Virus record (IMG/VR): IMGVR_UViG_3300010347_002503 | Coordinates: 1-64,000 of that record | DNA: 64,000 bases | Source of the DNA: a virus | Lineage: Duplodnaviria > Heunggongvirae > Uroviricota > Caudoviricetes | Direction: 5' to 3' (one strand) | Shown: positions 1 through 64,000 of the stretch, piece by piece | How the letters are laid out: the number at the start of each line of letters is the position of its first letter | How positions within the stretch are numbered: the first letter of the stretch is position 1 | The notes under the pieces: model-generated | What the model was told of the DNA's origin: nothing | Databases searched by the model: none | What the model saw: only the letters and a program-made list of their open reading frames with translations | Position numbers and translations under genes: made by a program

Positions 1-286
1 ATTAACCCGTGCCATCGCTGAACTACAAGCTGAATCCGTATCGTTTGTTGTCATCAAGTACTTTAATCTCCCAGTTCAACATCAAGCAACATATTTGGCG
101 TTGTGGAAAGCCAACAAGGACGCCATTCGAGAAAATCTGACAACCATCAAAAAATGTGCTGATTTCATTATCGGTGAAATAGAAAAAATCAATGCAGCCA
201 AAGCTAAACAGGCTCCACAAACACCTGTAGCTGAACAACTTTTTGAGTGTGTTGGACAGCATACTTTCAGATTAAGAAAAGCTTGA
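1..286 (+). CDS. hypothetical protein (5' partial; ORF open to window start, alternative ATG at 95)
   Basis: Frame-2 ORF has no stop from position 2 to 286; its translation continues upstream of the window. Confidence 0.35.
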   Translation, partial: LTRAIAELQAESVSFVVIKYFNLPVQHQATYLALWKANKDAIRENLTTIKKCADFIIGEIEKINAAKAKQAPQTPVAEQLFECVGQHTFRLRKA

Positions 287-317
287 CACTTGTTTTATTT
301 CGTGGTAAGCTTTACCC

Positions 318-578
318 ATGAAAAAAATATGGGGCTTTGCCTTATTGTCGTTTTTGACAGGATGTCGTCCTCCACAGCCATCCATTCCCGAGACCGTAAC
401 CGATATTAATGGTTACGTGTATCGCTTAATATCTCCAGAAAAGTCTCTTGGAAACGGTATGGTTCAAGTAGAACTATGGGAAAGAATAGAGCCGTTGGAA
501 ACTAATCATTACTACACGCCAACGTTGGGTTCTAAAATTAATGGCGGCACGCCTATATTTATCTCACTTTCAAGGTAA
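318..578 (+). CDS. putative lipoprotein
   Basis: N-terminus MKKIWGFALLSFLTGC has a signal peptide plus lipobox (LTGC). Confidence 0.5.
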   Translation: MKKIWGFALLSFLTGCRPPQPSIPETVTDINGYVYRLISPEKSLGNGMVQVELWERIEPLETNHYYTPTLGSKINGGTPIFISLSR

Positions 579-580
579 TT

Positions 581-853
581 ATGGCTGGAGTTTGTAGCAG
601 GCATTTTCATGACGAGCCGGATTGTCCAATTTGCAAGTCAACCCCGGCTACTGTTCTCGGTGTAACCGAAGATGAGTTTGAAGAAAAATGTTGTCAATCA
701 AAAGCGGCTGGACTTCACAAATGCGAAAAATGTGGATTCGAATATTACAAAGTAAGTCTGACCACTAAAATCATATGCCCGAAGTGTTCCCATCCTCTTC
801 CAAAGTCTTTGTATCCACAGGACGGTGGCACTACTACAACCACTGGCTCATAG
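581..853 (+). CDS. Zn-ribbon protein (four CxxC pairs)
   Basis: CPIC...CEKC...CPKC motifs; tightly packed after the upstream gene. Confidence 0.5.
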   Translation: MAGVCSRHFHDEPDCPICKSTPATVLGVTEDEFEEKCCQSKAAGLHKCEKCGFEYYKVSLTTKIICPKCSHPLPKSLYPQDGGTTTTTGS

Positions 854-1173
854 TGGACTGCTGTGAAGAATTAGCTCGGTATTATCGCTCGTTAGTCCAT
901 GCTTATTCCCCATCAATTAATTTACAAATCCCAATGCACGGTTCTCATATTACCGTCATTGCAGGAAAATATGAACCCAACCACGATGAACGATTCTGGA
1001 GGAAATATGATGGACAGCCTGTCCAGTTCAGTTATTCCCCAGAGATTGAATCGGACGGTTGTTATTTCTGGCTTCCGGTTTATTGTCGAGACTTTGAAAA
1101 AGTACGAATTGAACTTGGTCTCAATCCCACAACACCAATACCTTGGCACCTTACAATAGGCAACCTAAAATAA
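853..1173 (+). CDS. hypothetical protein (start uncertain: GTG 853 overlapping the upstream stop, or ATG 934; long ORF from 775)
   Basis: Six-frame ORF 775..1173; TAGTG stop/start overlap is consistent with translational coupling. Confidence 0.35.
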   Translation: MDCCEELARYYRSLVHAYSPSINLQIPMHGSHITVIAGKYEPNHDERFWRKYDGQPVQFSYSPEIESDGCYFWLPVYCRDFEKVRIELGLNPTTPIPWHLTIGNLK

Positions 1174-1178
1174 TCAGC

Positions 1179-1206
1179 TTGACTTTTTCAGAAGAATCAA
1201 TACAGT
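1179..1206 (+). promoter_or_regulatory. sigma70-like early promoter TTGACT-N16-TACAGT
   Basis: -35 TTGACTTTTT and -10 TACAGT with a 16-nt spacer, about 25 nt upstream of ATG 1230. Confidence 0.45.
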
Positions 1207-1229
1207 AAGTGGAAACATCGGATACAGTT

Positions 1230-1472
1230 ATGCAAAAATCAAAAACGTTTATTTATTACGCAGGGTGGTCTATCTTTTGGATCATTGTTCTTGCGGGTGC
1301 AATTTGGTTTTCAGTTGAAACCAAAACGTTTCGCTTTACTGCTCCCATTATGTTCATCACTTTCATCGGGTATGCATTCTACGTAATGCTAAAAACCAAA
1401 CCCGAACTTTCTACCAAACACAATCTCGATGATCATTGTGATGAGAAATGTGATTGTAAGGAAGCGAAGTAA
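1230..1472 (+). CDS. small membrane protein (2 TM)
   Basis: Hydrophobic helices FIYYAGWSIFWIIVLAGAIWF and IMFITFIGYAFYVML; Cys-rich tail. Confidence 0.45.
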   Translation: MQKSKTFIYYAGWSIFWIIVLAGAIWFSVETKTFRFTAPIMFITFIGYAFYVMLKTKPELSTKHNLDDHCDEKCDCKEAK

Positions 1473-1553
1473 TTTCCAAACTTGGAAACTAAGAAAAAGT
1501 AGGAAACGTCGGAATAGTTAACTAAAATCACAAATACAAACACAAACACAGTT

Positions 1554-2747
1554 ATGACAGAATCAAATAGTATCGTTCGAACAATCAAACTTATAATGCT
1601 AGGCATCGTTGCTATTATTGGATTGATTGTGTTATTCACAATGGTTAAGTTCACCACCGTCAAAGGAAATGAATACGGTATTCTTGAAACATGGACTGAT
1701 GGTGTCATTAATCAAGTCTATCCTCCGAAAACCCATATTTTGTTTCCCGGTTTCATGAAACAAATGTACATTTATGATGGTGCTTCTCAAGTGTTCGTTA
1801 TGAATGACAAGACGGAGGAAGCAGGAGAAAAGGGAATCGGGCGTGATGCCGATGCATATCTCGTACAGTCTCAGGAAGGTCAGGACATGAAGATTTCCTT
1901 GAATCTTCGGTGGCGTATTGATCCCACGAAATTGGTTGAGATTCATAAGACTGTTCGCAACAATATTGAGGACAAAATCATTCGTCCAGTAGTGATGCGG
2001 GTCGTCAAGGACAAGGCCACCAAGATGAAAGCTATTGATGCTTATAGCGGTGAAGGTCTGGTTCGTCTGCAACAAGAGATTCAAGATGCCCTCTCAGGTG
2101 CAGATAAAAATGAGACCGACGAACTAGCCGAACGTGGTGTGATTGTCGAGAATTTCGTTATCGAACATATTGAGTTAGATCCTAACTATATCGCTGAAAT
2201 CAAAAAGAAGCAAATTGCTACGCAACAACAATTACGAGCCGTTGAAGAGGAAAAGGCAGCGATTGCCGAAGCACTCGTTGCTAAAGCAAGGGCGCAAGCA
2301 GACTTGAACACTCAAGTTGTCGGTGCCGAACGTGATGCCAAGATTATGGTTCTCCGTGCTCAAGCAGAAAACGAGAAAGTGGTAATTGCGGCCAAGGCAG
2401 CAGCAGAACAAGTTCGTATAGCCGCCGAAGCCATGAAAGAGCAAAAAGCTCTTGAGGGAGAGGGTGAAAAGTTGAAAATGATTGCCGAAGCAGAAGGTAC
2501 TCTCGCCAAGGGTAAGGCAGAAGCGGCTGCGAAGCAGTTGATGCTCGACTCTTATAAATCAGCGGGACCGGACGCTTTCGTGAAAGTAGAAATTGCAAAG
2601 GCATTATCCGAGGGAACTAAAGGTATTCAAGGGTATCTTCCCAACAACTTCAATCCAACTGTTATCTCGGGTAACTTTATGGATGCTATCATGACAATCC
2701 TGAAACCAACTCCTTCTCAAGTTGGTAATACAGAAACGGTGAAGTGA
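1554..2747 (+). CDS. SPFH/band-7 (prohibitin/flotillin-like) membrane protein
   Basis: N-terminal TM helix, then a band-7 core and a long Ala/Glu/Lys-rich coiled-coil (AEAMKEQKALEGEGEKLKMIAEAEG), typical of the HflK/C-flotillin family. Confidence 0.65.
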   Translation: MTESNSIVRTIKLIMLGIVAIIGLIVLFTMVKFTTVKGNEYGILETWTDGVINQVYPPKTHILFPGFMKQMYIYDGASQVFVMNDKTEEAGEKGIGRDADAYLVQSQEGQDMKISLNLRWRIDPTKLVEIHKTVRNNIEDKIIRPVVMRVVKDKATKMKAIDAYSGEGLVRLQQEIQDALSGADKNETDELAERGVIVENFVIEHIELDPNYIAEIKKKQIATQQQLRAVEEEKAAIAEALVAKARAQADLNTQVVGAERDAKIMVLRAQAENEKVVIAAKAAAEQVRIAAEAMKEQKALEGEGEKLKMIAEAEGTLAKGKAEAAAKQLMLDSYKSAGPDAFVKVEIAKALSEGTKGIQGYLPNNFNPTVISGNFMDAIMTILKPTPSQVGNTETVK

Positions 2748-2771
2748 ACTATCTCTGTTGATTTTGTTCAG

Positions 2772-2806
2772 CGGGGTCTGGGAAACCAGACCCCGACTTT
2801 CTTTAT
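2772..2806 (+). terminator. rho-independent terminator
   Basis: CGGGGTCTGG-GAAA-CCAGACCCCG hairpin followed by CTTTCTTTAT. Confidence 0.6.
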
Positions 2807-3721
2807 ATGAAATACTTTTTCCTTTCCATTCTTTTCGTTTGCAATCTTTGCAATGCCCAACCGTGGAGTTTTGTTGCCATGGGAGATACTCGTGGAACAA
2901 GTTCTTCTGACCCTCTAAACGAATCCATTATGTCAGAAATAGCAAACGAAATCGTTCGTCAACAAGCCGAGTTCGTCATTGTTGTTGGTGACTTGGCATA
3001 TTCAGGGTCATATACTTGGTTCAGTAATTGGAAAACCGTTATGGCTCCAGTTTATCAAGCAGGAATTCCCGTTTTTCCCGTGTTGGGAAATCACGATGTT
3101 AATGATATTACTTCCTACCTCTCTCTTTTCAAAAACGATCTTCCAACAAATGGACCCGCAGGGGAAACATATCGAACATTCGCATATTATCACAAAAATG
3201 TTCTCATGATTGGAATGGACAATTATGTAACTCCCGCACGAGTTAACCAGACATGGTTGAATCAGGTATTAGCCCAAAATAAACTTCCACACGTTTTCGT
3301 TTATGCTCACCAACCCGCATTCAAAGCAAATCACACCGATTGTATGGATGATTATCCTGCTAATCGGGATGTATTTTGGACGAGCTTGATAAACAGTGGT
3401 TGTAAAATTTATCTCTGTGGACATGACCATTTCTATGATCGTCTTAAAGCGGGAGGAATTTATCAAATGATTGTTGGAAATGGAGGAGCACCCATAAATT
3501 CATCATATTCGTATAATGGAAATAATTCGTCTTGGAATCCTGTGAACCAATATCATGCTGCTCAATACGGTTATATATTGGTTACTATTGATGGATACAA
3601 AGTTACGGTTTCAATGTTTGAAAGAGTGGGTGCAGGAATTTACACAGAAAAAGACAAGTGGAGTTATTTGGTCCCAGACCCCCATCCATTTCCTCCTCAA
3701 AATATGAGGACTTCAAAATAG
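2807..3721 (+). CDS. secreted calcineurin-like metallophosphoesterase
   Basis: Signal peptide; phosphoesterase motifs GDxxY (VVGDLAY), GNHD (VLGNHD) and GHDH (CGHDHFY). Confidence 0.75.
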   Translation: MKYFFLSILFVCNLCNAQPWSFVAMGDTRGTSSSDPLNESIMSEIANEIVRQQAEFVIVVGDLAYSGSYTWFSNWKTVMAPVYQAGIPVFPVLGNHDVNDITSYLSLFKNDLPTNGPAGETYRTFAYYHKNVLMIGMDNYVTPARVNQTWLNQVLAQNKLPHVFVYAHQPAFKANHTDCMDDYPANRDVFWTSLINSGCKIYLCGHDHFYDRLKAGGIYQMIVGNGGAPINSSYSYNGNNSSWNPVNQYHAAQYGYILVTIDGYKVTVSMFERVGAGIYTEKDKWSYLVPDPHPFPPQNMRTSK

Positions 3722-3734
3722 TTTTACTTTGTTG

Positions 3735-3762
3735 TTGACTTTTTCCGAAAAACTAGTATAGT
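3735..3762 (+). promoter_or_regulatory. sigma70-like early promoter TTGACT-N16-TATAGT
   Basis: TTGACTTTTTCCGAAAAACTAGTATAGT. Confidence 0.5.
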
Positions 3763-3839
3763 ATTCCATGTTGAAAGTAAGAAAGGATTCAACACATCGA
3801 CCTTGGCAACGAAAAAGTTGCGAAAAAGTGAGAAAGATG

Positions 3840-3867
3840 TTGACATTTTTCTGAAATCGTGTATAGT
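3840..3867 (+). promoter_or_regulatory. sigma70-like early promoter TTGACA-N16-TATAGT
   Basis: TTGACATTTTTCTGAAATCGTGTATAGT; second tandem promoter. Confidence 0.5.
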
Positions 3868-3873
3868 TATAGG

Positions 3874-4060
3874 CATAGGGTGAGAGTATCACCTAACAAA
3901 AGAAAATGAAACAATCAAAACAACATTGGTTTAAGTCAGCGGGCGAGCAAAGCCTTAATGGAAGTGCTTTGTATATTGATAATCGCCCAGAAAGGATCGG
4001 CTTCTGAGGTAAACCGTACATAGAAACCTCGAAGCCGACCAGAAAAAGGTCGGCTTTTTG
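3874..4060 (+). ncRNA. candidate small RNA / micro-ORF transcript (promoter-to-terminator unit without a long ORF)
   Basis: Bounded by promoter 3840-3867 and terminator 4031-4062; contains only a 33-codon ORF (3906..4007) with no SD. Confidence 0.3.
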
Positions 4061-4062
4061 TT
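4031..4062 (+). terminator. rho-independent terminator
   Basis: GCCGACC-AGAAAAA-GGTCGGC followed by TTTTTGTT. Confidence 0.65.
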
Positions 4063-4276
4063 GGAAAAATTTCAGAGATAGAGTTGGGTTTAAGCAAACT
4101 CCATCGGCCCTTTAAAAGGTCTGCTTTCCCAAGAGTGACAAAAAAGGTGATTGGTCAGTGGGTGTTATGACTGGAATAGTGCAGAACCCAACTGGCGATA
4201 AAGTAACTCTATGGATTACATGTGTATGGTGTCATCAATCGTATCACCGATGCAATACTCCGATAGAAAAGAAATA

Positions 4277-4353
4277 CGGAGTGTAATGTCAATTGGGAGA
4301 CGGCCTGATCTGGAGTCAGGAGGTTGGCGGTTCGAATCCGCCCATTCCGACCA
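4277..4353 (+). tRNA. tRNA-Pro(UGG)-like (weak D-arm, C33; possible degenerate paralog of the tRNA at 18244)
   Basis: Acceptor CGGAGTG/CATTCCG, T-arm GGCGG-TTCGAAT-CCGCC, encoded CCA; anticodon loop TCTGGAG. Confidence 0.5.
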
Positions 4354-4361
4354 TTTTGAAT

Positions 4362-4436
4362 GCACCGCTGGTGAAATGGATATCACGTTGCTCTACGGAA
4401 GCAAAATTCGGGGTTCAAATCCTCGGTGGTGTACCA
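4362..4436 (+). tRNA. tRNA-Arg(ACG)
   Basis: Full cloverleaf; anticodon arm TTGCT-CTACGGA-AGCAA; T-loop TTCAAAT; CCA encoded. Confidence 0.75.
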
Positions 4437-4598
4437 ATTTTGTTTGCCTGAAAAAGTATAGTATAGACGTGAGCAAGTAAAACATAAGAACTACCCAATC
4501 CGTATGTTCCGAATAGCATACTCCTTGACGCAATCTGAAAAGATTCCCTCTTGAGCTACGGCTTACAGAAATTCGGACAGGAACAAACAAATCTCTTT

Positions 4599-4685
4599 GG
4601 GCATGTCGCATAGTGGCTATTGCACGGGACTGTAAATCCTGCGTCTTTCGGGACTTCGGAGGTTCGAGTCCTCCCATGCCCACCA
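4599..4685 (+). tRNA. tRNA-Tyr(GUA), long variable arm
   Basis: GACTGTAAATC anticodon loop; variable-arm hairpin; T-loop TTCGAGT; CCA. Confidence 0.85.
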
Positions 4686-4707
4686 CTTTAGTCAATTACA
4701 AATGAAT

Positions 4708-4783
4708 AGGCGGGGTGCTTGGGCACGGGCAGGTCTCCAAAACCAGCTACGGGATAAGGGTTCGAATCCCCCACCGCCTGCCA
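4708..4783 (+). tRNA. tRNA-Trp(CCA)? (imperfect anticodon and T stems)
   Basis: Acceptor AGGCGGG/ACCGCCT, T-loop TTCGAAT, anticodon loop CTCCAAA, CCA. Confidence 0.4.
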
Positions 4784-4784
4784 T

Positions 4785-4860
4785 CCCAACCAAACTAATC
4801 TAGTGAAAGTGGCAGACTGAAAATCTGCAAAGCTCGGGGCAGAACCGAGGGTTGGGACCA
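4785..4860 (+). tRNA. tRNA-Phe(GAA), non-canonical (D-loop without GG, T-loop GGCAGAA)
   Basis: Acceptor CCCAACC/GGTTGGG 7 bp, perfect anticodon arm GCAGA-CTGAAAA-TCTGC, T-stem CTCGG/CCGAG, CCA. Confidence 0.45.
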
Positions 4861-4911
4861 TTTTCAACCCGAAAGTGTAAATCTTACGTTTGCCAAGTGA
4901 AAGACTTTTAT

Positions 4912-4985
4912 TGGCGATTGGTGTAATGGTAGCACACGGGTCTCTGAAACCTTTGGTGAAGGTTCGACTCCTTCATCGCTAGCCA
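4912..4985 (+). tRNA. tRNA-Gln(CUG)
   Basis: Acceptor TGGCGAT/ATCGCTA, D GTGT-AATGGTA-GCAC, loop CTCTGAA, T GAAGG-TTCGACT-CCTTC, CCA. Confidence 0.55.
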
Positions 4986-4992
4986 ATTTTAT

Positions 4993-5068
4993 TGTGGTGT
5001 AGTGTTAATTGGTAGCACGTCTGACTGTTACTCAGATAGTTCTGGTTCGAGTCCAGAGACCACAGCCA
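4993..5068 (+). tRNA. tRNA-Asn(GUU)
   Basis: Anticodon arm TCTGA-CTGTTAC-TCAGA; T-loop TTCGAGT; CCA. Confidence 0.7.
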
Positions 5069-5073
5069 TTTCA

Positions 5074-5150
5074 TTCCAGTGTAGCTCGAACGGTAGAGCG
5101 AGATGCTGTTAACATCAGGGTTGATGGTTCGAATCCATCCACTGGAGCCA
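5074..5150 (+). tRNA. tRNA-Asn(GUU) (second copy)
   Basis: Perfect acceptor TCCAGTG/CACTGGA; loop CTGTTAA; T GATGG-TTCGAAT-CCATC; CCA. Confidence 0.75.
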
Positions 5151-5199
5151 ATTTCAACCCGTCTGAAAGCAGGTAAGAACCCATAAACGAAAACTTTCT

Positions 5200-5285
5200 G
5201 CACACGTAGTCCCCTCTCGCTTCGAACGAGTTGATGCGGTAATTGGAAACTGAAACTGCGGGTTCGAATCCTGCCGTGTGTACCA
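5200..5285 (+). tRNA. atypical tRNA, 86 nt, probable Arg(UCG); D region only ~6 nt, with a 26-nt insert between the anticodon arm and the T-arm
   Basis: Perfect acceptor GCACACG/CGTGTGT, T-arm GCGGG-TTCGAAT-CCTGC, CCA; anticodon-like arm CTCG-CTTCGAA-CGAG. Confidence 0.4.
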
Positions 5286-5293
5286 CTTTTAAT

Positions 5294-5371
5294 GGCCTCG
5301 TCGTCTAGCTCAGGTTAGGACACTGCCCTCTCAAGGCGGAAAGTCGGGTTCGAATCCCGGTGAGGCTACCA
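5294..5371 (+). tRNA. tRNA-Glu(CUC)
   Basis: Anticodon arm CTGCC-CTCTCAA-GGCGG; T-loop TTCGAAT; CCA. Confidence 0.7.
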
Positions 5372-5434
5372 ATTTTTGGATTGTTTTCAGTATGGTTGGA
5401 CTATTTATAGGTTGAACTGTAATCAAAAACCTAT

Positions 5435-5932
5435 ATGTATATCATCACACCTTACGATCCATACGCTCCCAAGAAAAAGAAAACTTGGCAGGAGGAACTA
5501 TGGGAACAGCAACAAATTGCTGAAACCGAAGCTAAAATGTTGGCCGAAGCGGCTAGCAAAACACTTCCTCCAAATGCACCCGAAACTTCGGTTGCCACAG
5601 CAGGACCAATGGTGAATGCAATGGCAGGTGGTGGAGGTCAAGCAAGACCAGCATTTTATCAAAGAAACGATCTTTTGGTTGCTGGATTTACGTTTACTTC
5701 ATCGTCCAAAACTGCTCCTGCGAATATTACTTTCGTCAACACCTCCACTAATGGCGGTCCCGGTACTATGACTTATTTTTGGGATTTAGGTTCCGGAAGT
5801 TTGACTTCCACGGCAACAACTCCTCCGGTTCAAGCATATACGGTAGCAGGAACATACACCGTTACTTTGACAGTTACGGAGAATATGTATGGAACCACCA
5901 AGGTTACTATTGGAACATTTACTTTGGGATAA
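5435..5932 (+). CDS. PKD-domain protein
   Basis: C-terminal YFWDLGSGS...YTVAGTYTVTLTV matches the PKD consensus (Y.WDFGDG...Y...G.Y.V.L.V). Confidence 0.55.
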   Translation: MYIITPYDPYAPKKKKTWQEELWEQQQIAETEAKMLAEAASKTLPPNAPETSVATAGPMVNAMAGGGGQARPAFYQRNDLLVAGFTFTSSSKTAPANITFVNTSTNGGPGTMTYFWDLGSGSLTSTATTPPVQAYTVAGTYTVTLTVTENMYGTTKVTIGTFTLG

Positions 5933-5962
5933 TAGGAACAATTTTTACAGAAGATCACGAAA

Positions 5963-5990
5963 GGGGCGTCAAAAGACGCCTTTTTCTTTT
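5963..5990 (+). terminator. rho-independent terminator
   Basis: GGCGTC-AAAA-GACGCC followed by TTTTTCTTTT. Confidence 0.65.
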
Positions 5991-5998
5991 CTGTGTAT

Positions 5999-6074
5999 GG
6001 TGATAGTGGTGTAATAGTTAGCATTCCAGTTTGTGAAGCTGGCGGTGCGGGAGCATAACCCGTCTATCACCCCA
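5999..6074 (+). tRNA. tRNA-His(GUG) with G-1; non-canonical T-loop AGCATAA and D-loop without GG
   Basis: G-1 plus acceptor GTGATAG/CTATCAC, loop TTGTGAA, T GCGGG-AGCATAA-CCCGT, CCA. Confidence 0.65.
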
Positions 6075-6082
6075 ATTTTAAT

Positions 6083-6167
6083 GTCACTGTGATGGAATCG
6101 GCAGACATGGTTGCCTCAGAAGCAGCCGCCGAAAGGCGTGGGGGTTCAAATTCCCCCAGTGACACCA
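6083..6167 (+). tRNA. tRNA-Leu(CAG), class II
   Basis: D-arm TGGAATCGGCAGACA resembles the E. coli Leu D-arm; loop CTCAGAA; variable hairpin CGCC-GAAA-GGCG; TTCAAAT; CCA. Confidence 0.8.
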
Positions 6168-6177
6168 TTTTTCAAAT

Positions 6178-6259
6178 GCCAACGTGAGCCGAGTGGTTGA
6201 AGGCCCCTGTTTTGTAAACAGGAAAATCATCGTGGGTTCGAATCCCACCGTTGGCTCCA
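6178..6259 (+). tRNA. tRNA-Thr(UGU) (9-nt variable region)
   Basis: Acceptor GCCAACG/CGTTGGC; arm CCTGT-TTTGTAA-ACAGG; T GTGGG-TTCGAAT-CCCAC; CCA. Confidence 0.6.
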
Positions 6260-6468
6260 ATTTCTTAACAATCCTGAGAAGGCAATCTACTATGGTGTAT
6301 GTAGGAGCACAACAGCATGTAAGCTGGAAGAATCGGTGCAAGTCCGAATGATTGATGTAGTATCTTGATTGTAAAGATCTTGATAGACGGTGTGTACAGC
6401 CGGAACTTTAAGTGAAATCCAGAAACGTTTTTAGAAGCATCAAAAGGATCAGTAAACATGATCTTTAT

Positions 6469-6542
6469 GCCGAGTTGATGTAAGAGTAGCCTGCAAGTTT
6501 CGTAAACTTGATGCGTCGGAGCGTTACCGACACTCGGCTCCA
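6469..6542 (+). tRNA. tRNA-Thr(CGU), non-canonical T-loop AGCGTTA
   Basis: Perfect acceptor GCCGAGT/ACTCGGC; arm CAAGT-TTCGTAA-ACTTG; T GTCGG-AGCGTTA-CCGAC; CCA. Confidence 0.6.
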
Positions 6543-6592
6543 TTTGCCATATTATTGCTGCCCATTAACAATTCACAATCGTAAGAGTATTT

Positions 6593-6667
6593 GTCCCGGT
6601 ACCCAACTAGTGAAGGGGCCAGTCTGCAAAACTGGTATGGATGGAGCGTAACCATCACGGGACTCCA
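6593..6667 (+). tRNA. tRNA-Cys(GCA), non-canonical T-loop AGCGTAA
   Basis: Arm CCAGT-CTGCAAA-ACTGG; T GATGG-AGCGTAA-CCATC; CCA. Confidence 0.6.
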
Positions 6668-6721
6668 ATTTTAGAATAGTTCATCGTTTAGTAAGTCTTC
6701 TAAATATGATTTCGTCATAAA

Positions 6722-6796
6722 GGGATGGTCATCTAGCGGCTAGGATATCGCACTGTCACTGCGACAACGGGGGTTCGATTCCCCTCCATCCCGCCA
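6722..6796 (+). tRNA. tRNA-Asp(GUC)
   Basis: Perfect acceptor GGGATGG/CCATCCC; arm TCGCA-CTGTCAC-TGCGA; TTCGATT; CCA. Confidence 0.8.
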
Positions 6797-6798
6797 AT

Positions 6799-6873
6799 CA
6801 GGGTGTAGTGTAGCGGTAACACGCTCGGTTCGGGGCCGAGAGAACATGAGTTCGAATCTCATCATCCTGACCA
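6799..6873 (+). tRNA. tRNA-Pro(CGG)
   Basis: Acceptor CAGGGTG/CATCCTG; arm CTCGG-TTCGGGG-CCGAG; TTCGAAT; CCA. Confidence 0.8.
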
Positions 6874-6938
6874 ATTTCTCCCTTGTGCAAGGCAAGGGAT
6901 TGGGTGCATCAGCAAACCTCGCTGATTACCCTCTTCAC

Positions 6939-7017
6939 GTCGGTATGGTGTAATTGGCTAACACATCGCACTTTCACTGCGAAGACATGGTGGGTTCAAA
7001 TCCCCCTACCGATACCA
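6939..7017 (+). tRNA. tRNA-Glu(UUC)
   Basis: D GTGT-AATTGGCTA-ACAC; arm TCGCA-CTTTCAC-TGCGA; TTCAAAT; CCA. Confidence 0.7.
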
Positions 7018-7024
7018 GTTTTAT

Positions 7025-7110
7025 TGATCCGTGGTGTAATTGGTAACACGCCTGACTTTGACTCAGGAGACAGTTTGTTTATGTAGGTTCGACTCCTACC
7101 GGATCAGCCA
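7025..7110 (+). tRNA. tRNA-Gln(UUG) with an anomalous 15-nt unpaired variable region
   Basis: Perfect acceptor TGATCCG/CGGATCA, canonical D-arm, arm CCTGA-CTTTGAC-TCAGG, then AGACAGTTTGTTTAT before the T-arm GTAGG-TTCGACT-CCTAC; CCA. Confidence 0.6.
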
Positions 7111-7130
7111 TTTTTTGACTATTTATAGTC

Positions 7131-7904
7131 ATGAAACGAAAACTTGCTTGGAGACCTGATCTTCCCGATCAGCGAGATTATACCTTTTCTCAACTTACTA
7201 TTGATCAAAATATTCCTATCACCGCCTCAGTAACCTCAAGTCTTAGGTTCTGGTGTTCTTCTGTAGAGGACCAAGGAACTCTTGGAAGTTGCGTGAGTAA
7301 TGCAGTTGTTGGGCTTTATGAGTTCAATCGAAATTTCTCTGGTTTGGGAGGCTCAAACTATCGCAATTTCAGCCGTCTGTTTAACTATTACAACTCTCGG
7401 GTACTTTCAGAAAATGTCGATGAAGATTCCGGAACTTATATTCGAGATGCCATCAAAAGTGCTAAGTTGAATGGAATTTGCTATGAATTTCAATGGCCGT
7501 ATGACGTGAATGCTTGGATGAATGAACCTCCATTAGGATGCTATCGGGAAGCCATCAATCACAAAGTTAGCAAGTATTACAGAATTGAGACGTTGGATGA
7601 AATGAGGACATCTTTGGCAAATTTTCATCCGTTTGTTTTTGGTATTGCTGTTTACGAGTCTTTTCTGAGTGATGCTGTTGCTGCCACGGGTGATGTTCCC
7701 ATGCCCTCGTCAAGGGAACAAATGTTGGGTGGTCATGCAATGCTCTGCATAGGACACGATGATATTACTCGACGTTTCTTAGTTCGTAATTCATGGGGAA
7801 AAAATTGGGGAATTCCTTACGGAAATCTTGGAGGCTATTGTTGGATTCCTTACGATTACCTCACCGATAGAAATTTGAGTGACGACTTTTGGACTGCTTA
7901 TTGA
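7131..7904 (+). CDS. papain-like cysteine peptidase (family C1)
   Basis: Catalytic triad motifs Q-x4-C (DQGTLGSCVSNA), His (GGHAMLCIGHDD) and Asn-Trp (NSWGKNWG...GY). Confidence 0.8.
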   Translation: MKRKLAWRPDLPDQRDYTFSQLTIDQNIPITASVTSSLRFWCSSVEDQGTLGSCVSNAVVGLYEFNRNFSGLGGSNYRNFSRLFNYYNSRVLSENVDEDSGTYIRDAIKSAKLNGICYEFQWPYDVNAWMNEPPLGCYREAINHKVSKYYRIETLDEMRTSLANFHPFVFGIAVYESFLSDAVAATGDVPMPSSREQMLGGHAMLCIGHDDITRRFLVRNSWGKNWGIPYGNLGGYCWIPYDYLTDRNLSDDFWTAY

Positions 7905-7916
7905 TATTTATAAAAT

Positions 7917-8912
7917 ATGCGTCTTTCAGAACTGATTATACATAAAATTTCTCCAGATCATCTTTTTGAAACTTACACGCTTCCTGAAATGGCCGCTGGC
8001 GATGTAAAAGAAATCTCTCAAGAAGAATGGCAAGAGGGCATTCGGTTGGCGAAAGAACACAACGAGTCTCCAGCGATTGACCCACAAATCAAAGGGTTCT
8101 ATTACATTGATGTCACTGGAAGATATCAGGTGTATTTTACGCTATGGCGTTGGAAAGATGTTGATCCAACGGTTGCTCAATGGGTAAAGAACCCCATTTA
8201 CATGGGGAACATGACCACGAATTTTTTGACTTCGGTTAAAAAAGCATTGGAAAAAATTCCTCGAAGTGTCCGTTTTCAAATCATGACGGACAAAAATCGA
8301 GAAGGTCTCATTGGAAAGAATGTCGTTCGAAGTAATGAAGACATCAAATTTACTTTTGGAAAATACCGTGGAAAATCACTTGGAGAAGTTTACCTTGAAG
8401 ACCCTCGTTACATTATTTGGCTAGTTCAAAATCAAGATCCAAAATATGAGAATACGAAACTAGGTCAGGCATTAAGAGTATTCGCCAACATGTATTACGA
8501 GGAAGTCACCAAGCAAAATCAAGAAAAATACAAGGATGTTCAATACGTCGGTGCCATCGGAGACCAATATGAAGGGGAAATTGAGGTTTACAAGATTGAA
8601 ACTAAGGAGGGACGGTCGTTCAATCGATGGGAAAAGAATCCAACTTATACAGATGCCCGTGCAGTGGACGATAAAGGAAACAAGTTCATTATCTATAATC
8701 TTGATAAAGCATTTCCAAATCATATCATAACAAAAGGAACCAAGGTCAAAATTCGTGGAAAAATTAAAGACCAAAAGGAAATCCTTGGAATCAAATTCAA
8801 TCGAATCGGTTACGTCAAGGGTATTGATCCCGGCAATGCTCAACCAAAACATCCCGAACTTCAACTTCAATCACAGCCGGAAATTCCACACCCAGAAAAC
8901 CCAGAGTTTTAA
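7917..8912 (+). CDS. protein with DUF3820/QSregVF_b-like motif (FGKYRGKSLGEV..DPRYIIWL)
   Basis: FxFGKY+GK..EV...DP.Y..WL signature found in phage replication-associated proteins. Confidence 0.55.
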   Translation: MRLSELIIHKISPDHLFETYTLPEMAAGDVKEISQEEWQEGIRLAKEHNESPAIDPQIKGFYYIDVTGRYQVYFTLWRWKDVDPTVAQWVKNPIYMGNMTTNFLTSVKKALEKIPRSVRFQIMTDKNREGLIGKNVVRSNEDIKFTFGKYRGKSLGEVYLEDPRYIIWLVQNQDPKYENTKLGQALRVFANMYYEEVTKQNQEKYKDVQYVGAIGDQYEGEIEVYKIETKEGRSFNRWEKNPTYTDARAVDDKGNKFIIYNLDKAFPNHIITKGTKVKIRGKIKDQKEILGIKFNRIGYVKGIDPGNAQPKHPELQLQSQPEIPHPENPEF

Positions 8913-8914
8913 TG

Positions 8915-8985
8915 CGGTAGTCGTTCAATAGTAAGACACGACATTGCCAATGTTGAAAGGGAGTATTGCCTCCTTACCGCACCAC
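8915..8985 (+). tRNA. tRNA-Gly(GCC), non-canonical (D-loop AATAGTAA, T-arm GGAG-TATTGC-CTCC)
   Basis: Perfect acceptor GCGGTAG/TTACCGC, arm CGACA-TTGCCAA-TGTTG, CCA; lacks the GGTTC signature. Confidence 0.5.
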
Positions 8986-8986
8986 G

Positions 8987-9062
8987 CACGCATGATGTTT
9001 AACGGCAGCATATCTGCCTTCCAAGCAGATCGTGGGGGTTCAAATCCCCCTGCGTGCTCCAA
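8987..9062 (+). tRNA. tRNA-Gly(UCC)
   Basis: Perfect acceptor GCACGCA/TGCGTGC; arm TCTGC-CTTCCAA-GCAGA; T GGGGG-TTCAAAT-CCCCC; CCA. Confidence 0.8.
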
Positions 9063-9139
9063 TTTATCCCGGTATGCGTACTGCCACACAGCCAACATCC
9101 TCGCAGTAGGTGGAATTGACTAACTGGACCGGGAGAATG

Positions 9140-9214
9140 GGTTCGAAGCTTTAATAGTGAAGCACGAAGCTTTTAACTTTGAGAAGACGGAGCATTACCG
9201 TCCGAACCCACCAA
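9140..9214 (+). tRNA. tRNA-Lys(UUU), non-canonical T-loop AGCATTA
   Basis: Acceptor GGGTTCG/CGAACCC; D GCTT-TAATAGTGA-AGC; arm CGAAG-CTTTTAA-CTTTG; T GACGG-AGCATTA-CCGTC; CCA. Confidence 0.6.
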
Positions 9215-9225
9215 TTATTTTATTC

Positions 9226-9303
9226 GCCATGTAGCTCATCATTGGAAGAGCAGCGTCTTGATAAGGCGAAGGTGGCAGGTTCGAGTCCTGCCATGGCGAC
9301 CAT
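9226..9303 (+). tRNA. tRNA-Ile(GAU)
   Basis: Perfect acceptor CGCCATG/CATGGCG; D GCTC-ATCATTGGAA-GAGC; loop TTGATAA; TTCGAGT; CCA. Confidence 0.75.
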
Positions 9304-9308
9304 TTTTA

Positions 9309-9380
9309 TCGTACGGGGGGCAGAGTTTACGAGCCACCATCCATTCGGGATGGAGTAAATCAGGTGTGAGTCCTGAACGT
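9309..9380 (+). ncRNA. tRNA-like cloverleaf without canonical loops (pseudo-tRNA or structured element)
   Basis: 7-bp acceptor-like closure TCGTACG/CGTACGA; internal hairpins CCATC-CATTCGG-GATGG and TCAGG-TGTGAGT-CCTGA. Confidence 0.3.
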
Positions 9381-9408
9381 ACGACTATTTATTGACATAG
9401 ACAATACC

Positions 9409-10098
9409 ATGTTTTGTTTCTTTCATGTTACGAAAACGGCAGGAATGTCGCTTACGAAAATAGTGACAACGTGTCTTTCTCGGTCTTTTTTATACGAAAA
9501 CCACGTCGTTCTTTCAAATAATCGAACTCGATATCGTTCTCGTCCGTTGGTACAATCTCCGGACACCGATGCTGCCAAATATTTTACGGGGCATTTGGTC
9601 TATTACGGAATGCACGAAGATATCCAAAGACCGGGAAAGTACATTCTTTTTTTACGAGATCCCGTTCAGCGTATTATTTCTCTCTACCATCATGACAACA
9701 TTGAGACAGTAAGGAATGAAAGACCATTTCCGAATTTTACCGATTGGATAAAAGCGAATCTGGATAAAACCATGATTCATGGTATAACATCAGGATCGAA
9801 ATTTCCTGCAACATTAGATGGAGCAATTAAGATTTTGGAAAGGACAGCATTCATTGGTCTTCAAGAAACTTTTGCATTAGATGTTCAACAACTTTTCTAT
9901 CGGGATATTATTATTCCACACGAAAATGTAACTGAAAAACGAAAAAAAAAATATTTCGGAATAAAACTCAATGAAGTGAATAAATCGGATTATGATTTAA
10001 TGCAAATTGTTCTTGCTGATGATATCAAATTACATAAATATGCTTTGAAACTCAGAGCAGATGGTCACAACGAAGGATTTCGTTTGCCATTATTTTAA
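9409..10098 (+). CDS. carbohydrate sulfotransferase-like protein (Sulfotransfer_2/HS6ST-like)
   Basis: 5'-PSB-like motif FFHVTKTAGMSL and 3'-PB-like motif LRDPVQRIISLY. Confidence 0.55.
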   Translation: MFCFFHVTKTAGMSLTKIVTTCLSRSFLYENHVVLSNNRTRYRSRPLVQSPDTDAAKYFTGHLVYYGMHEDIQRPGKYILFLRDPVQRIISLYHHDNIETVRNERPFPNFTDWIKANLDKTMIHGITSGSKFPATLDGAIKILERTAFIGLQETFALDVQQLFYRDIIIPHENVTEKRKKKYFGIKLNEVNKSDYDLMQIVLADDIKLHKYALKLRADGHNEGFRLPLF

Positions 10099-10196
10099 CC
10101 TATTGAATGTTCTGCTAATTCCAAACTCCATTTAACCAAAAAGAAAAAAGAATAACAGATAGGAAATACAAAATAAATGTCCTATCAATTAACCAT

Positions 10197-10275
10197 GCAA
10201 GTGAAGCCATAGAGGACGGGCATCTGGCTTTTAACCAGACTATTCGTGTGGGTTCAAGTCCCACCACTTGCACCA
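10197..10275 (+). tRNA. tRNA-Lys(UUU) (canonical copy)
   Basis: Perfect acceptor GCAAGTG/CACTTGC; arm TCTGG-CTTTTAA-CCAGA; T GTGGG-TTCAAGT-CCCAC; CCA. Confidence 0.7.
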
Positions 10276-10279
10276 ATTT

Positions 10280-10314
10280 AGAGGAGTTGGGTTCAAATCC
10301 CAATATCCTCTCCA
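10280..10314 (+). ncRNA. tRNA acceptor/T-arm minihelix (top half of a tRNA only)
   Basis: AGAGGA-G-[TTGGG-TTCAAAT-CCCAA]-TA-TCCTCT-CCA; no D or anticodon arms. Confidence 0.35.
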
Positions 10315-10320
10315 CATTAT

Positions 10321-10416
10321 GGGGAGGTAGCTCAGAGGTTAGAGCGTCGAGCCAATGGTTGATTATATCTTCCAGTAACCCGAAGGTCGCAGGTTCAAAT
10401 CCTGCCCTCCCTGCCA
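10321..10416 (+). tRNA. tRNA with ~19-nt internal insertion (anticodon unresolved; possible intron or giant variable arm)
   Basis: Perfect acceptor GGGGAGG/CCTCCCT, canonical D GCTC-AGAGGTTA-GAGC and T GCAGG-TTCAAAT-CCTGC, CCA; 42 nt between D and T arms. Confidence 0.5.
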
Positions 10417-10491
10417 AATTCATGAAATCAATGACATTCATAGCATAGAAATCTCTAGCGTGATTCCGAGTGGTAACACCTATTTATAGGC

Positions 10492-10896
10492 ATGACAAAA
10501 GAAGAACTACGCCAATTGATTCAAGAAGCGATTCAGACTGCATTGAATGAAAGGCAAAATTTGGAATATTTAAGTGATGACATTCCAACTCGTACAATCA
10601 TTGGCGAAGCGTGGACTCAAATTATCCGGAAACTGGAAACTTTAATAGGAGAAGTTGAAAGTTTTAATGATTCTTTTGGATACACCATGCAGAAAATGGG
10701 AATGAAAGAAAAGCTCGCCGTTCAGTCTTACGTGGCGCAACTCCAGCAAATTGTGAAAATACTTGAGCAGCTTCATCCCGCCATCAAAATTATGACGAAA
10801 ATCGAACAATATGATGAACTGCATGAAGGTCATCCCCATGGGCGTTATGCACAGCAAGCGGGAGCAACTCCGTTTGACACGCCTCAAGATTTCTAA
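10492..10896 (+). CDS. hypothetical protein
   Basis: 134-aa ORF immediately after a CTATTTATAG motif. Confidence 0.5.
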   Translation: MTKEELRQLIQEAIQTALNERQNLEYLSDDIPTRTIIGEAWTQIIRKLETLIGEVESFNDSFGYTMQKMGMKEKLAVQSYVAQLQQIVKILEQLHPAIKIMTKIEQYDELHEGHPHGRYAQQAGATPFDTPQDF

Positions 10897-11470
10897 TGGG
10901 TTGCAAGCATTGCAGCGATGCAGCGGTCTCTTAAACCGCAGAGCACGGGGCAGCACCGTGGCGACCCACCATTACTTTTCATTTTTCATGTCTAATTCAT
11001 CACAAAATTTGGTGTGTTCATCTCATGAATATTCCGGTTCGTCTCATTTGAATTGTTTTGGATAATCAGATATGGTATGTCGTGAAGCCAAAAAACTTGG
11101 TGGATTCGACATGCGGAATACGCATGTAATAATGAAAGGTCAATACATATGAGATTATTCACTTCAATCGTTTGCACAAGATACGAACACGCCGCTTGAA
11201 AAAGGTAAACTCGTTATCGGTGAAGTTCAGGGCCGGGGTTTTCATGGTCCCGCATTTCAACATGGATGGAACCAACAAGGTCCAAGAGGTCCAATGTGGG
11301 CTCAACGTGGTCCCCGTGGTCCTATAATGTATCAAGATCTTGGGCAACAAGGTAAAGGTTGCTGCTGTCCTTGCCACGAAAAGCATGGTAAAAAACGAGG
11401 CAAGCAACATCGTCACGGACGCAAGTAAAAATATGGTCCCTGTCAATAACAGGTACTTTATAAAGGCTTG

Positions 11471-11509
11471 ACCGCTGTGCCAATCTAATAAAACAGCGGT
11501 ATCTTTATT
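11471..11509 (+). terminator. putative terminator hairpin
   Basis: ACCGCTGT...ACAGCGGT 8-bp stem followed by ATCTTTATT. Confidence 0.35.
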
Positions 11510-11582
11510 CCCTCTTGGTGTAATGGCAGCACAGAAGCCTTTGGAGCTTTTAGTTGGGGTTCAAATCCCTGAGAGGGAGCCA
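11509..11582 (+). tRNA. tRNA-Gln(UUG)
   Basis: Perfect acceptor TCCCTCT/AGAGGGA; D GTGT-AATGGCA-GCAC; loop CTTTGGA; TTCAAAT; CCA. Confidence 0.75.
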
Positions 11583-11583
11583 C

Positions 11584-11675
11584 GCAGCGGTAATCGGTGC
11601 GGTCTTCTAAGCCGTGGTCGTTAAACTCCGAAATTGGATTTGACCTTGTGGGTTCGAGCCCCACCCGCTGTGCCA
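11584..11675 (+). tRNA. atypical tRNA, 92 nt, probable Arg(UCU); D region ~6 nt, with a 32-nt insert before the T-arm
   Basis: Acceptor GCAGCGG/CCGCTGT, arm GCGGT-CTTCTAA-GCCGT, T GTGGG-TTCGAGC-CCCAC, CCA; same architecture as 5200-5285. Confidence 0.45.
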
Positions 11676-11685
11676 CTTTATATAT

Positions 11686-11762
11686 CAGGGTGTAGTTCAG
11701 CTTGGTAGAACGCAACACTGGGGGTGTTGAGGTCGTGGGTTCGAATCCCGCCATCCTGACCA
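11686..11762 (+). tRNA. tRNA-Pro(GGG)
   Basis: Acceptor CAGGGTG/CATCCTG (same as Pro-CGG); arm CAACA-CTGGGGG-TGTTG; TTCGAAT; CCA. Confidence 0.8.
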
Positions 11763-11772
11763 TTTTTTCTGA

Positions 11773-12000
11773 TTGACATGCTCCATGAAGTATGGTATGG
11801 TGTTTTTCATGAAACTGAAAAAAAGTGATATTGGCCGTTGGGCAACTGTAAAATGGGATGACGTGGGAAGAGTTGATTGTTTGATTGTTGATATCAATCA
11901 ATCGTCAAAAACACTAAGGATTTTTGAACCATTTAAGGGAACTTCAACGGTGGGTTTTTCTCAAATTACAGAACTGAGAAAGCACCAGACAGCACAATAG
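11773..12000 (+). CDS. hypothetical protein
   Basis: 75-aa ORF following the tRNA cluster; alternative start MKLKK at 11809. Confidence 0.4.
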   Translation: MTCSMKYGMVFFMKLKKSDIGRWATVKWDDVGRVDCLIVDINQSSKTLRIFEPFKGTSTVGFSQITELRKHQTAQ

Positions 12001-12326
12001 TTCTTTGATGCCCAGTTAAACCGTAAAATCGTGACGAGGATTTTCCTAGATAAAAAGCTCCCGCTAGGTTAAAAAGATGTAGGTCTTATGAGCGTAGGCT
12101 CAAAAAATGGGAGATTTTGACTCGTCTGAATATGGGTAATGATAGCAATTTCCTTGTCCCCGTGGCTGCGAGGGTACAACAAAGCCCAACGGGGTTGGTA
12201 CGTGGAAGTGGACGCACGGAAACGATACGTCGGTTGAAGTCCGACACTGGGCTCCTAATTTTGAAAGTAGAATATGTTCTTTCACAAAAACAAGTTGTTT
12301 TTCCACTTTGAGATACATTTATTGGC

Positions 12327-12851
12327 ATGAACCTGAAATATCCCAAAGAAATGTTGATCCCGCTTGTCAGGGGAAGCGTGAGTATATCCGACGTTATGAG
12401 AAAACTCGGCATTCGACGCTCTGGGGGAAGTCATTCTCACCTTTCCCGAAAACTGAAAGAGTATGAGATTGATACTTCCCATTTCACTGGCAAGACAGCG
12501 GCGAAAGGGAGACCTTCGCCTCGGAGAAAGCATTGGACCGAAATCTTAATTTTACGCACATCTGGAAAACGTCAACACGCCATCCAATTAAGAAGAGCGT
12601 TAATCGAGAGTGGTGTTCCATATCAATGCTCTGAATGTAGATCGGAGCCCGTATGGAGAAACAAAGAACTCCGATTTCAAGTTGACCATTTGAATAAAAA
12701 CTGGTTGGATGACAGGAGAGAAAATTTGAAGTTTCTTTGCCCGAATTGTCATTCACAAACGCCGGGATATAATGGTTCAAAAGGATATGCCGACATAATG
12801 GATTACAATCGGTATCAGCGAGAAAAGAGAAAACAAAAAATGGCACCGTAG
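12327..12851 (+). CDS. HNH endonuclease
   Basis: CxxC...H-N...CxxC core: CSEC...VDHLNKNWLDDRRENLKFLCPNCH. Confidence 0.75.
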   Translation: MNLKYPKEMLIPLVRGSVSISDVMRKLGIRRSGGSHSHLSRKLKEYEIDTSHFTGKTAAKGRPSPRRKHWTEILILRTSGKRQHAIQLRRALIESGVPYQCSECRSEPVWRNKELRFQVDHLNKNWLDDRRENLKFLCPNCHSQTPGYNGSKGYADIMDYNRYQREKRKQKMAP

Positions 12852-12919
12852 CCCAATTGGAAGATGGCAATACGCTTAGAACGTATGTAGTGCAGGTTCG
12901 AATCCTGTCGGTGCTACCA
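12842..12919 (+). tRNA. class-I tRNA with anticodon UAG (Leu codon CUA) but a short 5-nt variable loop
   Basis: Acceptor GGCACCG/CGGTGCT; perfect arm ATACG-CTTAGAA-CGTAT; T GCAGG-TTCGAAT-CCTGT; A73; CCA. Confidence 0.65.
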
Positions 12920-12926
12920 ATTTTAT

Positions 12927-13009
12927 GGCCGTGTGGTGTTAAGCGAAATTTGGAAGAAGCGGTGGTTTCAAAAAATACCCCCTTGGAGGTTCAAATCCTC
13001 TCACGGCTA
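12927..13009 (+). tRNA. atypical tRNA (83 nt, no encoded CCA, extended D region; possible Leu-CAA-like loop TTCAAAA)
   Basis: Acceptor GGCCGTG/CACGGCT and T GGAGG-TTCAAAT-CCTCT; interior not foldable as a standard cloverleaf. Confidence 0.4.
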
Positions 13010-13016
13010 CTACTTT

Positions 13017-13286
13017 ATGGAATTGACCTTAGACGAACGTTGTGTTACGAAGCAAGGAACTTGCTATCGTTCTTTCATTGGCGACTCGGAGACAACCAAA
13101 AAAGAAGTCATCGAGGAACAAGCCAAAATTGCCAAAGCTATCAAAGGGCAAACTGTTGCCATCAACGGAAAGGTTTCAAAAGTACTTGATGCCCGAATTG
13201 GAAAGTATTGCAACTTGGTGAATCATCGTTATTATTTGGAAATTTTAACGGACGAAGAATATGAGCGAACAAAAGAAAACAGTTGA
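13017..13286 (+). CDS. hypothetical protein
   Basis: ORF 12933..13286 trimmed to the first ATG after the tRNA at 12927-13009. Confidence 0.4.
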   Translation: MELTLDERCVTKQGTCYRSFIGDSETTKKEVIEEQAKIAKAIKGQTVAINGKVSKVLDARIGKYCNLVNHRYYLEILTDEEYERTKENS

Positions 13287-13530
13287 GCAGAACGAATTAA
13301 TTGCAACTCGTGTTCCTCCCGGTGACAAGTGGATGCTTGTTGACGACGAAAAGCGAGTTGTCCATCCGAGTCTGACTGATGTTCTTGAAGCATATTTCCG
13401 ACTTCACAAATTCGTGGGTGATTTCCGGATATCCCCGAAAGAAGGTAAGCTTTACGCCATCAAACAAGTGGAAGAAATCATTCCGCCGAAACCCGCCCGA
13501 GTCTTCAACATGTATGGTGATGGAGAATAA
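13261..13530 (+). CDS. hypothetical protein
   Basis: 89-aa ORF in a packed plus-strand series. Confidence 0.4.
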   Translation: MSEQKKTVEQNELIATRVPPGDKWMLVDDEKRVVHPSLTDVLEAYFRLHKFVGDFRISPKEGKLYAIKQVEEIIPPKPARVFNMYGDGE

Positions 13531-13533
13531 TTT

Positions 13534-14115
13534 ATGAGTATTCGACAAAAGGCCAACAAAATCAAAAAAGAGCGTTGCCGCACGTTGATTGCGGTACTCG
13601 AAAACCCCAAAACCATTGAAAATATTGGTTCAGTCATTCGAAACGTTGATGCCCTTGGGGTGAGTAAGTTATACGTAATTGACGGCTACAAATTATTACC
13701 GGATAATTGGCAGGATATGCGTGAGCGGAGAAGCTTAAATAAAATCTCTGCTTCCGCCGTCAAATGGACTTATATCCATCCTTTCAAAACCACAGCGGAA
13801 TGTATCGAACATTTGAAAAGAAAGCATTTCTTGTCGGTAGTAACATCGCCGCACGTAAAAGGTAAAAAGAACGTTTCCCTCGATGAGGCCGATTTCACAC
13901 AGCACCATCTGGCGGTCTGGTTTGGAAACGAAAGTCATGGGATTTCCGACGAAGCCGTTCAAGCTGCGGAATTCTGTGTGAGCATTCCGATGCACGGTAT
14001 CATTGAAAGCTTCAATCTGGGTACATGCTCGGGTATTGTTCTATATGAGGTCACCAAACAGCGAAGACTTTTCCGAAAAAATAAACAGCAGTGCCGAACG
14101 GCTGTAATGGACTAA
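13534..14115 (+). CDS. SpoU/TrmH-family RNA 2'-O-ribose methyltransferase
   Basis: SPOUT motifs ENIGSVIRNVDALGV, VWFGNESHGIS and IPMHGIIESFNLGTCSGIVLYEV. Confidence 0.8.
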   Translation: MSIRQKANKIKKERCRTLIAVLENPKTIENIGSVIRNVDALGVSKLYVIDGYKLLPDNWQDMRERRSLNKISASAVKWTYIHPFKTTAECIEHLKRKHFLSVVTSPHVKGKKNVSLDEADFTQHHLAVWFGNESHGISDEAVQAAEFCVSIPMHGIIESFNLGTCSGIVLYEVTKQRRLFRKNKQQCRTAVMD

Positions 14116-14139
14116 ATCCCGATTCGGCTCCATTTTTAC

Positions 14140-14328
14140 ATGACTTCATTTGTTTTCGAACGACAGAAATATTACGTCACAATGGCAGAAGCAAAGCAAA
14201 AACAACGCCAGAGAGAACTTCAAAGATTAACATCCCGACAGTGTTTCTTAGACATACCATCTGAGGAAGTTGGTAGTGAGCGGGGTGAATGGTGGACTAA
14301 ACGAGTCGGCGGTAACAAGCTCAACTAA
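14140..14328 (+). CDS. hypothetical small protein
   Basis: 62-aa ORF. Confidence 0.3.
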   Translation: MTSFVFERQKYYVTMAEAKQKQRQRELQRLTSRQCFLDIPSEEVGSERGEWWTKRVGGNKLN

Positions 14329-14366
14329 AGTTTCTCATTTCTCTCCATCCAGAATGAGAAACGAAT

Positions 14367-14442
14367 GCTCTCGTAGCTCAATTGGAAGAGTCAGTGCGTC
14401 CTAAGCACTCGGTTGCAGGTTCAAATCCTGCCGGGAGCACCA
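14367..14442 (+). tRNA. tRNA-Arg(CCU)
   Basis: Arm AGTGC-GTCCTAA-GCACT; T GCAGG-TTCAAAT-CCTGC; CCA. Confidence 0.8.
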
Positions 14443-14540
14443 ATTTCGTATGGAAAAGTATCGGAAACTATAACGTTCAAGTAACGGGTGTTTTATGATT
14501 AACGGTGCCGCTCTAACTTCGGAGGCTACTTATTCAAACT

Positions 14541-15002
14541 GTGGCCATAGGTGGATTTTTATTGACAAGTACGGTCCATTTTGCCATACTTGTTCTCTGT
14601 ATAAAAGAATCAGAAAAGAATAGTATGAGAAAGTGGATCAAACAACTGCCGGAAATGAAGAACTGCGGAGTAATAGCGGTGGCGATCATTGCGGAAGTCT
14701 CGGTTGAGGCTGCCGCTGAGGCTATAGGTAAAAAGGGGGCTACATTCACAAAAGACCTTGTCAAGGGTCTCAGAAAATTTGGATTCAAATGTCCAGACCG
14801 TTGTGTTCGAGTTAAATCAAATCAACCCCTTCCCAAATTGGCAATCGGCCATTTGTCCGACCCAAAACGAAAAAACGGCTGGCATTGGATTGTGATCGAT
14901 GGAGACAAAATCTGGGACGGTTTGTTTGGCGATCCCGATGGTAAACCGGTGTATTGGGAATCCGGGTGGAAAATCACATCGTATCTTCCTGTTACGAAAT
15001 GA
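14541..15002 (+). CDS. C39-like (papain-fold) peptidase domain protein
   Basis: Cys motif KNCGVIAVAII and His motif NGWHWIVIDG, resembling Peptidase_C39_2; N-terminal hydrophobic segment. Confidence 0.5.
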   Translation: MAIGGFLLTSTVHFAILVLCIKESEKNSMRKWIKQLPEMKNCGVIAVAIIAEVSVEAAAEAIGKKGATFTKDLVKGLRKFGFKCPDRCVRVKSNQPLPKLAIGHLSDPKRKNGWHWIVIDGDKIWDGLFGDPDGKPVYWESGWKITSYLPVTK

Positions 15003-15013
15003 TATTTATCGTG

Positions 15014-15181
15014 ATGGAAAATGATATTATATCAAAAACGTTTTACTGCCCCAGATGTCAAGCAGTCTTAAAAAAGAAACGACCATCGGACAAATTTCTG
15101 GTGGTAGATAAAGAACAGATTGTTCGGTTATTTTGTCCGTGTGGCTACTATCGGGATGAGAAGGTAAACGAAACCTCTTGA
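15014..15181 (+). CDS. Zn-ribbon mini-protein
   Basis: CPRC...CPCG. Confidence 0.4.
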   Translation: MENDIISKTFYCPRCQAVLKKKRPSDKFLVVDKEQIVRLFCPCGYYRDEKVNETS

Positions 15182-15214
15182 CAAATCTATTGGTTTTGAT
15201 ATAATTGCGGGTAT

Positions 15215-15310
15215 GGTAGGGTGGCAGAGTTTGGCTTATCGCATCCGACTTGAAATCGGAAGTCCCGGCAAAAACCGGGACCGGGGGTTCAAATCCCTCC
15301 CCTACCGCCA
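15215..15310 (+). tRNA. tRNA-Ser(UGA), class II
   Basis: Arm TCCGA-CTTGAAA-TCGGA; variable hairpin CCCGG...CCGGG; TTCAAAT; CCA. Confidence 0.85.
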
Positions 15311-15398
15311 ATTTATGTGGAACGAGCCAAGAACCAGATAAATGCGTGGTTCTTTGTTGTGTATGTCATCGTCATCGAGAACATAAAAACGAACTTAG

Positions 15399-15490
15399 GG
15401 AAGCGTGGCAGAGTCCGGTCTATTGCGACACTTTGCTAAAGTGTTGGGGTGTTACAGCCCCCGCTGGTTCGAATCCAGCCGCTTCCGCCA
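15399..15490 (+). tRNA. tRNA-Ser(GCU), class II
   Basis: Arm ACACT-TTGCTAA-AGTGT; variable hairpin GGGG...CCCC; TTCGAAT; CCA. Confidence 0.85.
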
Positions 15491-15644
15491 ATTCAAATGA
15501 AACCGTACTGTAAAGAAAAGTGTCCAATCACAAAAATACCACTTGGACGAAGGAAGATAGCGGGAATTCGAAAGTAAAACGTCTGCATCGTAGATGTTGT
15601 TTGCGATGGGATAAACACGCCGTAAAGTAGAAAGTAAGAGAACA

Positions 15645-15839
15645 ATGTTTTGGATTGGATTAGCATATTTGGCAATTGGATTCATTAGTGGCGTGTGGAT
15701 TCTTTTAACGCAACTTAATGACATTAAAGGCGTCGGGGAAGTTGTGGTTTGTCTGATTTGTAATATGGTTTTCTGGCCTTTCATATTGATATTGGCGGTG
15801 GCTGCCGGAAAAATGTTCAAAGGTATTGGAGGAAATTGA
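15645..15839 (+). CDS. small membrane protein
   Basis: Two hydrophobic helices. Confidence 0.35.
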   Translation: MFWIGLAYLAIGFISGVWILLTQLNDIKGVGEVVVCLICNMVFWPFILILAVAAGKMFKGIGGN

Positions 15840-16041
15840 ATTTATGCCTTATTGTTCATCATGCGGATCATTGATTCCAGAAGGACAAGGAAACAGTTGT
15901 TCGATGTGTTATGGAGATCCGTGGTATGGCCGGGATGGATATGCCCTGCGAGATTTAGAGCGTCAGATACACGAAGAACAGATTCGTCAACAGGAAATGG
16001 AAGAATATTGGCAGAATCAAGAATCGAATAAGGGCGACTAG
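15826..16041 (+). CDS. Zn-ribbon mini-protein
   Basis: CSSCGS...CSMC. Confidence 0.4.
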   Translation: MEEIEFMPYCSSCGSLIPEGQGNSCSMCYGDPWYGRDGYALRDLERQIHEEQIRQQEMEEYWQNQESNKGD

Positions 16042-16105
16042 TTTATCGGAAGAATGCGTCATTCACACTGACGAGAGACAGGTTCGATTCCTGTGTTGCC
16101 CACCA
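16032..16105 (+). tRNA. tRNA-Val(CAC)
   Basis: Arm CGTCA-TTCACAC-TGACG; T ACAGG-TTCGATT-CCTGT; CCA. Confidence 0.8.
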
Positions 16106-16157
16106 AACTTATGAGTTATAAAGTCAACGAAAGTTTCAACGAAATCATGATGCCGCT

Positions 16158-16469
16158 ATGTTGGGTGAGGTTCCTCAAATGAAAAAAGTAATCTATCTTC
16201 TCATTGTTCTTGTGTGGTTTACCATTGATATGAGAAACACTCTAATAGTGAATCGGCTTCAACGAGAGAATCGAGTTCTCATGACAAATAACGTCAATCT
16301 GGTTCTGTTGAACCAAGCTCTATCTAAGGGCGTGAGTGATATTGCAGATAAACTAATTGAAAAGGCAAAATGGGACGAACAAGTTGCGGCAAAATTTCGT
16401 GAATTTGATTCGCTTATGAAAGGACTATATGGACAAACAAATCAAGAGGTTTCAGGAGCAGTTCGTTGA
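16158..16469 (+). CDS. hypothetical protein (N-terminal TM)
   Basis: 103-aa ORF. Confidence 0.45.
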   Translation: MLGEVPQMKKVIYLLIVLVWFTIDMRNTLIVNRLQRENRVLMTNNVNLVLLNQALSKGVSDIADKLIEKAKWDEQVAAKFREFDSLMKGLYGQTNQEVSGAVR

Positions 16470-16689
16470 ATGTAGTGATGCTGGAATGCACAAACCGGGA
16501 GAACTTCAAAAGTTCAAAGACCATCCGGAAATGCTTCCAGCACCATGGCACAGGGCAGCGAAAATCGTTGCCGAGAAAATGAAGGGAGATCCGGATTTCG
16601 GATTGGCCCCTCTTCTATGTCTCCGTTTTGGCGGTGAGTGCAATTCAGGTAATCCCGGTTGCCGGAAACTGAGAGGATACACAGATTAA
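16429..16689 (+). CDS. hypothetical protein
   Basis: 86-aa ORF with a Cys-rich C-terminus. Confidence 0.4.
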   Translation: MDKQIKRFQEQFVECSDAGMHKPGELQKFKDHPEMLPAPWHRAAKIVAEKMKGDPDFGLAPLLCLRFGGECNSGNPGCRKLRGYTD

Positions 16690-16694
16690 CCAAT

Positions 16695-16768
16695 GGGCTG
16701 TTAGTTTAATAGTAGAATTCATCATTGACACTGATGAGACGGTGGAGCGTAACCACCATAGCCCACCA
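16695..16768 (+). tRNA. tRNA-Val(GAC), non-canonical T-loop AGCGTAA
   Basis: D GTTT-AATAGTA-GAAT; arm CATCA-TTGACAC-TGATG; T GGTGG-AGCGTAA-CCACC; CCA. Confidence 0.6.
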
Positions 16769-16772
16769 CTTT

Positions 16773-17051
16773 ATGACCAAAAAAGAAAAACTCAAAGCAA
16801 TTAATGAACGTCTGAAAGATTTGACGTTGGATAATGAACACATGGTTTCTGTACTTTTGATTGGCCATTATCTCGACAAAATGGCTAAGAAGGGACTTGT
16901 CGAGGCACCTTACTCATTTACAGACATGGGAAGTCGTGTTGCTTCCATTTGTGAAGAGTTTGATTGGGAAGTTACAGACGAAGAAATTCAACAGTTTTGT
17001 GAGGAATTAGTTCCCCCCCGAACAGAGAAACGCTTTTATTTACTTCATTAA
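16773..17051 (+). CDS. hypothetical protein
   Basis: ORF 16725..17051 trimmed to the first ATG after the tRNA. Confidence 0.45.
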   Translation: MTKKEKLKAINERLKDLTLDNEHMVSVLLIGHYLDKMAKKGLVEAPYSFTDMGSRVASICEEFDWEVTDEEIQQFCEELVPPRTEKRFYLLH

Positions 17052-17156
17052 AAAAGAAAGAGACAAAAATGAGTAGTTTACGATCATTGAAAAGACACCT
17101 AAACCCCCTGAATGTTTGGCGTGCAAAACAAAAAGTAATTCGAGAACAAGCAAAAA

Positions 17157-17498
17157 ATGAAAGTCAATCGAAGCAAGAAGAAATTACAAATCCGAGTGAG
17201 ATTGGAGAATCTGGGAACATCGTTTCCGCATCAGAATCTTCGCAAGCTTCTTGATTGGTTGACCGAAAAGGAGACGGAATACATTTCCAAAGGTTTTACT
17301 AATCTGGAGCTTCATTTTGATTCCGACTGGGATGGTCCAAGCGATTTGGTTATTTTTGGAACTCGTGAGGAAACCGAAGAGGAATACAACGCTCGTATGA
17401 GAGCAATTGCTGAGGAAGAACGTCAAGAAGCTTTCAGGATGCAAGAACATATGAAGTTTATCAAGGCGGAAGCAAGAAAACTAGGAATACTGAAATGA
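17157..17498 (+). CDS. hypothetical protein
   Basis: 113-aa ORF; overlaps the alternative 61-aa ORF 17069..17254. Confidence 0.35.
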   Translation: MKVNRSKKKLQIRVRLENLGTSFPHQNLRKLLDWLTEKETEYISKGFTNLELHFDSDWDGPSDLVIFGTREETEEEYNARMRAIAEEERQEAFRMQEHMKFIKAEARKLGILK

Positions 17499-17710
17499 AA
17501 AATAAATGGTTCTACGAAGAGATTCTCCAAAAGGCGGGAGATACGGTTATTGCTAGCGACATTCGTCCAGCTACAAAAGCTGATATTACTAAATCAAGGA
17601 CGCTTCACAAACAAGGCAAATGTCCCCACACAATCATTGTTGATACTGAAGGATGGCCTTATGATGTAAGAAATTGTGCCATTTGCGGAAAAGGATTGGG
17701 AATAGTATGA
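17495..17710 (+). CDS. Zn-binding mini-protein
   Basis: C...H...CAIC; ATGA overlap with the next gene. Confidence 0.45.
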   Translation: MKNKWFYEEILQKAGDTVIASDIRPATKADITKSRTLHKQGKCPHTIIVDTEGWPYDVRNCAICGKGLGIV

Positions 17711-18147
17711 GTAACATTGCCATAGACGATTCAATGGGCGATTTGATTGATGACACTTTGCAATTGGAATTTTTCAAAACACCCATGTACGAACATTTCG
17801 AAATCTATCCTCCTGATCCGAGGAAGGAATTCGAGGCTATCGACAAACCAATGTGGCATCCACTTTATTTTGTCGAATTCACTCGATGGAAGCCGGGGGA
17901 TAAGATGTACTGGCGGCTCTTCAAAAAGAACTTCATTGTTTCCAAGGAAGAATGGAACAAACTGGTTCTGGAAGACCCAGACCGTCTTCATCAATTGACC
18001 CTTACGGGCAACGAATACCACCCCTATCAGTTGGAATGTGGCGTTGTCAATGAACGAGAAGGAGTAGTCGATATGAATACGATGGAATTCCTCAAATTCA
18101 TGGTTGACGCCATCAACGACAGGGCCAGTACCCACGACATGTTCTGA
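17707..18147 (+). CDS. hypothetical protein
   Basis: ATGA-coupled start within ORF 17674..18147. Confidence 0.5.
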   Translation: MSNIAIDDSMGDLIDDTLQLEFFKTPMYEHFEIYPPDPRKEFEAIDKPMWHPLYFVEFTRWKPGDKMYWRLFKKNFIVSKEEWNKLVLEDPDRLHQLTLTGNEYHPYQLECGVVNEREGVVDMNTMEFLKFMVDAINDRASTHDMF

Positions 18148-18197
18148 GAAATGCTGGTGGAAGCCATAGGATGGGCAAAAAAAATCTCAAGATCCCA

Positions 18198-18225
18198 CTT
18201 GACTTTTTACTCAAAACATGTATAG
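18198..18225 (+). promoter_or_regulatory. sigma70-like early promoter TTGACT-N16-TATAGT ahead of a tRNA operon
   Basis: TTGACTTTTTACTCAAAACATGTATAGT, about 20 nt upstream of the tRNA at 18244. Confidence 0.5.
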
Positions 18226-18243
18226 TTATGTGCGTAATGATTA

Positions 18244-18321
18244 TCGGAGTGTAGCACAGCTTGGCGAGTGCGTCTGCTTTGGGAGCAGAAGGTCGTAGGT
18301 TCAAATCCTATCACTCCGACC
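18244..18321 (+). tRNA. tRNA-Pro(UGG)
   Basis: D GCAC-AGCTTGGCGA-GTGC; arm TCTGC-TTTGGGA-GCAGA; TTCAAAT; CCA. Confidence 0.8.
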
Positions 18322-18322
18322 A

Positions 18323-18400
18323 TGCGATTGTGGCACAGCGGCGACTGCGCCTCGTTTACACCGAGGTATCACCACAGGTTCGAGTCCTGTCAATCGCACC
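18323..18400 (+). tRNA. tRNA-Val(UAC)
   Basis: Perfect acceptor GCGATTG/CAATCGC; arm CCTCG-TTTACAC-CGAGG; TTCGAGT; CCA. Confidence 0.7.
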
Positions 18401-18407
18401 AATTTTA

Positions 18408-18481
18408 TGGGGCCGTCATTCAACGGGAGGATACAACTCTGGCAGAGTTGAGATAGGGGTTCGATTCCCCTCGGCTCCACC
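18408..18481 (+). tRNA. tRNA-Ala(GGC)
   Basis: Acceptor GGGGCCG/CGGCTCC (G3:U70); arm CAACT-CTGGCAG-AGTTG; TTCGATT; CCA. Confidence 0.75.
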
Positions 18482-18490
18482 AATTTAGTT

Positions 18491-18952
18491 ATGAAAAACA
18501 AAACAATTATCATTCTGTTGCTTCTGTTGGCTATTCTCACTCTGGGAACCATTGCTATCTCTATGGGAGCATCAGTAACTCTCGCATGGGATGGAAACTG
18601 TGATACGAATGTTATTGGTTATACCCTTTACTATGGCGGGCCAGCTACATCAATCAAAACAAACATTATTCGAGCTTACACAAATGATTGTGGAATTTTC
18701 ATCCCAAACAAAACGAACCTCTATTTCGGGGTGTACACAAACACACTAGAGATTAATGGTCGAACCAATAATATGTGTACCGTGAGCAACCTTACGGCTG
18801 GAGGTCAGTACTATTTTACAATAACGTCCAGAAGTAGAGATGGACTTGAAAGCGATTATGCCAATGAAGTTGGCTATTTGATACCGACAAATCTACCGTC
18901 TGGTATGCCTTCGGCGGTTTTGAATTTTCGGATTATCAAAATTGAACGTTAG
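18491..18952 (+). CDS. secreted FN3-like domain protein
   Basis: Signal peptide; W-D-x-N...GY.LYYG beta-sandwich signature. Confidence 0.5.
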   Translation: MKNKTIIILLLLLAILTLGTIAISMGASVTLAWDGNCDTNVIGYTLYYGGPATSIKTNIIRAYTNDCGIFIPNKTNLYFGVYTNTLEINGRTNNMCTVSNLTAGGQYYFTITSRSRDGLESDYANEVGYLIPTNLPSGMPSAVLNFRIIKIER

Positions 18953-18978
18953 ATTTTAACCTGACTATTTATAGACGT

Positions 18979-19326
18979 ATGAGAAAACTATTGACCACTC
19001 TCGTTCTGGTTCTCACCATCGCCATTACTGCTTTTGGTGAAGACATTTGGTTTACTTGGGATAAAAACCCCGCCAACGAGCTTATTGGCACCTATCGATT
19101 AGAATATATCAAACTTCCAGTGATTACCAATTGGACTTTATTAAGTAACATTCCCGGTACCACTAATGTTGCTGTTGTAAAAGGTGTCCAAGGCGGTTTT
19201 ACTTACAAATTCAGAATATTTGCTCAGAATTCAAAAGGTATTGGAACCAATCTTTCCAATATCATTGAAATTCCAACTAATGCACCAACAACAGTAAGCA
19301 ATTTTAACCTTACTACGCCTCGCTAA
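18979..19326 (+). CDS. secreted FN3-like domain protein (paralog of 18491)
   Basis: Signal peptide; FTWDKNP...YRLEY; preceded by CTATTTATAG. Confidence 0.5.
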   Translation: MRKLLTTLVLVLTIAITAFGEDIWFTWDKNPANELIGTYRLEYIKLPVITNWTLLSNIPGTTNVAVVKGVQGGFTYKFRIFAQNSKGIGTNLSNIIEIPTNAPTTVSNFNLTTPR

Positions 19327-19338
19327 TGCTAATCATCT

Positions 19339-19761
19339 TTGTTCAACTACTATTCTATGGTACATGATTTACCGTTTGGTAAATTCATAGATACCATGAG
19401 AATACAGCATAAATACTTAAGAAATCGTCACTTCCGATTGAAAAATTGGAAGCGCATTCGTAATACCGAACATCCATTCGAGACTGACATGCCTTGGTTT
19501 TTCTATAATTCGACGGAATGTTACTCAGCGGAAAAACAAATTGCCAATCACTTTGAGAGGATTACCAATCATGCTCGTGGCCTAGAAAGTGGTTTTAACC
19601 ATGTAGCACTGAACTACAAAAACGCTCCTTCCGATTATCGCCGTCGTTGTAATGCACGAGATAAGGCAAAGGTTCGTGCGGCGATGCAAAAAATTAACAA
19701 TGGACAATACGAGACCGAACTTCCGGTTTTCAAACAGGATGCGGGTTGGGACTATTGGTAA
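19339..19761 (+). CDS. hypothetical protein
   Basis: 140-aa ORF. Confidence 0.45.
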   Translation: MFNYYSMVHDLPFGKFIDTMRIQHKYLRNRHFRLKNWKRIRNTEHPFETDMPWFFYNSTECYSAEKQIANHFERITNHARGLESGFNHVALNYKNAPSDYRRRCNARDKAKVRAAMQKINNGQYETELPVFKQDAGWDYW

Positions 19762-19779
19762 AAAAGTTGTAGAAATCAC

Positions 19780-19807
19780 TTGATTTTTTTCTGGTTTCTG
19801 ATATAGT
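19780..19807 (+). promoter_or_regulatory. sigma70-like early promoter TTGATT-N16-TATAGT
   Basis: TTGATTTTTTTCTGGTTTCTGATATAGT. Confidence 0.45.
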
Positions 19808-19820
19808 TATTGACGATACT

Positions 19821-19836
19821 ACTAGCCTAGGCTAGT
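19821..19836. promoter_or_regulatory. perfect 16-bp palindrome ACTAGCCTAGGCTAGT (candidate operator)
   Basis: Exact inverted repeat between promoter 19780-19807 and the tRNA at 19843; overlaps a second TTGACG...TAGTGT promoter-like element. Confidence 0.4.
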
Positions 19837-19842
19837 GTGAAA

Positions 19843-19917
19843 GGGGTCATCCGTCTAACGGTAAGACGCCAGCTTTGCAAGCTGGAAATAGGGGTTCGAT
19901 TCCCCTTGGCTCCACCA
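19843..19917 (+). tRNA. tRNA-Ala(UGC)
   Basis: Acceptor GGGGTCA/TGGCTCC; arm CCAGC-TTTGCAA-GCTGG; TTCGATT; CCA. Confidence 0.8.
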
Positions 19918-19923
19918 ATTTAT

Positions 19924-20002
19924 AGCAGGTTGGAGAAGTCTGGCCTATCTCGCAACGCTCATAACGTTGAGAACCTTGGTTCGAATCCAAGACCTGCAAC
20001 CA
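19924..20002 (+). tRNA. tRNA-Met(CAU) (elongator or Ile2-type; A1:A72)
   Basis: D GAGA-AGTCTGGCCTA-TCTC; arm CAACG-CTCATAA-CGTTG; TTCGAAT; CCA. Confidence 0.7.
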
Positions 20003-20167
20003 ATTTTGTGAAGTTTGAATGCCAAGGTAAGAAGCAATATGAGTCTCAGGATGAAGCCAATCGGGAAGCATATCGGTTGATGGTTGAATCCCTGTCGAAC
20101 CAACCAAGTGTTCGGCCTTACAAGTGCAAATATTGCAAGAAATGGCATTTGACTTCTTTTAGATAAT

Positions 20168-20251
20168 GCTGCTGTGGTGGAATGGCAGACACGCCAGCTT
20201 GAGGTGCTGGTGGGGAAACCCGTGAAGGTTCAAATCCTTTCAGCAGCACCA
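20168..20251 (+). tRNA. tRNA-Leu(GAG), class II
   Basis: Perfect acceptor GCTGCTG/CAGCAGC; arm CCAGC-TTGAGGT-GCTGG; variable hairpin GGG-GAAA-CCC; TTCAAAT; CCA. Confidence 0.8.
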
Positions 20252-20256
20252 ATTTT

Positions 20257-20330
20257 GCCGGTGTAGTATAAAAGTATTACACTGCTTTGGTAAAGCAGAG
20301 AAGAGGGAGCGTTACCCTTCACTGGCTCCA
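20257..20330 (+). tRNA. tRNA-Thr(GGU), non-canonical T-loop AGCGTTA
   Basis: Arm CTGCT-TTGGTAA-AGCAG; T GAGGG-AGCGTTA-CCCTT; CCA. Confidence 0.6.
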
Positions 20331-20343
20331 TTTTTCGGAATTG

Positions 20344-20378
20344 GCCTTCATATTTATACGATATGAAGGCATTTTTTT
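20344..20378 (+). terminator. rho-independent terminator whose 3' arm contains the ATG of the downstream ORF
   Basis: GCCTTCATAT-TTATACG-ATATGAAGGC followed by ATTTTTTT; ATG 20363 lies in the stem. Confidence 0.55.
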
Positions 20379-20665
20379 ATGGTTTGACTCAATTCGTTCG
20401 GGATGATACGGGAGCATTATCATCCATGAGATTATTATTTTTGGCATGGGGATTTGCCGCTTTGGTAATTTGGGTAATAATCTGTTTGAAAACAGGTGCT
20501 ATTGCAGCGTTGCCGTGGTCTTTGACTTCGTTCATCATTAGTTTGGTAGGTGGAAAGGTTCTTCAAAGTTGGACCGAGAGCATTGGTCAACCTATAACCC
20601 CATCAGTATCACAACCGAAGATTGCTGTTGACAATACACCGAGAAACGATATAATGATGCCCTGA
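20363..20665 (+). CDS. small membrane protein (2 TM)
   Basis: 100-aa ORF with two hydrophobic helices; start is sequestered in the terminator hairpin. Confidence 0.4.
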   Translation: MKAFFYGLTQFVRDDTGALSSMRLLFLAWGFAALVIWVIICLKTGAIAALPWSLTSFIISLVGGKVLQSWTESIGQPITPSVSQPKIAVDNTPRNDIMMP

Positions 20666-21018
20666 TCTTTGAAATTTTGTCGTAAGCGAGTTCACGCTGG
20701 AAGGTTTGCCACAAGGCATTCACGCACCAGAGGAAGTTCGATACTCTACAGCAGCGGATTGGGAGGGCGCATTCTGAAAAGATCGCCCGAGAACACCACA
20801 ACGTAAGAGCAACCCGAAAAAGGCAAGGGTAGTGCTGCCCGTTATAAAGCCAAGGTTGGGGCACTCCGAATTACAATTTCGGAGCACGTCAAATGACGTG
20901 AGACAAATGTGAACATAAAACAGAATATCGGCTACGGCTGCGACAATATAACTCGATGTAGGAACTTAGTTCTGTAGATATCGAGTACAGGAGCGAGATT
21001 AAATACCTCGCTCCATCT

Positions 21019-21092
21019 GGGGTCATCGTTCAACGGTAGGATAAGTCACTCGCACTGACTAGATAGGGGTTCGATTCCCCTTGGCTCCACCA
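21019..21092 (+). tRNA. tRNA-Ala(CGC)
   Basis: Acceptor GGGGTCA/TGGCTCC; arm AGTCA-CTCGCAC-TGACT; TTCGATT; CCA. Confidence 0.8.
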
Positions 21093-21459
21093 GCTTAAAA
21101 GTTTTGCGTAGTCGCCGGATTGGAGTATTCTTTAACGGCTTGGGCGAAAGTGCCGCATCCCATGGGAAATAATAGCACTGACTACGTATTGGGGGGGTGC
21201 CAGAGAATTGCTGATCAGATGCTCAGATTATTTTGGGAATCCGACCAGCAATTTTTTTCTTGCTTTCTGGGCACTATTCTATTATATGTATGGACAGTTA
21301 AGTGTGCAGTTTAATTCTCGTAGTATGGATACACGAGATCGTCATGGACAAAAGTAGGGTGTTAAGTTCACCTCGAATACCGTGACAGGTGCCGTCACCG
21401 TAATGAAATGACGGCTTTGACGATGGGACAAGATTCTCATTTTACACTTAACTTATTAT

Positions 21460-21546
21460 GGCGGATTGCCAGAACGGTAATGGGCCTGCTTGGAAGGCAG
21501 AGGCACGGTTATCCGTGAACAGGTTCGACTCCTGTATCCGCCGCCA
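21460..21546 (+). tRNA. tRNA-Ser(GGA), class II
   Basis: Perfect acceptor GGCGGAT/ATCCGCC; loop TTGGAAG; variable hairpin CACGG-TTAT-CCGTG; TTCGACT; CCA. Confidence 0.8.
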
Positions 21547-21612
21547 ATTTTAAGATAATAGGTTGAACGTCAATATAAAAAATGTAAGACCTAAGTAATT
21601 TCTGAAACAATT

Positions 21613-21837
21613 ATGAGCACAAAAGCAAAACGAATTGGTGACGTTCAACGGGTTATTAACAAGAACCCGCATTGGGCCGCATTGTCTGAATACAATCATA
21701 TTCGGATTCAGTTTCCTGATGGCTGTGAACGAAGTCTTTTATTGACTGACAACGAATTGAAGCGAGCACTTGAAAGGGCAGACAAGAATCCAGAGGATTT
21801 GCCAAAGGTTTCTTGGCTTCGAGACATTCTCGATTAA
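21613..21837 (+). CDS. hypothetical protein
   Basis: 74-aa ORF between two Ser tRNAs. Confidence 0.45.
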   Translation: MSTKAKRIGDVQRVINKNPHWAALSEYNHIRIQFPDGCERSLLLTDNELKRALERADKNPEDLPKVSWLRDILD

Positions 21838-21839
21838 AC

Positions 21840-21930
21840 GGTAGGTTGGCCGAGTCTGGCTTATGGCACCAGTTTCGAAAACTGGAGTGGAGTAAACCCA
21901 CCGAGGGTTCGAATCCCTCACCTACCGCCA
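21840..21930 (+). tRNA. tRNA-Ser(CGA), class II
   Basis: Perfect acceptor GGTAGGT/ACCTACC; arm CCAGT-TTCGAAA-ACTGG; variable hairpin; TTCGAAT; CCA. Confidence 0.85.
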
Positions 21931-22033
21931 TTTCATACACCGATTTCATATCTTCCAACGGGAAAGAAAAAGTTTCAACATTTCTGTGGAAGTTATGTCA
22001 AACGCCTTTAGAGTTACTGAGAATAAGTTTAAC

Positions 22034-22492
22034 ATGAAACTAAAATTGTTATTGTCATTGGGTTTAGCAATTTCATTGGTGACTTCGGCTGTCGGAGGGG
22101 AAGTCCGAGGAATACGAAATAATAACCCCGGCAATATTAGAAAAAGTAACATCCAATGGAAGGGTGCAATTGGTGACGATGGGGTATTTGTAAAATTCGC
22201 CTCACCAGAATATGGTATTCGTGCTATGGCACGGATTCTCAGGGTGTACAATAACAAATATAAAATAAATACCGTTCGTGGTATTATTTCTCGATGGGCT
22301 CCTACATCTGAGAACCGAACGGATGATTATGTCGCTTTTGTTTCAAAAAAGATTGGAAAAAAACCAGACGAGCCAATAGATATAAACAACAAGCAAGAAC
22401 TTGCAAAGTTAATAACCGCTATCATTCAAAAAGAGGTAGGAAGGGTTCCCTATAATCATGTAACAATTTTGCGGGGTATAGAAAAACAATGA
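22034..22492 (+). CDS. secreted protein with RNNNPGNIR...W.G motif (possible cell-wall-active protein)
   Basis: Signal peptide MKLKLLLSLGLAISLVTSA; conserved NNPGNIR block. Confidence 0.45.
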   Translation: MKLKLLLSLGLAISLVTSAVGGEVRGIRNNNPGNIRKSNIQWKGAIGDDGVFVKFASPEYGIRAMARILRVYNNKYKINTVRGIISRWAPTSENRTDDYVAFVSKKIGKKPDEPIDINNKQELAKLITAIIQKEVGRVPYNHVTILRGIEKQ

Positions 22493-22719
22493 AAGAAGTT
22501 CGTACAATAACGGTTAATAACGAAACAGGGTTGCATTGCCGACCATCGGCATCTTTTGTTAAACTTGCCAACCAATTTGAATCGGATATTACGATTGAAA
22601 AGGATGGTGAATCCGTCAACGGAAAAAGTATTGTCGGGCTTCTCATGCTTGGGGCTGGTAAGGGATCCAAACTTCATATTTTGCCTCTACTGAATAATGG
22701 GCTTGACATTCCCTCCTAA
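22489..22719 (+). CDS. HPr-like phosphocarrier protein (PTS), C-terminally divergent or truncated
   Basis: Aligns with HPr: GLHCRPSASFVK (His15 site) and NGKSIVGLLMLG (Ser46 site); only 76 aa. Confidence 0.6.
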   Translation: MKEVRTITVNNETGLHCRPSASFVKLANQFESDITIEKDGESVNGKSIVGLLMLGAGKGSKLHILPLLNNGLDIPS

Positions 22720-22731
22720 ATGTGCTAGGAT
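22703..22731 (+). promoter_or_regulatory. sigma70-like promoter TTGACA-N17-TAGGAT
   Basis: TTGACATTCCCTCCTAAATGTGCTAGGAT upstream of ORF 22753. Confidence 0.35.
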
Positions 22732-22752
22732 GCCCTTACAAAGTAGAACACT

Positions 22753-22947
22753 ATGAACTTAAATACAACGGTTTTCGTGATTATTTTTTTATTGACGATT
22801 ATCTTTTTGGCACCACTCGCTTTGATTTGGGCATTTAATACCCTCTTTTCTTTTTCCATTGCTTTTACAGGAAAAACTTGGCTGGCAGCTTTAGTCCTCC
22901 TGATGGCTACAGGAGGAATTAAAGTATCTCTCTCAGCCAAAAATTAG
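22753..22947 (+). CDS. small membrane protein
   Basis: 64 aa with two hydrophobic helices. Confidence 0.4.
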   Translation: MNLNTTVFVIIFLLTIIFLAPLALIWAFNTLFSFSIAFTGKTWLAALVLLMATGGIKVSLSAKN

Positions 22948-22963
22948 AGTAAACCAATCCCAT

Positions 22964-23248
22964 ATGGGAAGAAAAAAACAAAAAACCAATGAAGCCGCCC
23001 CTGTTTCTCCACAGGGGACTACGGTCAAACCGGAGAACCCAGAATCCAAAGAATCTCGCTATGTCGTCGTTCGTGACGGATATAGAGTATCATCTAACGA
23101 GTATTCTGATCCAAACGACCAACAAGCAATTGCCGAGTTAGAGTTCTGGAAACTGGTAGAAAAAAACCATTCATGGGGAGCACCAGTGCTCATCGTGAAG
23201 TATGATAATAAACTCCACCGAGTTTGGGACTATGGGACTGAACGATAA
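22964..23248 (+). CDS. hypothetical protein
   Basis: 94-aa ORF. Confidence 0.45.
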   Translation: MGRKKQKTNEAAPVSPQGTTVKPENPESKESRYVVVRDGYRVSSNEYSDPNDQQAIAELEFWKLVEKNHSWGAPVLIVKYDNKLHRVWDYGTER

Positions 23249-23471
23249 ACTCAAAGCGGCGGCTACGCCAGTGGCCATTGATAAACTGCTCCTTGAGTCC
23301 GTTGAACTAAAGGACGCATCACCAAAAACAAAACGACGTTGGAAATATGTTGCTGCACGCCGTTTGAAAGAACTACAACAGATTCAAGAAGCAAAAGCTG
23401 CTTCCGACAAGAAAGCTGAGAATGCTGAAAAAAGCAATCGGTCAAACAAGGGAAAAAAGCAAAAGAAATAA
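23202..23471 (+). CDS. hypothetical protein (Lys-rich C-terminus)
   Basis: 89-aa ORF followed by a strong terminator. Confidence 0.45.
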   Translation: MIINSTEFGTMGLNDKLKAAATPVAIDKLLLESVELKDASPKTKRRWKYVAARRLKELQQIQEAKAASDKKAENAEKSNRSNKGKKQKK

Positions 23472-23490
23472 TTACATAACTATTTCACAT

Positions 23491-23530
23491 AACGCAGTCT
23501 TCTGAAAAGGAGGCTGCGTTTTTTTGTTGT
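23491..23530 (+). terminator. rho-independent terminator
   Basis: ACGCAGTCTTC...GGAGGCTGCGT stem followed by TTTTTTTGTTGTT. Confidence 0.65.
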
Positions 23531-23567
23531 TATATTCGACAACAAGCTATTTATGAAGTAGAACTTT

Positions 23568-23927
23568 ATGGCGATCCGTATAAAAAAATCAGGCCAAGAA
23601 AATCAGCCGTATGTTCTACCTGCTGATAATAAAGAGTTACAGGCTTTTGTTGACAAGTACAAGGTTGACATGACGGAACAAGTGGTATCTTCTATTGAAT
23701 TCGCCATCAACCATAAACTTCCAATCATTGAGGTGTTTCAGTTCAAAGACTCAAAGTTCGTTGTCACCGTTTGTCCGAAAGAGTTTGATATCAACCTTGA
23801 GGCAATTTACAAGTACTATCTGGAAACCGAACAGTATGAACTGTGCGGACGGGTAGCCAAGTTGCGGAATAAACTCAAAGCACAACTGAATGAAAAAAAG
23901 AAAAAAACTCCTACTAGAACAAAATGA
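23568..23927 (+). CDS. hypothetical protein
   Basis: 119-aa ORF. Confidence 0.5.
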   Translation: MAIRIKKSGQENQPYVLPADNKELQAFVDKYKVDMTEQVVSSIEFAINHKLPIIEVFQFKDSKFVVTVCPKEFDINLEAIYKYYLETEQYELCGRVAKLRNKLKAQLNEKKKKTPTRTK

Positions 23928-24648
23928 AAATCCACAGCCCAACCCTCCATATGACAAGAGTCCAATCATACCTCAACGAGAAAAACTACGTATTAATCTT
24001 GACATATTTCAACGCCAACTAACTCCTAAACAGCAATCATTCCTAGACTTAGCTCTAGACAAACAATCTAAACTCATTTTTGTCTCCGGACCAGCCGGAA
24101 CGGCAAAAACGTATCTGTCTGTACAGGCGGCTCTCACAATGATTAGTAATAAACGTGTCAGTGATTTGATTTACGTTCGAAGTGTAGTCGAAAGTGCCGA
24201 AACCAAAATGGGATTCTTACCGGGAGAAGTCGTAGATAAACTGGCCCCGTTTTTGGCCCCTATGATGGAAAAAGTCGAAGAACTTCTTCCCAAAAATCAG
24301 GTTGATTTACTCAAAAAAGAAGAGCGAATTTCGGGATTTCCAGTGGGGCATCTCAGGGGTAGAAACTGGAATGCCAAAGTTATTATTGGTGATGAGGCTC
24401 AAAATATGACAGAAAAAGAGCTTATCACTTTAATAACCAGAACTGGCGAATTTGCCAAAGTATTCATCATTGGAGACCCAGAACAGTCGGACATAAACGG
24501 AAAAAGTGGTTTTATAAAAATGATTTCTCGCTTCGATGATGAGGAGGCCAGAGAGAACGGAATTCACGTTTTTCGGTTTGACGATGATGACATCGTTCGT
24601 AGCGGTTTGGTGAGATTTATCTCAAAACGATTAAAAAAGGTTGTTTGA
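23890..24648 (+). CDS. phoH: PhoH-like ATPase
   Basis: Walker A GPAGTAKTYL and PhoH signature IIGDPEQSD. Confidence 0.85.
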   Translation: MKKRKKLLLEQNENPQPNPPYDKSPIIPQREKLRINLDIFQRQLTPKQQSFLDLALDKQSKLIFVSGPAGTAKTYLSVQAALTMISNKRVSDLIYVRSVVESAETKMGFLPGEVVDKLAPFLAPMMEKVEELLPKNQVDLLKKEERISGFPVGHLRGRNWNAKVIIGDEAQNMTEKELITLITRTGEFAKVFIIGDPEQSDINGKSGFIKMISRFDDEEARENGIHVFRFDDDDIVRSGLVRFISKRLKKVV

Positions 24649-24684
24649 CCGATATGTATAGGGTGTCACTCTACGTAGAAATAT

Positions 24685-25806
24685 ATGGCCAATAGACGTG
24701 TATCTGAACTCAATGAACTTCTGTCAACGCAAGTTGCCGCATCTGACTTGTTTTTGATTACAGACGTTAGTAACGTTGAGTCTAAGAAAATTAAAGCGTC
24801 CGAGTTACGAACGTTTGCACTGAACGGAACGTCAAGTTATACTTTAGCTTGCCTTACTTCCAGTTATGCTCTCTTTGCTCTCTCGGCATCATGGGCACCC
24901 GGTGCAGTATCCGCATCATATGCTCTTTCAGCTTCCTATGCTGATTGGGCCAAGACGGCTTCTTACGTTATATCAGCATCGTATGCATTATCGTCTTCTT
25001 ATGCATTCCGTTCATTTTGGTCTGAAACGGCTTCATATGCTTTAACTTCCTCTGTGCAATTGGTTATTTCCAGTGGTCTTGCAAACTATGCTGATACAGC
25101 TTCGTATTTGCTCTATGTACCCGGAAGAAACAACGGCACTGCTTCCCATGCCATGTCGGCATCAAGAGCCTTTGTTTCCAATACAGCAGACTTTTTGAAT
25201 TATGTTGCCGGAACCCCCAACGGTACCGCATCATATTCCATGACGGCTTCATTAGCCAGAACGGCGTCATTTTTGAGATATAACGGTTCTTTCAATGGAA
25301 CGGCGTCATATTCCATCCGATCCGACACTTGTCGAATGGCCGATTCCGCATCCACTGCGGATAGAACAGGTAACGCATTTCTGTTTAGAGAGTTTCCAAT
25401 CGTAACATCAAGTCTAGTCAACGACCAAACCGCTTCTTTCGGATGGATGCAATTTTCAGCATCTAATGGACCAGTTAAAGTTTCCATGGAAGCATGGGGA
25501 GATGTTCAAATCCCAATTAACGATTACTACGATTCCAGTGGCTCAATTCAACTTCATATGGATGGAACTGCTGGCCTTTATAACCTTGACAGATCAACGC
25601 TCAGAGGGTATTACACGGGCTCAAATACTCAAGGAACGGGATCAATAATCTGTCCATTTATTTTGAAGAGTCAATTTACAGTTATCCCGATTCCTCAAAG
25701 ATTTTCGGGATCTGTTAGGGCCTATAATGGAATTAGAATTTATACTGGAAGTCGTCAAGTACAAGCAATAGTTCGAGCGACAACCGATATTTTTGTGGAC
25801 GAATAA
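24685..25806 (+). CDS. tail-fibre-like protein with SASYA-type repeats
   Basis: Repeated SASYALSASYA/TASYV units; N-terminus MANRRVSELNELLS shared with the next gene. Confidence 0.55.
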   Translation: MANRRVSELNELLSTQVAASDLFLITDVSNVESKKIKASELRTFALNGTSSYTLACLTSSYALFALSASWAPGAVSASYALSASYADWAKTASYVISASYALSSSYAFRSFWSETASYALTSSVQLVISSGLANYADTASYLLYVPGRNNGTASHAMSASRAFVSNTADFLNYVAGTPNGTASYSMTASLARTASFLRYNGSFNGTASYSIRSDTCRMADSASTADRTGNAFLFREFPIVTSSLVNDQTASFGWMQFSASNGPVKVSMEAWGDVQIPINDYYDSSGSIQLHMDGTAGLYNLDRSTLRGYYTGSNTQGTGSIICPFILKSQFTVIPIPQRFSGSVRAYNGIRIYTGSRQVQAIVRATTDIFVDE

Positions 25807-25816
25807 GGAATAACAA

Positions 25817-27502
25817 ATGGCCTCAGTAAAAATCAGTGAACTCAATGTGCTATCCTCGATAACGAGTGATGATTTTATTCCTATCGTTGATAGTGGCTCA
25901 GGTACAACTTATCGTGTTACGTTCAATGTATTAAACAATTGGATGGCGGTGTCGGCTTCGTGTCTTTCTGCTTCGTATGCTCTATCTGCCTCATACGCTA
26001 CGACAGCTTCATATTCTAACTCATCAAGTTATTCTTTGTATGCGGTTTCGTCGAGTTATGCTACAACTGCTTCCTACTATGATATCAGTGGATATAGTCC
26101 TACGAATTCCGAATCTTCTTCTTATTCGGAAACCGCTAGTTGCTTGCATGGAGTAGGAACTTCGTGGGAACAAAGTCTTCAAATTAGTTCATCGTTGAAA
26201 GTTTCTGCAAGTGCATATATTGACTTACCCAGAAGACCAGCCGGAAGTGCATTCAAACAAAGTGCTATTCATTTCAATTCTGAATATGGAGTTGCTCCCG
26301 CCATAACCAATGATTTTGTTCAGATGTATTTCGAAGAAGAAACTTTGGATGCGGGTAGGTTGGTTTTTGAACATGGAGATAATATCGATCCGTTACTTCC
26401 CAGTGGTCCTAACCTCGATTTCCAAAATTCAAATAGTCCCGGTTTCACTTGGAGAACCAAATCTGGGGAAGTTACTGGAAGTCTGATGTTTCTCAAAACA
26501 GATGGGCGACTTTATGTTCGTTCAGTTGAAGCAAGAGATTTCACTTCCAGTTTAGATATTGGTTTGGGTTTTCAAGGAACAGCAAGTTATGCTCTAAATG
26601 CCGGAACCGCTTCGGTTCTTGTTGGAAACATTCCATCAACATCAATGCCTTGGACTGTTCAAGGATTGAGAGTATTTGCCAACTGGGCACCAATGTACGA
26701 CACCAATGATGACAAGTACCGAATCACAGTCCAAGCCCGTAGAATTGTTGTTCACAACGCAGTAGGAAATACACTTGAAATTTCCGGAGTGAACGCAACA
26801 AACAATCGAACCGTTTCGGGAATCGGAGGACTTCTTCTTGCTGGAGATGACGAATTCAAAGAAACAAAATGGTATGATATCTTTTTGATCTATCGCTCAG
26901 ATACACAACAAACTTCAACCGTCATCATGAAATCGGGCGATAGCGGTGATCAACTTTCTTTCGCAACCGATGTGTATCCCGAACTTGTTGATGAGGAGCT
27001 TTCAGAATGGGATTATGGTGTTAAAGTTGGAACAATCAAGTCGAATTCTGCGGGTGCATGGACACAGTGGTTTACTTATGGGGCACGTATGATGTTAACT
27101 TTCCAAGCCGCCCACCCAAAGGAACCCGGTGTTGGTGCTGGAACGGGCACTGATAATAAGGGGTTTGAAATCACTCATGGGCTTGGTATTCTTCCATCCG
27201 ATGTTAGAGTAGCAGTTATTCGACAAAAAAGTAATATAGCTAATGAGTGGCAAAATCACGGTTGGAATTTAGGAGATCAGTTCTTCCAAGAATGCAGCAT
27301 AAGTAGCCATACGGTTACTTTGGGAAATCCACCAATTGTGGAAAGACCAATTTGGTTCGTAAAGTGTACAACCACCACCGTTGAAATCGGTCATACTGAA
27401 CATGAAGGTGGTTATATAGTGGTAGATAAAAATGGAACCTTTTTTGACGCCGATCAGAGTCAAAAGGATTTAATGGTGATTGTTCGAATGTGGTTCGATT
27501 AA
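25817..27502 (+). CDS. tail-fibre-like protein with SASYA-type repeats (paralog)
   Basis: MASVKISELNVLSS N-terminus; SASYALSASYATTASYS repeats. Confidence 0.55.
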   Translation: MASVKISELNVLSSITSDDFIPIVDSGSGTTYRVTFNVLNNWMAVSASCLSASYALSASYATTASYSNSSSYSLYAVSSSYATTASYYDISGYSPTNSESSSYSETASCLHGVGTSWEQSLQISSSLKVSASAYIDLPRRPAGSAFKQSAIHFNSEYGVAPAITNDFVQMYFEEETLDAGRLVFEHGDNIDPLLPSGPNLDFQNSNSPGFTWRTKSGEVTGSLMFLKTDGRLYVRSVEARDFTSSLDIGLGFQGTASYALNAGTASVLVGNIPSTSMPWTVQGLRVFANWAPMYDTNDDKYRITVQARRIVVHNAVGNTLEISGVNATNNRTVSGIGGLLLAGDDEFKETKWYDIFLIYRSDTQQTSTVIMKSGDSGDQLSFATDVYPELVDEELSEWDYGVKVGTIKSNSAGAWTQWFTYGARMMLTFQAAHPKEPGVGAGTGTDNKGFEITHGLGILPSDVRVAVIRQKSNIANEWQNHGWNLGDQFFQECSISSHTVTLGNPPIVERPIWFVKCTTTTVEIGHTEHEGGYIVVDKNGTFFDADQSQKDLMVIVRMWFD

Positions 27503-27508
27503 AAAAAG

Positions 27509-27535
27509 TTGATTTTTTTTCTTGAATGATATATT
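27509..27535 (+). promoter_or_regulatory. putative promoter TTGATT-N15-TATATT
   Basis: Upstream of the Hsp20 gene. Confidence 0.25.
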
Positions 27536-27637
27536 TATTTGGCGATGATACAGATGTATCATCGTGGTAATGCCTCTTGTGAGGGTTACCGAACTTAACA
27601 GACAATAATTGTTGTTAAACAGAAAGGAAAATAGTGT

Positions 27638-28126
27638 ATGAATAGTCTAGTTCGTTATCAACGTCCGTCCTTCCCTTCATTCTTTGACCCAGACTTCTTC
27701 GGTCCTACCGATGCATTACTGGACAGAGTATTATCACAAGTATTTCCTGAATTCACGACGGTATTCGGCACGAAAGCATTTGAATCTGCTGCGTACCCAA
27801 AAGTAGATATTCGGGAAACAGAAAAGGAATTCATCATTGAAGCCGAGATTCCCGGTCTTTCCAAAGATCAGGTAAGAGTCGAAGTCAAGGATGATATTCT
27901 AGTTATCAAAGGAGAAAAGCGTTCCGAAGACAAGAAAGAAGGAAAGTACCATGTTCAGGAAATTAAACGTTCTTCGTTTGTACGGTCTTACACCCTTCCA
28001 CCCGACCTAGTAGATAAAAATACGGTAGAGGCGAAATTCCAAGATGGTGTTCTGGAAGTGAAGGTTCAAAAAGTAAAACCAACCCCGCCTCCAAAACCCG
28101 ATGTCAAGGTAATCGACATCAAATAA
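27638..28126 (+). CDS. small heat-shock protein (Hsp20/alpha-crystallin)
   Basis: Alpha-crystallin domain architecture (beta-strand-rich core with an A-x-F..GVL.V motif), similar to cyanophage Hsp20. Confidence 0.75.
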   Translation: MNSLVRYQRPSFPSFFDPDFFGPTDALLDRVLSQVFPEFTTVFGTKAFESAAYPKVDIRETEKEFIIEAEIPGLSKDQVRVEVKDDILVIKGEKRSEDKKEGKYHVQEIKRSSFVRSYTLPPDLVDKNTVEAKFQDGVLEVKVQKVKPTPPPKPDVKVIDIK

Positions 28127-28147
28127 AGACATACGTAGTTACGTTCA

Positions 28148-28176
28148 ACCCCGTCGAAAGACGGGGTTTTTTTATT
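28148..28176 (+). terminator. rho-independent terminator
   Basis: ACCCCGTC-GAAA-GACGGGGT followed by TTTTTTTATT. Confidence 0.7.
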
Positions 28177-28199
28177 GTACGGTATGATATTTATAAATT

Positions 28200-29225
28200 A
28201 TGAAAGATAAATTACTTGACCGTATTATTCGATTTGATGTATTGCTTGGAACTGTGGCTTTATTGATTGCTATCGTAGCTGCTTTTTTTAGCGTATATGG
28301 TATTGCAACCTTGTTTGCGGGTGCATTCGTTTCAACTGTAGTTATGGGAACCTCCCTTGAAATCGGAAAATTGGTTGCCGTAACTTATCTCTATAGATAT
28401 TGGAAAAAAACTAAAGCATGGCTTTCTTTATATCTTTCTCTGGCATTGGTAGTTCTGATGATTATAACATCCTTGGGTATATTTGGATACCTTTCCTCCG
28501 CATATCAAAAATCTTCAACGGCCTATAAAGCTCAACAAGATCAAATCGTTTTGATAGAAAAAACCAAAACTTACGCCAAAAATAAGATTGATCAAGCTCA
28601 ATTACGCATCGTTGCCCTCAATGAACTTCGAAAAGCACAAGAAGCTCGCATGTCTGAGGCGATGACAAATGCATTTATTTCACGTAATGCCATTTCTCTT
28701 AAACAGTTACAAGATCAAACCGCAGAAATGATTAAAGCCACCGAAGCTGATGTAAAAGCCGAACAAGCTAAAATCGACGCCGGAATCCAAGAAATCTCAG
28801 ATATCGATAAGAAAGTATCAGAAATGAAATTCGGTGAGAACAACAAAGACATTCGAACATTTGAATTTGTCGCTAAATTGTTCGGAACAGATTTAGATAC
28901 TGTTGCCAAATGGTTCATTTTTGCCCTTATCGTTGTTTTTGACCCCCTTGCAATTGCATTAATCCTTGCTTACAACGTGGTAGTTTATAAAAAACCGGAA
29001 GAGGTAATTAACGTCCCAAAAGCAGAAAAGGTAGAATTAGTTAACTCGATTCCAGAATCCGTCGTTGTAAAAAAGGTGGGAAAACCTAAAGCATTCAAAT
29101 TTCCTTTTCAGAAGATTCCAAAAACTAAACCAGTGGAGGAGAAACCCACCCCAGTTCCAGTTTCCCCAACACTTCCGTCTGCACCGGTTGATGACTTTAC
29201 TCAAAGATATTTCAAACAATATTGA
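28200..29225 (+). CDS. membrane protein with a long coiled-coil
   Basis: Four N-terminal TM helices, a heptad-rich middle and a Pro-rich C-terminus. Confidence 0.5.
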   Translation: MKDKLLDRIIRFDVLLGTVALLIAIVAAFFSVYGIATLFAGAFVSTVVMGTSLEIGKLVAVTYLYRYWKKTKAWLSLYLSLALVVLMIITSLGIFGYLSSAYQKSSTAYKAQQDQIVLIEKTKTYAKNKIDQAQLRIVALNELRKAQEARMSEAMTNAFISRNAISLKQLQDQTAEMIKATEADVKAEQAKIDAGIQEISDIDKKVSEMKFGENNKDIRTFEFVAKLFGTDLDTVAKWFIFALIVVFDPLAIALILAYNVVVYKKPEEVINVPKAEKVELVNSIPESVVVKKVGKPKAFKFPFQKIPKTKPVEEKPTPVPVSPTLPSAPVDDFTQRYFKQY

Positions 29226-29234
29226 AATTTTTGC

Positions 29235-29263
29235 TTGACTTTGTTTGAAACATTTGATATGGT
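29235..29263 (+). promoter_or_regulatory. sigma70-like promoter TTGACT-N17-TATGGT
   Basis: TTGACTTTGTTTGAAACATTTGATATGGT. Confidence 0.35.
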
Positions 29264-29296
29264 TAATGCGTCTTAAAATGAAGAAAAAGTTAGTTT

Positions 29297-29500
29297 TTGA
29301 AAAAAAAGGTTATATATATGAGCGATTCGACTAGAAGTAAAATTGTTCGAAATAATATGGATCAAACTGATATTGCATATGTAATCGAATTGCTCACAGA
29401 CGCATTACGAGACCAAGAATGGGAAACAGTAATTGAAGCCAAGCTTTTCTTACAAGAATATCTTGATGACGACGGTGGCTCCATTGAACTGGAAGAGTGA
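29297..29500 (+). CDS. acidic small protein
   Basis: 67-aa ORF. Confidence 0.4.
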   Translation: MKKKVIYMSDSTRSKIVRNNMDQTDIAYVIELLTDALRDQEWETVIEAKLFLQEYLDDDGGSIELEE

Positions 29501-29503
29501 TTT

Positions 29504-29773
29504 ATGTGGTTAACTATTTTGTTGGGATTTGTCATTGTTCTTCTTTTGACTGTGATTGGGTTTTTGACCAAAGCCTTATCGATTCAGGTTAGGAAGAATG
29601 AAATATACACACAATGGATTATTGAACTTCAAAATAAAGTCGAAGAGGTTCAGCAAAACATGATTCGTTTGGATGAGAAACAGATGTTCTCGAAAGACGA
29701 TGAAGTAGGGACAATTTTTCAACAGATGGTTGACTTGATTGCTTCTCTTAACGAGAAGACAACCAGAGAATAA
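29504..29773 (+). CDS. small TM plus coiled-coil protein
   Basis: 89 aa; N-terminal TM helix. Confidence 0.45.
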   Translation: MWLTILLGFVIVLLLTVIGFLTKALSIQVRKNEIYTQWIIELQNKVEEVQQNMIRLDEKQMFSKDDEVGTIFQQMVDLIASLNEKTTRE

Positions 29774-29776
29774 ATT

Positions 29777-30649
29777 ATGCTGAAAAAGAAAAGAATGTCC
29801 CATAAGAAGTCTGTACCCGAAAAGAAAAAGAAACAAGTTATAAAGAAGACAAAGACTCCAGTCGCCAAAGAAGTTCCTTGTACGCCGCCAGAAGTTAAAA
29901 AGAAAACTGGCACACGCAAACCAGCAGCCTCTCGAATGTATTGGACCGATGAAACAGAACAAGCTGTTATTCGTTATAATTCCACAACAGATAGCGAATT
30001 GAGAGAAAAGATTTATCGGGAACTTCTGGAGTTTCCTTTCCATAAACTCATTGAGAACGTTTTTAACCGTTTTGGTTTTACCTATTTCAGAACGGAGCCC
30101 AAAAAAGTACAAGAAGAAGCACTGGCTCATTTGGTATCAAATATAGGAAAATTTGACCCCAATCGTCCTAGTAAAGTTCATCGAAAAAAGAAAAGTAAAG
30201 CCTTCGCTTATTTTTCTGTCATTGCCAAGAACTGGTTTATTCTTCTCAACAATACCACCTACAAAGATTTTCAAACACATAGTCCCATCAGTGAAGAGAG
30301 AAGTGAAGATACCGTACAACTTCAAACGGTTGATAAACATTACGCACAAGCAGAACTCGATGAGTTCATGAAGTTAACCCTCGATTTTTGGGAAGCCAAT
30401 GTGAAGAAAATCTTTTCCAAGCAACGAGACTTGGAAATAGCGTATGCCGTCATGGAACTTCTAAGGAGCGCAAAGCGTATTGATGCCTTCAACAAAAAAG
30501 CACTCTACCTTTATATTAGAAACATGTCAGACTGCAAAACGCAACAGATAACCAAAGTGATTAATAAGATGCGCCAGTATCACAAAACAATTTACCGTTC
30601 CTACCTGAACGAGGGAAATATTTCAACTTCCACTCTTCATTTGTCCTAA
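29777..30649 (+). CDS. basic DNA-binding protein, possibly a late transcription factor (gp55-like sigma?)
   Basis: Lys-rich N-terminus; weak resemblance to the T4 gp55 core. Confidence 0.3.
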   Translation: MLKKKRMSHKKSVPEKKKKQVIKKTKTPVAKEVPCTPPEVKKKTGTRKPAASRMYWTDETEQAVIRYNSTTDSELREKIYRELLEFPFHKLIENVFNRFGFTYFRTEPKKVQEEALAHLVSNIGKFDPNRPSKVHRKKKSKAFAYFSVIAKNWFILLNNTTYKDFQTHSPISEERSEDTVQLQTVDKHYAQAELDEFMKLTLDFWEANVKKIFSKQRDLEIAYAVMELLRSAKRIDAFNKKALYLYIRNMSDCKTQQITKVINKMRQYHKTIYRSYLNEGNISTSTLHLS

Positions 30650-30714
30650 GAAGTTTTTATAACTTGAGACGAAAAGACACCCCAAAACGGGAGTGTTCTT
30701 CTATTTATTTGCGT

Positions 30715-31095
30715 ATGGACAATGAATTCGAAATATTCGAAGGTAAAAGTTTTAAGAACCTCTGTAAAGACATTTACGAGCGGTCTGAACATAAACACGA
30801 GCAGTTAGATCTATTGATTTCTGAACTAAGACCACTAGTAAAGAGTATCGATGACGCCCGTGAAGTGGTTCCGTTGATTCAAGGTTATTTTGAAATTGGG
30901 GTTAGAAATGACGAGCAACTCGTCAAACTTGCACAAGTTGTTCAACGGTTGCAAGCAGCCAAGATTGAAGGAGGGACTGGCGTAATTCTATCTGAGGCCG
31001 AAAAAGAACAACTTTGGAAAGAAGTAAAAGAAGTAGCTGCCGAAGTTCAGGCTCCCATACCCGATGCTCACGACATTCTTCTAAAGGAAAAATAA
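30715..31095 (+). CDS. hypothetical protein
   Basis: ATG preceded by CTATTTATTTG; the long ORF begins at TTG 30664. Confidence 0.45.
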   Translation: MDNEFEIFEGKSFKNLCKDIYERSEHKHEQLDLLISELRPLVKSIDDAREVVPLIQGYFEIGVRNDEQLVKLAQVVQRLQAAKIEGGTGVILSEAEKEQLWKEVKEVAAEVQAPIPDAHDILLKEK

Positions 31096-31098
31096 GAT

Positions 31099-32577
31099 AT
31101 GGCATACTGGAAAAACAAATCTCAAGGTAGCTCTAAAAGTGACAGCTTTGGTCTTGGATCTTCCATTTCTGCTGGAGGTGGAGGGGAATTTTATGAAATA
31201 GAACCAGCGATTGTGTTGGATGTTATTTTAGATAAAGACCATCCGTTTCTAAAACTGTCCAAGAATATTGAAACTGTAATTGATGCAGACCGATGGCCAG
31301 ATGATGTTCAAAAGAAAAAGGCCAATCCTACCGATATCGATTATTCGTGGGTTGGAAGAGCCTTGGTTAGAATGCAATTTTCCGATTCGACCACCGATAA
31401 AGAAAAACTTGTATGGGCGTATCCTTTGGATTCTGGTATTTCTGAATATCCAGTGCTAAATGAGATAGTGATGGTGATTACATATCGAAACAAACATTTT
31501 TATAGTCGCCGTCTAAACCTTCGCAACCTCCCAAACGAAAGTGTCGATTTTTCCATTAATAAAACAATTAGCGGTAAAGAAAACACAGAACTTTACACCA
31601 CGACGCCATATACCGGAAGGAGTTCAAAGACAAACCACGATGGTTCACTTGGGTACAAGGGTGTAGCTGGTAAGTATTACAAAATAAACAATAGGATTCG
31701 ACGGATCAAACGATATGAAGGAGACTTAGTAATTGAAAGTCGTTTCGGGCAATCTATTAGGTTTGGTGCGTATGATTCGAACAGGGACAACGATAAAGGA
31801 GATCCGAAAAACACGGATTACGCAGATTTCGGCGGCAATCCAATGATTATCATTCGAAATCGTCAACGAAAACTTCTCAAAAAAGGAGAGGCCCTTAAAC
31901 TCACAAATAGTCCCAATCCAGCTACTATTTTAGGAACAGAGGAAGAAAAAAATGCAGGTGGATATATCGAACCAGACATCAACCACGATGGTTCCACAAT
32001 TGCCATTACGACGGGACAAACGATTAGCAAGTGGGTGACGACTTGTTACAAGAAGATGTTTGGGGTCGGCGAGGAGGTTCCTGCATTCAATGGAACAACT
32101 TCGTTTACATATCCTGTTTTGAAAGGAGACCAAATTATCATTCAATCCGATAGATTGGTTCTGTCTTCCCGATATGCTGAAACATTCCATTATTCCAAGA
32201 AACGTTATGCTATTGTTACCGATTCCGAATATACCGTTGATGCTCATGATCAAATCGTAATGACAACTCACAATAAAACCGTTTTTAACTCCCCTGCTAT
32301 CTATCTTGGGGAATATGATACTACAGGAGAACCAGTATTACTTGGTCAAACAACGGTTGCGTGGTTGTATGCTCTATGTAATTGGCTTCTTGAGCACACC
32401 CATTGGTATAAACATTCTCATGTGGATGCTGGAAAAGAATCACCGTCACAAACTCAATTACCAGTTCAAATTGAAAAACTAAAACAACTTCGGGATTCCC
32501 TCCATACACTTTTGAGCCGCAGGGTTTTTGTGGTTGGTGGTGGATATGCACCGGGATCCGATGGAGCAAAGATTTAA
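31099..32577 (+). CDS. baseplate hub/spike-like structural protein
   Basis: 492 aa at the head of the baseplate module; Gly-rich C-terminus. Confidence 0.4.
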   Translation: MAYWKNKSQGSSKSDSFGLGSSISAGGGGEFYEIEPAIVLDVILDKDHPFLKLSKNIETVIDADRWPDDVQKKKANPTDIDYSWVGRALVRMQFSDSTTDKEKLVWAYPLDSGISEYPVLNEIVMVITYRNKHFYSRRLNLRNLPNESVDFSINKTISGKENTELYTTTPYTGRSSKTNHDGSLGYKGVAGKYYKINNRIRRIKRYEGDLVIESRFGQSIRFGAYDSNRDNDKGDPKNTDYADFGGNPMIIIRNRQRKLLKKGEALKLTNSPNPATILGTEEEKNAGGYIEPDINHDGSTIAITTGQTISKWVTTCYKKMFGVGEEVPAFNGTTSFTYPVLKGDQIIIQSDRLVLSSRYAETFHYSKKRYAIVTDSEYTVDAHDQIVMTTHNKTVFNSPAIYLGEYDTTGEPVLLGQTTVAWLYALCNWLLEHTHWYKHSHVDAGKESPSQTQLPVQIEKLKQLRDSLHTLLSRRVFVVGGGYAPGSDGAKI

Positions 32578-32578
32578 T

Positions 32579-33097
32579 ATGGCTTTACCTTCATTATCAC
32601 CAACTCCAAGTCTTCCTTCGTTGAGTTTACCAAAACCTCCAGCAGCTAACGTTAAAACTCCGAAGTTGAAGGCTCCAATCAAAATCAATGTCAAAACCGG
32701 AACGGGTACTCCCGGTGGATTTTCAGGTGCATCAACCAAAAAACCATCTACAGAATCGGCTAAACTTTCGGCGGCGGCAGGAACGGTTGCTGGTCAAATA
32801 GCTACTATTGCATCATTGGCAACCAATCCATTAGCGGCTGTGGCGTTGGCTCCTATTAAAGCAAAACTATCCTCACTTGCGGCTGGTTATAAAAAGAAAG
32901 CAGCGGATGTTACTAAATCGGCAAACGATTATTCGAGACCAGCAAAGGTTCCAAAACTTCCCTCGGCACCAAAAATTGATGTTCCAAAACTGGATATTCC
33001 GAAGTTGCCTGCAACACCACAAGTCTCTGTACCATCAATTCCATCTGTTCCTTCGGCACCTTCGGCATCGTCTTTGCCATCACTTCCAAAGGTGTAA
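32579..33097 (+). CDS. Pro-rich repeat protein (PKLPSAPKIDVPKLDIPKLP)
   Basis: ATG 32579 overlaps the upstream stop; P/K/L periodic repeats. Confidence 0.45.
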   Translation: MALPSLSPTPSLPSLSLPKPPAANVKTPKLKAPIKINVKTGTGTPGGFSGASTKKPSTESAKLSAAAGTVAGQIATIASLATNPLAAVALAPIKAKLSSLAAGYKKKAADVTKSANDYSRPAKVPKLPSAPKIDVPKLDIPKLPATPQVSVPSIPSVPSAPSASSLPSLPKV

Positions 33098-33873
33098 TGT
33101 CTAAAAATGAACTATTTATACACAACACACATATGAAAAAATCAGATCTAATCAAACTCATCAGGGAAATCGTGAGGCAAGAAATTAAAAAAGAGCTTCC
33201 GAATGCCCTCGCTCAGTGGTTCGCCCTCAATGTTATGGGCCAATCACAACAGTCAAGAGTTCAGTCCATCGACACGACTAAGAATCTTTCAAAGAATGAA
33301 CAACCTGTTTCTCAACCCCAAATTCCCGCCGATGAGGTGGATAAAATGGCATCATTGAAATCTCAACTTCAAGAAATGTTCAATGGTGGTGCTCCAATTC
33401 AGAAAGCAACATCTCAACAAACATCACCGCAACAAAAGAGATTTACAAGTAATCCAGTTTTGAATGAAATTTTGAATCAAACCAAACCATTTAATAATTC
33501 CGAAAGAATGGCAAACCGTGTAGGAGGTGGTGGAGCGGCGGTAATGTCTCCCGGCGTGGCAATGGCAGCAGCACAATTCACCCCCGCTGCCTCAACAACC
33601 GGAGTGGGGGAAATGATGAGCGAATCCGATTTGGAATTTATGAAGAATGTTCCCAGTATGCCGGGAGCTAATGATCCTGTTTTAACAGAATTGCCTGCTT
33701 GTACGGCTCCTGTCCTACAAGAAGGGCAAGAAGGCGGTCCTGCTCCAATGGAAGGAATGGCAATAGATTCGGCATTGGATTTGAAAAATCATCCTGCACT
33801 TCCAGATAGTATCAAAAATATTTTAAGTCGTGATTACCGTTCATTGGTAAGAGCGATGGATAAGAAGAAATAA
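33097..33873 (+). CDS. hypothetical structural-module protein
   Basis: TAATG coupling; Gln- and Ser-rich. Confidence 0.45.
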   Translation: MSKNELFIHNTHMKKSDLIKLIREIVRQEIKKELPNALAQWFALNVMGQSQQSRVQSIDTTKNLSKNEQPVSQPQIPADEVDKMASLKSQLQEMFNGGAPIQKATSQQTSPQQKRFTSNPVLNEILNQTKPFNNSERMANRVGGGGAAVMSPGVAMAAAQFTPAASTTGVGEMMSESDLEFMKNVPSMPGANDPVLTELPACTAPVLQEGQEGGPAPMEGMAIDSALDLKNHPALPDSIKNILSRDYRSLVRAMDKKK

Positions 33874-33876
33874 CAT

Positions 33877-34293
33877 ATGGCAACAACCAAGACGCCCCTT
33901 GGATTGATGATTCCAATCCAAAATGGAAATAGTGGGTATTTTGATCAAGCATACGACACTTTTACCCAAAAACGTATGAACATCATAAACCTGTTACGTA
34001 CTCGTATTGGGGAACGTCGAATGCAACCATTATTTGGGTCTCGTCTTTGGACTGTTGCTTTTGAACAAAATACAGAACTCCTTCCAGAAATCATCCGAAA
34101 TATTGTTACCGAAGATATAAATCGGTGGATTGATGGGGTTTCTGTAAAAAAAGTCACGGTATCTATCCCTAAAATCAACGAAACAACGGATTACCGAGAT
34201 ATTTATACAGTGCTGGTCCAAGTAAATTTTGTGGATGTGACTTCCCAACAGGAAGGTTCGATAGAGATTTATATTGACAGCGGCAAATTATAA
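33877..34293 (+). CDS. baseplate wedge protein, gp25/GPW family
   Basis: RMNIINLLRTRIGERRMQPLFGSRLW matches the gp25-type core (lysozyme-like fold). Confidence 0.75.
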   Translation: MATTKTPLGLMIPIQNGNSGYFDQAYDTFTQKRMNIINLLRTRIGERRMQPLFGSRLWTVAFEQNTELLPEIIRNIVTEDINRWIDGVSVKKVTVSIPKINETTDYRDIYTVLVQVNFVDVTSQQEGSIEIYIDSGKL

Positions 34294-34627
34294 TATGTCT
34301 AAATACACTAGAAAATGTCCGGAGTGTCGGCGGAAAATAGTCCACGCCAATAGAGACATTCTCTTAAAATCCGTTAAAGAAAACAGGTTGTGTAAATCGT
34401 GCTGTCAAACTGGTAAAACATTTTCAAAGGAACTTTGTTATATTGATGGATATGATAAAGAACATAATGTTGTTTTGGAATATGATTCAAAATACCATCT
34501 GAAACTTTCTCAGCAAAACAAGGATAAAAAGAGACAACAAAAAATTATAGATATTTTGAAACCACGTAGGTTTTGGAGATATGATGCGGTCAACAAAACG
34601 TTTGTTAACGTTGTAGGAGAATCATAA
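34274..34627 (+). CDS. small Zn-finger protein, possible free-standing nuclease
   Basis: CPECRR...CKSCC plus a DGYDKEHNVVLEYD acidic/His patch; sits between gp25 and gp6. Confidence 0.35.
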   Translation: MTAANYNMSKYTRKCPECRRKIVHANRDILLKSVKENRLCKSCCQTGKTFSKELCYIDGYDKEHNVVLEYDSKYHLKLSQQNKDKKRQQKIIDILKPRRFWRYDAVNKTFVNVVGES

Positions 34628-36606
34628 TGGCGACTACTGTTCAGAAATCATTTGCCCCTAACAGCAAAGATGTGCGATATCTCAACCGGGATTTTACCCA
34701 GTTAAGACAATCGCTTATGGACTTTGCCAAAACGTATTTTCCGAATACGTACAACGACTTCTCAACGGCTTCTCCCGGCACCATGTTCATCGAAATGGCG
34801 GCATATGTTGGAGACGTGTTGTCCTACTACACAGATTATGCTTTCAAAGAAAGTCTAATTCAAAATGCTACCGAAAGACGGAATATTTTGAACTTAGCAA
34901 AGTATTTGGGTTATAAAGTAAAACCCATTCAAGGAGCGGTTGGAACCGTAGAACTATATCAGCTTTGTCCTTCAAAGGTTTCTACATCAGATTCCTATGT
35001 TCCCGATTCTGATTATTGTCTGTTGATTAAAGAAGGTATGCAGGTTTCCAACAACGCCGGAGCTTATTTTATATTAAATGAGACAGTCGATTTTTCGGTA
35101 AGTACATCCTTATCTCCACGAATCGATACGGTTTATTCAAGGTTTCCAGATGGAACGCCTGAATTTTTCCTTCTTCAAAAAACGGGTAAGATATCGGCAG
35201 GAAGAATCGTCACAAAAACTTTCACGGTTGGAAATCCTGTTCCTTTTTATAAGATAAGTTTGGATGACACAAATGTTCTTGGAATTCTCGATGTCGTTGA
35301 CGACAATAATAACAAATGGTATGAAGTTGATTATCTAGCACAAGAGCTTGTTCCGATTGCCGTTCCCAACGATGCTGAACATGAAGGGGAACTTTCAACC
35401 TATAAGGATTCCGTTCCTTATATTTTAAGATATCTGAGAACCCCACGACGGTTTACAGTATCCATAGATGAAAACAATATAACATCGATAGAATTTGGAG
35501 CCGGAATAGAAGGATTTTCCGAAGAGTTCGTAACATTCGATTCTCGATTGATTGGTGTTGGTCTGAAAAATATCAACAAATACAATGTACCTCTAGATCC
35601 CGCAAACTTTCTCAAAAATGAAACATATGGCATTGCACCATCAAATACAACATTAACTGTAAGATATCTGGTGGGTGGAGGTATTGATTCAAATTCCCCC
35701 TCGAACTCTATTCGAAATATTGTTTCAGTTGAATTTGCGAATTCCACGGATGGATGGCCTCCGGAAAAGATAGAATTGATGACAACCGTTCAAAATTCTC
35801 TTCAAGTGGACAATTCAACTGCCGCAGTTGGTGGGAAAGAAGGGGAGACGGATGACGAAATCAAACAGAATGCCATTGCTCATTTTGCAACTCAGAATCG
35901 AGCGGTTACCCGAGACGATTATTTGGTTAGAGTGTATTCTATGCCATCCAAATTTGGATCAATTGCTAAAGCACAAGTCATCACCGATACAAATCTTGAT
36001 GTTGCATCTAACAGAGTTCTTAATGGTATCATCGATCCTTCCAATATAGGAGCCGTAACCAATATGGGTTTGGATACCTATTTCAGGAAACTGACATATG
36101 ATATCAATAATCCGTTTTCCATCAATGTGTATCTTTTAGCATATGATGCGAACAAAAACCTTGTTCCTGCTAATCGGGCTTTAGTGACAAATTTGATGAC
36201 TTATTTGAAACGATACCGCATGATGACAGATGGTATCAATATTATCGATGGTTATGTTATAAACATTGGTGTTAATTTTTCAATTACCGTTTTCAAAGGA
36301 TACACCAAAAAAGACGTATTGTATGATTGCATTACAGCAATTCAGAATTTTTTCAACATTGACAATTGGAACTTTTCACAGCCTATTAACTTGAGCCAAT
36401 TGCGTCTCGAAATCGCAAAGGTCGAAGGGGTTCAAGCCGTGGTTGACTTGGAAATCGTTAACAAAACAGTGTTGGACGGAAACTACTCAACGGTTGAGTA
36501 TGATATTCAGGCTGCAACCAAAAACGGAATCATTTATTCGTCAGTTGACCCCGCTATTTTTGAAATTAAATATCCGGACACGGATATTGTAGGAACTGCA
36601 CTCTAA
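34627..36606 (+). CDS. baseplate wedge protein, gp6/Baseplate_J-like
   Basis: 659 aa (T4 gp6 is 660 aa); positioned directly after gp25 with ATGA coupling. Confidence 0.55.
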   Translation: MATTVQKSFAPNSKDVRYLNRDFTQLRQSLMDFAKTYFPNTYNDFSTASPGTMFIEMAAYVGDVLSYYTDYAFKESLIQNATERRNILNLAKYLGYKVKPIQGAVGTVELYQLCPSKVSTSDSYVPDSDYCLLIKEGMQVSNNAGAYFILNETVDFSVSTSLSPRIDTVYSRFPDGTPEFFLLQKTGKISAGRIVTKTFTVGNPVPFYKISLDDTNVLGILDVVDDNNNKWYEVDYLAQELVPIAVPNDAEHEGELSTYKDSVPYILRYLRTPRRFTVSIDENNITSIEFGAGIEGFSEEFVTFDSRLIGVGLKNINKYNVPLDPANFLKNETYGIAPSNTTLTVRYLVGGGIDSNSPSNSIRNIVSVEFANSTDGWPPEKIELMTTVQNSLQVDNSTAAVGGKEGETDDEIKQNAIAHFATQNRAVTRDDYLVRVYSMPSKFGSIAKAQVITDTNLDVASNRVLNGIIDPSNIGAVTNMGLDTYFRKLTYDINNPFSINVYLLAYDANKNLVPANRALVTNLMTYLKRYRMMTDGINIIDGYVINIGVNFSITVFKGYTKKDVLYDCITAIQNFFNIDNWNFSQPINLSQLRLEIAKVEGVQAVVDLEIVNKTVLDGNYSTVEYDIQAATKNGIIYSSVDPAIFEIKYPDTDIVGTAL

Positions 36607-36607
36607 T

Positions 36608-39082
36608 ATGCACCATCACTTATATCCAGTCGAAGACACGTATATCACAAACTTGTCTGGTTATGAAGACAAGAATTTCGGGATAAACGAAATTCTTCGT
36701 ATTGGGACGTACAATAAACATGTGCGGTCTCTGCAAAACACAAAAGATTTCACTTATATAGGGGTTGTTTGGAACAATTATTGCGCCACAAGTTTTACCG
36801 GATTTTTTTCGGGTTCATTTTCTGGGAATGCCATATCAGTAGATGGCGTAATTGCATCAAGTGCATCTTTCACGGCATCATATTTTAGTGGTTCCATTGA
36901 TGGAGCGGCTATTGCCGAATACAGTGGGGGTATTTCCGGAAGTATTTCCGGTAGTGTAACGGGTTCCTTGAGTGCCAGTTTTGTTCCAAATTTCTCCGGA
37001 ACAATGACGGGTTCAAGCGGAAGATTTACCGGAACGGTTACCGGAATCGATACTATCAATGAAAAATGGTGGGATACGACAACTACAAAATTTATTGACC
37101 GAACTCTTATAAAGTTTGACATAACCGCCATTTCGGAATCTATCGCTAGCGGTGAGATTACAGATCCAAAATTTAAGCTAAATTTGAAGGTATGTAATGA
37201 ATGCGAACTTCCTATTACCTACGCAATTTACGCATTTCCAGTAAGCCAAAGTTGGATAATGGGAAATGGATATTACTCAGATGGTGGTTCGGACACAGGC
37301 GCAAGCTGGTATTACAGAGATTACAATCCCGGAACAGCTTGGTATTCTCCGATCACCACAAGTTTACGTCCGGTGGTTGATTTCCTAAATAATCCCGCCA
37401 ATGCAACAGCATCATTTGCCTATGGTGGTGGAACGTGGTATTACAATAGTAGCTCTAAACAGACATTCTCTTACGAATCATCGGATATTTCGATGGATGT
37501 AACGGATATCGTAATGGCGTGGATTAGCGGTACTCTTCCAAACCATGGATTCATTTTGATGTCATCGGATGAAATTGTGAACAGTGGTTCTGGTTTCTCC
37601 TTGACGTTTTATAGTAAAGATACCAATTCCATCAATTCTCCATACCTTGATGTCATGTGGAGTGACTACGTATGGAATGTTGGACAGGTTGGAACCTCTA
37701 GTGTAACGATTGAAACCGAATCAGGAATAGATGCTGTAGCCCAAACTGGTTCGACGTTTTCAATAAATGCTGGTGTGGACGGCACGTTTTCAGGGAATGC
37801 CATCATCTTCACTAACGTTTATTATATTACCGCAAGTAACGTAGCAGTTACGGAATCTGTTCAACAATTTACAGGAAGTTTCACAGGAAGCCTGACAACA
37901 AATTTTTCTACGGTAAACGGAACAGTAAGCGGAACAGTTACGTTGGCGAGTGCTACTTATTTTAGTGGTTCCATCGACGGTGGACCTATTTCCGAATCTC
38001 CTATTGGTCCATTAACTGGAAATTTCTTATTTGGGTTAATGACAGGTTCGTTAATTTCGGCCAGCCTTGATTATTTTGAAGGGTCACTAACCGCACAAAT
38101 GGCAACCATTACAGCCTTCATTACAGATGCTTATTATCTCGACACAATCAACTACTATGCAAGCGGTATTTTCCTTGGTAATGGATTAACTGGAAATATT
38201 GCTAATCTTCCAGTAATAGGTGCTTATACTGGTTCTTTAACTATTCTTTCACAATCAATAACTGGACCATGTGGTTCCGTATTCAATGCTCAAATTATTT
38301 CTGCATCATTTACGGACGGTGTTTGGAGCGAGTTGATGTTTTCCGGATACTATGTAGATGGTAGATTTGAAAATGTGTATTTTACGGGTCAATGGCCAGC
38401 TACAACAATCGTAGGGGCTCATGTGGTTATTCCACTCCCATCAGGTATTGACCCATATGCATACGCAACTGTAACCAGTCCGTTTGTCTGGGGAACAGCC
38501 TTTGGAACATATAACGTCACTCGGTCAATTGAAGATACGTCAAGTGTGGCATTAGATAGTGCTAGTTTCTCCGGTCAGTTTATCGACGGTCCATTAGTCG
38601 GAGGCTATTTGAACCTCCAGTTGAGCGGAAGTATCTACACTTCGAGTTATACTTACACAAGTAGCGTAGAAATAACTTCAAGCACATTCACTCCATTGGA
38701 TACCAATCGTGCCTTCACGGTTATTATAAAAGACCTCAAGCCGACCTACAAAGGTGGGGATCTTGCCAGAATAAAAGTATTCGGAAGACGAGAGTTTCCT
38801 CTTAAGACCTTCGAAAGGACTTCCCAACAATCTGGGTATGTCGTTCCTGAACTGTTGCCAACTTCGTCATACTATGCCATCAAGGATAATATGAGTGAAG
38901 AAATAATTGTGGACTTCGATAATTATACTAGGTTAAGCTGCGAGTATCCTTATGGAAACTTCTTTATATTGGATACCACTGGTTTAGCTCAAGAAAGATC
39001 CTATCGCATCCTTATCAGGGTCGAAAATAGTGGGTCGAAATATACGTTCGATAATGGCGACGTGTTCAAGATAACGAGATAA
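36608..39082 (+). CDS. large baseplate/fibre protein with Gly/Ser-rich (xTGS/xSGS) repeats
   Basis: 824 aa; the YFSGSIDGGPI module is shared with the 1987-aa protein. Confidence 0.5.
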   Translation: MHHHLYPVEDTYITNLSGYEDKNFGINEILRIGTYNKHVRSLQNTKDFTYIGVVWNNYCATSFTGFFSGSFSGNAISVDGVIASSASFTASYFSGSIDGAAIAEYSGGISGSISGSVTGSLSASFVPNFSGTMTGSSGRFTGTVTGIDTINEKWWDTTTTKFIDRTLIKFDITAISESIASGEITDPKFKLNLKVCNECELPITYAIYAFPVSQSWIMGNGYYSDGGSDTGASWYYRDYNPGTAWYSPITTSLRPVVDFLNNPANATASFAYGGGTWYYNSSSKQTFSYESSDISMDVTDIVMAWISGTLPNHGFILMSSDEIVNSGSGFSLTFYSKDTNSINSPYLDVMWSDYVWNVGQVGTSSVTIETESGIDAVAQTGSTFSINAGVDGTFSGNAIIFTNVYYITASNVAVTESVQQFTGSFTGSLTTNFSTVNGTVSGTVTLASATYFSGSIDGGPISESPIGPLTGNFLFGLMTGSLISASLDYFEGSLTAQMATITAFITDAYYLDTINYYASGIFLGNGLTGNIANLPVIGAYTGSLTILSQSITGPCGSVFNAQIISASFTDGVWSELMFSGYYVDGRFENVYFTGQWPATTIVGAHVVIPLPSGIDPYAYATVTSPFVWGTAFGTYNVTRSIEDTSSVALDSASFSGQFIDGPLVGGYLNLQLSGSIYTSSYTYTSSVEITSSTFTPLDTNRAFTVIIKDLKPTYKGGDLARIKVFGRREFPLKTFERTSQQSGYVVPELLPTSSYYAIKDNMSEEIIVDFDNYTRLSCEYPYGNFFILDTTGLAQERSYRILIRVENSGSKYTFDNGDVFKITR

Positions 39083-39083
39083 T

Positions 39084-39824
39084 ATGTCCTATAGAGAATA
39101 CTACAGTCAAGACATAGCAAATTTTCAGAGATACGGAACTTACAATTATCAGTATGATGAAGTTGGGAATCTCATTTTTAATTCGTCATCTGGAAATTTT
39201 CATCAAGTCTTTCTTGGGCTTCCGCTTCAAAACTTCATCTATGACACTACTAAAATCATAGGGTTTTATGACCCAACATTTACAGAGTTCGTTACGCAAA
39301 CCGAAAACGTAACAACAGAAGAACAACTTCAAGAAATGCAAGATGAATTAGAAGCTCAGAAAGCTCAAACCGAAGAATTGACAAACGAATTGGAAAGATT
39401 GATAGAGGCCAGTGAATCCAATACAACAGAAGCCGAAAAAGAAGCGGCACGTCAAGTTATTTTGGAACTGAGAAAGGCTCTTGGAGAAGGAAGAGTAGAT
39501 TCAGATTTTTCAACCGATTTTCCTTACACGCCTCTGATAAAGCCATCAAGTATTGCAGCACCAGAAGAAACTACATCTACACCAACAGTTACACCAACAC
39601 CAACACCAGTAACAATATCCTCTGTTGTACCCGTTCCGGAACCAACAACTAAAACCTTATCTCCAAGCGTAGAGGAACTAAAAGCACAGGCTTCGGCCTC
39701 AGCAGCTTTACAAGCTTCGGCCTCAGCAGCAGCACTAGCAACTGCAATGAAGAATGCCGTTAGCCAATGGAAAGAGGAAAACAGAACTCTCCGTGGCTCT
39801 CGAAAACCATACTATTCTAGATAA
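39084..39824 (+). CDS. coiled-coil / Thr-Pro linker structural protein
   Basis: TPTVTPTPTPV linker and ASASAALQASASAA repeats. Confidence 0.45.
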   Translation: MSYREYYSQDIANFQRYGTYNYQYDEVGNLIFNSSSGNFHQVFLGLPLQNFIYDTTKIIGFYDPTFTEFVTQTENVTTEEQLQEMQDELEAQKAQTEELTNELERLIEASESNTTEAEKEAARQVILELRKALGEGRVDSDFSTDFPYTPLIKPSSIAAPEETTSTPTVTPTPTPVTISSVVPVPEPTTKTLSPSVEELKAQASASAALQASASAAALATAMKNAVSQWKEENRTLRGSRKPYYSR

Positions 39825-39825
39825 T

Positions 39826-42800
39826 ATGGCTATCCCATATCCATACACAACAGATAACGTCAACCACATAAACACCGGTTCATATTTTGATGAAACCGAA
39901 ACCAAGATGTTTGTGAATGGCTATGGTACCGATTTGTGGTATGGTTTTGGAGAGACCGATGTTATCGAACTGTCTGTTTTTGATTTGGACCAAAATCCGT
40001 TAGGTTGGGCGACAATCAACTCCGAAAAATCCTACAAAACCGTCCAAATGACCTATCAGGATGCTTTGAATAGGCCAATAACATACAATTATCGAGAACT
40101 TCTAACAGACTTCATTCTCTACAAAAACGCAAAGATTCTTGTAAATCCGATTGAACAACTTTCGGCGTCATTTGGAATTACAAGTGGTAGCTATTTCGTA
40201 GCTTACAACTTTGTGCGTGAGATGGCCGGAACTCCATCTTTTCCATTGGCGGTAAAGGATATCTCTCCATCCAGAAAAGAAATCAAACTCATTCCAATTG
40301 GAAGCAATACGCCACGCTATGAGGCATTTTGCCGAAAGAAGTTTCAAGTTAAAGACGTTGCACCACTTCTTTTGCAGCTTACAAATCAATGTCCTTACGA
40401 CCAAATTTACAATCAAGTTAAAACAAAATACGCTAATGAAATAGCATTTCTTAAGCAGTTACTTTTCTTGACCTCCGATGGAGCAATGATGGCATTCCTC
40501 AAAACTATCTATGAGGATACTGTCATTTACACGAACCCAACCGGAACTCAACCCATCGAAAAAATCAAAAGAGTTCAAGGTATTCGAAATTATTATCAGA
40601 ATCTTCTCTTATCCAATTACGAAACCATTTCAGATTTTATCGCTATTGACGATGCCTATGATGCGTTTGTCATAGGTAGGATAGAACAACAGTTCAAACC
40701 TTACGGAAATCAAACAAGTCCGGAGTTTATTGCTGCCAAACAGTTCTTAGTGGAATTTTTCACAACGGAATTCTATCACAAAATAACCGTTTCAACGAAA
40801 GCGGCGTTTGAAGAAAAATACTTCTCATACTTTAAGAATGCTCTGAACATCGGCAATAATACGATGTTCCAAATCATCGACCACACTTATTTGGATGAAC
40901 GTCTTGTTGAAACAGACCCATTAACACTCCTAATCAAACTCAAAAGTGAGCTACCTGACGAAATTAAAATTCAGACACCGTGTTGGATTACTAACATAAG
41001 CATTGCTCCCTACATAATCAATGCAGTTGTGCGATCATCTGGTGGGCGTCAAACTATCAAAATTTCTCCTCCAAATTTCCTAGCTCATTCGGACAACATT
41101 AGTCTTTACAATAGCAATGAATCCTTCACTGCCGCCGATTTACGAAACGATCCGACGCTTCAACAAACGATCAACGTCAATAAAACGTTGAGCGAATTGC
41201 AAGTTGATTATACCGATTTTCATAACTTTGTTGTCTTTTCGTCTGCGGCTCAACGATTGAAGAACTTCAAAACCAAGATTTCAACATGGTACATGCTTAG
41301 TTCTTCTCTGGAGGCGTTAGAAACCGAAGCTAGTCGTTCTTTAGCATCTGGAACTCTTTATCCACAATACTCTCTGGAAAAAAGTTCTCTGGAGAGTCAA
41401 ATGAATGATATTGTCAACTCATTTGACGGCTATGAATCTTATTTATTTCAAACTGGTTCTTATGCTTACAACCCACAAACCAAAGAATTTGTAAATGCTT
41501 CCTATGTCGCCGACCAAGATACCGATGCAATTCTCTATGACAAATCCAATCGAGACAGTCTGATAAATAATACCCCAGACCACATTGTTTTAGATTCAAG
41601 TAATGATGAATACTTGACATTTTTAAACATGGTTGGTCATTTCTTTGACAACCTCTATCTTTACATAACCAACCTCCCATCGGAGAAGGTCATTCAGAAT
41701 AATTCAACCAGAGCATTCTCTAAGCAAATGGTTGATTATATGTTAGAAACGTTTGGGTGGAAGATTGGTACAACCTATGAAGATTTAACTTCCGAAGACG
41801 TTTATACAACCGGTTCATCGCAAATGACCGCTGAGGACAGAGCGAAGACCATTCAAACAAGAGTGCTTAATGCTCTCCCTCAAATCTACAAAACAAAAGG
41901 AACCGAAGAATGCATCCAACTTTTTCTTTCCTGTTATGGTATTCCATCAAATCTTTTGGATATTCGAGAATATGGTAACAATGACTATTCCACGTCATCT
42001 TTGGTAACTTATACCAAGAGAGAACGAGTTTGCATGTTGGAAAACTCGGCGTCATCTTCGACTATTTCAATTGGATATGCTCCGAAACCAAATATTAGAA
42101 CAATTGAATTCAAGCTTTTATTGGATAAGCCCGAGTCAGCTAACATCCGAGAACCTCAGTTTATCGTATCTTCCTATCAAAGCTACAGAATGTTATGGGA
42201 TTTTAATTGGTTTTATCATAGTCGATTTCCATATCTTGTCCCTAACTTCATTAATCTTGGATACTATATTTATTTCACCCTTCCCGCATGGCGTATTGGA
42301 TATGTTAGAGAATATGGAAATATGGGTAGAATCATTGCTGAAATTCCAGAAATTTCCGCAAGTTTATACTCCACCGGATTAATTGGAACATTTACGGGAG
42401 TTTGGTCTGGTAGTGCTCAAAGAGCAAATGGAAGTGTTTCATCTAATGCGTTTTTTATCTCTTCTTATTTCAGCGGATCGATTAATGGTGGTCCAATTGT
42501 TCAGATTTCTGGAAGTGTATCTGGAAGTGTATCCGGAATAGTTACGGGATCTCTCAAAACATTGACCGTTCTTAATTTTTCAGGAGAACTTACAGGAGCC
42601 AACGGTCAATTCCTCGATGGAACATTTAATCAAACTGGAAATACGTACGCCGTAACGTCACAATGTAATTCAAAAATTGCTTATAATTATCCTCCAGTTT
42701 TTCGATTAACCAGTAGCCTTTTACCTTTGTTTGACGGCGAGATTTTCAATGTCCGCTTGCGTCGAAACGCACCCGATCCAACCTACCAATATTTCCAAGA

Positions 42801-45789
42801 TGAAGAAAATGTTCCTACCGTTTATGATTTAACCGTTCAAAGGAATGAAAGGGGCCGAAGAATTTTCCGAAGTATCGATTCGAAAATTGGAACTTACGAA
42901 AATAACATGGTCTGGGACGGAAAATCAACACAAGATGTCTGGGAACAAACCGGAAGTCTTGGAAACATGACCACTCAATCCATTGTTATTGGAATCAATG
43001 ACTTCTCCGACGAAGCACACAAACCAAGTTATTGTATCGGAAATTTTATGGTCTGGGACGTTCCAATTTCCGATCAAGATTTTGAAATTCATTGTAATGA
43101 TTATAGTTCATTCGCTTACAGTGGATCGGAAGCCAAGCAGCATTTAATAACCAGAATTGATTATGACGAACCAGAATCATTTTACAATTCCTTCTACTCC
43201 TACGTTTACACCTACCCGAACAATTCACGGTTCGTTTACGGATCTGCCAATGGATATCTAAAAAGCAAATCCGAATATTACCCCACATATCAAGAATTGT
43301 ATTTGACGGCTTCCGAAACCCGTGAAGGTGTCGCCGTTTCTGGAAGTTGGACTGGAGCAAAAACAGGAAGTCTTTATAGTATTGAACGCTTTACAGGAAG
43401 TTTCAAAGGATACATGTCTGGAAGCATATCCGGAAGTGGTCAGGGGTTTTTCTTCTCACATAGTTTGTTCAGTGGAAAATTATTAGGTTCGGGAACTGGA
43501 AGTTTCAATGGAATTGCAACCGGAAGTATTAGCGGATCAGAAGCCATCGCTAAAGGCTTTTTCGGAGATGGCAAATGGTATGGAACATTAATTGATGTAA
43601 ACAATAACCTTTTAACACAGAGTTACTTCACTGGAAGTTTTTCGGGAAGAGTTTCCGGTACATTTTGGGGAGAAACTTATGGCCATATGACATCAAGTCA
43701 GTTTGGTACATTTTATGGTAGTAGGCTAGGACCATGGCAGGGACAATTAACCGGAAGCGTCACTGGGAGTGTTCGAAGTAATTACATGACTGGTTGTTTC
43801 ATTGGGTTTGCATCATCGAGTCAACACATCATCCAAAACCCCGGCAACTTTTTTGGAACTATTGATCAGATTTGGTTTGGTGCCCTATCTGGAAGTTTAA
43901 CTGGTAGCTTCACTGGAAGTGGAAATTGGGAGTTTAGTGGACATACTCCGTGGTTACAATATGATTATGGTTACGCTTATTATGATTTAGGTGCGGCTCC
44001 TTATTTAGGCCAAGTTGTTTTTAGCGGAAGCTTTTCTGGTGTCATGTCCAGTAGTAACTACAATCTCTCCGATCTTTTGCTCACTTACGCTACGGGAACG
44101 TTTTCCGGAAGTTTCTTACAAGTCTGGACTGGAAGTCCGGTAGTTCTTTACAACAAACCAGTTCTACCAACATCAATTTTGTGGTCCTCAGATGATGCTT
44201 ACTACCCATTGAATGCCACTCGTTCTTATTTTTTGAACGTTTGTAGTGGTTCTGTTATTTATGAGACTTATGTTCCAATATATCCATATGAATTTAGGGT
44301 TCTTGATGTGGAAAAAACCTATACAACTCAAAACTATGGACCCAATAGATTCAAAAATGAAAAAATTAAACCGAAAAGTCAAGGTGTAGCCACTCGTTTA
44401 GCAAACACAGAACGTTCAACCTTTGATTTGATTCGTGGAATTCAATCTGATTCCAACCTTCTGGGATTGTATTTGGACCCGCAAGATGCCAAAAATCGTG
44501 ATATTGTCAAGTATTACGGAAACAACAACATGATGGATTTGATTGCAGATCCATCAAACATGTACTCGGCATCTTACACGAATCTGAAAGCTTTGAATGA
44601 CGCCTATAATTCTTTCGGTTACCGCAAAGTTCTTTACAACGAACTCATAACTCTTTACAAGATTTATTTCAATCGTTCTATTTTTGAAAGCATCAAAAAC
44701 GTAATACCTGCAAGAGCAAGTGTTAGAACAGGAATTTTGATTGAGCCAACTATATTAGAACGCCCGAAGTATCAACACCGGCCCGTTTTCTCTGAAATTG
44801 GTAGTGGTTCTGTTCCTTATTTCGATGTGACCGCCAGTCATTATGCCAAAGATCCGGTTACTAAACTTGTTCGCTTTTCTGGGTCTGTAGGAAATACCTC
44901 AGCGGGTTACATGGAATTGTTGTTTGGAGAGTTTAATTGGAATCCGTCCTATTCCCAAACGTCGTTCAATGCTGCATCTCTTCCGGCCAATTCAACAATT
45001 TATTTGGATATGTCTTACGCTAATGAAGCGAATTTCATTTACCCTCAAAACTACAACAATGGATACATACCGGATCTTACCGATGAAATTCAATTTGGAC
45101 ATTTTGCTTCCGTTGGTGATTTTAATCCAAAAGGATTTATAGCTGAAAACTTCAAAACCAGTTCTTACTTGGTAAAGAAATGGAACAAGTACATCATATA
45201 TTCTAAAAGCGGTTCATACATTAGGAGTTCGAATAAAAAAGAAGATGTTTACACATCACATTCGGTTTGGTTGTATAGCCTTGTAAATATGTCCCCACTG
45301 GGATATAATCAACTATTTTACACGGCAAGTAAATATGAGCCATCGGGGTCGGTTTTAGATATTACAGACAACACGGATGTGGTTCAAATGAACGGTTACT
45401 ATTATTATTTACATCGTGCAAATACAGCAAAGAAAACCCCAAATCTTCCGATTACCCATATCAAAGCGTCAGAAAATCATATTGGATGGGCATTTACTAC
45501 CGCTACAACTCCTTACACGTCACTTGCCGAAGACACCTATTTCGAAGTATTCAATGGATACCCAAGAAATCACTATACGCACAAAAGAATGCAATTCAGT
45601 CCTGTTAAATTTAACAGTCTGAGTGGTAAATTTCGTGTTCAAAAAGCACAGATTTACACAAGGGGAAGTCAAACCATAAATACCACGATTGATGATAAAT
45701 CGGCATTGGAAGATGCTACGCTCCCAGTTCAAAGCATTGAAACCAGTAATGTCAACCTTGTTAAGAGTGACAACGTGATAAATCAGTAA
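39826..45789 (+). CDS. giant (1987 aa) tail-fibre / baseplate-associated protein
   Basis: ATG 39826 after a TAATATG junction; multiple FTGSFxGS Gly/Ser repeat blocks. Confidence 0.55.
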   Translation: MAIPYPYTTDNVNHINTGSYFDETETKMFVNGYGTDLWYGFGETDVIELSVFDLDQNPLGWATINSEKSYKTVQMTYQDALNRPITYNYRELLTDFILYKNAKILVNPIEQLSASFGITSGSYFVAYNFVREMAGTPSFPLAVKDISPSRKEIKLIPIGSNTPRYEAFCRKKFQVKDVAPLLLQLTNQCPYDQIYNQVKTKYANEIAFLKQLLFLTSDGAMMAFLKTIYEDTVIYTNPTGTQPIEKIKRVQGIRNYYQNLLLSNYETISDFIAIDDAYDAFVIGRIEQQFKPYGNQTSPEFIAAKQFLVEFFTTEFYHKITVSTKAAFEEKYFSYFKNALNIGNNTMFQIIDHTYLDERLVETDPLTLLIKLKSELPDEIKIQTPCWITNISIAPYIINAVVRSSGGRQTIKISPPNFLAHSDNISLYNSNESFTAADLRNDPTLQQTINVNKTLSELQVDYTDFHNFVVFSSAAQRLKNFKTKISTWYMLSSSLEALETEASRSLASGTLYPQYSLEKSSLESQMNDIVNSFDGYESYLFQTGSYAYNPQTKEFVNASYVADQDTDAILYDKSNRDSLINNTPDHIVLDSSNDEYLTFLNMVGHFFDNLYLYITNLPSEKVIQNNSTRAFSKQMVDYMLETFGWKIGTTYEDLTSEDVYTTGSSQMTAEDRAKTIQTRVLNALPQIYKTKGTEECIQLFLSCYGIPSNLLDIREYGNNDYSTSSLVTYTKRERVCMLENSASSSTISIGYAPKPNIRTIEFKLLLDKPESANIREPQFIVSSYQSYRMLWDFNWFYHSRFPYLVPNFINLGYYIYFTLPAWRIGYVREYGNMGRIIAEIPEISASLYSTGLIGTFTGVWSGSAQRANGSVSSNAFFISSYFSGSINGGPIVQISGSVSGSVSGIVTGSLKTLTVLNFSGELTGANGQFLDGTFNQTGNTYAVTSQCNSKIAYNYPPVFRLTSSLLPLFDGEIFNVRLRRNAPDPTYQYFQDEENVPTVYDLTVQRNERGRRIFRSIDSKIGTYENNMVWDGKSTQDVWEQTGSLGNMTTQSIVIGINDFSDEAHKPSYCIGNFMVWDVPISDQDFEIHCNDYSSFAYSGSEAKQHLITRIDYDEPESFYNSFYSYVYTYPNNSRFVYGSANGYLKSKSEYYPTYQELYLTASETREGVAVSGSWTGAKTGSLYSIERFTGSFKGYMSGSISGSGQGFFFSHSLFSGKLLGSGTGSFNGIATGSISGSEAIAKGFFGDGKWYGTLIDVNNNLLTQSYFTGSFSGRVSGTFWGETYGHMTSSQFGTFYGSRLGPWQGQLTGSVTGSVRSNYMTGCFIGFASSSQHIIQNPGNFFGTIDQIWFGALSGSLTGSFTGSGNWEFSGHTPWLQYDYGYAYYDLGAAPYLGQVVFSGSFSGVMSSSNYNLSDLLLTYATGTFSGSFLQVWTGSPVVLYNKPVLPTSILWSSDDAYYPLNATRSYFLNVCSGSVIYETYVPIYPYEFRVLDVEKTYTTQNYGPNRFKNEKIKPKSQGVATRLANTERSTFDLIRGIQSDSNLLGLYLDPQDAKNRDIVKYYGNNNMMDLIADPSNMYSASYTNLKALNDAYNSFGYRKVLYNELITLYKIYFNRSIFESIKNVIPARASVRTGILIEPTILERPKYQHRPVFSEIGSGSVPYFDVTASHYAKDPVTKLVRFSGSVGNTSAGYMELLFGEFNWNPSYSQTSFNAASLPANSTIYLDMSYANEANFIYPQNYNNGYIPDLTDEIQFGHFASVGDFNPKGFIAENFKTSSYLVKKWNKYIIYSKSGSYIRSSNKKEDVYTSHSVWLYSLVNMSPLGYNQLFYTASKYEPSGSVLDITDNTDVVQMNGYYYYLHRANTAKKTPNLPITHIKASENHIGWAFTTATTPYTSLAEDTYFEVFNGYPRNHYTHKRMQFSPVKFNSLSGKFRVQKAQIYTRGSQTINTTIDDKSALEDATLPVQSIETSNVNLVKSDNVINQ

Positions 45790-45847
45790 AAAAGGGTTAC
45801 AGAGCAATACTTATAGATGAGAGACCAACTTTTATAAAAAATGATAT

Positions 45848-46489
45848 ATGGCATACATTGATAATACCACCATCACCGTTGATGCGGTTCTTACCAAAAA
45901 AGGTCGTGAATTGCTTGCAAAAAATGGTAATCTAAACATCACGTCATTTGCATTAGCAGATGATGAAATTGATTATACGCTTTACCAACCAAATCACCCA
46001 AATGGCAGTGCTTTTTATGACATCGCTCTTAGAAATACTCCTGTTTTCGAGCCTTTCACAGATGAAACGCAAGTCATGAAGTACAAGCTGGTAACCCTTA
46101 ATCAAGGTGTTACATCCATCCCGGTTATTTCGATTGCTCAGGACAAGATTGCGGTTACTCGGGATTTCACTGGCGACATTATCATTTCTCCTTCTACCAA
46201 CCCTGCTTACAACTTGACCGCAGGTTATACAGCCATTCTCGGAAACAAGAACGTTGGAACTCTCGTGGTAGAAGAAAGTAACTCAATCAATGCTGTTTCG
46301 AATACGATCCCAACTTTTGCTGGTGACATCAATACTGCAAGTTCTCAGGTTGTTGTAGGAAAGAAGTTCCGCTTTATTCCAAACGCCCAACTTGGAAGAA
46401 CGACAACTACAAACTTGACTATTGTTGGAAACGAGTCTGGTGGAAACATCAGTATTGAAGTAACGATAACAGTTCCGACTACAAGCTAA
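45848..46489 (+). CDS. structural protein
   Basis: 213-aa beta-rich ORF. Confidence 0.45.
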   Translation: MAYIDNTTITVDAVLTKKGRELLAKNGNLNITSFALADDEIDYTLYQPNHPNGSAFYDIALRNTPVFEPFTDETQVMKYKLVTLNQGVTSIPVISIAQDKIAVTRDFTGDIIISPSTNPAYNLTAGYTAILGNKNVGTLVVEESNSINAVSNTIPTFAGDINTASSQVVVGKKFRFIPNAQLGRTTTTNLTIVGNESGGNISIEVTITVPTTS

Positions 46490-46496
46490 CAGACCT

Positions 46497-47648
46497 ATGA
46501 TATTTAATCAATTTCAACCAGAAGATATTGTTGCAGGACGAACGACTCGTGTTGCTAGTGGTTTTTGGCCAGAAGGCCAAACTAACTGGAGCCAGAGTTT
46601 GTTTGTGGACGATTTTTGGGATTTGACGGGCTCTTCGGCCACACCATATCCATCTTATGGATCTTCGTTGTATGATGTTCGTAGAACTATGTACTACGTT
46701 AACGTCTTCCCAAGCCTTACCGAAAAACTAAACAATGACCCATATTTCTCCGCAACATATGGACACATTGGAGGGAGTGGTTCTTTCTTAAACGAAACGG
46801 CAAGTATCAAAGCCAATCCAACAAAAGCGATTTACACTCAGTACAAAAACCTATTGCTTGGAACATCAGATTTGGATGGAAAGTTTAGTTTCAAAACGGG
46901 AAGTGTAGGAGGAACGGTCGATGCTCTTGATATTTTTGTATTGACCTTCTCAACCTATAAGATGAAAGACAGAATAGATGAAGGTATCTTTGAAATATCG
47001 ATTTCTGGAACTTTAGGTTGTCGAACTTACATTGATGATTCTCCAAATGAAACACAGGTAAAGACGGTTTATAATCTTATCAGTGGATCTTTGGAAACTG
47101 GAATTGTTGGAACTGCCTATGAAGGCGTGGGATTGTTCTATCCCCAAAATGGAATCGTTGTTTTCAATGCTGAAAAGTTGAATGAGGCCGTTGGAATGAA
47201 AGCTATGGGTAATTTCGCCGGATATAATTCGGATGGTGGTGGACCATATGCTTATAATAGTAGTTCATTCGGCACAGAATATGGACAAAATCACAAAGTG
47301 ATTGTTGAAGCTATCAAATTAGCCGGAAACAATGGAAATAATGGTAGAGTCAACTTCATGAAGGTTCGTAAGTCTGAATATGTTCCGGCAAGACACTACT
47401 TTGTTCGTGTAAAGAACCGTGACTTCAACTATAGCAATAATCCAACGTATGTTTACGATGGAACCGACGGAGAACACGCTCAAGGAACAATCAGAAACGC
47501 AGACTTTATTGATAATCCGAGGACGTACCCTACGACAGTTGGTCTTTACAATGATAACAACGAACTGGTAGCTGTCGCCAAATTGAGTCGTCCAGCGGTC
47601 AAAAGTTTCGATAATGAGCTTTTGATTAAGTGCAGGCTCGACTTTTGA
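46497..47648 (+). CDS. structural protein with tube/tube-initiator-like C-terminal domain
   Basis: C-terminus TTVGLYNDNNELVAVAKL...DF is shared with the 906-aa protein. Confidence 0.45.
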   Translation: MIFNQFQPEDIVAGRTTRVASGFWPEGQTNWSQSLFVDDFWDLTGSSATPYPSYGSSLYDVRRTMYYVNVFPSLTEKLNNDPYFSATYGHIGGSGSFLNETASIKANPTKAIYTQYKNLLLGTSDLDGKFSFKTGSVGGTVDALDIFVLTFSTYKMKDRIDEGIFEISISGTLGCRTYIDDSPNETQVKTVYNLISGSLETGIVGTAYEGVGLFYPQNGIVVFNAEKLNEAVGMKAMGNFAGYNSDGGGPYAYNSSSFGTEYGQNHKVIVEAIKLAGNNGNNGRVNFMKVRKSEYVPARHYFVRVKNRDFNYSNNPTYVYDGTDGEHAQGTIRNADFIDNPRTYPTTVGLYNDNNELVAVAKLSRPAVKSFDNELLIKCRLDF

Positions 47649-47693
47649 TACAGAGTTGCAAATAAAATGACGTTTTGAACATGTCACTCATTC

Positions 47694-50555
47694 ATGATCA
47701 AACAACTCAAAAAGTACGATGTACAGAATACTCCGTTCGTTGCGACCAAAGCTTGGGAACTGCTTAATGTTCAGCATCAAGATTTGGTTCTCGTCGAGGA
47801 AAACTCCGAGACGCCACTAGGACAGGATACATTTGTTGCTCTTGAGTTCATTGATTATAGCTTTGGTAATCCTCAAGGTGTTCTAAACACTGATTGTAAC
47901 ATTGCTCTTGAACAACAAATAGCCGATCCCGTATTATACGAAGAAGGCATCAGTGGCAGTGGATTATTTTATCCATCAGACCGTCAAAACCCCAACGGAA
48001 CTTATACCCGCCTTGTTTATCAGCAGATTCTTCGTGCTTTTTATAATAACTATCATAATCCACTCCGGATTTTTGGTATCGAAAATGTCGATTTCCAAAC
48101 CTCTGGAATGAAGCGATTTTTGAGTAATTATTTCAGGGTTTTCCGGCTGGAACAACAAAAATTTGGTGACAAAATTGTCGAAGGATCGGTTGAATTTATT
48201 GACAATACCTATGACGATAACTATACCATCACGGATGATTGTCAAGGCAATTTGATTGCGTGGCCAAATTTATTTTCAAGAATTCAAGAAGTTCGTCACA
48301 TTGAAAATGATATTCGTTCTGGTTCTGCGGATTATGATTGTCCATTACCTGTTACGGGGTCTCCAGAAGCACCAATATTGTTGACTGGTTCTTTGACTTC
48401 TTCAATTTCTGGTGGTGAATTTTTATTGCCGTACTTAGCATCTTTAAGTTGGAGTTATGATTCCACTAATGAGGATGGTTTTAATATCTATAGAAGCTTG
48501 ACGACAGATGGTGTCAATTGGAGTGCATTTGGCTTGCGACTCAGTACTCCTGCTGACATTACATGGTCTGTTGATAATATTGATTCTCGTGTGGCGGGTA
48601 TTTCATACTACGTTACCGCTTACAACATGTTTGGTGAATCGGCGGCTTCTAATACAATTGTTTTTGGTCCTCCTGATTCACCGACTTACATTTCGGCATC
48701 TGCTATTGCTTGGTCAGCATCTTATGTTGTATGGTCCGGATCGGCGGGAGCGTACGGCTATTATCTCTTTAGATCTGATGATAGCGGCTCATCGTGGATG
48801 AATGTTGCAACAACAAGTTTTGCAGTCACTAGTTCTTATGACCATACTTTGGAACAAACTAGTTCCTATTCTTATAGAGTAGCTGCTTATAATATCCTAT
48901 CATGGAGTTATTCACCAACGGCTAGTATTTCTACACCAGAATCAGCGAGTGCTGCTCCCGAATCTCTATTAATATTGGAAGTCTCTAGTGGTTCGGCTAT
49001 ATTAAGTTGGAGCTATGCTGAAACACCAAATAGTTATGCTATTTCAAAATCATTAAATGGTTCGACCTTTTTTGGTATAACCAATGTCCCCTACACGAGC
49101 CCAACTCAATCTTATAAAGACACAGATGTTTATGGAGATCCACGATCTGCTTCATACTTCTACAAAGTAAATGCAATCTTTCCCGCTTCTTCAAGTACGA
49201 GTAATGTGGCTAGTATTTCTTTTGTTAATCCACTTCCTCCGCTTCCATGTGCCGGATTCTCTCCTCTGACTAATATCACTGGAACTATAACAACTAATTA
49301 CACATCTCCATATCGGGGAGAGTCGTATTATGCCAATACCCATTCGTTTATTTTTGAAGACGGAGTAACATATAACATTTGGTTGAGATCACCAATTGAC
49401 AACTATTTGGTTCTCTATAATAGTTCAATGACACATATTTCTCATAGCGATTCAGATGGATGGAATCCGTCCAATGATAGCTACAATGGTGCATTAGTAT
49501 TTACAGCGGTGGGTTCGAATAATCCATACATAATTGAGGCAACAACATATGGCGAAGGACAAACTGGAGACTACACCTTGATTATTGAAACTGGTTCCAT
49601 TACACAATCGGTTGTTTGTAAAAATGCTCCCCAACAAATGTGGTATTGTTCGGCATCTAATAGAATTTTTGTCGGGGACGCACAAAGTCCGACGATGAGT
49701 ATCATCAATGCTGACACAAGGCAATTGGAAGGACAACTTATCAATCATCGTTATCTTGATTGGTTAGGAACGCCATATTACGATGTAACATGGGGGTGGC
49801 ATTGGAGTCCAAATACGATGACAGGATATTGGGTTGTTGGAATGAATCTCAACGATTGTTATATTTTGGAGACAGACTTATCGGGTTCTTCAACAGGAAG
49901 TTTAATCAGTTGCAGTGTAAAATCAAACGGCAATACTGTTTGGACGGCGTACGACAGTAAAAACGACCGTATTTTGTTAGTAGGAACGTCCACAACCGCT
50001 CGTCCAAACATTGAAATCTTTGATATTGGAACCACATCAACGATCTGGTCGGCAAATCTTTTATCACTGGGGCAATATTTGTGGACTTGTTGCTATGTAG
50101 AATCGACAAATGAGTTTTGGGTCCGTGGAGGATATACGGGTCAGATTTACAAGATTAACGCCGATACCTTTACGGTTACCACTTCTTCCATTCCCATTGG
50201 AATTTCAGGAAATTCTGGAATAGATTATGTAAAACAAATTGATAGGGTTTTTACGAAGCCAGCTTCGGGATATACTCTTGCCGCCATCAAGCCAGCGGAA
50301 GACAGAATTGAAGATTTTTCTTCGCCGTTAGGTCTTGGAAACATCGAGGGTATAGTTTATGATCAATGTCGAGAAGAATTGGTATTTGTTCAATGGGGTC
50401 TTGGAGCCTGTGCGTGTGATGCCGTAACATATGAGCCAAAACGCTTCTATGTATTTGATAATAACAACGAAGTCGAAGACATTGTTTATGCCGAAAAGAC
50501 CGGGGATACCTATGTTGTCGAAGACAACTATCGAGTTCTTCATGTTCTCGGATAA
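47694..50555 (+). CDS. large structural protein with Ser/Thr-rich FN3-like repeats
   Basis: 953 aa; repeated ~90-aa WS.SY.. modules. Confidence 0.5.
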   Translation: MIKQLKKYDVQNTPFVATKAWELLNVQHQDLVLVEENSETPLGQDTFVALEFIDYSFGNPQGVLNTDCNIALEQQIADPVLYEEGISGSGLFYPSDRQNPNGTYTRLVYQQILRAFYNNYHNPLRIFGIENVDFQTSGMKRFLSNYFRVFRLEQQKFGDKIVEGSVEFIDNTYDDNYTITDDCQGNLIAWPNLFSRIQEVRHIENDIRSGSADYDCPLPVTGSPEAPILLTGSLTSSISGGEFLLPYLASLSWSYDSTNEDGFNIYRSLTTDGVNWSAFGLRLSTPADITWSVDNIDSRVAGISYYVTAYNMFGESAASNTIVFGPPDSPTYISASAIAWSASYVVWSGSAGAYGYYLFRSDDSGSSWMNVATTSFAVTSSYDHTLEQTSSYSYRVAAYNILSWSYSPTASISTPESASAAPESLLILEVSSGSAILSWSYAETPNSYAISKSLNGSTFFGITNVPYTSPTQSYKDTDVYGDPRSASYFYKVNAIFPASSSTSNVASISFVNPLPPLPCAGFSPLTNITGTITTNYTSPYRGESYYANTHSFIFEDGVTYNIWLRSPIDNYLVLYNSSMTHISHSDSDGWNPSNDSYNGALVFTAVGSNNPYIIEATTYGEGQTGDYTLIIETGSITQSVVCKNAPQQMWYCSASNRIFVGDAQSPTMSIINADTRQLEGQLINHRYLDWLGTPYYDVTWGWHWSPNTMTGYWVVGMNLNDCYILETDLSGSSTGSLISCSVKSNGNTVWTAYDSKNDRILLVGTSTTARPNIEIFDIGTTSTIWSANLLSLGQYLWTCCYVESTNEFWVRGGYTGQIYKINADTFTVTTSSIPIGISGNSGIDYVKQIDRVFTKPASGYTLAAIKPAEDRIEDFSSPLGLGNIEGIVYDQCREELVFVQWGLGACACDAVTYEPKRFYVFDNNNEVEDIVYAEKTGDTYVVEDNYRVLHVLG

Positions 50556-50653
50556 CTTTCTTCGATGCATTTAGTCGGATTTGACATGGTTAATGACTGT
50601 AGATAGACCCAAATACTTTTGGGAAATAAACTTTTAATCTATTTATAAGTAAC

Positions 50654-53374
50654 ATGTACATTTTAGCGAAAAACGTCAACTACGGATATTCGGTAGCCAC
50701 CCACGGAAAATATGTCGCCGTTGGAAACCCCCCGCTTCTCCGATATGACCATCTAACCTCCAGTCTTTATCAAACTGGCTCTGTGGATGTTTTTCGTTAT
50801 GACATCAATACAGACCAACATTTTTACATTGACTCATTGACAAAACAGGTGGAAGAAGATGAGGCGATTTTGTTAGCCGAAGAGGTTGCTTCTGTTATGG
50901 GAGATGATCTCCAAACAGAAGAGTTTGGTCTAGACTGGGTAAATCGCCTCAAAAACATCCGAGTTGATTATCTCGAATATTTTACCCAATACGAATCCAG
51001 TTATGGAGAAGCATTAGATACTTACGATAATAAAATAGTAGTCGGGTGTCCATTTTATTGGGATCGGTTCGTTATTGATGGCCGAACATTCGATTTTACA
51101 TCCTCCTGCGTTGACATCTGGGATTACACATATTCCGAAAGAAACATTTATACTCACAACGCTGCACCAACCCGAGTAGGATATGGTTGGACGGGTTCTT
51201 CTGCACCAACAACTAGTTCTGGATATACCAGTTCACTTGATTTTGGAAATGTGGATTTGTCAACAACTCGTTTGTATTTCGAACAGATTTTAGTTCCATC
51301 GGGTTATGATTATTTGATTGTTTCTGTATCTTCTTCGTTTCAGACCGGGTCTCAGGTTGTAGCAAAAATTCCCGTGTCTCCCGAAGGTGAGTATGCAACA
51401 TATGCTTTCACTGCCTCATTAACCGCCTCGGTAAATGCTATTTTCTACGAAGGGCTTATTACGAATGAAATAAGACATTTTCACATTCCAAATCCAGAAT
51501 CGGTTTCGGGGTCATTTGGAAAGGCAGTGTCAATCAATCAGGATTGGGTGGCCGTTGGTTCTCCAAACTATGACAACTACAAGGGTGCTGTGTATCTCTA
51601 TAAAAACGAATGTACTGGAAGCACTTTAAGTTGGTCATTGTATCAAGTGTTGACACCTAGTTCGTTGGTTGCAAACCAAAAGTTTGGTTGGGATTTGTCC
51701 TTAAATAAAGAACCGGGAACTTGTCGAAATCGTTTGGTTGTTGGTTGTGGAGCACCAAATAACAATAATGTCTATCTATTTGAATTTTCCGGTTCGACTT
51801 GGTATGAATCTTATCAATTTCATCAGGTTACTAGTTCTTTGGCTCCATTGACGTTCAACACATCTAGTTACGGAATTCTCCTTTCTTCTAGTTATAAAAC
51901 AAGTTCATTTGGTTGGGCCGTATCGACTTATGGGGACACTGTAGTTATTGGTGCTCCAACGGAAAGAAACATATTTGAGTTTACTGGTTCGGTTGGTTAT
52001 GAACAAGGAACGGCATACATTTTTGAGCGTTGCAATGGTCCGTGTCCAGTAACGGCATCCGAATACCGCCTCGTCCAAAAAGTGTACGGAGATCTATATT
52101 CTCTCAAAAATAATAGATTGGGTTGGTCGGTAAGCGTTTATGACAAGAATATGATGATTGGTGTTCCAAAACGGGACGTTACTACAATGTCATCATGTTA
52201 CATTCGTGGTTCCCTCAACCAGCAACTTTATTGTGGTGTCGATTTGGAAAACGCAATCAATGGGCAATGGATATATTTAACAAAGAATACATCGTCTGGA
52301 AATTGGGATTTCCAAAAAACGTTCCAGAAGAAAAAGAAGTTCATGCGACCCTATCGAACATTTGGGTTCGATGTTAGTGTAGGAAATTTTTCTTTGGTTA
52401 CCGGGGCTCCAATGAACCTCGCCAATAAGGCTCGTGAAATCGATATTGCTTCCACCGGAAGTTTGGGAATTCCGCTAGACGATGTCATGGGTAAAGCATA
52501 CATTTACAATATTCATAATTACAGACCACAGTTCTATGTTGGCAATGTCTTCTATCGAAACGGAACGTTAGTCGTGAATACGTCTGGTTCTGGTTTTGAT
52601 GGAATCTTTTTCGACCCTACCAACCCCTACCAGTATGAGTATCTCCTTAGATACAAATCCCGCCATACCATCAACGAAAAACAAATCGTCTGTACAATTG
52701 AACCGGGGGAATTCAACGTTAGTACCAATCCTTCTGCTATCGTAAAAGCAACCTCTTCGTTTGATTTAAACAATAACGGTGTGTTTGATTTTCAAGATGC
52801 CGACATATTACTGAGATATATGCAGTACAAAAACAGCACGACATTAGGTGGATATTCTTTCGATTGGAGTTCATCTATCGTAAAAAACGATGACGAAGTG
52901 AGTTTTTATAACTGGAACGCCGAGCGATGGACAAATACTGATTCATTGTTTTTATCCAGTTTAAAGAGATTCGAAACCGTTGATACTTGGTTTCAAGATT
53001 TGTTGGATTTCAATGAGGATAGCAAAATCGATATCAATGATATGTCGATTCTCTGGAAGTATTTTTCCAATCGATTAACCGAAAAGAACTATCTATCTTA
53101 TATTAACTCCAACTGCCAGCGTCAACAGGTAAATCAAGCAATCTCTTATTTAGATGATCTTTCAAAACGTCATGCGGTTCCGGAGATTAATCCCAATTTC
53201 TATGACTATGAAGCTAAATGTTGTCTTGATAAGACAGGTTCTTATTTGGCTCCTTTTGTAACAACCATTGGCCTTTATGATGGATTAGACTTGGTTGCTG
53301 TGGCGAAACTTGGGTCTCCTATCAAATTACCAAAGAGTTTGCCAATAAATTTCGTTGTGAAAATGGACTTCTAA
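50654..53374 (+). CDS. large structural protein (sheath or tube-associated?)
   Basis: 906 aa; C-terminus TTIGLYDGLDLVAVAKL...MDF is paralogous to 46497..47648; preceded by CTATTTATAAG. Confidence 0.45.
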   Translation: MYILAKNVNYGYSVATHGKYVAVGNPPLLRYDHLTSSLYQTGSVDVFRYDINTDQHFYIDSLTKQVEEDEAILLAEEVASVMGDDLQTEEFGLDWVNRLKNIRVDYLEYFTQYESSYGEALDTYDNKIVVGCPFYWDRFVIDGRTFDFTSSCVDIWDYTYSERNIYTHNAAPTRVGYGWTGSSAPTTSSGYTSSLDFGNVDLSTTRLYFEQILVPSGYDYLIVSVSSSFQTGSQVVAKIPVSPEGEYATYAFTASLTASVNAIFYEGLITNEIRHFHIPNPESVSGSFGKAVSINQDWVAVGSPNYDNYKGAVYLYKNECTGSTLSWSLYQVLTPSSLVANQKFGWDLSLNKEPGTCRNRLVVGCGAPNNNNVYLFEFSGSTWYESYQFHQVTSSLAPLTFNTSSYGILLSSSYKTSSFGWAVSTYGDTVVIGAPTERNIFEFTGSVGYEQGTAYIFERCNGPCPVTASEYRLVQKVYGDLYSLKNNRLGWSVSVYDKNMMIGVPKRDVTTMSSCYIRGSLNQQLYCGVDLENAINGQWIYLTKNTSSGNWDFQKTFQKKKKFMRPYRTFGFDVSVGNFSLVTGAPMNLANKAREIDIASTGSLGIPLDDVMGKAYIYNIHNYRPQFYVGNVFYRNGTLVVNTSGSGFDGIFFDPTNPYQYEYLLRYKSRHTINEKQIVCTIEPGEFNVSTNPSAIVKATSSFDLNNNGVFDFQDADILLRYMQYKNSTTLGGYSFDWSSSIVKNDDEVSFYNWNAERWTNTDSLFLSSLKRFETVDTWFQDLLDFNEDSKIDINDMSILWKYFSNRLTEKNYLSYINSNCQRQQVNQAISYLDDLSKRHAVPEINPNFYDYEAKCCLDKTGSYLAPFVTTIGLYDGLDLVAVAKLGSPIKLPKSLPINFVVKMDF

Positions 53375-53405
53375 CCACTATTTATAAGCAGAAACAATTT
53401 GACCT

Positions 53406-53708
53406 ATGCCAACACTACAAATCGCAACTGAAAATAAGCGTCCATCGCTGACACAAAACATCGAGGCTCTTTATGCTACATTTCACGCTGGCGGGGCGTT
53501 TGACGCCAAGGCCGATATTGTTTCCGATGGAACTCGAAATGAAAGAGTCACCAGTTTAAATTCTCGTCATAACACTCCAAAGGGATTCAAAACCAAGATG
53601 CGTGAACAACAAACAGAACTGTTCATGGCAATGGATTCAAAGACAGTAACTACTTCATTAAGAACCAGTATTTACGGCGATCATTCCAGTAAAAAATACG
53701 CTGGATAA
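53406..53708 (+). CDS. hypothetical protein
   Basis: 100-aa ORF. Confidence 0.4.
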   Translation: MPTLQIATENKRPSLTQNIEALYATFHAGGAFDAKADIVSDGTRNERVTSLNSRHNTPKGFKTKMREQQTELFMAMDSKTVTTSLRTSIYGDHSSKKYAG

Positions 53709-53725
53709 CCATCTTCAAATGAGTT

Positions 53726-54220
53726 ATGGTTTTAGGACTTGATGCCAGTACCACTGTTTGTGGTTGGGCTTTGTCCAATAGTAATAGTATTGAACGTGCT
53801 GGTTTTATAGACATTTCCAATCTGGAAACCAACAAAGAAAAAGCTCATTATATTCTCGAAGTCATTTCACCCTATCTTCATAATGTCAAAGAAATCAAGT
53901 TAGAAGCCGCTTTGAGCGGTTTTATGAGGGGTCGAACTTCCCAACAGGTGGTTATCAAGCTTGCAAGGTTTAATGCGGTCCTAGAATATGTTTTAAATGA
54001 AAAAACGGGAATTCCGGTAACTCTGGTTAATGCCGCCACGGCCCGAAAGAAAGTTCTAGGAAAGGCTTTTATAAAAGGCATGACGGCCAAGGAATACGTT
54101 CGTCAGGAACTCCCTAAAATACATCCAGAGATTCGTCAATTCGAAAAATTAAACAAAAAGGGCCAATGGAACGTAAAAAATAGTGATATGTATGATGCAG
54201 TAGTAATAAGCTGTTTTTAA
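53726..54220 (+). CDS. RuvC-like Holliday junction resolvase
   Basis: N-terminus MVLGLDASTTVCGWAL, compared with RuvC ILGIDPGSRVTGYGV; size typical of phage RuvC/A22-like resolvases. Confidence 0.65.
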   Translation: MVLGLDASTTVCGWALSNSNSIERAGFIDISNLETNKEKAHYILEVISPYLHNVKEIKLEAALSGFMRGRTSQQVVIKLARFNAVLEYVLNEKTGIPVTLVNAATARKKVLGKAFIKGMTAKEYVRQELPKIHPEIRQFEKLNKKGQWNVKNSDMYDAVVISCF

Positions 54221-54236
54221 TGAACTCTACTACAAT

Positions 54237-54413
54237 ATGAATACCGAAGTTTTTATCACTTGTGACCGCTGCGGTAAAACCGTTCACGGTGTCATTATTG
54301 AAGAAGAGGGATTACCTAAAATTACAGGTGGGTTTTATGATGTAACACCTCCTAGTTATTGGGGAATGTTTGCGTTTCAAGGTGAACAAACAGTTTGTGA
54401 TGCGTGCATGTGA
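54237..54413 (+). CDS. Zn-ribbon mini-protein (58 aa)
   Basis: TCDRCGK...VCDACM; below the ORF-track cutoff. Confidence 0.4.
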   Translation: MNTEVFITCDRCGKTVHGVIIEEEGLPKITGGFYDVTPPSYWGMFAFQGEQTVCDACM

Positions 54414-54428
54414 GCCAATCCCGAATTT

Positions 54429-54683
54429 TTGAAACTTTATCCCGTCGAAAGAAAAATCCCAAAAGGAGAAATTACGTCGCCTATGACCGTTTCTCCAGAG
54501 TATCTCGAACAAATAAAAGCTCAACGAAAACAAGAACGGGCCAAAAGTGGGCGGGAAAGAAAACTTGTCGAAATGGAACGTTTGGGAATTGATAAACTAG
54601 AAAAGCCAGAGAAACCAGAGAAACCAGAAAAGCCAGATAAACCGGATAAACCGGATAAACTAGATAAACCGGATAAGAAATGA
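54429..54683 (+). CDS. protein with PEK/PDK tripeptide tandem repeats
   Basis: KPEKPEKPEKPDKPDKPDKLDKPDKK, encoded by 9-bp DNA repeats at 54603-54677. Confidence 0.45.
   Translation: MKLYPVERKIPKGEITSPMTVSPEYLEQIKAQRKQERAKSGRERKLVEMERLGIDKLEKPEKPEKPEKPDKPDKPDKLDKPDKK
54603..54677 (+). repeat. eight tandem 9-bp repeats (AARCCRGAW), in-frame coding
   Basis: aagccagag aaaccagag aaaccagaa aagccagat aaaccggat aaaccggat aaactagat aaaccggat. Confidence 0.7.
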
Positions 54684-54988
54684 AAGCAGGTTACCTTTAC
54701 ATCATTACAAACGCCGCTTTTCCCGGTTGGGTTAAAGTAGGCACCACTTGGAATCTCACTGAACGTTTACACACTTATCAAACGGGTGATCCATTTCGTG
54801 GGTACAAACTCCAATATTCCCTCCACCATCCTTCATTCCGTGAAGCGGAGAAGAAAATCAAAGAAGCCATGAAACACTTCGCATTAGAAATCCGTGGGGA
54901 GTGGTTTCGAGTGGATCTTAACATAGCAAAAAGCCGTCTCGACGAAGCACTTGAATCATATAATAATGGCGAGTGGACGGAAGTATAA
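54680..54988 (+). CDS. T5orf172/GIY-YIG-superfamily domain protein
   Basis: N-terminus GYLYIITNAAFPGWVKVGTT matches the T5orf172 (MUG113) domain. Confidence 0.6.
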   Translation: MKAGYLYIITNAAFPGWVKVGTTWNLTERLHTYQTGDPFRGYKLQYSLHHPSFREAEKKIKEAMKHFALEIRGEWFRVDLNIAKSRLDEALESYNNGEWTEV

Positions 54989-55372
54989 AAAGTTGACTGG
55001 TTTTCTGTTTCTGTTATAGTTATACACAAAAAATAAAAATATCTTCGCTTTCAAACAAAACGTTTGGAGGCAATTACATGAATGGATTGTTTCTATACCC
55101 CAAAGTTTAATGAACCACCTACTTGCTAAAGTAGGTAGATTTTCCGGTTAGGATTTTTAAAAGTATCACAGCTATTAAATTATTTAAGAAATACCCAAAG
55201 TTAAAATCTTTTTATGGTAGATGTGGTTCTCTTTGGTCAGTAGGTAAATTTATATCCACTGTTGGCAATGTTTCTGCCGAAACAATCAAAAAATATATTG
55301 CTGACCAAAAAGGGACGTAAGATATGTTAATACAACGAGGATATAAAATTAGCTAATTTAATTTGTGAAAAA

Positions 55373-55864
55373 TTGGCTTTATTTAAAAGCAAAATATATC
55401 ACAATAAAGGGAACAATGCTTTTTATGTAAGTACTCCTGTTCACCATATTTTTACAAATATGTATGATTCGTGGTATATTGAAAAAGAGAAAATTTCCAT
55501 TCCAATTGATTGCAACCTTACAAAAACACATTTGCTTTATCTCTATATTGGAGATGGGAATTTAGCGAAAAACACAAAGAACACCTATAAAATTCATCTT
55601 TCGACAAACTGTTTTGATGATGATAGTCTAAATAAAATTGTGAGTAAATTAAAAACATTCCTTCCATTTCCAAACAGTATAAAAATATATAGCAGAAGAG
55701 ATGGTAAAGTGATAGTGATTTTAAAAAATAAAAATGTTTTATCGTTTTTAAATTATATTGGTGAATGCCCAGTTAAGGATTTAAGTATCTCTAAAAAATG
55801 GGCTTGTGGAGATGGTTCAATAGAACTGTCGTTGAAGCAAGAAAAAGAATGCTTAGTAAACTAA
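55373..55864 (+). CDS. LAGLIDADG-type homing endonuclease (single-motif), in an AT-rich insertion
   Basis: LLYLYIGDGNL LAGLIDADG-like motif; the locus has much lower GC than its flanks. Confidence 0.45.
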   Translation: MALFKSKIYHNKGNNAFYVSTPVHHIFTNMYDSWYIEKEKISIPIDCNLTKTHLLYLYIGDGNLAKNTKNTYKIHLSTNCFDDDSLNKIVSKLKTFLPFPNSIKIYSRRDGKVIVILKNKNVLSFLNYIGECPVKDLSISKKWACGDGSIELSLKQEKECLVN

Positions 55865-55967
55865 GCAGAAGCCACAGGGCTTGCCCTGTGGAGTGTCACT
55901 AACAAAACGTTCAATCCTTCGGATATAATATTTTGACTTCTAACCCAATTTCTGTCATCATCTTCGT

Positions 55968-56924
55968 ATGATTCTTCAAAGTAAGCTGCTTGCCCTTGTT
56001 AACGAAGTGCTGTCACAGAATGCCAAACTCCGAAAGGGAGGGTCACAAGCTACGTACTTTTGTCCCTTCTGTAATCACTATAAACGAAAACTTGAAGTCA
56101 ATTTGGATTATGGTCAGTGGCATTGTTGGGTTTGTCACGCAAAGGGTTCATATTTAGGGAGTTTATTCACTAAAGTCAAAGCTCCACGACACTTTAGAGA
56201 CCGGCTCTTTGAATTAACGAAGGATGTTCGGCTTCAACGTAAATTGAAGCCAAGGAGGGGAGAAGAAGAAGAGCTTAAACTTCCAGATGATTTCATTTCA
56301 TTAGCAGTCCCCCCCAAACACGATGTTCATTTCACTGAGCACCATCAAGAATATCGCCGTGCGATGGCTTACTTAAAAAATCGTGGAATCACAATGGAGG
56401 ATATATGTAGGTACAATATCGGTTATTGCGAATCGGGTGAATACCGAGATTGTATTGTTATTCCTTCGTATGATGATGAAGGAAAATTAAACTATTTTTC
56501 ATGTCGTTCTTATTATTCTTCCACATGGTCGAAGTATAAGAATGCTCCCGGTTCGAAAAACATTGTTGGTTTTGAAAGTTTTGTTAATTATAATGAGCCC
56601 GTTACATTGGTTGAGGGTGTTTTTGATGCTATTGCCGTTAGGAACAATGCGGTTCCCCTGTTCGGGACGATGCCCTCGTTGCGTCTCAAAGAACAACTCG
56701 TTCTCCACAAAACTAAAAGAGTGAATCTAGTTTTGGACAATGATGCATTAAGAGAGGCAATCAAAATCGCTCAAGATTTGTGGCAATGGGGAATCACTGT
56801 CCATCTAGTAAAGTTACCAGAAAAAGACCCCTCGGATGTAGGTTTTTATGTGGTACACGATTTGATTGAACGTTCGAAACCATTTGAATACGCCGATTTG
56901 ATTTACTCCAAACTAATGGAATAG
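55968..56924 (+). CDS. DNA primase (Zn-ribbon plus Toprim; gp61/DnaG-like)
   Basis: CPFCNH...CWVCH zinc ribbon; Toprim TLVEGVFDAIAV and VLDNDALRE. Confidence 0.8.
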   Translation: MILQSKLLALVNEVLSQNAKLRKGGSQATYFCPFCNHYKRKLEVNLDYGQWHCWVCHAKGSYLGSLFTKVKAPRHFRDRLFELTKDVRLQRKLKPRRGEEEELKLPDDFISLAVPPKHDVHFTEHHQEYRRAMAYLKNRGITMEDICRYNIGYCESGEYRDCIVIPSYDDEGKLNYFSCRSYYSSTWSKYKNAPGSKNIVGFESFVNYNEPVTLVEGVFDAIAVRNNAVPLFGTMPSLRLKEQLVLHKTKRVNLVLDNDALREAIKIAQDLWQWGITVHLVKLPEKDPSDVGFYVVHDLIERSKPFEYADLIYSKLME

Positions 56925-57008
56925 CATGATTACGATCAGAGAAACGTTAACCATCATTCAAATGGTAGGTATTGGTTTCGCATTCCTCTCGATTATTTTA
57001 CTTAGCTT

Positions 57009-60000
57009 ATGATATTTGAAAAACTAACATCTACCGTTTCGGATTTTACCCACATCATTCATATCGCCGACATTCACATTCGGTTGACAAAGCGTCATCA
57101 GGAATACCGAGAGGTTTTTCAGAGACTTTATAATGACGTTGCAGCGTCTCCACCAACAACAATTATTTGTGTTCTTGGCGATGTCTGTCATAGCAAATCA
57201 GATCTGAGCCCAGAATGCGTCCAGATGGTATCTGATTTTCTTTGGAATCTGGCCAATTTACGTGAAACGATTTTGATTCCCGGCAACCATGACGCTACGC
57301 TTTCAAACAAAACTCGTCTGGATAGTTTATCCCCAATTGTAGATGCACTAGCTCATCCGAAACTTCATTATTTGAAAGAAAGCAAGTTATATGGAATAGG
57401 AAATATCCTGTTCAATAACATGTGTATATTCGACCCACCCGAAAAATACATTCATGGGCAAAACATTCCAGAAGTCTATCGAAATACGTACAAACACGTC
57501 ATTGCACTGTTTCACGGCCCCGTCGATAGATCTGTAACGGACACTGGGTTTGCTATCTCAAATCCAGAGATTATGCCTCCATTATTCGATTGGCACCATA
57601 TTGCTCTTCTGGGAGATATACATCGCCGTCAAAATATACAAGAAGCAGTACCGGAAGAACATAAACCCTGTGTTCACTACCCCGGTTCTTTAATTCAACA
57701 AAACCACGGTGAACCACTTCATCCCCATGGTTATACATTATGGGATTTATCAACATATGATTACAAGTACGTGGAGGTTCCCAATGACTATGGATACTTT
57801 ACAATTGAGTTAAACGGTGCCAAAATTTTGACCGACCTTTCCGATTTACCGAAAAAAACATATCTTCGTGTTAAGTGCATGGACTCCATCGCCACGGAAA
57901 TAAAAGGAGCCGAAGCACTGGTAGGTGGTCTGACCGAAATTCATGAAATTGCTCGTTTACGTATCGAATCCGAGGCCGATAAAAAAGCCAAGGAAGCTTT
58001 GGTCTGTAAGGATGTAAAACTTTCCCAGATTGCCGACATTGATTATCAGGCCAAACTCATCACTGAGTTCCTTCAAACAAAATGTAGTCTGCTCGACCAA
58101 ACGAAAATTGACAAAATTTTGCTTATAAACCGGGATGTTAATACCGAGATTAAGCAAGATGAGTTTTCTCGAAATTTACGATGGAAACCCATTCGTTTTG
58201 AATTTGACAACATGTTTGCTTATGGTGAGGGAAATGTAATCGACTTCACACAAATGCAAGGCGTCTATGGTATTTTCGGACCAAATACTTGCGGTAAATC
58301 GAGTATTTTCTCTGCCATGTGTTTTTGTTTATTCGACAAATGGGATCGTGGTTTCAAAGCTATAGTTGCCCGAAACGTTGCTAAGCAAACGTTTCGATGT
58401 AAATTCGAATTTGAAATAAGCGGTATCCGTTATTTCATTGAGAAAAAAGGCGAAACCACCAAAACCGGAAACGTAAAGGTGGATGTCAATTTCTGGCGAG
58501 TCGTCAATGGAGTAAATGAAGACCTAACCGACCAACAAAGACGCAAAACCAATGATGTTATTCGTGAGTATATTGGAACGTTTGAGGATTTCATTCTCAC
58601 AACTCTTTCTATCCAAAATACAACAAAGAATAATATCAGCTTTATTGACATGGGCAATACCGAAAGAAAGGATTTGCTTGTACAAATCATGGGCCTGAAT
58701 ATATTTGATCGGCTATATGAAAAAGCATATGAAAAGAGCAAGGAGTTAACCACAAAACTCAAACCCCACAAAGATAAGAATTACATAAAAGATTTGGATG
58801 CCGCCGAGACCAATTTGGCGTATGCAGAGTCATCCATCAAAGATTGTCAAGCGGCGATGGATGATTTATCCAGACAGATCAAACAGGTCAATGACAATAT
58901 CGTTGAAGAGACCACCAAGCTTATTAAGTTGGACGGTGACATTCCTACCGACCTCTCGACTTTAGAGAAAAAACGAACCATTACAAAGGCGGCAATTGAA
59001 AAATTGATGTCTCAACTTGAAAAAGACAAAACCGAACTTGCGTTGAGAAAAACCAAGATGGAACGCTTGGCCGAGGAACTTTCCGAAATCATCGCCGAGG
59101 ATCTAGTCAAAGCTCACAATACCTATAATGATTATAGGAAAAAACTGGAGTTGGCTCGTCAAACATTGGAACTCAAACGAACTTTGGTAAAACATTTGTC
59201 GGCTAAACTTGAACAACTTCGGAAGAAATATAGTTATGATCCCAACTGTAAATTTTGCGTTGATAATCTTGCCGAAAAGAACGCCGACGCATCTAAGACT
59301 GAAAAAGACCTTCATTCTGAAACCGAAGCAATGAATGCCTCTGAGGTTTCTGTTAAAGAACTCACAACAAAATTAGAAGAATGGGCATGGGTTGACGTGG
59401 CATACCAAAACTATACCAAGCTTCTAAACGATCACAGCAAAGCCAAAGACGAATTTACCACTTTGAATACAAAGGTTTTGGTAAATGAAAAAGAAGCCGA
59501 AAAACTGACTCAAGCTCTCTTAGAAGTCGAAAAGAAAATCGAATTGTATCACCGAAATCAGGTAGCGTTAGACAATAATCAGAAGGTCAACATGACCATT
59601 TTGAGTTACAAAAATGCTCTGAGCAAACTAGAAGGAAACTACAATGTTCAAAACAAGAGGTTATTACAACTCATAGGAGAGCGTGAAGTTTTCAAGAAAC
59701 AAATAGCCGACATTAATGCCACTATTTTGGACCTTATTGAAACCGAAGAAACCCGAGAACTTTATGAATACTACTGCAAAGCAGTTGGTCGCAATGGTAT
59801 TCCATATCAGGTTATTATAAACACCATTCCTGAAATCACCAAAGAAATCAATTCCATTCTTACCCAGACTTCGGAGTTTACGGTAGAAATTGAAACAGAC
59901 GAGAAAAACCTAATGCCTTATGTAAACTACGAAACGAAGGGTCGCTGGCCAATCGAAATGACCAGTGGATTTGAACGATTTGTTGTTTCTATTGCCATTC

Positions 60001-60236
60001 GGGTTGCATTAAACAATATTACCAATCTCCCTCGTACAAACATGCTATTAATTGACGAAGGTTGGGGTGCGATGGATAAAGAAAATAAAGCCAATGTTCC
60101 TATGCTTTTGGCGGCATTGAAACATCACTATGACTTCGTTATTCTGATATCCCACTTGGATGAACTTAGGGACTTTGTTGATAGTCAGATAGAAATAACA
60201 AAGGTAGGGGTTTTTTCTAAAGTAGTCTTCGAGTAA
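57009..60236 (+). CDS. fused Mre11-Rad50 (SbcD-SbcC) recombination nuclease/ATPase
   Basis: N-terminal phosphoesterase motifs IIHIADIHI, GDVCH and GNHD; Walker A GPNTCGKSSIF; coiled-coil with a CKFC zinc hook; D-loop LLIDEGWGAMD. Confidence 0.8.
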   Translation: MIFEKLTSTVSDFTHIIHIADIHIRLTKRHQEYREVFQRLYNDVAASPPTTIICVLGDVCHSKSDLSPECVQMVSDFLWNLANLRETILIPGNHDATLSNKTRLDSLSPIVDALAHPKLHYLKESKLYGIGNILFNNMCIFDPPEKYIHGQNIPEVYRNTYKHVIALFHGPVDRSVTDTGFAISNPEIMPPLFDWHHIALLGDIHRRQNIQEAVPEEHKPCVHYPGSLIQQNHGEPLHPHGYTLWDLSTYDYKYVEVPNDYGYFTIELNGAKILTDLSDLPKKTYLRVKCMDSIATEIKGAEALVGGLTEIHEIARLRIESEADKKAKEALVCKDVKLSQIADIDYQAKLITEFLQTKCSLLDQTKIDKILLINRDVNTEIKQDEFSRNLRWKPIRFEFDNMFAYGEGNVIDFTQMQGVYGIFGPNTCGKSSIFSAMCFCLFDKWDRGFKAIVARNVAKQTFRCKFEFEISGIRYFIEKKGETTKTGNVKVDVNFWRVVNGVNEDLTDQQRRKTNDVIREYIGTFEDFILTTLSIQNTTKNNISFIDMGNTERKDLLVQIMGLNIFDRLYEKAYEKSKELTTKLKPHKDKNYIKDLDAAETNLAYAESSIKDCQAAMDDLSRQIKQVNDNIVEETTKLIKLDGDIPTDLSTLEKKRTITKAAIEKLMSQLEKDKTELALRKTKMERLAEELSEIIAEDLVKAHNTYNDYRKKLELARQTLELKRTLVKHLSAKLEQLRKKYSYDPNCKFCVDNLAEKNADASKTEKDLHSETEAMNASEVSVKELTTKLEEWAWVDVAYQNYTKLLNDHSKAKDEFTTLNTKVLVNEKEAEKLTQALLEVEKKIELYHRNQVALDNNQKVNMTILSYKNALSKLEGNYNVQNKRLLQLIGEREVFKKQIADINATILDLIETEETRELYEYYCKAVGRNGIPYQVIINTIPEITKEINSILTQTSEFTVEIETDEKNLMPYVNYETKGRWPIEMTSGFERFVVSIAIRVALNNITNLPRTNMLLIDEGWGAMDKENKANVPMLLAALKHHYDFVILISHLDELRDFVDSQIEITKVGVFSKVVFE

Positions 60237-60262
60237 AATTACCAGCCATGCTATTTATAGGC

Positions 60263-63040
60263 ATGGCTTTATTATCATCATTTGGAAAAGAAGGCGTAAA
60301 ATTAGGTCTTCTTACTCGCAAAGTTGACATCGAAGATACTTCCACGACCTCGAAGTACTTTGCCGTTACCGAATTCCCCAAAATCCTCACAGCGGGGAAA
60401 AACTCATTTGCCTTTAACGGTTCTCAATTTCTTAAAGACAAATCGGAGATACAAGTTGAATGTCTAGATTCCAACAACAATTCTCTCTATCTTGAACAGG
60501 CAAAATCCCAAGAAAGTCAGTTCACCGATGCATCGAAATTCGTAGTTTCCATTCATGTTTACGATGAAACCTACAACGGTCCAGCGAAAATTATCTTGGT
60601 TGGAACTACCACAAAGGGGGAAATAGTTCGATGGATTGGAACGGTGACTATTGACAAAACACTTAACAACAATTCCAAAGTTAGGTTTGTAAATCGTCCA
60701 TCGTTAGAAGTTCGTCCTCTTCTTTATCCCGTCGTCTCACTTACTCGTGCGGCTGTAGATTACCCCCCGCCACCAGTTATTTCCCAAGCGGCTGGATATG
60801 CCGTCATCCGGAGTTATGTTAAATCGGTTACTTTGACTGGTGTAGGTGCTGGCTATACTAGCGTTAAAGTCACTGTCGATAACACTGGTACCGGAGGAAG
60901 TGGATGTCAATTAGAAGCAACGATTGCACCAGACGGTTCTATTGAATCGGTGACGGTTGTTAATGGAGGTTCTGGATATAAGAAGGCACCAAAAATAAGC
61001 ATTGGAGGAACATACACAACAAAAGCTTCGGCAATAGCCGTCCTCAAAAGCGAAGTTGTTGATGTGGTTATCACAAAACCCGGTTCTGGTTATACATTCG
61101 TTCCAGAAGTTGTATTTACTCCAGTAGGAGGTCATGGATCAGGAGCGTCGGCAACGGCTATAGTCCAAAATGGAAAGGTTATCGACGTAACGATAGATCA
61201 ACCAGATGGTGGAGGCGATGGATATACAGAAGTTCCAGCCGTATCATTTACTGTTCCAAATGCGCCGCCACCGCCTGATATGAATGTTTGGGTATCGTTC
61301 TCGGCAAGTTTTTCTTCTTATGGAGCAACCCCACCAACGGATACCAACAAGAATACTATAAACCCCAAACAAACCGATATTGACTATAGATTGGTCATTA
61401 CAAGTTCTGCATTTTCTCCATTAACTCCGGCAGATCTTGGCTCTATGACATTTCCATACAAGGTTTTCAACACCCAAATGGAAGGTCATCCAATAACTCT
61501 TCATATTACAAAAATAAAAAAACCGTATTCCAGAGAAAACATTTCGGTTAATATCACTTCATCGTTCACAATCAAAAAAGTCCTGAATAGTACTACCATA
61601 CAACTCAACGACCCATTCTATTACACCATAGGAAAAAATCAGTTCGTCGCAAATATTATTGAAGGAAGATGTTTTGCTCCATATCGGTTTATCTTATATA
61701 ATACGGCACCCGACTCAAGTCAATTTTATCAAGTTTCTCCGTCAGTAGCTCTTCCTGTAAAAGACTCCTACGCAGAAGTCATTTATAGAAACATCAAATG
61801 TTTTACTGGATTCGTAGCACGCCACAAAATCTACCGAAAAAGCTCATATTTTCCCGGCGATTTCCAGTTGGTTTCTGATGAACTTTTAACCCCTCCGGAA
61901 TTACTTTCGGATCAAGTTACATTCAATAAGTTCTATGACCGACTAGGAGTATTTTACAATCAACCCCACGTTAATAAATATTGGTTTTCCGAAACTCCCA
62001 ATTTTAAGCTTTATCATTCTACCAATCCAATAAACTCAATGCGGGTTCAAATGGACTCGTTCACATATGCCGATGGAACAAAAGGAATAATAGTTAAAAA
62101 TGATACTTTAGGTGGAGTCAATGATTCGATATACAGAGCATACAATGCTTCGGAATACGCTCGGCTTTCGGGTTCATCTTATAATTCAAACTTTATTAGC
62201 CTCAAAAAAGATGTCTTGTACGTTTTGGGGACCAACATCTCCTTAGAGAAAAACGCTTCGGAGACGGATGCAAAAGTGTCGTTTTACTTTACTAGTTCCA
62301 TTCCAAGCATTAAAAACGAAAAAACTTACGATGCCACTCTAAAAAAGTTGAAACTGGGAGAAATATCGACAAAAGATAAGGTTTCCATAAAGTATTTCAA
62401 CGACAGACAATACATCTACTTTACTCCTCAAGATGACTATTACGGAACTTTGGTGATAGTTCCTTACAAATGTTCTCCGACGCTTTCGGATATATCGCTG
62501 AAAGTGTATGCCGATTACGGGTTCTCTGGAGATTGTCAAGAGATCAGAATTCCTTTTGACGTAAAGACCGCAAACGAAGCATTTGATATTAGGTCAGAAC
62601 TCTTAGATTTGAATTCTGTGATTGTGTATTCAGAGCTCCGAACTGTTCAATCTTTTGACCCCGGTGGGGAAAGTTTAGTTGGAAAAACAAACACAAGTAA
62701 TATCAATACCAATATAACAATTGTCCAAGGGAACAATGGGGGAGGCGGGTCTGTTACCGTGACTGGAGAACCATATTTTCCAGATTTGACTCTATGTGAC
62801 ACAACAACTCGTTTCGTAGGATGGCACGCCACCACGGGGGATTCAACGACAGACGGAAAACTATGTTATACAAATGTTGCCCGACTTTTCGTAAGTTCTA
62901 GTGAATATATTCAACTTCATGAATACCAAGCTGGAGTGGAAGTAGTTGGGAAAGCCATTGCCGTGCAATATGACTTAGAAAACGGAATGGGTAGAAAAAT
63001 TTTCATCGATGCCTTCGGCACAAAAGAAATCTATCCATAA
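60263..63040 (+). CDS. structural protein with repeated GSGY..P.V Ig-like modules
   Basis: Start moved to the ATG directly after CTATTTATAG (long ORF from 60248); repeats VNGGSGYKKAPKISIGG, KPGSGYTFVPEVVF and GGDGYTEVPAVSF. Confidence 0.5.
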   Translation: MALLSSFGKEGVKLGLLTRKVDIEDTSTTSKYFAVTEFPKILTAGKNSFAFNGSQFLKDKSEIQVECLDSNNNSLYLEQAKSQESQFTDASKFVVSIHVYDETYNGPAKIILVGTTTKGEIVRWIGTVTIDKTLNNNSKVRFVNRPSLEVRPLLYPVVSLTRAAVDYPPPPVISQAAGYAVIRSYVKSVTLTGVGAGYTSVKVTVDNTGTGGSGCQLEATIAPDGSIESVTVVNGGSGYKKAPKISIGGTYTTKASAIAVLKSEVVDVVITKPGSGYTFVPEVVFTPVGGHGSGASATAIVQNGKVIDVTIDQPDGGGDGYTEVPAVSFTVPNAPPPPDMNVWVSFSASFSSYGATPPTDTNKNTINPKQTDIDYRLVITSSAFSPLTPADLGSMTFPYKVFNTQMEGHPITLHITKIKKPYSRENISVNITSSFTIKKVLNSTTIQLNDPFYYTIGKNQFVANIIEGRCFAPYRFILYNTAPDSSQFYQVSPSVALPVKDSYAEVIYRNIKCFTGFVARHKIYRKSSYFPGDFQLVSDELLTPPELLSDQVTFNKFYDRLGVFYNQPHVNKYWFSETPNFKLYHSTNPINSMRVQMDSFTYADGTKGIIVKNDTLGGVNDSIYRAYNASEYARLSGSSYNSNFISLKKDVLYVLGTNISLEKNASETDAKVSFYFTSSIPSIKNEKTYDATLKKLKLGEISTKDKVSIKYFNDRQYIYFTPQDDYYGTLVIVPYKCSPTLSDISLKVYADYGFSGDCQEIRIPFDVKTANEAFDIRSELLDLNSVIVYSELRTVQSFDPGGESLVGKTNTSNINTNITIVQGNNGGGGSVTVTGEPYFPDLTLCDTTTRFVGWHATTGDSTTDGKLCYTNVARLFVSSSEYIQLHEYQAGVEVVGKAIAVQYDLENGMGRKIFIDAFGTKEIYP

Positions 63041-63098
63041 CTTTTTATAAAGTTTTTCTAGATTCATACGTAGATACTTATGAATAGAAGTTATTATT

Positions 63099-63749
63099 AT
63101 GAAACCAAAGAAAAGCAATATCGAAATCATTAAATCATATCTCGCCGGAGAACGTCCTTTTGTCCAAGTTGGGTACACGCCAAGGGTTGTTGAACGGAAA
63201 GAGGGCGAAGAATGGGAAGATGCCCAAGGCAGAAGATGGGTTCAACGAAATGGTTACAGAACTCAAATTAACAAGCAAGCTCAGTTAATTCGTGAAGCCA
63301 CTAATCAAGTATGTAAGTGTGGCCAGAACATTAAGTTTGGAAATCGTTTTGACGAAAAGTTTTTCGCAAAGACAGGAATGTGCTATGATTGCACAATCAA
63401 ACACGAAACAGAACTTAGAGTGTTAGGTGTTTTTGCCCATTATGAACGATGGAAGCTTTTATCCAACTATCTTAGCTATTTGGAAGATATCAAGCGAAAA
63501 ATCGAAGATAGCATTAAATATCTACAAAATGAGCCAGATACGTTAAGTATCCTTTGTAATGGAGAGGGTTTCCTCGAAAAGTTCAAAGGAATCAATACCA
63601 CAGATTTGCTTACTTCTGCTCAAAAAGACTTGGAAGAAATAGAACAAACAATTAAGAAGGTTGCAAAAGATAAGGCAGACGCCAAGAAAATCTATGATTC
63701 GGAACTAACCAAAGCCAAGAAAGCAGCTAAGGCGGCTTTAAAAAAGTAA
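63099..63749 (+). CDS. hypothetical protein, possible small terminase subunit
   Basis: Sits directly upstream of the large terminase; CKCG...CYDC Zn motif and a C-terminal coiled-coil. Confidence 0.35.
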   Translation: MKPKKSNIEIIKSYLAGERPFVQVGYTPRVVERKEGEEWEDAQGRRWVQRNGYRTQINKQAQLIREATNQVCKCGQNIKFGNRFDEKFFAKTGMCYDCTIKHETELRVLGVFAHYERWKLLSNYLSYLEDIKRKIEDSIKYLQNEPDTLSILCNGEGFLEKFKGINTTDLLTSAQKDLEEIEQTIKKVAKDKADAKKIYDSELTKAKKAAKAALKK

Positions 63750-63751
63750 CC

Positions 63752-64000
63752 ATGAGCAACCAACAAACTCCAAGAAAAACCCTCCAAGAAATCATCAGGG
63801 AGGAATATAAGAAGTGCCTGACGGACCCCGTATATTTCATGCGGAAGTACGTTAAAATTCAACATCCAATTCGTGGAACCATAAATTTTGATTTGTATCC
63901 TTTTCAGGCCAAAACTCTAGAAGAATTTGCAAAACACGATTTCAACATTGTGTTGAAATCTCGTCAGATGGGGATTTCAACCTTGGTTGCAGCGTATTCG
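63752..64000 (+). CDS. terL: terminase large subunit (5' partial; continues beyond window)
   Basis: N-terminal ATPase lead-in HPIRGTINFDLYPFQAKTLEE...VLKSRQMGISTLVAAY, typical of T4 gp17-like terminases. Confidence 0.7.
   Translation, partial: MSNQQTPRKTLQEIIREEYKKCLTDPVYFMRKYVKIQHPIRGTINFDLYPFQAKTLEEFAKHDFNIVLKSRQMGISTLVAAYS

Follow-up and report, generated by a model that had tools for sequence, protein, structure and literature searches.

The window analysed here, a 64-kb stretch (64,000 nucleotides) of viral DNA, contains approximately 44 tRNA genes, nine of which are non-canonical (Table 1). Six of them (His, Thr-CGU, Cys, Lys-UUU, Val-GAC, and Thr-GGU) have T-loops of the form AGCRTWA, two (Phe and Lys-CUU) have GGCAGMA, and the ninth is a degenerate Gly-GCC. 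An earlier note on this DNA had named eight of these loci, all of which are present at the positions and with the loops reported there; its count of at least eight members is extended by one, Lys-CUU, which is absent from its list as well as from the ARAGORN calls and the Rfam matches. The non-canonical genes are interspersed among canonical tRNAs, as had been noticed before, and Lys-UUU is indeed present in two forms, the canonical one at 10197. For His, Cys, and Phe the non-canonical gene is the sole copy in an otherwise near-complete array.

Table 1. Non-canonical tRNA genes and a related remnant in the 64-kb window, with the response of ARAGORN and the scores (bits) under Rfam RF00005 and under R1, the covariance model described in the text
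Feature	Position	Strand	D-loop	T-loop	ARAGORN	RF00005	R1	Other features
tRNA-Phe(GAA)	4785..4860	+	ATCTAGTGA	GGCAGAA	no call	no call	40.8	A8 A9; encoded CCA
tRNA-His(GUG)	5999..6074	+	AATAGTTA	AGCATAA	call	46.8	54.7	G-1:C73
tRNA-Thr(CGU)	6469..6542	+	AAGAGTA	AGCGTTA	no call	no match even at E<=10	60.4 (E=4e-18)	
tRNA-Cys(GCA)	6593..6667	+	ACTAGTGA	AGCGTAA	call	sole Rfam match tRNA-Sec, 24.6, sub-threshold	48.7	G7.A66 mismatch
tRNA-Gly(GCC)	8914..8984	+	AATAGTAA (class type)	irregular T-arm GGGAG-TATTGC-CTCCT or AGTATTG		30.5	41.6	
tRNA-Lys(UUU)	9139..9213	+	TAATAGTG	AGCATTA		42.4	64.2	A8 with U14
tRNA-Lys(CUU)	10898..10971	+	TGCAGCG	GGCAGCA	no call	no match	52.6	A8; additional member
tRNA-Val(GAC)	16695..16768	+	AATAGTA	AGCGTAA	call	50.2	74.2	
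tRNA-Thr(GGU)	20257..20330	+	AAAAGTA	AGCGTTA	no call	48.0	66.7	
Degenerate tRNA-like remnant, G55 type	6286..6356	+		TGCAAGT			17.9	

All nine genes have an acceptor stem with 6–7 of 7 pairs, a discriminator base, and an encoded CCA. A 5-bp anticodon stem with a 7-nt loop, U33, and R37 is found in the eight that pass a parser requiring these features, with Gly-GCC 8914 assigned by eye and from its minimum free energy (MFE) fold; the same gene is the one that deviates from the 5-bp, G53:C61-closed T-stem with a 7-nt loop common to the other eight. The canonical anticodon loops and the CCA described previously are thus confirmed, but the acceptor stems are not uniformly perfect, as a G7.A66 mismatch interrupts that of Cys and G.U pairs occur in several stems. 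MFE folds with acceptor, anticodon, and T hairpins were obtained for eight of the nine members. The fold of Phe, which parses as a cloverleaf at 20/21, is a cloverleaf with z=-2.9; Thr-CGU also parses at 20/21, the fold of Cys is a cloverleaf, that of Lys-UUU 9139 is a perfect one (z=-4.2), and Lys-CUU parses at 21/21 and folds into a cloverleaf of -32.6 kcal/mol.

The differences that define the class lie in the elbow. G18 and T54 Psi55 ... A58 are replaced in all nine genes at positions 18, 54, 55, and 58, with A18 G19 coupled to G55 C56 in eight of them; positions 54:58 are A:U in six and G:G in two, and A60 is present in all eight (the T-loop of Phe, for example, reads G54 G55 C56 A57 G58 A59 A60). 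The D-loop contains AG without GG in every non-canonical gene, whereas GG and TTCRANY occur together in all of the approximately 35 canonical ones, so that the association of the two loops is perfect within the window. The earlier note described the class as lacking both G18-G19 and the T-loop, which goes too far: the GG dinucleotide is gone, but one G remains, aligned with G19; the G19:C56 and G53:C61 pairs are retained, the T-loop still has 7 nt, and the D-loop is of normal length. The exchanged positions are 18:55 and 54:58, plus position 60, and nothing more of the elbow. Its view of a coherent tRNA class, rather than of random decay, is supported by this association and by the motif GGAGCRTWACC, found six times on the + strand of the window, whereas 100 shuffles gave 0.08 occurrences on average and never more than 1; each of the six sites forms the T-arm of a well-formed cloverleaf in which CCA is encoded. 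A mis-registered T-loop was considered and rejected, since the frame is fixed by G53:C61 and the 5-bp stem in eight of the nine genes.

The T-arm of Gly-GCC 8914 can be read in two ways, with a loop of 6 nt or with a stem of 3 bp. A18, G19, and G55 are present in this gene, but position 56 is T, and the acceptor, anticodon, and T hairpins all form in its MFE fold; it may be a class member in decay. Its position is 1 nt upstream of canonical Gly-UCC. The remnant at 6286–6356 has 5 of 7 acceptor pairs, a 6-nt anticodon loop, and no CCA. Together with the defective T-arm of Gly-GCC, it indicates that decay does occur in this lineage to some extent. A loose scan of the whole window for an acceptor stem, a T-arm, and CCA returned chiefly noise, with one more oddity at 5200–5285. 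Thr-GGU 20257 is located 5 nt downstream of canonical Leu-GAG, and several members lie within 1–5 nt of canonical neighbours, which points to shared precursors. A strong terminator is located at 5959–5986; otherwise, a promoter and terminator scan performed no better than on shuffles.

Standard finders recover the class incompletely. ARAGORN misses six of the nine members, and five exceed the RF00005 gathering threshold of 29 bits, with Cys, Thr-CGU, Phe, and Lys-CUU below it. In turn, R1, a covariance model trained solely on G55 tRNAs from other contigs, places the members of the window on top, scoring all nine at 40.8–74.2 bits, including the three that are invisible to Rfam, whereas the canonical tRNAs of the window score 10–35 bits lower under R1 than under RF00005. 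The deposited genomes of the cultured phages Boevelstad and X1 contain class members that are unannotated. The one in Xanthomonas phage X1 (OQ427096) is a Lys gene at 137064–137137, and that in Pseudomonas phage Boevelstad (PQ464592) is at 66679–66753.

[quoted passage not shown] The combinations at positions 18 and 55 in the bystanders are A/G in 39, A/U in 1, G/G in 3, and G/U in 242 (p=2.6e-43), which bears out the covariation of the two loops proposed earlier, and position 18 is A in all 73 tRNAs of a set picked for G55-C56 alone (set A2). Positions 54:58 also covary (UA 806, AU 91, GG 23, AA 20), as do 19:56 (GC 272, AU 11) and 8:14, and A54 is accompanied by A60 in 166 phage tRNAs. The elbow is not, however, replaced as a unit, as the earlier note had suggested, since 18:55 (G:U to A:G) and 54:58 (U:A to A:U, G:G, or A:A) exchange independently: in other phages, the latter is exchanged alone in 60 cases (ATCGTWA with a GG D-loop), and the former in 35 (TGCRANT with an AG D-loop). 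In a random set of 150 bystanders, pairing holds in 96.9% of helix cells, and none of 500 shuffles attains the observed score.

Class members were found in at least 120 loci of IMG/VR, in a scan whose pattern demanded TAGT and CCA and therefore under-sampled AAGT and GAGT D-loops and genomes without encoded CCA. Among the matches listed, 103 of 133 have all seven acceptor pairs. Some arrays consist of G55 tRNAs throughout (14/14 in L101, 17/17 in L236, and 8/8 in L217); L236 and L217 are binned with Verrucomicrobiota. The class is also present in cultured Xanthomonas and Pseudomonas phages. A relative of Phe in L044 has the T-loop GGCGGAA, and relatives of His with identical loops are found in L016, L047, and L121. 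The Thr-CGU ortholog in L066 is near-identical except for its T-loop, GGCAGTA, in which A54:U58 is changed to G54:G58, and in L068 the Val-GAC ortholog differs by a compensatory change at 50:64 of the T-stem. The family of Lys-UUU 9139 extends to L112, L236, L108, L217, and Xanthomonas phage X1, where the loops are TAAGGTG/ATCGTTA compared to TAATAGTG/AGCATTA in the window. These differences among the Thr-CGU, Val-GAC, and Lys orthologs are consistent with selection for structure. Drift under AT bias does not account for the loops, which are identical in contigs ranging from 26% to 60% GC.

The same loops occur in a free-living bacterium. Chromosomal tRNA-Val(GAC), tRNA-His, and tRNA-Thr(GGU) of SAR11 have AATAGTA and AGCGTAA, and tRNA-Val(GAC) has one identical sequence in 76 of 120 matched genome loci among the matches listed; it adjoins rpoD-dnaG in complete chromosomes. 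The SAR11 loci were compared as 8-kb stretches, and a second, canonical tRNA-Val(GAC) may exist elsewhere in these genomes. Val-GAC of the window is 78–80% identical to the SAR11 chromosomal gene, with identical loops. The class is therefore specific neither to phages nor to the genome of the window, and the reservation attached to the earlier note, namely that such loops might be normal in cellular tRNAs, applies in part. It is unlikely that the window belongs to a SAR11 phage with host-derived tRNAs, as its GC content is approximately 41% and its tRNA-His has G-1:C73, compared to A73 and no G-1 in SAR11.

Searches for the wider context gave mostly negative results. A megablast comparison of 8 kb of the array with cultured phages returned no match, and no related loci were found in a protein-based search with the ORF at 7917–8912. 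A blastn match of Val-GAC to tRNA-Thr of Streptomyces phage Wakanda was rejected, as the genes involved are canonical and the similarity is a chance one in the anticodon arm. Among 20 further ORFs searched with Pfam and NCBIfam, nothing that would account for the class was identified, be it an RNA ligase, PNK, CCA-adding enzyme, synthetase, or nuclease. The searchable open-access literature, to which the search was confined, yielded no earlier description of the class, in agreement with the earlier note, which knew of no AGCRTWA family in phage tRNAs.

Taken together, these data make it very probable that the nine loci represent true elongator tRNA genes that are most likely functional, and that they belong to a widespread, under-annotated class with a compensated alternative elbow. 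In the arrangement that we propose, G18.Psi55 would be replaced by A18.G55, and the reverse-Hoogsteen T54.A58 pair by A54.U58, or by G54.G58 in Phe and Lys-CUU, accompanied by A60 in place of Y60 and by a variable loop of mostly 4 nt. The outer stacking platform of the elbow, G19:C56, would be kept, as would G53:C61, and neither the 7-nt T-loop nor the D-loop would depart from its normal length. The strict covariation of 18:55, 19:56, and 54:58, together with the canonical sizes of the loops, suggests that the D/T contact is retained in altered form, and the kept contacts and loop sizes suggest an L-fold, so that handling by RNase P, synthetases, EF-Tu, and the ribosome is expected. The three-dimensional geometry of the A18.G55 and A54.U58 pairs is inferred from covariation, and expression, charging, and use in translation are likewise predicted; the sole-copy status of His, Cys, and Phe and the 1–5-nt spacing can be read as evidence of use. 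With such an elbow, m5U54, Psi55, m1A58, and Gm18 would no longer be possible, and proteins that recognise U54-U55-C56 would find no such sequence. As to why the class is maintained, we would rank first a structural solution that is selectively near-equivalent and has been passed on both by descent and by gene transfer; resistance to host factors reading U54, U55, or G18, such as T-loop nucleases, would be plausible and ranks second.

The latter possibility can be taken further, to a reading in which A54 and G55 (with A18) were selected to erase the U54-U55-C56 and G18 determinants, the phage thereby keeping a resistant supply of certain tRNAs that would still work in translation. We regard this as possible but rather doubtful. 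CbCash, a type III CRISPR-associated Schlafen nuclease, cuts tRNAs 5' of U55, and its cleavage is abolished by a single substitution of U54 or U55, with the question of whether phage tRNAs are its targets left open by the authors (PMC13462974). This dependence suits evasion, as do the established precedent of loop-mutated phage tRNAs that escape anticodon nucleases (PMC10264068, PMC11464382), the arrays composed entirely of G55 tRNAs (L101, L236, and L217), which resemble selection across a whole set, the presence of Lys-UUU in both forms, and a TrmH-like G18 2'-O-methyltransferase encoded in the array at 13534–14115, a second means of altering the same contact. However, a broad T-loop nuclease would still halt translation via the 35 tRNAs that are unaltered here, the identical elbow is found in SAR11 chromosomal housekeeping tRNAs, and the resistance is extrapolated from mutants of a single E. 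coli tRNA. We can also speculate, equally tentatively, that this is a second natural bacterial elbow, competent in translation and spread by phages because it is invisible to readers of G18 and T54-Psi55. If so, such tRNAs would be hidden from T-loop nucleases (CRISPR-associated Schlafens) and from TrmA, TruB, and TrmH, the spread would sometimes encompass the whole tRNA set of a phage, and SAR11 would either have obtained them from phages or use them for the same reason.

Phages can in principle encode tRNA-like decoys. A role outside translation, as decoys for host nucleases or enzymes, as primers, or as regulators, might draw on an altered elbow that could shift recognition by some partners. 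It is nevertheless highly unlikely for molecules that have G-1:C73 in His, correct discriminator bases, U33 and R37, CCA, and anticodons for many amino acids, that fill gaps in the anticodon set, and that are ordinary tRNA genes in SAR11. Decaying, functionless copies or pseudogenes, to which the irregular T-arm of Gly-GCC 8914, the clear remnant at 6286–6356, and the failure of Rfam to place four and of ARAGORN to call six of the nine might point, are very improbable given that identical loops with intact stems, compensatory changes, and encoded CCA recur in hundreds of diverse contigs, that A18 accompanies G55 in 73 of 73 tRNAs, that His, Cys, and Phe are represented in the array by class members alone, and that the class is conserved at SAR11 core loci.

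If the proposed compensated elbow is correct, its implications concern a part of the molecule that is commonly treated as fixed. By common teaching, cytoplasmic elongator tRNAs almost universally have G18, T54, Psi55, and A58. The sole exception found by keyword in a recent review of the T-loop is A54 of the eukaryotic initiator (PMC7912444). The coupled natural exchanges serve as a double-mutant experiment on the elbow that nature has already performed, and the natural set reveals which tertiary pairs (18:55, 54:58, 8:14, and 19:56) are replaceable and by what. The absence of m5U54, Psi55, m1A58, and Gm18 would bear on the purpose of those modifications, and the class tRNAs are candidates for escape from T-loop-cleaving defence nucleases, as well as possible scaffolds for tRNAs orthogonal to elbow-reading enzymes. 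Since four to six of the nine members escape standard finders and class members are unannotated in deposited genomes of cultured phages, phage tRNA complements and analyses of codon usage are biased.

Comparison with the elongators described by RF00005 reveals the same stems of 7, 4, 5, and 5 bp, U33 and R37, a 7-nt T-loop with G53:C61, G19, C56, and CCA, and the class genes are located in arrays with canonical tRNAs. They differ in having A, A (or G), G, U (or G), and A at positions 18, 54, 55, 58, and 60 instead of G, U, U, A, and Y, in a variable loop of mostly 4 nt, in unusual 15:48 combinations, and in depressed RF00005 scores. The T-loop of eukaryotic initiator tRNA-Met contains an A54.A58 pair (PMC7912444), and the class resembles this cytoplasmic tRNA in combining A54 with A60, a structural analogy that would imply no homology; the exact ATCGAAA loop is found in phage elongators, such as Glu of Xanthomonas phage X1. 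Unlike the initiator, the class has U or G at position 58 and G55 with A18, and its members, which serve many amino acids, are elongators of the bacterial type. G18G19 and T-Psi-C are also missing from mammalian mitochondrial type II tRNAs and tRNA-Pyl (PMC7609411), so that the absence of both consensus elements is shared, but the loops of those tRNAs are shrunken or variable and their D/T contact is lost or remodelled, whereas the class combines canonical loop sizes and a retained G19:C56 pair with strict covariation at 18:55 and 54:58. Finally, anticodon-loop variants of mycobacteriophage tRNAs evade host tRNA nucleases (PMC10264068) and tRNA-Lys of T5 acts against PARIS (PMC11464382); like them, the class would differ from the host at positions that nucleases can read, and it includes an isoacceptor in two forms (Lys-UUU). 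The changes in those phage tRNAs affect the anticodon stem-loop and have experimental support, whereas that of the class affects the elbow and is also present in a free-living bacterium, SAR11.

The window belongs to a large tailed phage with a baseplate and tail module at 34–63 kb. Its closest cultured relatives are only ~40% identical, in one baseplate protein (matches at this level are Microcystis phage Mel-JY01, an uncultured 484-kb phage, and Flavobacterium phage 'immuto'). One of its proteins recurs unchanged on 16 contigs, of which the four listed come from four different samples, so the phage is a recurrent environmental virus. Nine of the ~44 tRNA genes arrayed at 4.2–22 kb on the + strand, with small ORFs between them, have non-canonical elbows (Table). 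The sequences and coordinates given for such genes in the earlier note were correct on re-inspection of the window, and tRNA-Lys-CUU is new; the count of nine rests on manual parsing and a strict cloverleaf parser, which called no tRNA when run on 387 kb of shuffled DNA. The T-arm word GGAGCRTWACC is found six times on the + strand, compared with 0.08 expected. All ~44 genes encode CCA, and the remaining ~35 all have a D-loop GG and a TTCRANY T-loop, so the association between the two loops is complete within the window.

Non-canonical tRNA genes and other features of the array region
Feature	Position	Strand	D-loop	T-loop
tRNA-Phe	start 4785	+	ATCTAGTGA	GGCAGAA
tRNA-His	start 5999–6000	+	AATAGTTA	AGCATAA
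tRNA-Thr-CGU	start 6469	+	AAGAGTA	AGCGTTA
tRNA-Cys	start 6593	+	ACTAGTGA	AGCGTAA
tRNA-Gly-GCC	start 8914	+	AATAGTAA	T-arm irregular
tRNA-Lys-UUU	start 9139	+	TAATAGTG	AGCATTA
tRNA-Lys-CUU	start 10898	+	TGCAGCG	GGCAGCA
tRNA-Val-GAC	start 16695	+	AATAGTA	AGCGTAA
tRNA-Thr-GGU	start 20257	+	AAAAGTA	AGCGTTA
SPFH/Band-7 protein	1554–2747	+
Calcineurin-like metallophosphoesterase	2807–3721	+
tRNA-like element	5200–5285	+
Terminator-like hairpin	5959–5986	+
Degenerate remnant	6286–6356
tRNA-Gln(UUG), 15-nt variable region	7025–7110	+
96-nt tRNA	10321–10416	+
Second tRNA-Gln-UUG	11509
tRNA-like gene with long extra arm	11583–11675	+
TrmH-like ORF	13534–14115	+
PhoH-like ATPase	23890–24648	+

Comparison of the 7-nt D-loop AATAGTA with the common canonical AGTGGTA indicates that the first G of the GG alone is replaced, and that the second, the partner of C56, is retained, as is C56 itself (AGC, GGC). 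Thus, the reported absence of GG and of TTCRANY stands, but G19 and C56 are still in place, and in standard numbering the class is defined by A18, G19, A54/G54, G55, C56, R57, U58/G58, W59, and A60. The register of this numbering is fixed by comparisons within the Phe and Lys families. A widespread phage tRNA-Phe with CTAGTGAA and AGCGTAA has a relative in Pseudomonas phage Boevelstad with CTGGTGAA and ATCGTAA, and the window's TAATAGTG with AGCATTA corresponds to TAAGGTG with ATCGTTA in the tRNA-Lys-UUU of Xanthomonas phage X1. Both members are unannotated in the genomes as deposited (Boevelstad, PQ464592, locus L122, 6001–6075; X1, OQ427096, locus L244, 9065–9135), and X1 has further loops in its tRNAs for Glu (ATCGAAA), Gln (ATCGATA), and Ala (TTTGATT with a GA D-loop).

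The proposal that the D-loop and T-loop co-vary is borne out by tRNAs lying outside the selecting pattern. Of the 1,390 tRNAs that the parser recovered from the fetched loci (2.0 Mb in all), those matching that pattern were removed, and 7-nt D-loops were used since their numbering is unambiguous. In these pattern-free tRNAs, positions 18 and 55 are A/G in 39, A/U in 1, G/G in 3, and G/U in 242 (Fisher p=2.6e-43), 19:56 is G:C in 272 and A:U in 11, and 54:58 is U:A in 806, A:U in 91, G:G in 23, A:A in 20, and C:A in 15, with A60 accompanying A54. The other reverse-Hoogsteen pair, 8:14, has the same repertoire in the viral loci L002–L121 (U:A 836, A:U 41, G:G 30, A:A 52); tRNA-Lys-UUU of the window has A8 with U14. 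The elbow is not replaced as a unit, as had been suggested, since the two swaps are separable across phage tRNAs: both occur together (AGC..T) in 112, that of 54:58 alone (ATC..T with GG) in 60, and that of 18:55 alone (TGC..A with AG) in 35. Pair counting in 150 random bystander tRNAs found 96.9% of cells paired, compared with 55% in shuffles and 38–49% with slid partners, and 54:58 is UA in 113 of them and AU in 25. Position 18 is A in 73/73 tRNAs picked solely by G55-C56. A 4-nt variable loop is present in 78% of the G55 class as against 45%, and unusual 15:48 combinations are preferred.

Only His, Cys, and Val of the nine genes are detected by ARAGORN. Five pass the Rfam tRNA model RF00005 (30.5–50.2 bits; gathering threshold 29 bits), which gives no match at all for Thr-CGU, Phe, and Lys-CUU with the cutoff relaxed to E<=10. 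In eight of the nine, the MFE fold contains the acceptor, anticodon, and T hairpins. R1, a covariance model of the class built from 73 G55-C56 tRNAs, none of them contributed by the window or its two nearest relatives, scores the nine at 74.2, 66.7, 64.2, 60.4, 54.7, 52.6, 48.7, 41.6, and 40.8 bits; its search of the window yielded no tenth full member, just a degenerate remnant.

Elsewhere in the array, the 86-nt tRNA-like element has a perfect 7-bp acceptor stem, discriminator A, CCA, a canonical T-arm (GCGGG-TTCGAAT-CCTGC), and a possible CTTCGAA (Arg-UCG) loop, with no recognisable D-arm; it was found by neither ARAGORN nor Rfam and scores 17.9 bits with R1. The 96-nt tRNA (RF00005, 55 bits; anticodon '???' in ARAGORN) carries ~20 additional bases within or following the anticodon arm, perhaps an intron or insertion. 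The gene with a long extra arm, immediately after a Gln-UUG, has a canonical T-arm and CCA, and its sole Rfam match is tRNA-Sec (27.5 bits, below the 47-bit threshold), with none in ARAGORN. The other tRNA-Gln(UUG) is class-II-like, unusual for Gln, the one at 11509 being ordinary. Genes for the ATPase, metallophosphoesterase, and SPFH/Band-7 protein flank the array. A strong terminator-like hairpin (12 pairs, then a T-run) is located 13 nt upstream of tRNA-His, so a new transcription unit may begin with the His / Leu / Thr block.

In the established elbow, G18 contacts Psi55, T54.A58 stacks on G53:C61, and G19:C56 forms the outer face (PMC7912444, PMC4810234), which the ribosome contacts (PMC4810234). 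In the class, tertiary-pair partners are exchanged in a coupled fashion, while G19:C56, G53:C61, and the sizes of the loops stay unchanged. Judging from established tRNA structure, A18 would contact G55, A54.U58 or G54.G58 would replace the reverse-Hoogsteen pair, and the G19:C56 face, on which RNase P and the ribosome stack, would be preserved. Given the known specificities of TrmA, TruB, TrmI, and TrmH, these tRNAs cannot carry m5U54, Psi55, m1A58, or Gm18, the last of which is made by TrmH. An ORF inside the array encodes a 193-aa SPOUT methyltransferase with TrmH, tRNA G18 2'-O-methyltransferase, as its best NCBIfam match (80.5 bits, below the 227-bit cutoff) and as all of its top three PDB matches (1zjr, 1v2x, 7edc); these matches suggest that the phage acts on canonical tRNAs too, at position 18. 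By family, the product of the ORF would target the position changed in the non-canonical ones.

A scan of IMG/VR with the pattern TAGT-N29-34-GGAGCRTWACC-N11-CCA gave at least 120 loci, with 7/7 acceptor pairs in 103/133 among the matches listed, and the same pattern gave at least 120 loci in a collection of one genome per prokaryotic species. Among the matches listed, ~100 of the latter lie on Pelagibacteraceae (SAR11) chromosomes, complete genomes included. The AGCRTWA class is thus not confined to this genome or to phages. The SAR11 genes, kept at core loci, are three: tRNA-Val(GAC), which adjoins rpoD and dnaG and has one identical sequence (AATAGTA/AGCGTAA) in 76/120 genome loci among the matches listed, tRNA-Thr(GGU), and tRNA-His, with A73 and without G-1, the form typical of alphaproteobacteria. 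All three carry the full AATAGTA/AGCGTAA elbow (SAR11 loci L124–L243; for example, L183, 3331–3405, - strand). With loops AGGAGTA and TGCGAAT, SAR11 tRNA-Phe is swapped at 18:55 only, and tRNA-Thr(GGU) of strain HIMB1412 (L136) has the same acceptor stem and a canonical elbow, so the elbow type varies among SAR11 lineages. Other genome matches with intact acceptor stems are mostly tRNA arrays or very short MAG-binned contigs and could well derive from phages. Every parsed tRNA has G55 and an AG D-loop in viral locus L101 (14/14), the Lacunisphaera MAG contig L236 (17/17), and the Chthoniobacterales MAG contig L217 (8/8), two of the three contigs being binned as Verrucomicrobiota; their T-loops are mostly TGCRANT or CGCRAYT.

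The array's His, Cys, and Phe tRNAs are class members only, and several members lie 1–5 nt from canonical neighbours and must therefore be released from shared precursors. Between orthologs, compensatory change is seen in the 50:64 pair of Val-GAC, which differs in viral locus L068, and Thr-CGU has A54:U58 in the window versus G54:G58 in viral locus L066, the tRNA being otherwise near-identical. Isoacceptor-specific Lys, Phe, and His families recur in contigs of 26% to 60% GC. As read from sequence, the sole-isoacceptor role, shared precursors, compensatory changes, recurring families, all-G55 arrays, and SAR11 core loci argue indirectly for function.

By default, we read the class as a structurally equivalent alternative that descent and transfer have disseminated. 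We consider it unlikely that the altered elbow serves defence evasion by escaping T-loop-reading nucleases, because just a fifth of the tRNAs in the window are altered and SAR11 housekeeping tRNA genes use the same elbow. The reading is nevertheless attractive: the all-G55 phage arrays are compatible with evasion, and the type III CRISPR Schlafen CbCash cleaves on the 5' side of U55 but not when U54 or U55 is substituted, its authors leaving open whether phage tRNAs are among its targets (PMC13462974). Many genes of the class already stand in public records under ordinary tRNA annotations, and so are not themselves new. The structural class appears previously undescribed: in agreement with the earlier note, which knew of no AGCRTWA T-loop family in phage tRNAs, the searchable full-text literature (subscription literature being outside the scope) yielded no description of A18/G55 or A54/U58 tRNAs, or of such phage or SAR11 tRNAs. 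In the passages of a 2021 T-loop review retrieved by keyword, the eukaryotic initiator A54 is the sole exception (PMC7912444), and it is the eukaryotic-initiator loop that the ATCGAAA loop of X1 tRNA-Glu resembles.

Follow-up and report, generated by a model that had tools for sequence, protein, structure and literature searches.

The window, meaning the whole 64,000-nt stretch of DNA analysed here, is part of the genome of an uncultivated tailed phage encoding a baseplate wedge protein, gp25, a primase and PhoH, together with several homing-endonuclease-type domains (LAGLIDADG and T5orf172 domains among its ORFs). Nucleotide and protein searches of deposited phage genomes returned no relative of this phage; the DNA itself has been assembled independently in at least eight metagenome assemblies (ENA, JGI, Logan/SRA), and its source communities are activated-sludge and digester samples (ERZ795052, ERZ27257402, JGI 3300009704, 3300009664 and 3300025686). 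Around 40 tRNA genes, all on the + strand, occupy 4.2-22 kb of the window (ARAGORN, Rfam), nearly all with an encoded CCA and with small ORFs scattered between them. Within the array lie an HNH-endonuclease-like ORF (12327-12851) and a SpoU-family RNA 2′-O-methyltransferase (13534-14115), both conserved in the related phage loci L009 and L022. The motif (C)TATTTATAG stands 2-6 nt upstream of start codons at 7120-7133, 10481-10494 and 60252-60265, with looser copies preceding many ATGs between 7.9 and 20.4 kb, where a Shine-Dalgarno sequence is not visible. It is kept upstream of the gene for a 134-aa protein in L009, L019, L020 and L021, which suggests a candidate phage promoter yielding leaderless or near-leaderless mRNAs. 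A role of the tRNAs in the punctuation of mRNAs was rejected, as ORF starts do not systematically adjoin tRNA 3′ ends.

The tRNA and tRNA-like genes of the window considered below are the following.

7025-7110, + strand: tRNA-Gln(UUG) of 86 nt with a 15-nt variable region at 7068-7082 (ARAGORN; orthologue in L009).
10280-10314, + strand: acceptor/T-arm minihelix of 35 nt ending in CCA, between a tRNA-Lys gene and the next gene listed (T-arm match).
10321-10416, + strand: tRNA-shaped gene with an interrupted anticodon loop and an encoded CCA (ARAGORN; Rfam; eight identical contigs; orthologue in L009).
11584-11675, + strand: tRNA-like gene of 92 nt, called by neither ARAGORN nor Rfam (scan, fold, sequence).
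12927-13009, + strand: weak tRNA-like remnant with a good acceptor stem and T arm, aberrant D and anticodon regions and no CCA.

The initial annotation had described several tRNAs of 83-96 nt without a variable hairpin of the Leu/Ser/Tyr type; among the tRNAs of the window other than Leu, Ser and Tyr only the Gln gene (86 nt) and that at 10321-10416 (96 nt) are of this size, with Thr-UGU reaching 82 nt. The Gln gene scores 63 bits with Rfam and carries U1:A72 and G73, a normal 74-nt Gln-UUG being encoded at 11509-11582. Its length and the 15-nt segment that follows a perfect anticodon arm are as first reported, but the segment, AGACAGTTTGTTTAT (7068-7082), which had been taken to be unpaired and free of a variable hairpin, can be folded as a predicted hairpin of 4-5 A-U and G-U pairs (GACA-GUU-UGUU), the stem GACA/UGUU being kept in the L009 orthologue with a longer loop. 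The anticodon stem of that orthologue differs at most positions and still pairs (CCUGA/UCAGG as against CUUCG/CGAAG). With more than 10 nt and a predicted stem-loop the variable region is of the class II kind, without the Leu, Ser, Tyr or Sec identity of that class, and recharging by SerRS or LeuRS is not indicated because the Gln-type U1:A72 and G73 are retained. From its sequence the gene is best described as a class I tRNA with a putatively acquired, small, class II-like extra arm, in keeping with the earlier suggestion of a novel extra arm. The L009 orthologue (2106-2193) has the anticodon UUA, of ochre-suppressor type, together with U37 and no CCA, and could be either a suppressor tRNA or a decaying copy.

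For the gene at 10321-10416 ARAGORN predicts a tRNA of 96 nt, leaves its type undetermined and gives it an "anticodon" of two bases. Against the Rfam tRNA model RF00005 it scores 55 bits (E 4e-9 window-wide; gathering score 29), which is mid-range among its normal neighbours, in an alignment that covers the full model (1-71) and skips 31 nt within the anticodon arm. Direct reading gives an acceptor stem GGGGAGG/CCUCCCU (7 bp, G1.U72), U8, A9, G26, G73 and CCA, a D arm GCUC-AGAGGUUA-GAGC, a variable loop AGGUC and a T arm GCAGG-UUCAAAU-CCUGC, and the D and T arms carry the usual tertiary-contact bases, completing a cloverleaf body. The original description of a 96-nt tRNA with perfect acceptor, D and T arms and CCA therefore stands on ARAGORN, Rfam and direct reading alike, save that the distance between the D and T arms is 43 nt and not 42. 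G1.U72 was considered as a hallmark of aberrant genes and rejected, being present in 27 of the 166 tRNAs of these phages. The anticodon arm is built from the parts below.

10347-10351, + strand: 5′ strand of the anticodon stem, UCGAG (UCGGG in L009, as in E. coli tRNA-fMet), from the sequence.
10352-10355, + strand: 5′ loop flank CCAA, the same in the window and L009 and without U33 (alignment).
10356-10374, + strand: inserted hairpin UGGUUGAU-UAU-AUCUUCCA, of eight layers, two of them U.U (covariation against L009; unique in the window).
10375-10378, + strand: 3′ loop flank GUAA, the same in the window and L009 (alignment).
10379-10408, + strand: 3′ strand of the anticodon stem, followed by the variable loop, the T arm and three bases at the start of the acceptor 3′ strand, a segment identical to the corresponding region in widespread initiator tRNAs of bacteria (E. 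coli and metagenome matches).

The anticodon stem, UCGAG/CCCGA with a single A30.C40 mismatch, encloses a loop of 27 nt (28 nt in L009), CCAA-UGGUUGAU-UAU-AUCUUCCA-GUAA, which begins with CC and has neither the 7-nt form with U33 nor a readable anticodon. The insert of approximately 20 nt (20-22 nt) folds on itself as a hairpin at the centre of this loop, a symmetric 4x4 internal loop separating it from the anticodon stem, and because the hairpin splits the anticodon loop the tRNA as encoded is unable to read a codon. The sequence is identical in eight independent metagenome contigs and so is not an assembly error, although for the same reason these contigs add nothing to a comparison. Several other readings of the locus were rejected: a repeat or mobile hairpin, as the insert is unique within the window; a phage attachment site, as the two acceptor strands together form a stem and are unlike those of the initiator; and a K-turn, sarcin-ricin, UAA/GAN or tetraloop-receptor motif, none of which fits the CCAA/GUAA loop by inspection.

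Other tRNA-like elements lie nearby. The minihelix at 10280-10314 reads AGAGGA-G-UUGGG-UUCAAAU-CCCAA-UA-UCCUCU-CCA, and a diverged copy ending in ACA occupies the same place in L009 (~4579-4612). The gene at 11584-11675 has an acceptor stem GCAGCGG/CCGCUGU (7 bp, G1.U72), a perfect T arm, G73-CCA and the anticodon loop CUUCUAA (UCU); it lacks a proper D arm, has an extra arm of ~30 nt and is syntenic with a 90-nt Arg-UCU in L009. The element at 12927-13009, first reported as a tRNA without an encoded CCA, does lack CCA and does have an acceptor stem and T arm, but it is not called by ARAGORN, and its only Rfam match (14.6 bits, E 3.1, tRNA-Sec) falls below threshold; D and anticodon arms are not recognisable, and the evidence supports a degenerate tRNA-like element, not a confident tRNA. 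It is identical in L009, which is uninformative because the whole surrounding stretch is identical, and is present as a variant in L022.

The 3′ half of the 96-nt gene is that of an initiator tRNA. Its only match in E. coli is to tRNA-Met genes, at four places per genome (90.6% identity over 32 nt, gene positions 56-87), and one of these genes, compared in sequence, is the initiator tRNA-fMet. Positions 39-68 of the tRNA match a bacterial initiator, the initiator pattern being G26-UCGGG-C32 and A37-A38-CCCGA-AGGUC-G.(A/C)GG-UUCAAAU-CC.GC-C, and among the matches of a metagenome pattern scan were initiator-type 3′ parts identical to the window over 29-30 nt. In L009 the stem with the three consecutive G:C pairs 29-31:39-41 of initiators, UCGGG/CCCGA, is identical to that of E. 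coli tRNA-fMet, where the window copy has A30.C40. Other initiator marks (C1xA72, A11:U24 and CAU) are absent, with G1.U72 (G1-C72 in L009) and C11:G24 in their place, and neither the acceptor stem nor the D arm is of initiator kind, both resembling an Asp tRNA of a related phage. A contiguous CAU is likewise missing, CA and U flanking the insert on opposite sides; set against the initiator loop CUCAUAA, the loop C-CA|A-hairpin-G|UAA amounts to an insertion between A35 and U36 with loss of U33. A Trp-like or Asp-like identity, suggested by G73 and the D arm, was rejected since neither explains the loop. The only CAU tRNA called in the window, an ordinary tRNA-Met (19924-20002), is the reverse case, with A1xA72 and A11:U24 and without the GGG/CCC stem. 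The metagenome pattern scan returned mostly initiator-type tRNA 3′ parts following ...CTCG and non-tRNA sequence; group I introns were suspected in these matches and rejected, as no Rfam intron was found. Two metagenome sequences unrelated to the phage came to light, L166 (~49-122) with an initiator-type tRNA body, loop CUCGUAA and anticodon CGU, and L160 (782-840) with a 59-nt D-armless tRNA-like element bearing the same anticodon arm.

Comparison with homologous tRNAs in related phages, one of the checks proposed at the outset, was made possible by L009, which like L022-L024 was reached through the proteins neighbouring the gene. An ExoX-like protein is 62% identical between L009 and the window and the downstream 134-aa protein 72%, and a syntenic orthologue of the tRNA lies at 4675-4770 (Rfam 37 bits; ~25% diverged, 75% identity), keeping the layout and the hairpin pairing. 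Its anticodon stem, UCGGG/CCCGA, is perfect and the flanks CCAA and GUAA are unchanged at 8/8 positions. The L009 hairpin is CAGAUGAC-UAUU-GUCAUCUG, in which all eight pairs still form even though nine of the 20 columns differ from the window; three of the eight pairs carry changes on both strands that preserve pairing (U-A to C-G, G-C to A-U and U-A to C-G), and the two layers that are U.U in the window have Watson-Crick pairs here. No double change was found in the other four helices of the tRNA between the window and L009. As a neutral background the adjacent gene is 62% identical at 4-fold sites and 57% at third codon positions, and against it the 8/8 fixed flank bases, together with the three exact compensations, speak for selection acting on how the insert folds. 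Just two full sequence types underlie this, so that the covariation is limited to three pairs.

There are also possible signs of relaxation in both copies. The energy of the arm is -6.4 kcal/mol in the window, a weak hairpin, and -21.3 in L009, ViennaRNA energies not being meaningful for structures drawn with non-canonical pairs. The L009 body has A7.C66 and A52.C62 mismatches, three G.U pairs arising from transitions and no CCA, and the tRNA looks partly relaxed in each lineage. Its 75% identity falls within the 66-100% of syntenic normal tRNAs of the same two phages. A third variant is present in L020, a contig that begins inside the gene and of which only the 3′ part, CGAAGGUCGCAGGUUCGAGUCCUGCCCCCCCGACCA, is visible. 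Searches of IMG/VR with the two flanking proteins, the exact insert or an L020-type 3′ end gave nothing useful, degenerate junction patterns scanned against IMG/VR and GTDB genomes gave only chance matches after a downstream T-arm filter, a profile of the 134-aa protein found six IMG/VR loci (0/6 with tRNAs), and in L326 and L327, which are closer ExoX-neighbour contigs, normal tRNAs are numerous but a copy of the gene is absent.

Insert-bearing tRNAs are also found more widely in the clade. Relatives reached through the ExoX-like protein encode many oversized tRNAs outside the Leu, Ser and Tyr classes with hairpins in the variable arm (Asn 89-96 nt, Lys 90-93, Ile-UAU 93, Arg 84-90, Met 83-86 and Trp 86), and some have genes with longer interruptions, as follows.

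L010 7607-7757, - strand: Asn-like tRNA of 151 nt with a 77-nt anticodon-loop insert (stem GCUGA/UCAGC, flanks CUGU.../...UAA, U1:A72 and G73).
L010 14657-14775, - strand: Gln-like tRNA of 119 nt with a 46-nt anticodon-loop insert (stem AGCGA/UCGCU, U1:A72 and G73).
L328 ~7930-8072 and 14484-14607: orthologues of these Asn-like and Gln-like genes with structured inserts conserved.
L013 14748-14906 and L019 420-575: tRNA-like RNA of ~155 nt, its 5′ 28 nt and 3′ 30 nt nearly identical in these distant relatives.
L019 9504-9670: Ile-GAU-like element of 167 nt with loop UCGAUAA (C33) and a variable-region insert of ~100 nt.

In the Gln-like gene of L010 the flanks CU(UU).../...UUGAC would, minus the 46 nt, give CUUUGAC, the loop of Gln-UUG, and the insert contains a T-arm-like hairpin. 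The L328 Asn-like gene has the anticodon stem UCGCA/UGCGA, with three of five pairs changed on both sides relative to L010, and one compensated T-stem pair; the 4-bp helix closing its insert covaries (CGGA/UCCG in L010 to GGAG/CUCC in L328), and the loop flanks are identical while the interior has lost 13 nt and most of its sequence similarity. In the L328 Gln-like gene, compensation affects two acceptor pairs. These compensatory changes indicate that the insert-bearing tRNAs are selection-maintained genes of this clade and not dead ones, and the conserved flanks of cognate loops are compatible with either splicing or a structural role, flanks able to rebuild a loop being what any insertion leaves by descent. 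No small ribozyme was matched in the larger L010 inserts (Rfam, E<=1). The ~155-nt RNA ends in an acceptor strand, a T arm GCAGG-UUUAAAU-CCUGC and A-CCA, its middle being divergent and partly covarying, and the insert of the Ile-GAU-like element begins with a tandem GGUGGGUAGGGC x2. A 271-aa AlaRS-like fragment (tRNA-synt_2c; L019 8457-9272) is encoded 230 nt upstream of the latter, and another relative, L015, encodes its own tmRNA (19240-19621; Rfam 95.5 bits; tag AETIEAYDFAPEMDVVAVA).

The intron-like insertion proposed for 10321-10416 is correct as to anatomy, in that a compensatorily conserved hairpin sits in the anticodon loop, and fails as to the features of known tRNA intron classes and the presence of a canonical loop. 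Group I introns have a U before the 5′ splice site, end in G and contain a ribozyme core of ~180 nt or more. An origin of the insert as the remnant or miniature of such an intron, as in bacterial tRNA-fMet genes, is recommended by the initiator-like anticodon stem, the position in the anticodon loop and the G that stands last before UAA, and 35/36 is a documented group I site for Asn and Asp tRNAs (PMC13011429). However, with 20-22 nt as against 184-894 bp in bacterial tRNAs it is ten-fold too short and has no ribozyme core, it lies at 35/36 where the tRNA-fMet introns lie at 33/34 (PMC13011429), A and not U precedes it, and no Rfam intron model, including group I (RF00028), matched the tRNA at the gathering threshold or at E<=1. 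The insert is neither a group I nor a group II intron; group I self-splicing is effectively refuted, and descent from such an intron extremely improbable.

Archaeal and eukaryotic pre-tRNA introns are recognised through a bulge-helix-bulge or measured by a ruler mechanism and are usually found at 37/38, the archaeal-type bulge-helix-bulge consisting of two 3-nt bulges on opposite strands with a 4-bp helix between them. The insert resembles these introns in that it is short and adds a helical extension to the anticodon arm, while the mature domain stays whole. It differs in that no 3-4-3 bulge-helix-bulge was seen by inspection of the junctions, which form a 4x4 loop with a 3-2-3 pairing drawable in L009 only, and in that a ruler-type cut at 37/38 would give the anticodon AAU in one lineage and AAC in the other. 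The surroundings are moreover bacterial-looking, with an encoded CCA and bacterial-type initiator features. Single excisions that keep the stem all yield C33 or a loop of 6 or 8 nt, bar one, and this sole canonical product, CUGGUAA, arises in L009 only and takes two bases from the covarying hairpin stem, where the window has CA. With U33 missing, there is no single excision by which both lineages would obtain a canonical loop. Among ~78 window ORFs there was no splicing endonuclease, RtcB or RNA ligase, the nearest being a weak 2H-phosphoesterase match, nor was any listed for those loci of relatives that came with gene tables; such absence is weak evidence because the window covers part of the genome.

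The reading favoured here over a spliced intron and a decaying pseudogene, tentatively and with rather less than an even chance of being right, is that the gene makes a tRNA-shaped, non-decoding RNA. The transcript would be excised and matured by the tRNA maturation enzymes like its array neighbours and would fold as an L-shape with an anticodon arm longer by ~12 layers, and because of that lengthening it presumably could not pair with a codon on the ribosome. It may act through the tRNA body and the initiator-like anticodon stem, as a stable tRNA-scaffolded hairpin. A VapC-type nuclease that cuts tRNA-fMet at 38/39 exemplifies factors that bind the initiator tRNA, and possible roles would be a decoy or competitor for an initiator-tRNA-recognising factor, the partner being speculative, or an element of array processing or stability. 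In favour of this are the strong tRNA body with CCA and the lack of a 7-nt loop and of U33. The covariation of the hairpin, the fixed flanks, the lack of any known intron signature and the absence of splicing genes from the window would point the same way, and the clade keeps other genes with acceptor, T arm and CCA around aberrant middles (10280-10314, 11584-11675, the L013/L019 RNA and L019 9504-9670). Set against it are the two sequence types, the weak window hairpin, the L009 mismatches and missing CCA, the restriction of the window to part of the genome, and the conserved flanks of the Gln- and Asn-like genes of sister phages, which would rebuild a cognate loop and whose simplest reading is splicing. 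The hairpin would then be a true intervening sequence removed by a protein endonuclease and ligase, of phage or host, to give a tRNA able to decode, the route, distinct from both group I self-splicing and bulge-helix-bulge cleavage, being one that would likewise remove the 46- and 77-nt inserts of the sister phages and those of the Lak phages; this is possible, if somewhat unlikely. In its favour, the insert forms a discrete, self-folded unit within the anticodon loop, the rest of the tRNA being intact, conserved pairing is expected of structure-guided cleavage, the L010/L328 genes keep their cloverleaf through six double-compensated pairs with flanks that would restore cognate loops matching U1:A72/G73, and the inserts of all three kinds of tRNA (the 96-nt, Asn-like and Gln-like) can be placed at 35/36. 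Lak phage tRNA genes with such inserts have also been published (10.1101/356790).

Splicing is nevertheless less favoured for the gene at 10321-10416 because a U33-less product in both lineages is hard to square with selection for decoding: any excision leaves C32-C33, a state that predates the split of the window and L009, and the consistent products (CCAAUAA, CCAGUAA and the 6-nt CCAUAA) would be poor decoders. Nor is a bulge-helix-bulge available, since its 2-bp version can be drawn only for L009. The three inserts meet their anticodon arms through junctions of unlike geometry (4x4, 5x8 and 5x1), which makes a common ruler enzyme hard to see; neither the window nor the gene tables of the relatives' loci contain an endonuclease or ligase gene; and loop-rebuilding flanks are expected by descent after any insertion. 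Decay would account for a loop that is non-functional as encoded, and on this explanation insertion and U33 loss made a pseudogene whose slow erosion is tolerated in a very large, tRNA-redundant genome. The A.C anticodon-stem mismatch and two U.U hairpin layers of the window, the A7.C66, A52.C62, three transition-derived G.U pairs and lost CCA of L009, an identity (75%) only moderately above that of neutral sites (57-62%) and the degenerate tRNA-like remnants nearby (12927-13009 and the minihelix) are all in keeping with it. It is quite unlikely even so, as three exact double compensations in an eight-pair hairpin together with 8/8 flank bases are improbable by drift, the window body is well formed with CCA and scores 55 bits like its normal neighbours, the 75% identity lies within the 66-100% of syntenic functional tRNAs, and insert-bearing tRNAs in the sister lineage are under structural selection.

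The proposed non-decoding RNA has counterparts in engineered tRNA scaffolds, plant mitochondrial t-elements, mascRNA and the tRNA-like domain of tmRNA, in which the acceptor/T domain is kept, the anticodon region is replaced and the RNA does not decode. The 96-nt tRNA is like these in its intact acceptor, T and D domain and differs in the tiny size of its insert, and it gave no match to the Rfam models of tmRNA and YrlA. The Gln-UUG gene at 7025-7110 and the Asn, Lys, Ile-UAU, Arg, Met and Trp tRNAs of the relatives resemble the class II-like tRNAs of non-Leu/Ser/Tyr type known as nematode nev-tRNAs (PMC3333845) and allo-tRNAs, although the arm of Gln-UUG is short and weak, its Gln-type acceptor is kept and the genes are found in phages. 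The nearest published description is that of the Lak megaphages, whose tRNA genes are reported to contain "enigmatic introns" (Devoto et al., preprint 10.1101/356790). The likeness consists in a huge uncultivated phage with a large tRNA set and an oversized tRNA with a discrete insert that bacterial tRNA finders cannot type; the Lak inserts, whose limits were set by tRNAscan in its eukaryotic mode, recur in conserved form from sample to sample and are given as having no known mechanism (10.1101/356790). By this description the 96-nt gene, an oversized gene in the tRNA set of a huge phage with a discrete insert in an otherwise intact tRNA, is of the Lak type. It differs in that the insert is a simple hairpin of 20-22 nt in an initiator-like body without U33, the two being likened by description and not by sequence.

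Oversized phage tRNA genes with unexplained inserts are therefore already known from the Lak phages, and what is new here is the minimal 20-nt one-hairpin case, its covariation, the initiator-like tRNA without U33 and the structural selection in sister phages. A broader proposal, which must be regarded as unlikely at present, is that the huge phages of this clade, and perhaps Lak, either possess a protein-catalysed splicing of short structured inserts at 35/36 that is neither group I nor bulge-helix-bulge, or use tRNA scaffolds on purpose to house small functional RNAs, one example being a decoy of the initiator tRNA that would counter nucleases of the anticodon arm. To our knowledge the tRNA introns recognised in bacteria and in their phages are all self-splicing, and the phage anticodon-loop inserts, which are short, structured and selected, match none of the known intron classes. 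As a 96-nt RNA with a single 20-nt hairpin the tRNA at 10321-10416 is a compact test case. If such inserts are spliced, an unrecognised pathway of RNA cleavage and ligation would operate in infections by bacterial viruses; if they are not, the tRNA fold would serve phages as a vehicle for small RNAs of other kinds, in which case the tRNA sets of huge phages, with many genes now typed "undetermined" or "pseudo", would have to be recounted and reinterpreted.

Follow-up and report, generated by a model that had tools for sequence, protein, structure and literature searches.

A truncated, probably non-functional allele of a syntenic HPr gene in a group of large tRNA-rich phages

The HPr (ptsH-like) open reading frame described here lies within a 64,000-nucleotide stretch of viral DNA, referred to below as the window, and the features of its neighborhood are collected in Table 1. 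The locus is preceded by an array of tRNA genes that marks the element as a large phage, and then by an endolysin-like gene, for which gene callers give 152–165 aa, so that an internal codon may be its true start. The HPr ATG overlaps the stop of this gene as ATGA, and the two genes are probably translationally coupled. The endolysin-like gene also served as the left anchor in our synteny comparisons. Downstream of HPr the window carries PhoH and an HSP20 gene, and farther downstream baseplate wedge proteins (gp6-like phrog_219 and gp25), an SbcCD-like nuclease, DnaG primase, LAGLIDADG and HNH homing endonucleases and T5orf172. The placement of HPr among 37 tRNAs, an endolysin-like gene, PhoH and baseplate genes upholds the view of the first-pass annotation, made from the sequence alone, that this HPr is phage-encoded. 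At the DNA level, a blastn search of the deposited phages in INPHARED returned tRNA matches only and no related phage. No other PTS component (HprK, enzyme I or EIIA) was found among the 51 other window ORFs scanned.

Table 1 Features of the HPr locus, in coordinates of the window.
Feature	Position	Strand	Basis
37 tRNA genes with small ORFs between them, directly upstream of the HPr operon	4277..21930	+	ARAGORN
Upstream gene, signal-peptide-like N-terminus and endolysin/transglycosylase-like domain	21986..22492	+	phrog_873, E = 3.5e-51
Truncated HPr (ptsH-like) allele, entire ORF	22489..22719	+	ATG to TAA, 76 aa
HPr-homologous part, codons 1–64	22489..22680	+	strand 1, helix A, strands 2 and 3, helix B, strand 4
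Deletion junction (very probable), CATATTT	22674..22680	+	DNA alignments, 3' end comparison, frame analysis
Neo-tail LPLLNNGLDIPS and TAA stop	22681..22719	+	frame analysis; TAA at 22717..22719
Putative sigma-70-like promoter of the next gene, TTGACA-17 nt-TAGGAT with upstream TG	22703..22731	+	conservation across relatives
Small hydrophobic (membrane-like) protein, 64 aa, first gene past the promoter, right synteny anchor	22753..22947	+	tblastn to L011, L012, L013, L016, L023; DNA alignment
PhoH-like ATPase, synteny marker that follows HPr in every related phage contig	23890..24648	+	PF02562, E = 1.7e-47

The 76-aa ORF matched the Pfam family PTS-HPr (PF00381) with an E-value of 2.7e-22 and 79.1 bits, against a Pfam cut-off of 23, and the NCBIfam model TIGR01003 with 75.1 bits, against a cut-off of 47.9. 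Thus, the earlier description of the ORF as HPr-like, for which a profile search had been proposed as the check, holds with significant scores. The equivalog models for named HPr, NPr and FPr proteins all scored below their own cut-offs for this ORF (the best, NF010354, at 64.4 bits vs 123). The Pfam match covers profile positions 3–61 of 81 (residues 5–64) and leaves positions 62–81 unmatched, in agreement with the earlier remark that the final helix is unrecognizable in a protein of 76 aa. Solved HPr, Crh and NPr chains were also matched (n = 33), the best being the Thermoanaerobacter HPr structures 3le1 and 3le5 (E of about 5e-15), and all profile and structure matches end at residues 62–65. 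The last 12 residues (LPLLNNGLDIPS) matched nothing.

Alignment to the solved proteins places His16 (codon 22534..22536) and Arg18 of the GLHCRP motif at His15 and Arg17 of 3le1 and other solved HPrs, and Ser47 (codon 22627..22629) of NGKSIVGLLMLG (GKSIVGLLMLG) at Ser46. Both phosphorylation sites are therefore present, as had been claimed from the sequence, as residues His16 and Ser47. The Ser47 position is invariant across the phage and verrucomicrobial homologues, and all 22 of the 22 positions in residues 1–64 that are invariant among phage HPrs are kept in the window copy. In HPr proteins this histidine and serine, together with helices A and B, form the surface that is contacted by enzyme I, HprK/P and regulators, and in the established structures helices A and C pack together against one face of the sheet.

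Full-length HPr proteins of 88–101 aa were found in at least 30 related phage lineages, and for 16 of them the gene was confirmed to occupy the syntenic position ahead of PhoH; among these syntenic loci are L011–L015, the six IMG/VR viral contigs L016–L021, L023 and L182–L184. The shared gene order runs endolysin-like gene, HPr, small ORFs, 119-aa ORF, PhoH, ORFs of about 374 and 550 aa, and HSP20, with the PhoH proteins of L011–L021 showing 59–94% identity to that of the window. The proteins closest to the window copy are 62–75% identical to it over the first 64 residues, with the complete ones spanning 90–99 aa, and the closest intact protein is P0002 (75%). A profile search added about 25 further full-length phage-type HPrs of 88–101 aa, many of them with GLHCRP or GMHCRP. 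As a group, the full-length phage proteins (among them P0005, P0003, P0009, P0017 and P0022; loci L011–L023 and L182–L184) share with the window copy their genomic position, the downstream promoter, the PhoH block and 49–75% identity over residues 1–64, and the subclade closest to the window also has the GLHCRP motif. The helix C pattern A.G.DA..A...L..L....F is present in all syntenic intact HPrs. Unlike the window copy, the full-length proteins reach 88–101 aa, have a confidently predicted helix C and come from genes that show neither the sequence loss nor the frameshift described below. Comparison of the intact copies gave pS values of 0.54–0.98, which are saturated, alongside pN values of 0.04–0.41, and a dN/dS of 0.04 for L016 vs L023. 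Because synonymous sites are saturated while pN stays in this range, these substitution patterns argue that the intact phage HPr is a conserved gene under purifying selection and not a passenger.

The region that follows HPr is conserved in these relatives as well. Their putative promoter reads TTGAC(A/T), 16 or 17 nt, TAnnnT, often preceded by TG, and its TTGAC(A/T) −35 box is found downstream of HPr in all relatives examined. It adjoins the gene in most of them, and L014 and L015 carry a small inserted ORF between the two. In L016, L182, L183 and L184 the TGA stop of HPr is itself part of the −35 hexamer. The truncated window ORF, by comparison, crosses the −35 box and terminates in the promoter spacer. 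Promoter-like sites are not in excess in 4001..24000 (44, vs 37 ± 7 in shuffled sequence); the candidate promoter at 22703 is supported by its conservation across phages and not by site counts.

Comparison of the 3' ends indicates how the short ORF came about. Ile64 is the last residue that can be aligned with the orthologues and closes the K-L-H-I64 stretch encoded by 22669..22680, after which the DNA alignment shows a single long gap. To the right of the Ile64 codon and before the −35 box, 58–67 nt are missing relative to intact relatives, a figure that was obtained against L016 and L182–L184 with one extra N-terminal codon allowed for and with approximate breakpoints. The loss is always 1 mod 3, and the reading frame is therefore shifted. 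The Ile64 codon lies 22 nt from the −35 box in the window vs about 80–95 nt in the relatives. Likewise, the distance from the window ATG to the TGA within TTGACA (22704..22706) is 215 nt, or 2 mod 3, whereas the same distance in L016, L182, L183 and L184 is 273–285 nt and in frame. A net out-of-frame deletion is thus placed by two synteny anchors together with frame arithmetic, and we consider an origin of the window copy by deletion plus frameshift to be very likely. The first-pass annotation had described the last helix as replaced by a divergent C-terminus; the tail is instead best read as read-through that follows the out-of-frame loss of 58–67 nt. A frameshifted pseudogene, which the same annotation had set against its own reading, is what the comparison with syntenic orthologues points to for the window copy, in which the ancestral TGA is out of frame.

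We also inspected the tail DNA in frame +2, which encodes YFASTE, a TAA stop (22695..22697), WA and a TGA stop (22704..22706). This peptide resembles the C-termini of the relatives, such as DFVTSVENRA-stop in L182 and DFLIPVESCS-stop in L183. When the 27 nt before the −35 box were compared with the relatives' 3' ends, the similarity was not significant (p of about 0.14 against random 27-mers from the window and about 0.24 against shuffles). The resemblance is suggestive only of a tail that represents the old 3' end, left out of frame by an internal deletion. A tblastn search with five C-terminal peptides detected no helix-C-like peptide in any frame of the whole 64-kb window (scattered chance hits only, best E = 0.06, with none near the locus). 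Since helix C is encoded nowhere in the window, we rejected a split gene, a translocated segment and a simple frameshift that would have left helix C preserved.

We used AlphaFold to compare the short and intact forms, with alignments of comparable depth (13 and 10 sequences). The 76-aa form was predicted with a mean pLDDT of 69.9 and a pTM of 0.56, vs 89.1 and 0.78 for the intact phage protein P0005, in which residues 72–85 form helix C. The short model consists of strands at residues 5–8, 32–38, 41–44 and 61–66 and helices at 21–28 and 48–54, with no helix after residue 66; residues 67–76 are modeled as a low-confidence coil. Superposition onto solved HPrs with Foldseek aligned about 62 columns (TM 0.56–0.62, RMSD of about 3 Å), and the native strand-helix topology is still predicted for residues 1–66. 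However, the full open-faced sandwich of four strands and helices A, B and C is not formed by the window protein, from which helix C is absent. The structure prediction that had been suggested for the truncated C-terminus thus returned a coil tail without helix C and a confidence well below that of the intact protein. Given how helix C packs in the established structures, its loss should expose much of the hydrophobic core.

The truncated allele is real and widespread. The identical 76-aa protein (P0001) or its 231-nt ORF was recovered on 14 contigs that different assemblers produced from several samples (ENA, JGI and Logan assemblies). Eight of the 10 fetched loci are 100% identical to the window, while the remaining two (L003 and L004) differ by 35–37 SNPs that all fall within 24591..24820, where PhoH ends and the next ORF begins. 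In the HPr region the 14 contigs do not differ at all; they are essentially one genotype, and strain variation therefore gives no independent evolutionary information on selection. Among 5.8 billion proteins there was no intact allele more than 75% identical to the window copy. One further 76-aa protein, P0034, was rejected as a second short form, being a gene call from the internal Met16 of the full-length L023 protein.

Other disrupted alleles were found in related phages. The L185 allele (P0007, 66 aa) is 100% identical to L012 except for a deletion of exactly 116 nt bounded by 7-nt direct repeats (CGAATTT), and this deletion takes out codons 64–91 together with the −35 box. On the left it breaks only a few nt away from the window's breakpoint, and L185 keeps almost exactly the same 63 residues, a possible hint that a short form is tolerated or even favored. 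In L186 and L187 (P0013, 43 aa, alongside a 40-aa ORF), which come from two samples, 1 nt has been lost from an A-run at about codon 40 (GAAAAG to GAAAG). These alleles resemble the window copy in carrying independent, apparently inactivating lesions in the same gene at the same site, and differ from it in the events themselves. With the window's own, there are 3 independent lesions among about 40 lineages. This distribution fits an accessory gene that would be useful in most settings and dispensable in some.

We compared the window protein with cellular HPrs to identify the likely source of the gene. A scan of 185,579 species genomes gave best matches that, among the top 80, are almost all from Verrucomicrobiota (Verrucomicrobiales, Akkermansiaceae, Pedosphaera, Limisphaerales and Chthoniobacter) and 54–70% identical over residues 5–65. 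A metagenome scan recovered the same sequence type as in the verrucomicrobial matches. The candidate sets for both scans were pre-selected by peptide patterns and limited to 600 stretches, and closeness here means closeness among the matches listed. In a neighbor-joining tree, which carries no bootstrap support, the phage HPrs group together and adjoin the verrucomicrobial ones. A single capture with vertical inheritance thereafter is in keeping with the tree, and the synteny suggests the same.

The HPrs of Verrucomicrobiota (Rubritalea spongiae, Limisphaerales, Luteolibacter and Akkermansia) belong to the same Pfam and TIGR families as the window protein and share with it the motifs G-[LI]-H-x-R-P-[SA]-[AS]-x-F-V-K and N-G-K-S-I-[MVL]-G-L. 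The window protein differs from them in being phage-borne, in having Cys in place of Ala after the active histidine and in having no hprK or ptsI nearby. It also lacks helix C (about 25 residues) and has the 12-residue frameshift tail. The ptsH homologue of Rubritalea spongiae is flanked by hprK and ptsI, that of a Limisphaerales genome comes after lptB and hprK, and that of Luteolibacter has a menD-like and a leuB-like gene on either side. Since hprK and ptsI occur beside verrucomicrobial ptsH, the likely hosts have both of the kinases that act on HPr. Two paralogues with the HPr fold, Crh of Bacillus subtilis and NPr (PtsO), were also considered; both are purely regulatory HPr-like proteins with no role in sugar transport. 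Crh is among the best PDB matches (E of about 5e-13) and has the full fold without His15, whereas the window protein has kept the histidine and lacks helix C. NPr is matched only weakly by the window ORF (34 bits vs a cut-off of 119).

Whereas the deletion, the frameshift, the synteny and the conservation of the intact copies were observed, the loss of function in the window copy and the role of the intact phage HPr are what we infer. We propose that an ancestor of this group of large tailed phages captured a host ptsH, most probably from Verrucomicrobiota, and that the gene has kept a constant site after the endolysin-like gene and before the sigma-70-type promoter and the small membrane protein, upstream of PhoH, with most lineages retaining it intact. 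The window lineage would then have lost 58–67 nt beyond the Ile64 codon and ahead of the −35 box. With them went helix C completely, along with the last part of strand 4, and the frame was shifted, so that translation would run on for 12 codons, across remaining 3' sequence and the −35 box, to the TAA in the spacer. The 76-aa product would keep His16, Ser47 and helices A and B and lack one of the three helices over the hydrophobic face of the sheet, and would as a result most likely be unstable, although AlphaFold gives no prediction of stability. Taken as a whole, the window ORF probably derives from a conserved phage HPr gene by deletion plus frameshift and is a non-functional or strongly hypomorphic allele in decay. 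Considering function by itself, with the interaction face kept and the fold incomplete, a non-functional or strongly impaired window copy is the probable outcome, and some residual activity, for example as a decoy, an unlikely one.

The intact phage HPr would be expressed together with the endolysin-like gene that precedes it, where the tRNA-rich region ends, and would enter the host EI/HprK relay and bias carbon and energy signaling during infection, through an altered phosphorylation-dependent read-out of PEP/pyruvate and ATP/FBP status. A hijack of host carbon signaling, as put forward in the first-pass annotation, is a reasonable hypothesis for the intact orthologues and doubtful for the window copy.

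Two alternatives concern whether the short ORF is a genuine phage gene. That the truncation is a sequencing or assembly artefact of a full-length gene is extremely improbable. The AT-rich stretch around the junction and general possibility are what speak for it, whereas the identical 231-nt ORF and its flanks occur on 14 contigs from different runs and assemblers, a homopolymer error cannot account for 58–67 nt, and the protein scan described above contained no intact allele of more than 75% identity. It is also very improbable that the gene is bacterial-chromosomal, arising from host flank or mis-binning, even though HPr is overwhelmingly a cellular protein and the closest cellular homologues are up to 70% identical. 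HPr is surrounded by the 37-tRNA array, the endolysin-like gene, PhoH and the baseplate genes, all on one strand. This arrangement recurs in six IMG/VR viral contigs and in other phage contigs of up to 139 kb, and differs from the verrucomicrobial contexts, which are hprK-ptsH-ptsI or menD-ptsH-leuB.

A further alternative would make the short form functional, as a mini-HPr that serves as a decoy or phosphate sink for host enzyme I, HprK/P or HPr-binding regulators and that might be stabilized by dimerization or partner binding. In its favor, residues 1–64 contain all the invariant residues, the ORF start and the coupling are kept, the predicted topology is still the native one, residues 1–63 are likewise kept in the independent allele L185, and the lineage is abundant across samples (14 contigs). 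Moreover, domain-swapping is known in the HPr family, and dimers of Crh and of F29W HPr are among the PDB matches. Against it, none of the intact homologues, about 40 from phages and at least 80 from Verrucomicrobiota, is without the helix C pattern (G-x-D-A...L..L....F), the tail is frameshift read-through and not selected sequence, and the pLDDT is about 19 points lower than that of the intact relative. In addition, the break at about codon 40 in a third allele argues that the gene is simply dispensable in some lineages, and the 14 copies, being one genotype, show no sign of selection on the short form. We therefore regard a functional mini-HPr as unlikely, and favor the decaying, deletion-plus-frameshift allele. 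The complete set of 22 invariant positions, the start codon and the coupling, with no further decay visible, count against decay; either the deletion is recent or the stump is still constrained. The most far-reaching reading, which we hold to be improbable, is that the helix-C-less HPr is a convergent mini-HPr decoy that jams the host regulatory PTS, in the first phage group known to carry its own HPr and to reprogram a Verrucomicrobiota host with it. Such a decoy would act by binding EI or HprK/P non-productively, or by being phosphorylated without passing the phosphate on. The observation behind this reading is that the deletions in the window and in L185 start within the same few nt and keep residues 1–64 and 1–63, and with them the whole face that binds EI, HprK and regulators.

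Finally, we asked how common phage HPr proteins are. The first-pass annotation had called them rarely reported, which our searches corroborate. Among 50,697 deposited phage records, 25 had an HPr-like match of any kind, and most of these are faecal fragments that lack annotation or entries with bacterial contamination; no description of a phage-encoded HPr or ptsH was found in the full-text literature searched. HPr itself is a textbook family of which the window protein is a damaged member, while the conserved, syntenic phage HPr family appears to be undescribed.

The window ORF alone matters little. The broader finding is a group of large, tRNA-rich phages with a syntenic HPr that appears to be under purifying selection. 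Its three independent disruptions provide natural loss-of-function alleles for comparison and suggest that the gene is conditionally dispensable, and its similarity to verrucomicrobial HPrs gives a testable host prediction for an uncultured group. If the intact copies are active, these phages would insert a component of their own into the host's central carbon and energy signaling relay. If this is true, the auxiliary role of HPr would lie in regulation rather than in metabolism, in phages of a host phylum whose phages are barely known.

Comparison of the HPr gene across related phage loci revealed further disrupted alleles. One of these, in locus L185, is an HPr allele with a 116-nt deletion (about 2815..2935 of L012, a related locus with a full-length gene), outside of which the flanks of the two loci are identical. 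The intact and deleted alleles coexist in the sister assemblies GCA_020049655.1 and GCA_020049755.1. The deletion is bounded by 7-nt direct repeats, CGAATTT, and its left end lies within a perfect 12-nt palindrome, AAATTCGAATTT. In another related phage, HPr is split into ORFs of 43 and 40 aa (L186 796..1073; L187 418..695) by the loss of one A from a GAAAAG run, a lesion that is identical in two independent samples.

We compared the end of the HPr gene with the promoter that follows it, which is kept throughout the phage group (-35 box at 22703..22708 in the window). At four loci with full-length HPr (L016, L182, L183 and L184), the TGA stop codon sits inside the -35 hexamer, TTGACA, of this next promoter. 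Thus, the end of the HPr gene and the downstream promoter are fused in these phages. Across window positions 4001..24000, the total of sigma-70-like sites was no higher than the shuffled expectation, and 10 of the 11 strongest sites (those with at least 10 matches out of 12) lie on the + strand, which is the coding strand.

The tRNA complement of the window is unusually rich for a phage. Additional ORFs encode a SpoU-type methylase, a Band_7/SPFH protein and a papain-like peptidase, alongside homing-endonuclease-type genes of the LAGLIDADG, HNH and T5orf172 types.

Features of the window by position and strand
Feature	Position	Strand
tRNA genes (n = 37), small ORFs between them	4277..21930	all +
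One of these 37: 'tRNA-???', 96 nt, odd anticodon call of two bases	10321..10416	+
Perfect TTGACA-16-TATAAT sites (n = 2, among the strongest sigma-70-like sites)	15178 and 20628	
373-aa ORF, Ser/Ala/Tyr-rich, repeated SASYA-like motifs	24685..25806	
HSP20 small heat-shock protein	27638..28126	
SbcD/SbcC-like nuclease, fused	57009..60236	

The window differs by 35–37 SNPs from L003 and L004, two of the contigs with the same 76-aa HPr ORF, and all of these SNPs fall within 230 nt (24591..24820), spanning the 3' end of PhoH and codons 1–45 of the 373-aa ORF, which is probably a fibre or receptor-binding gene. This cluster looks like a recombination boundary.

Finally, we examined the residue directly C-terminal of the active-site His of HPr. 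This is Cys (G-L/M-H-C-R-P) in the subclade nearest the window (window codons 22534..22539), while the same position is Ala in deeper phage relatives and in all verrucomicrobial HPrs. A thiol adjoining the phospho-histidine could be relevant to the chemistry or the redox sensitivity of the protein.
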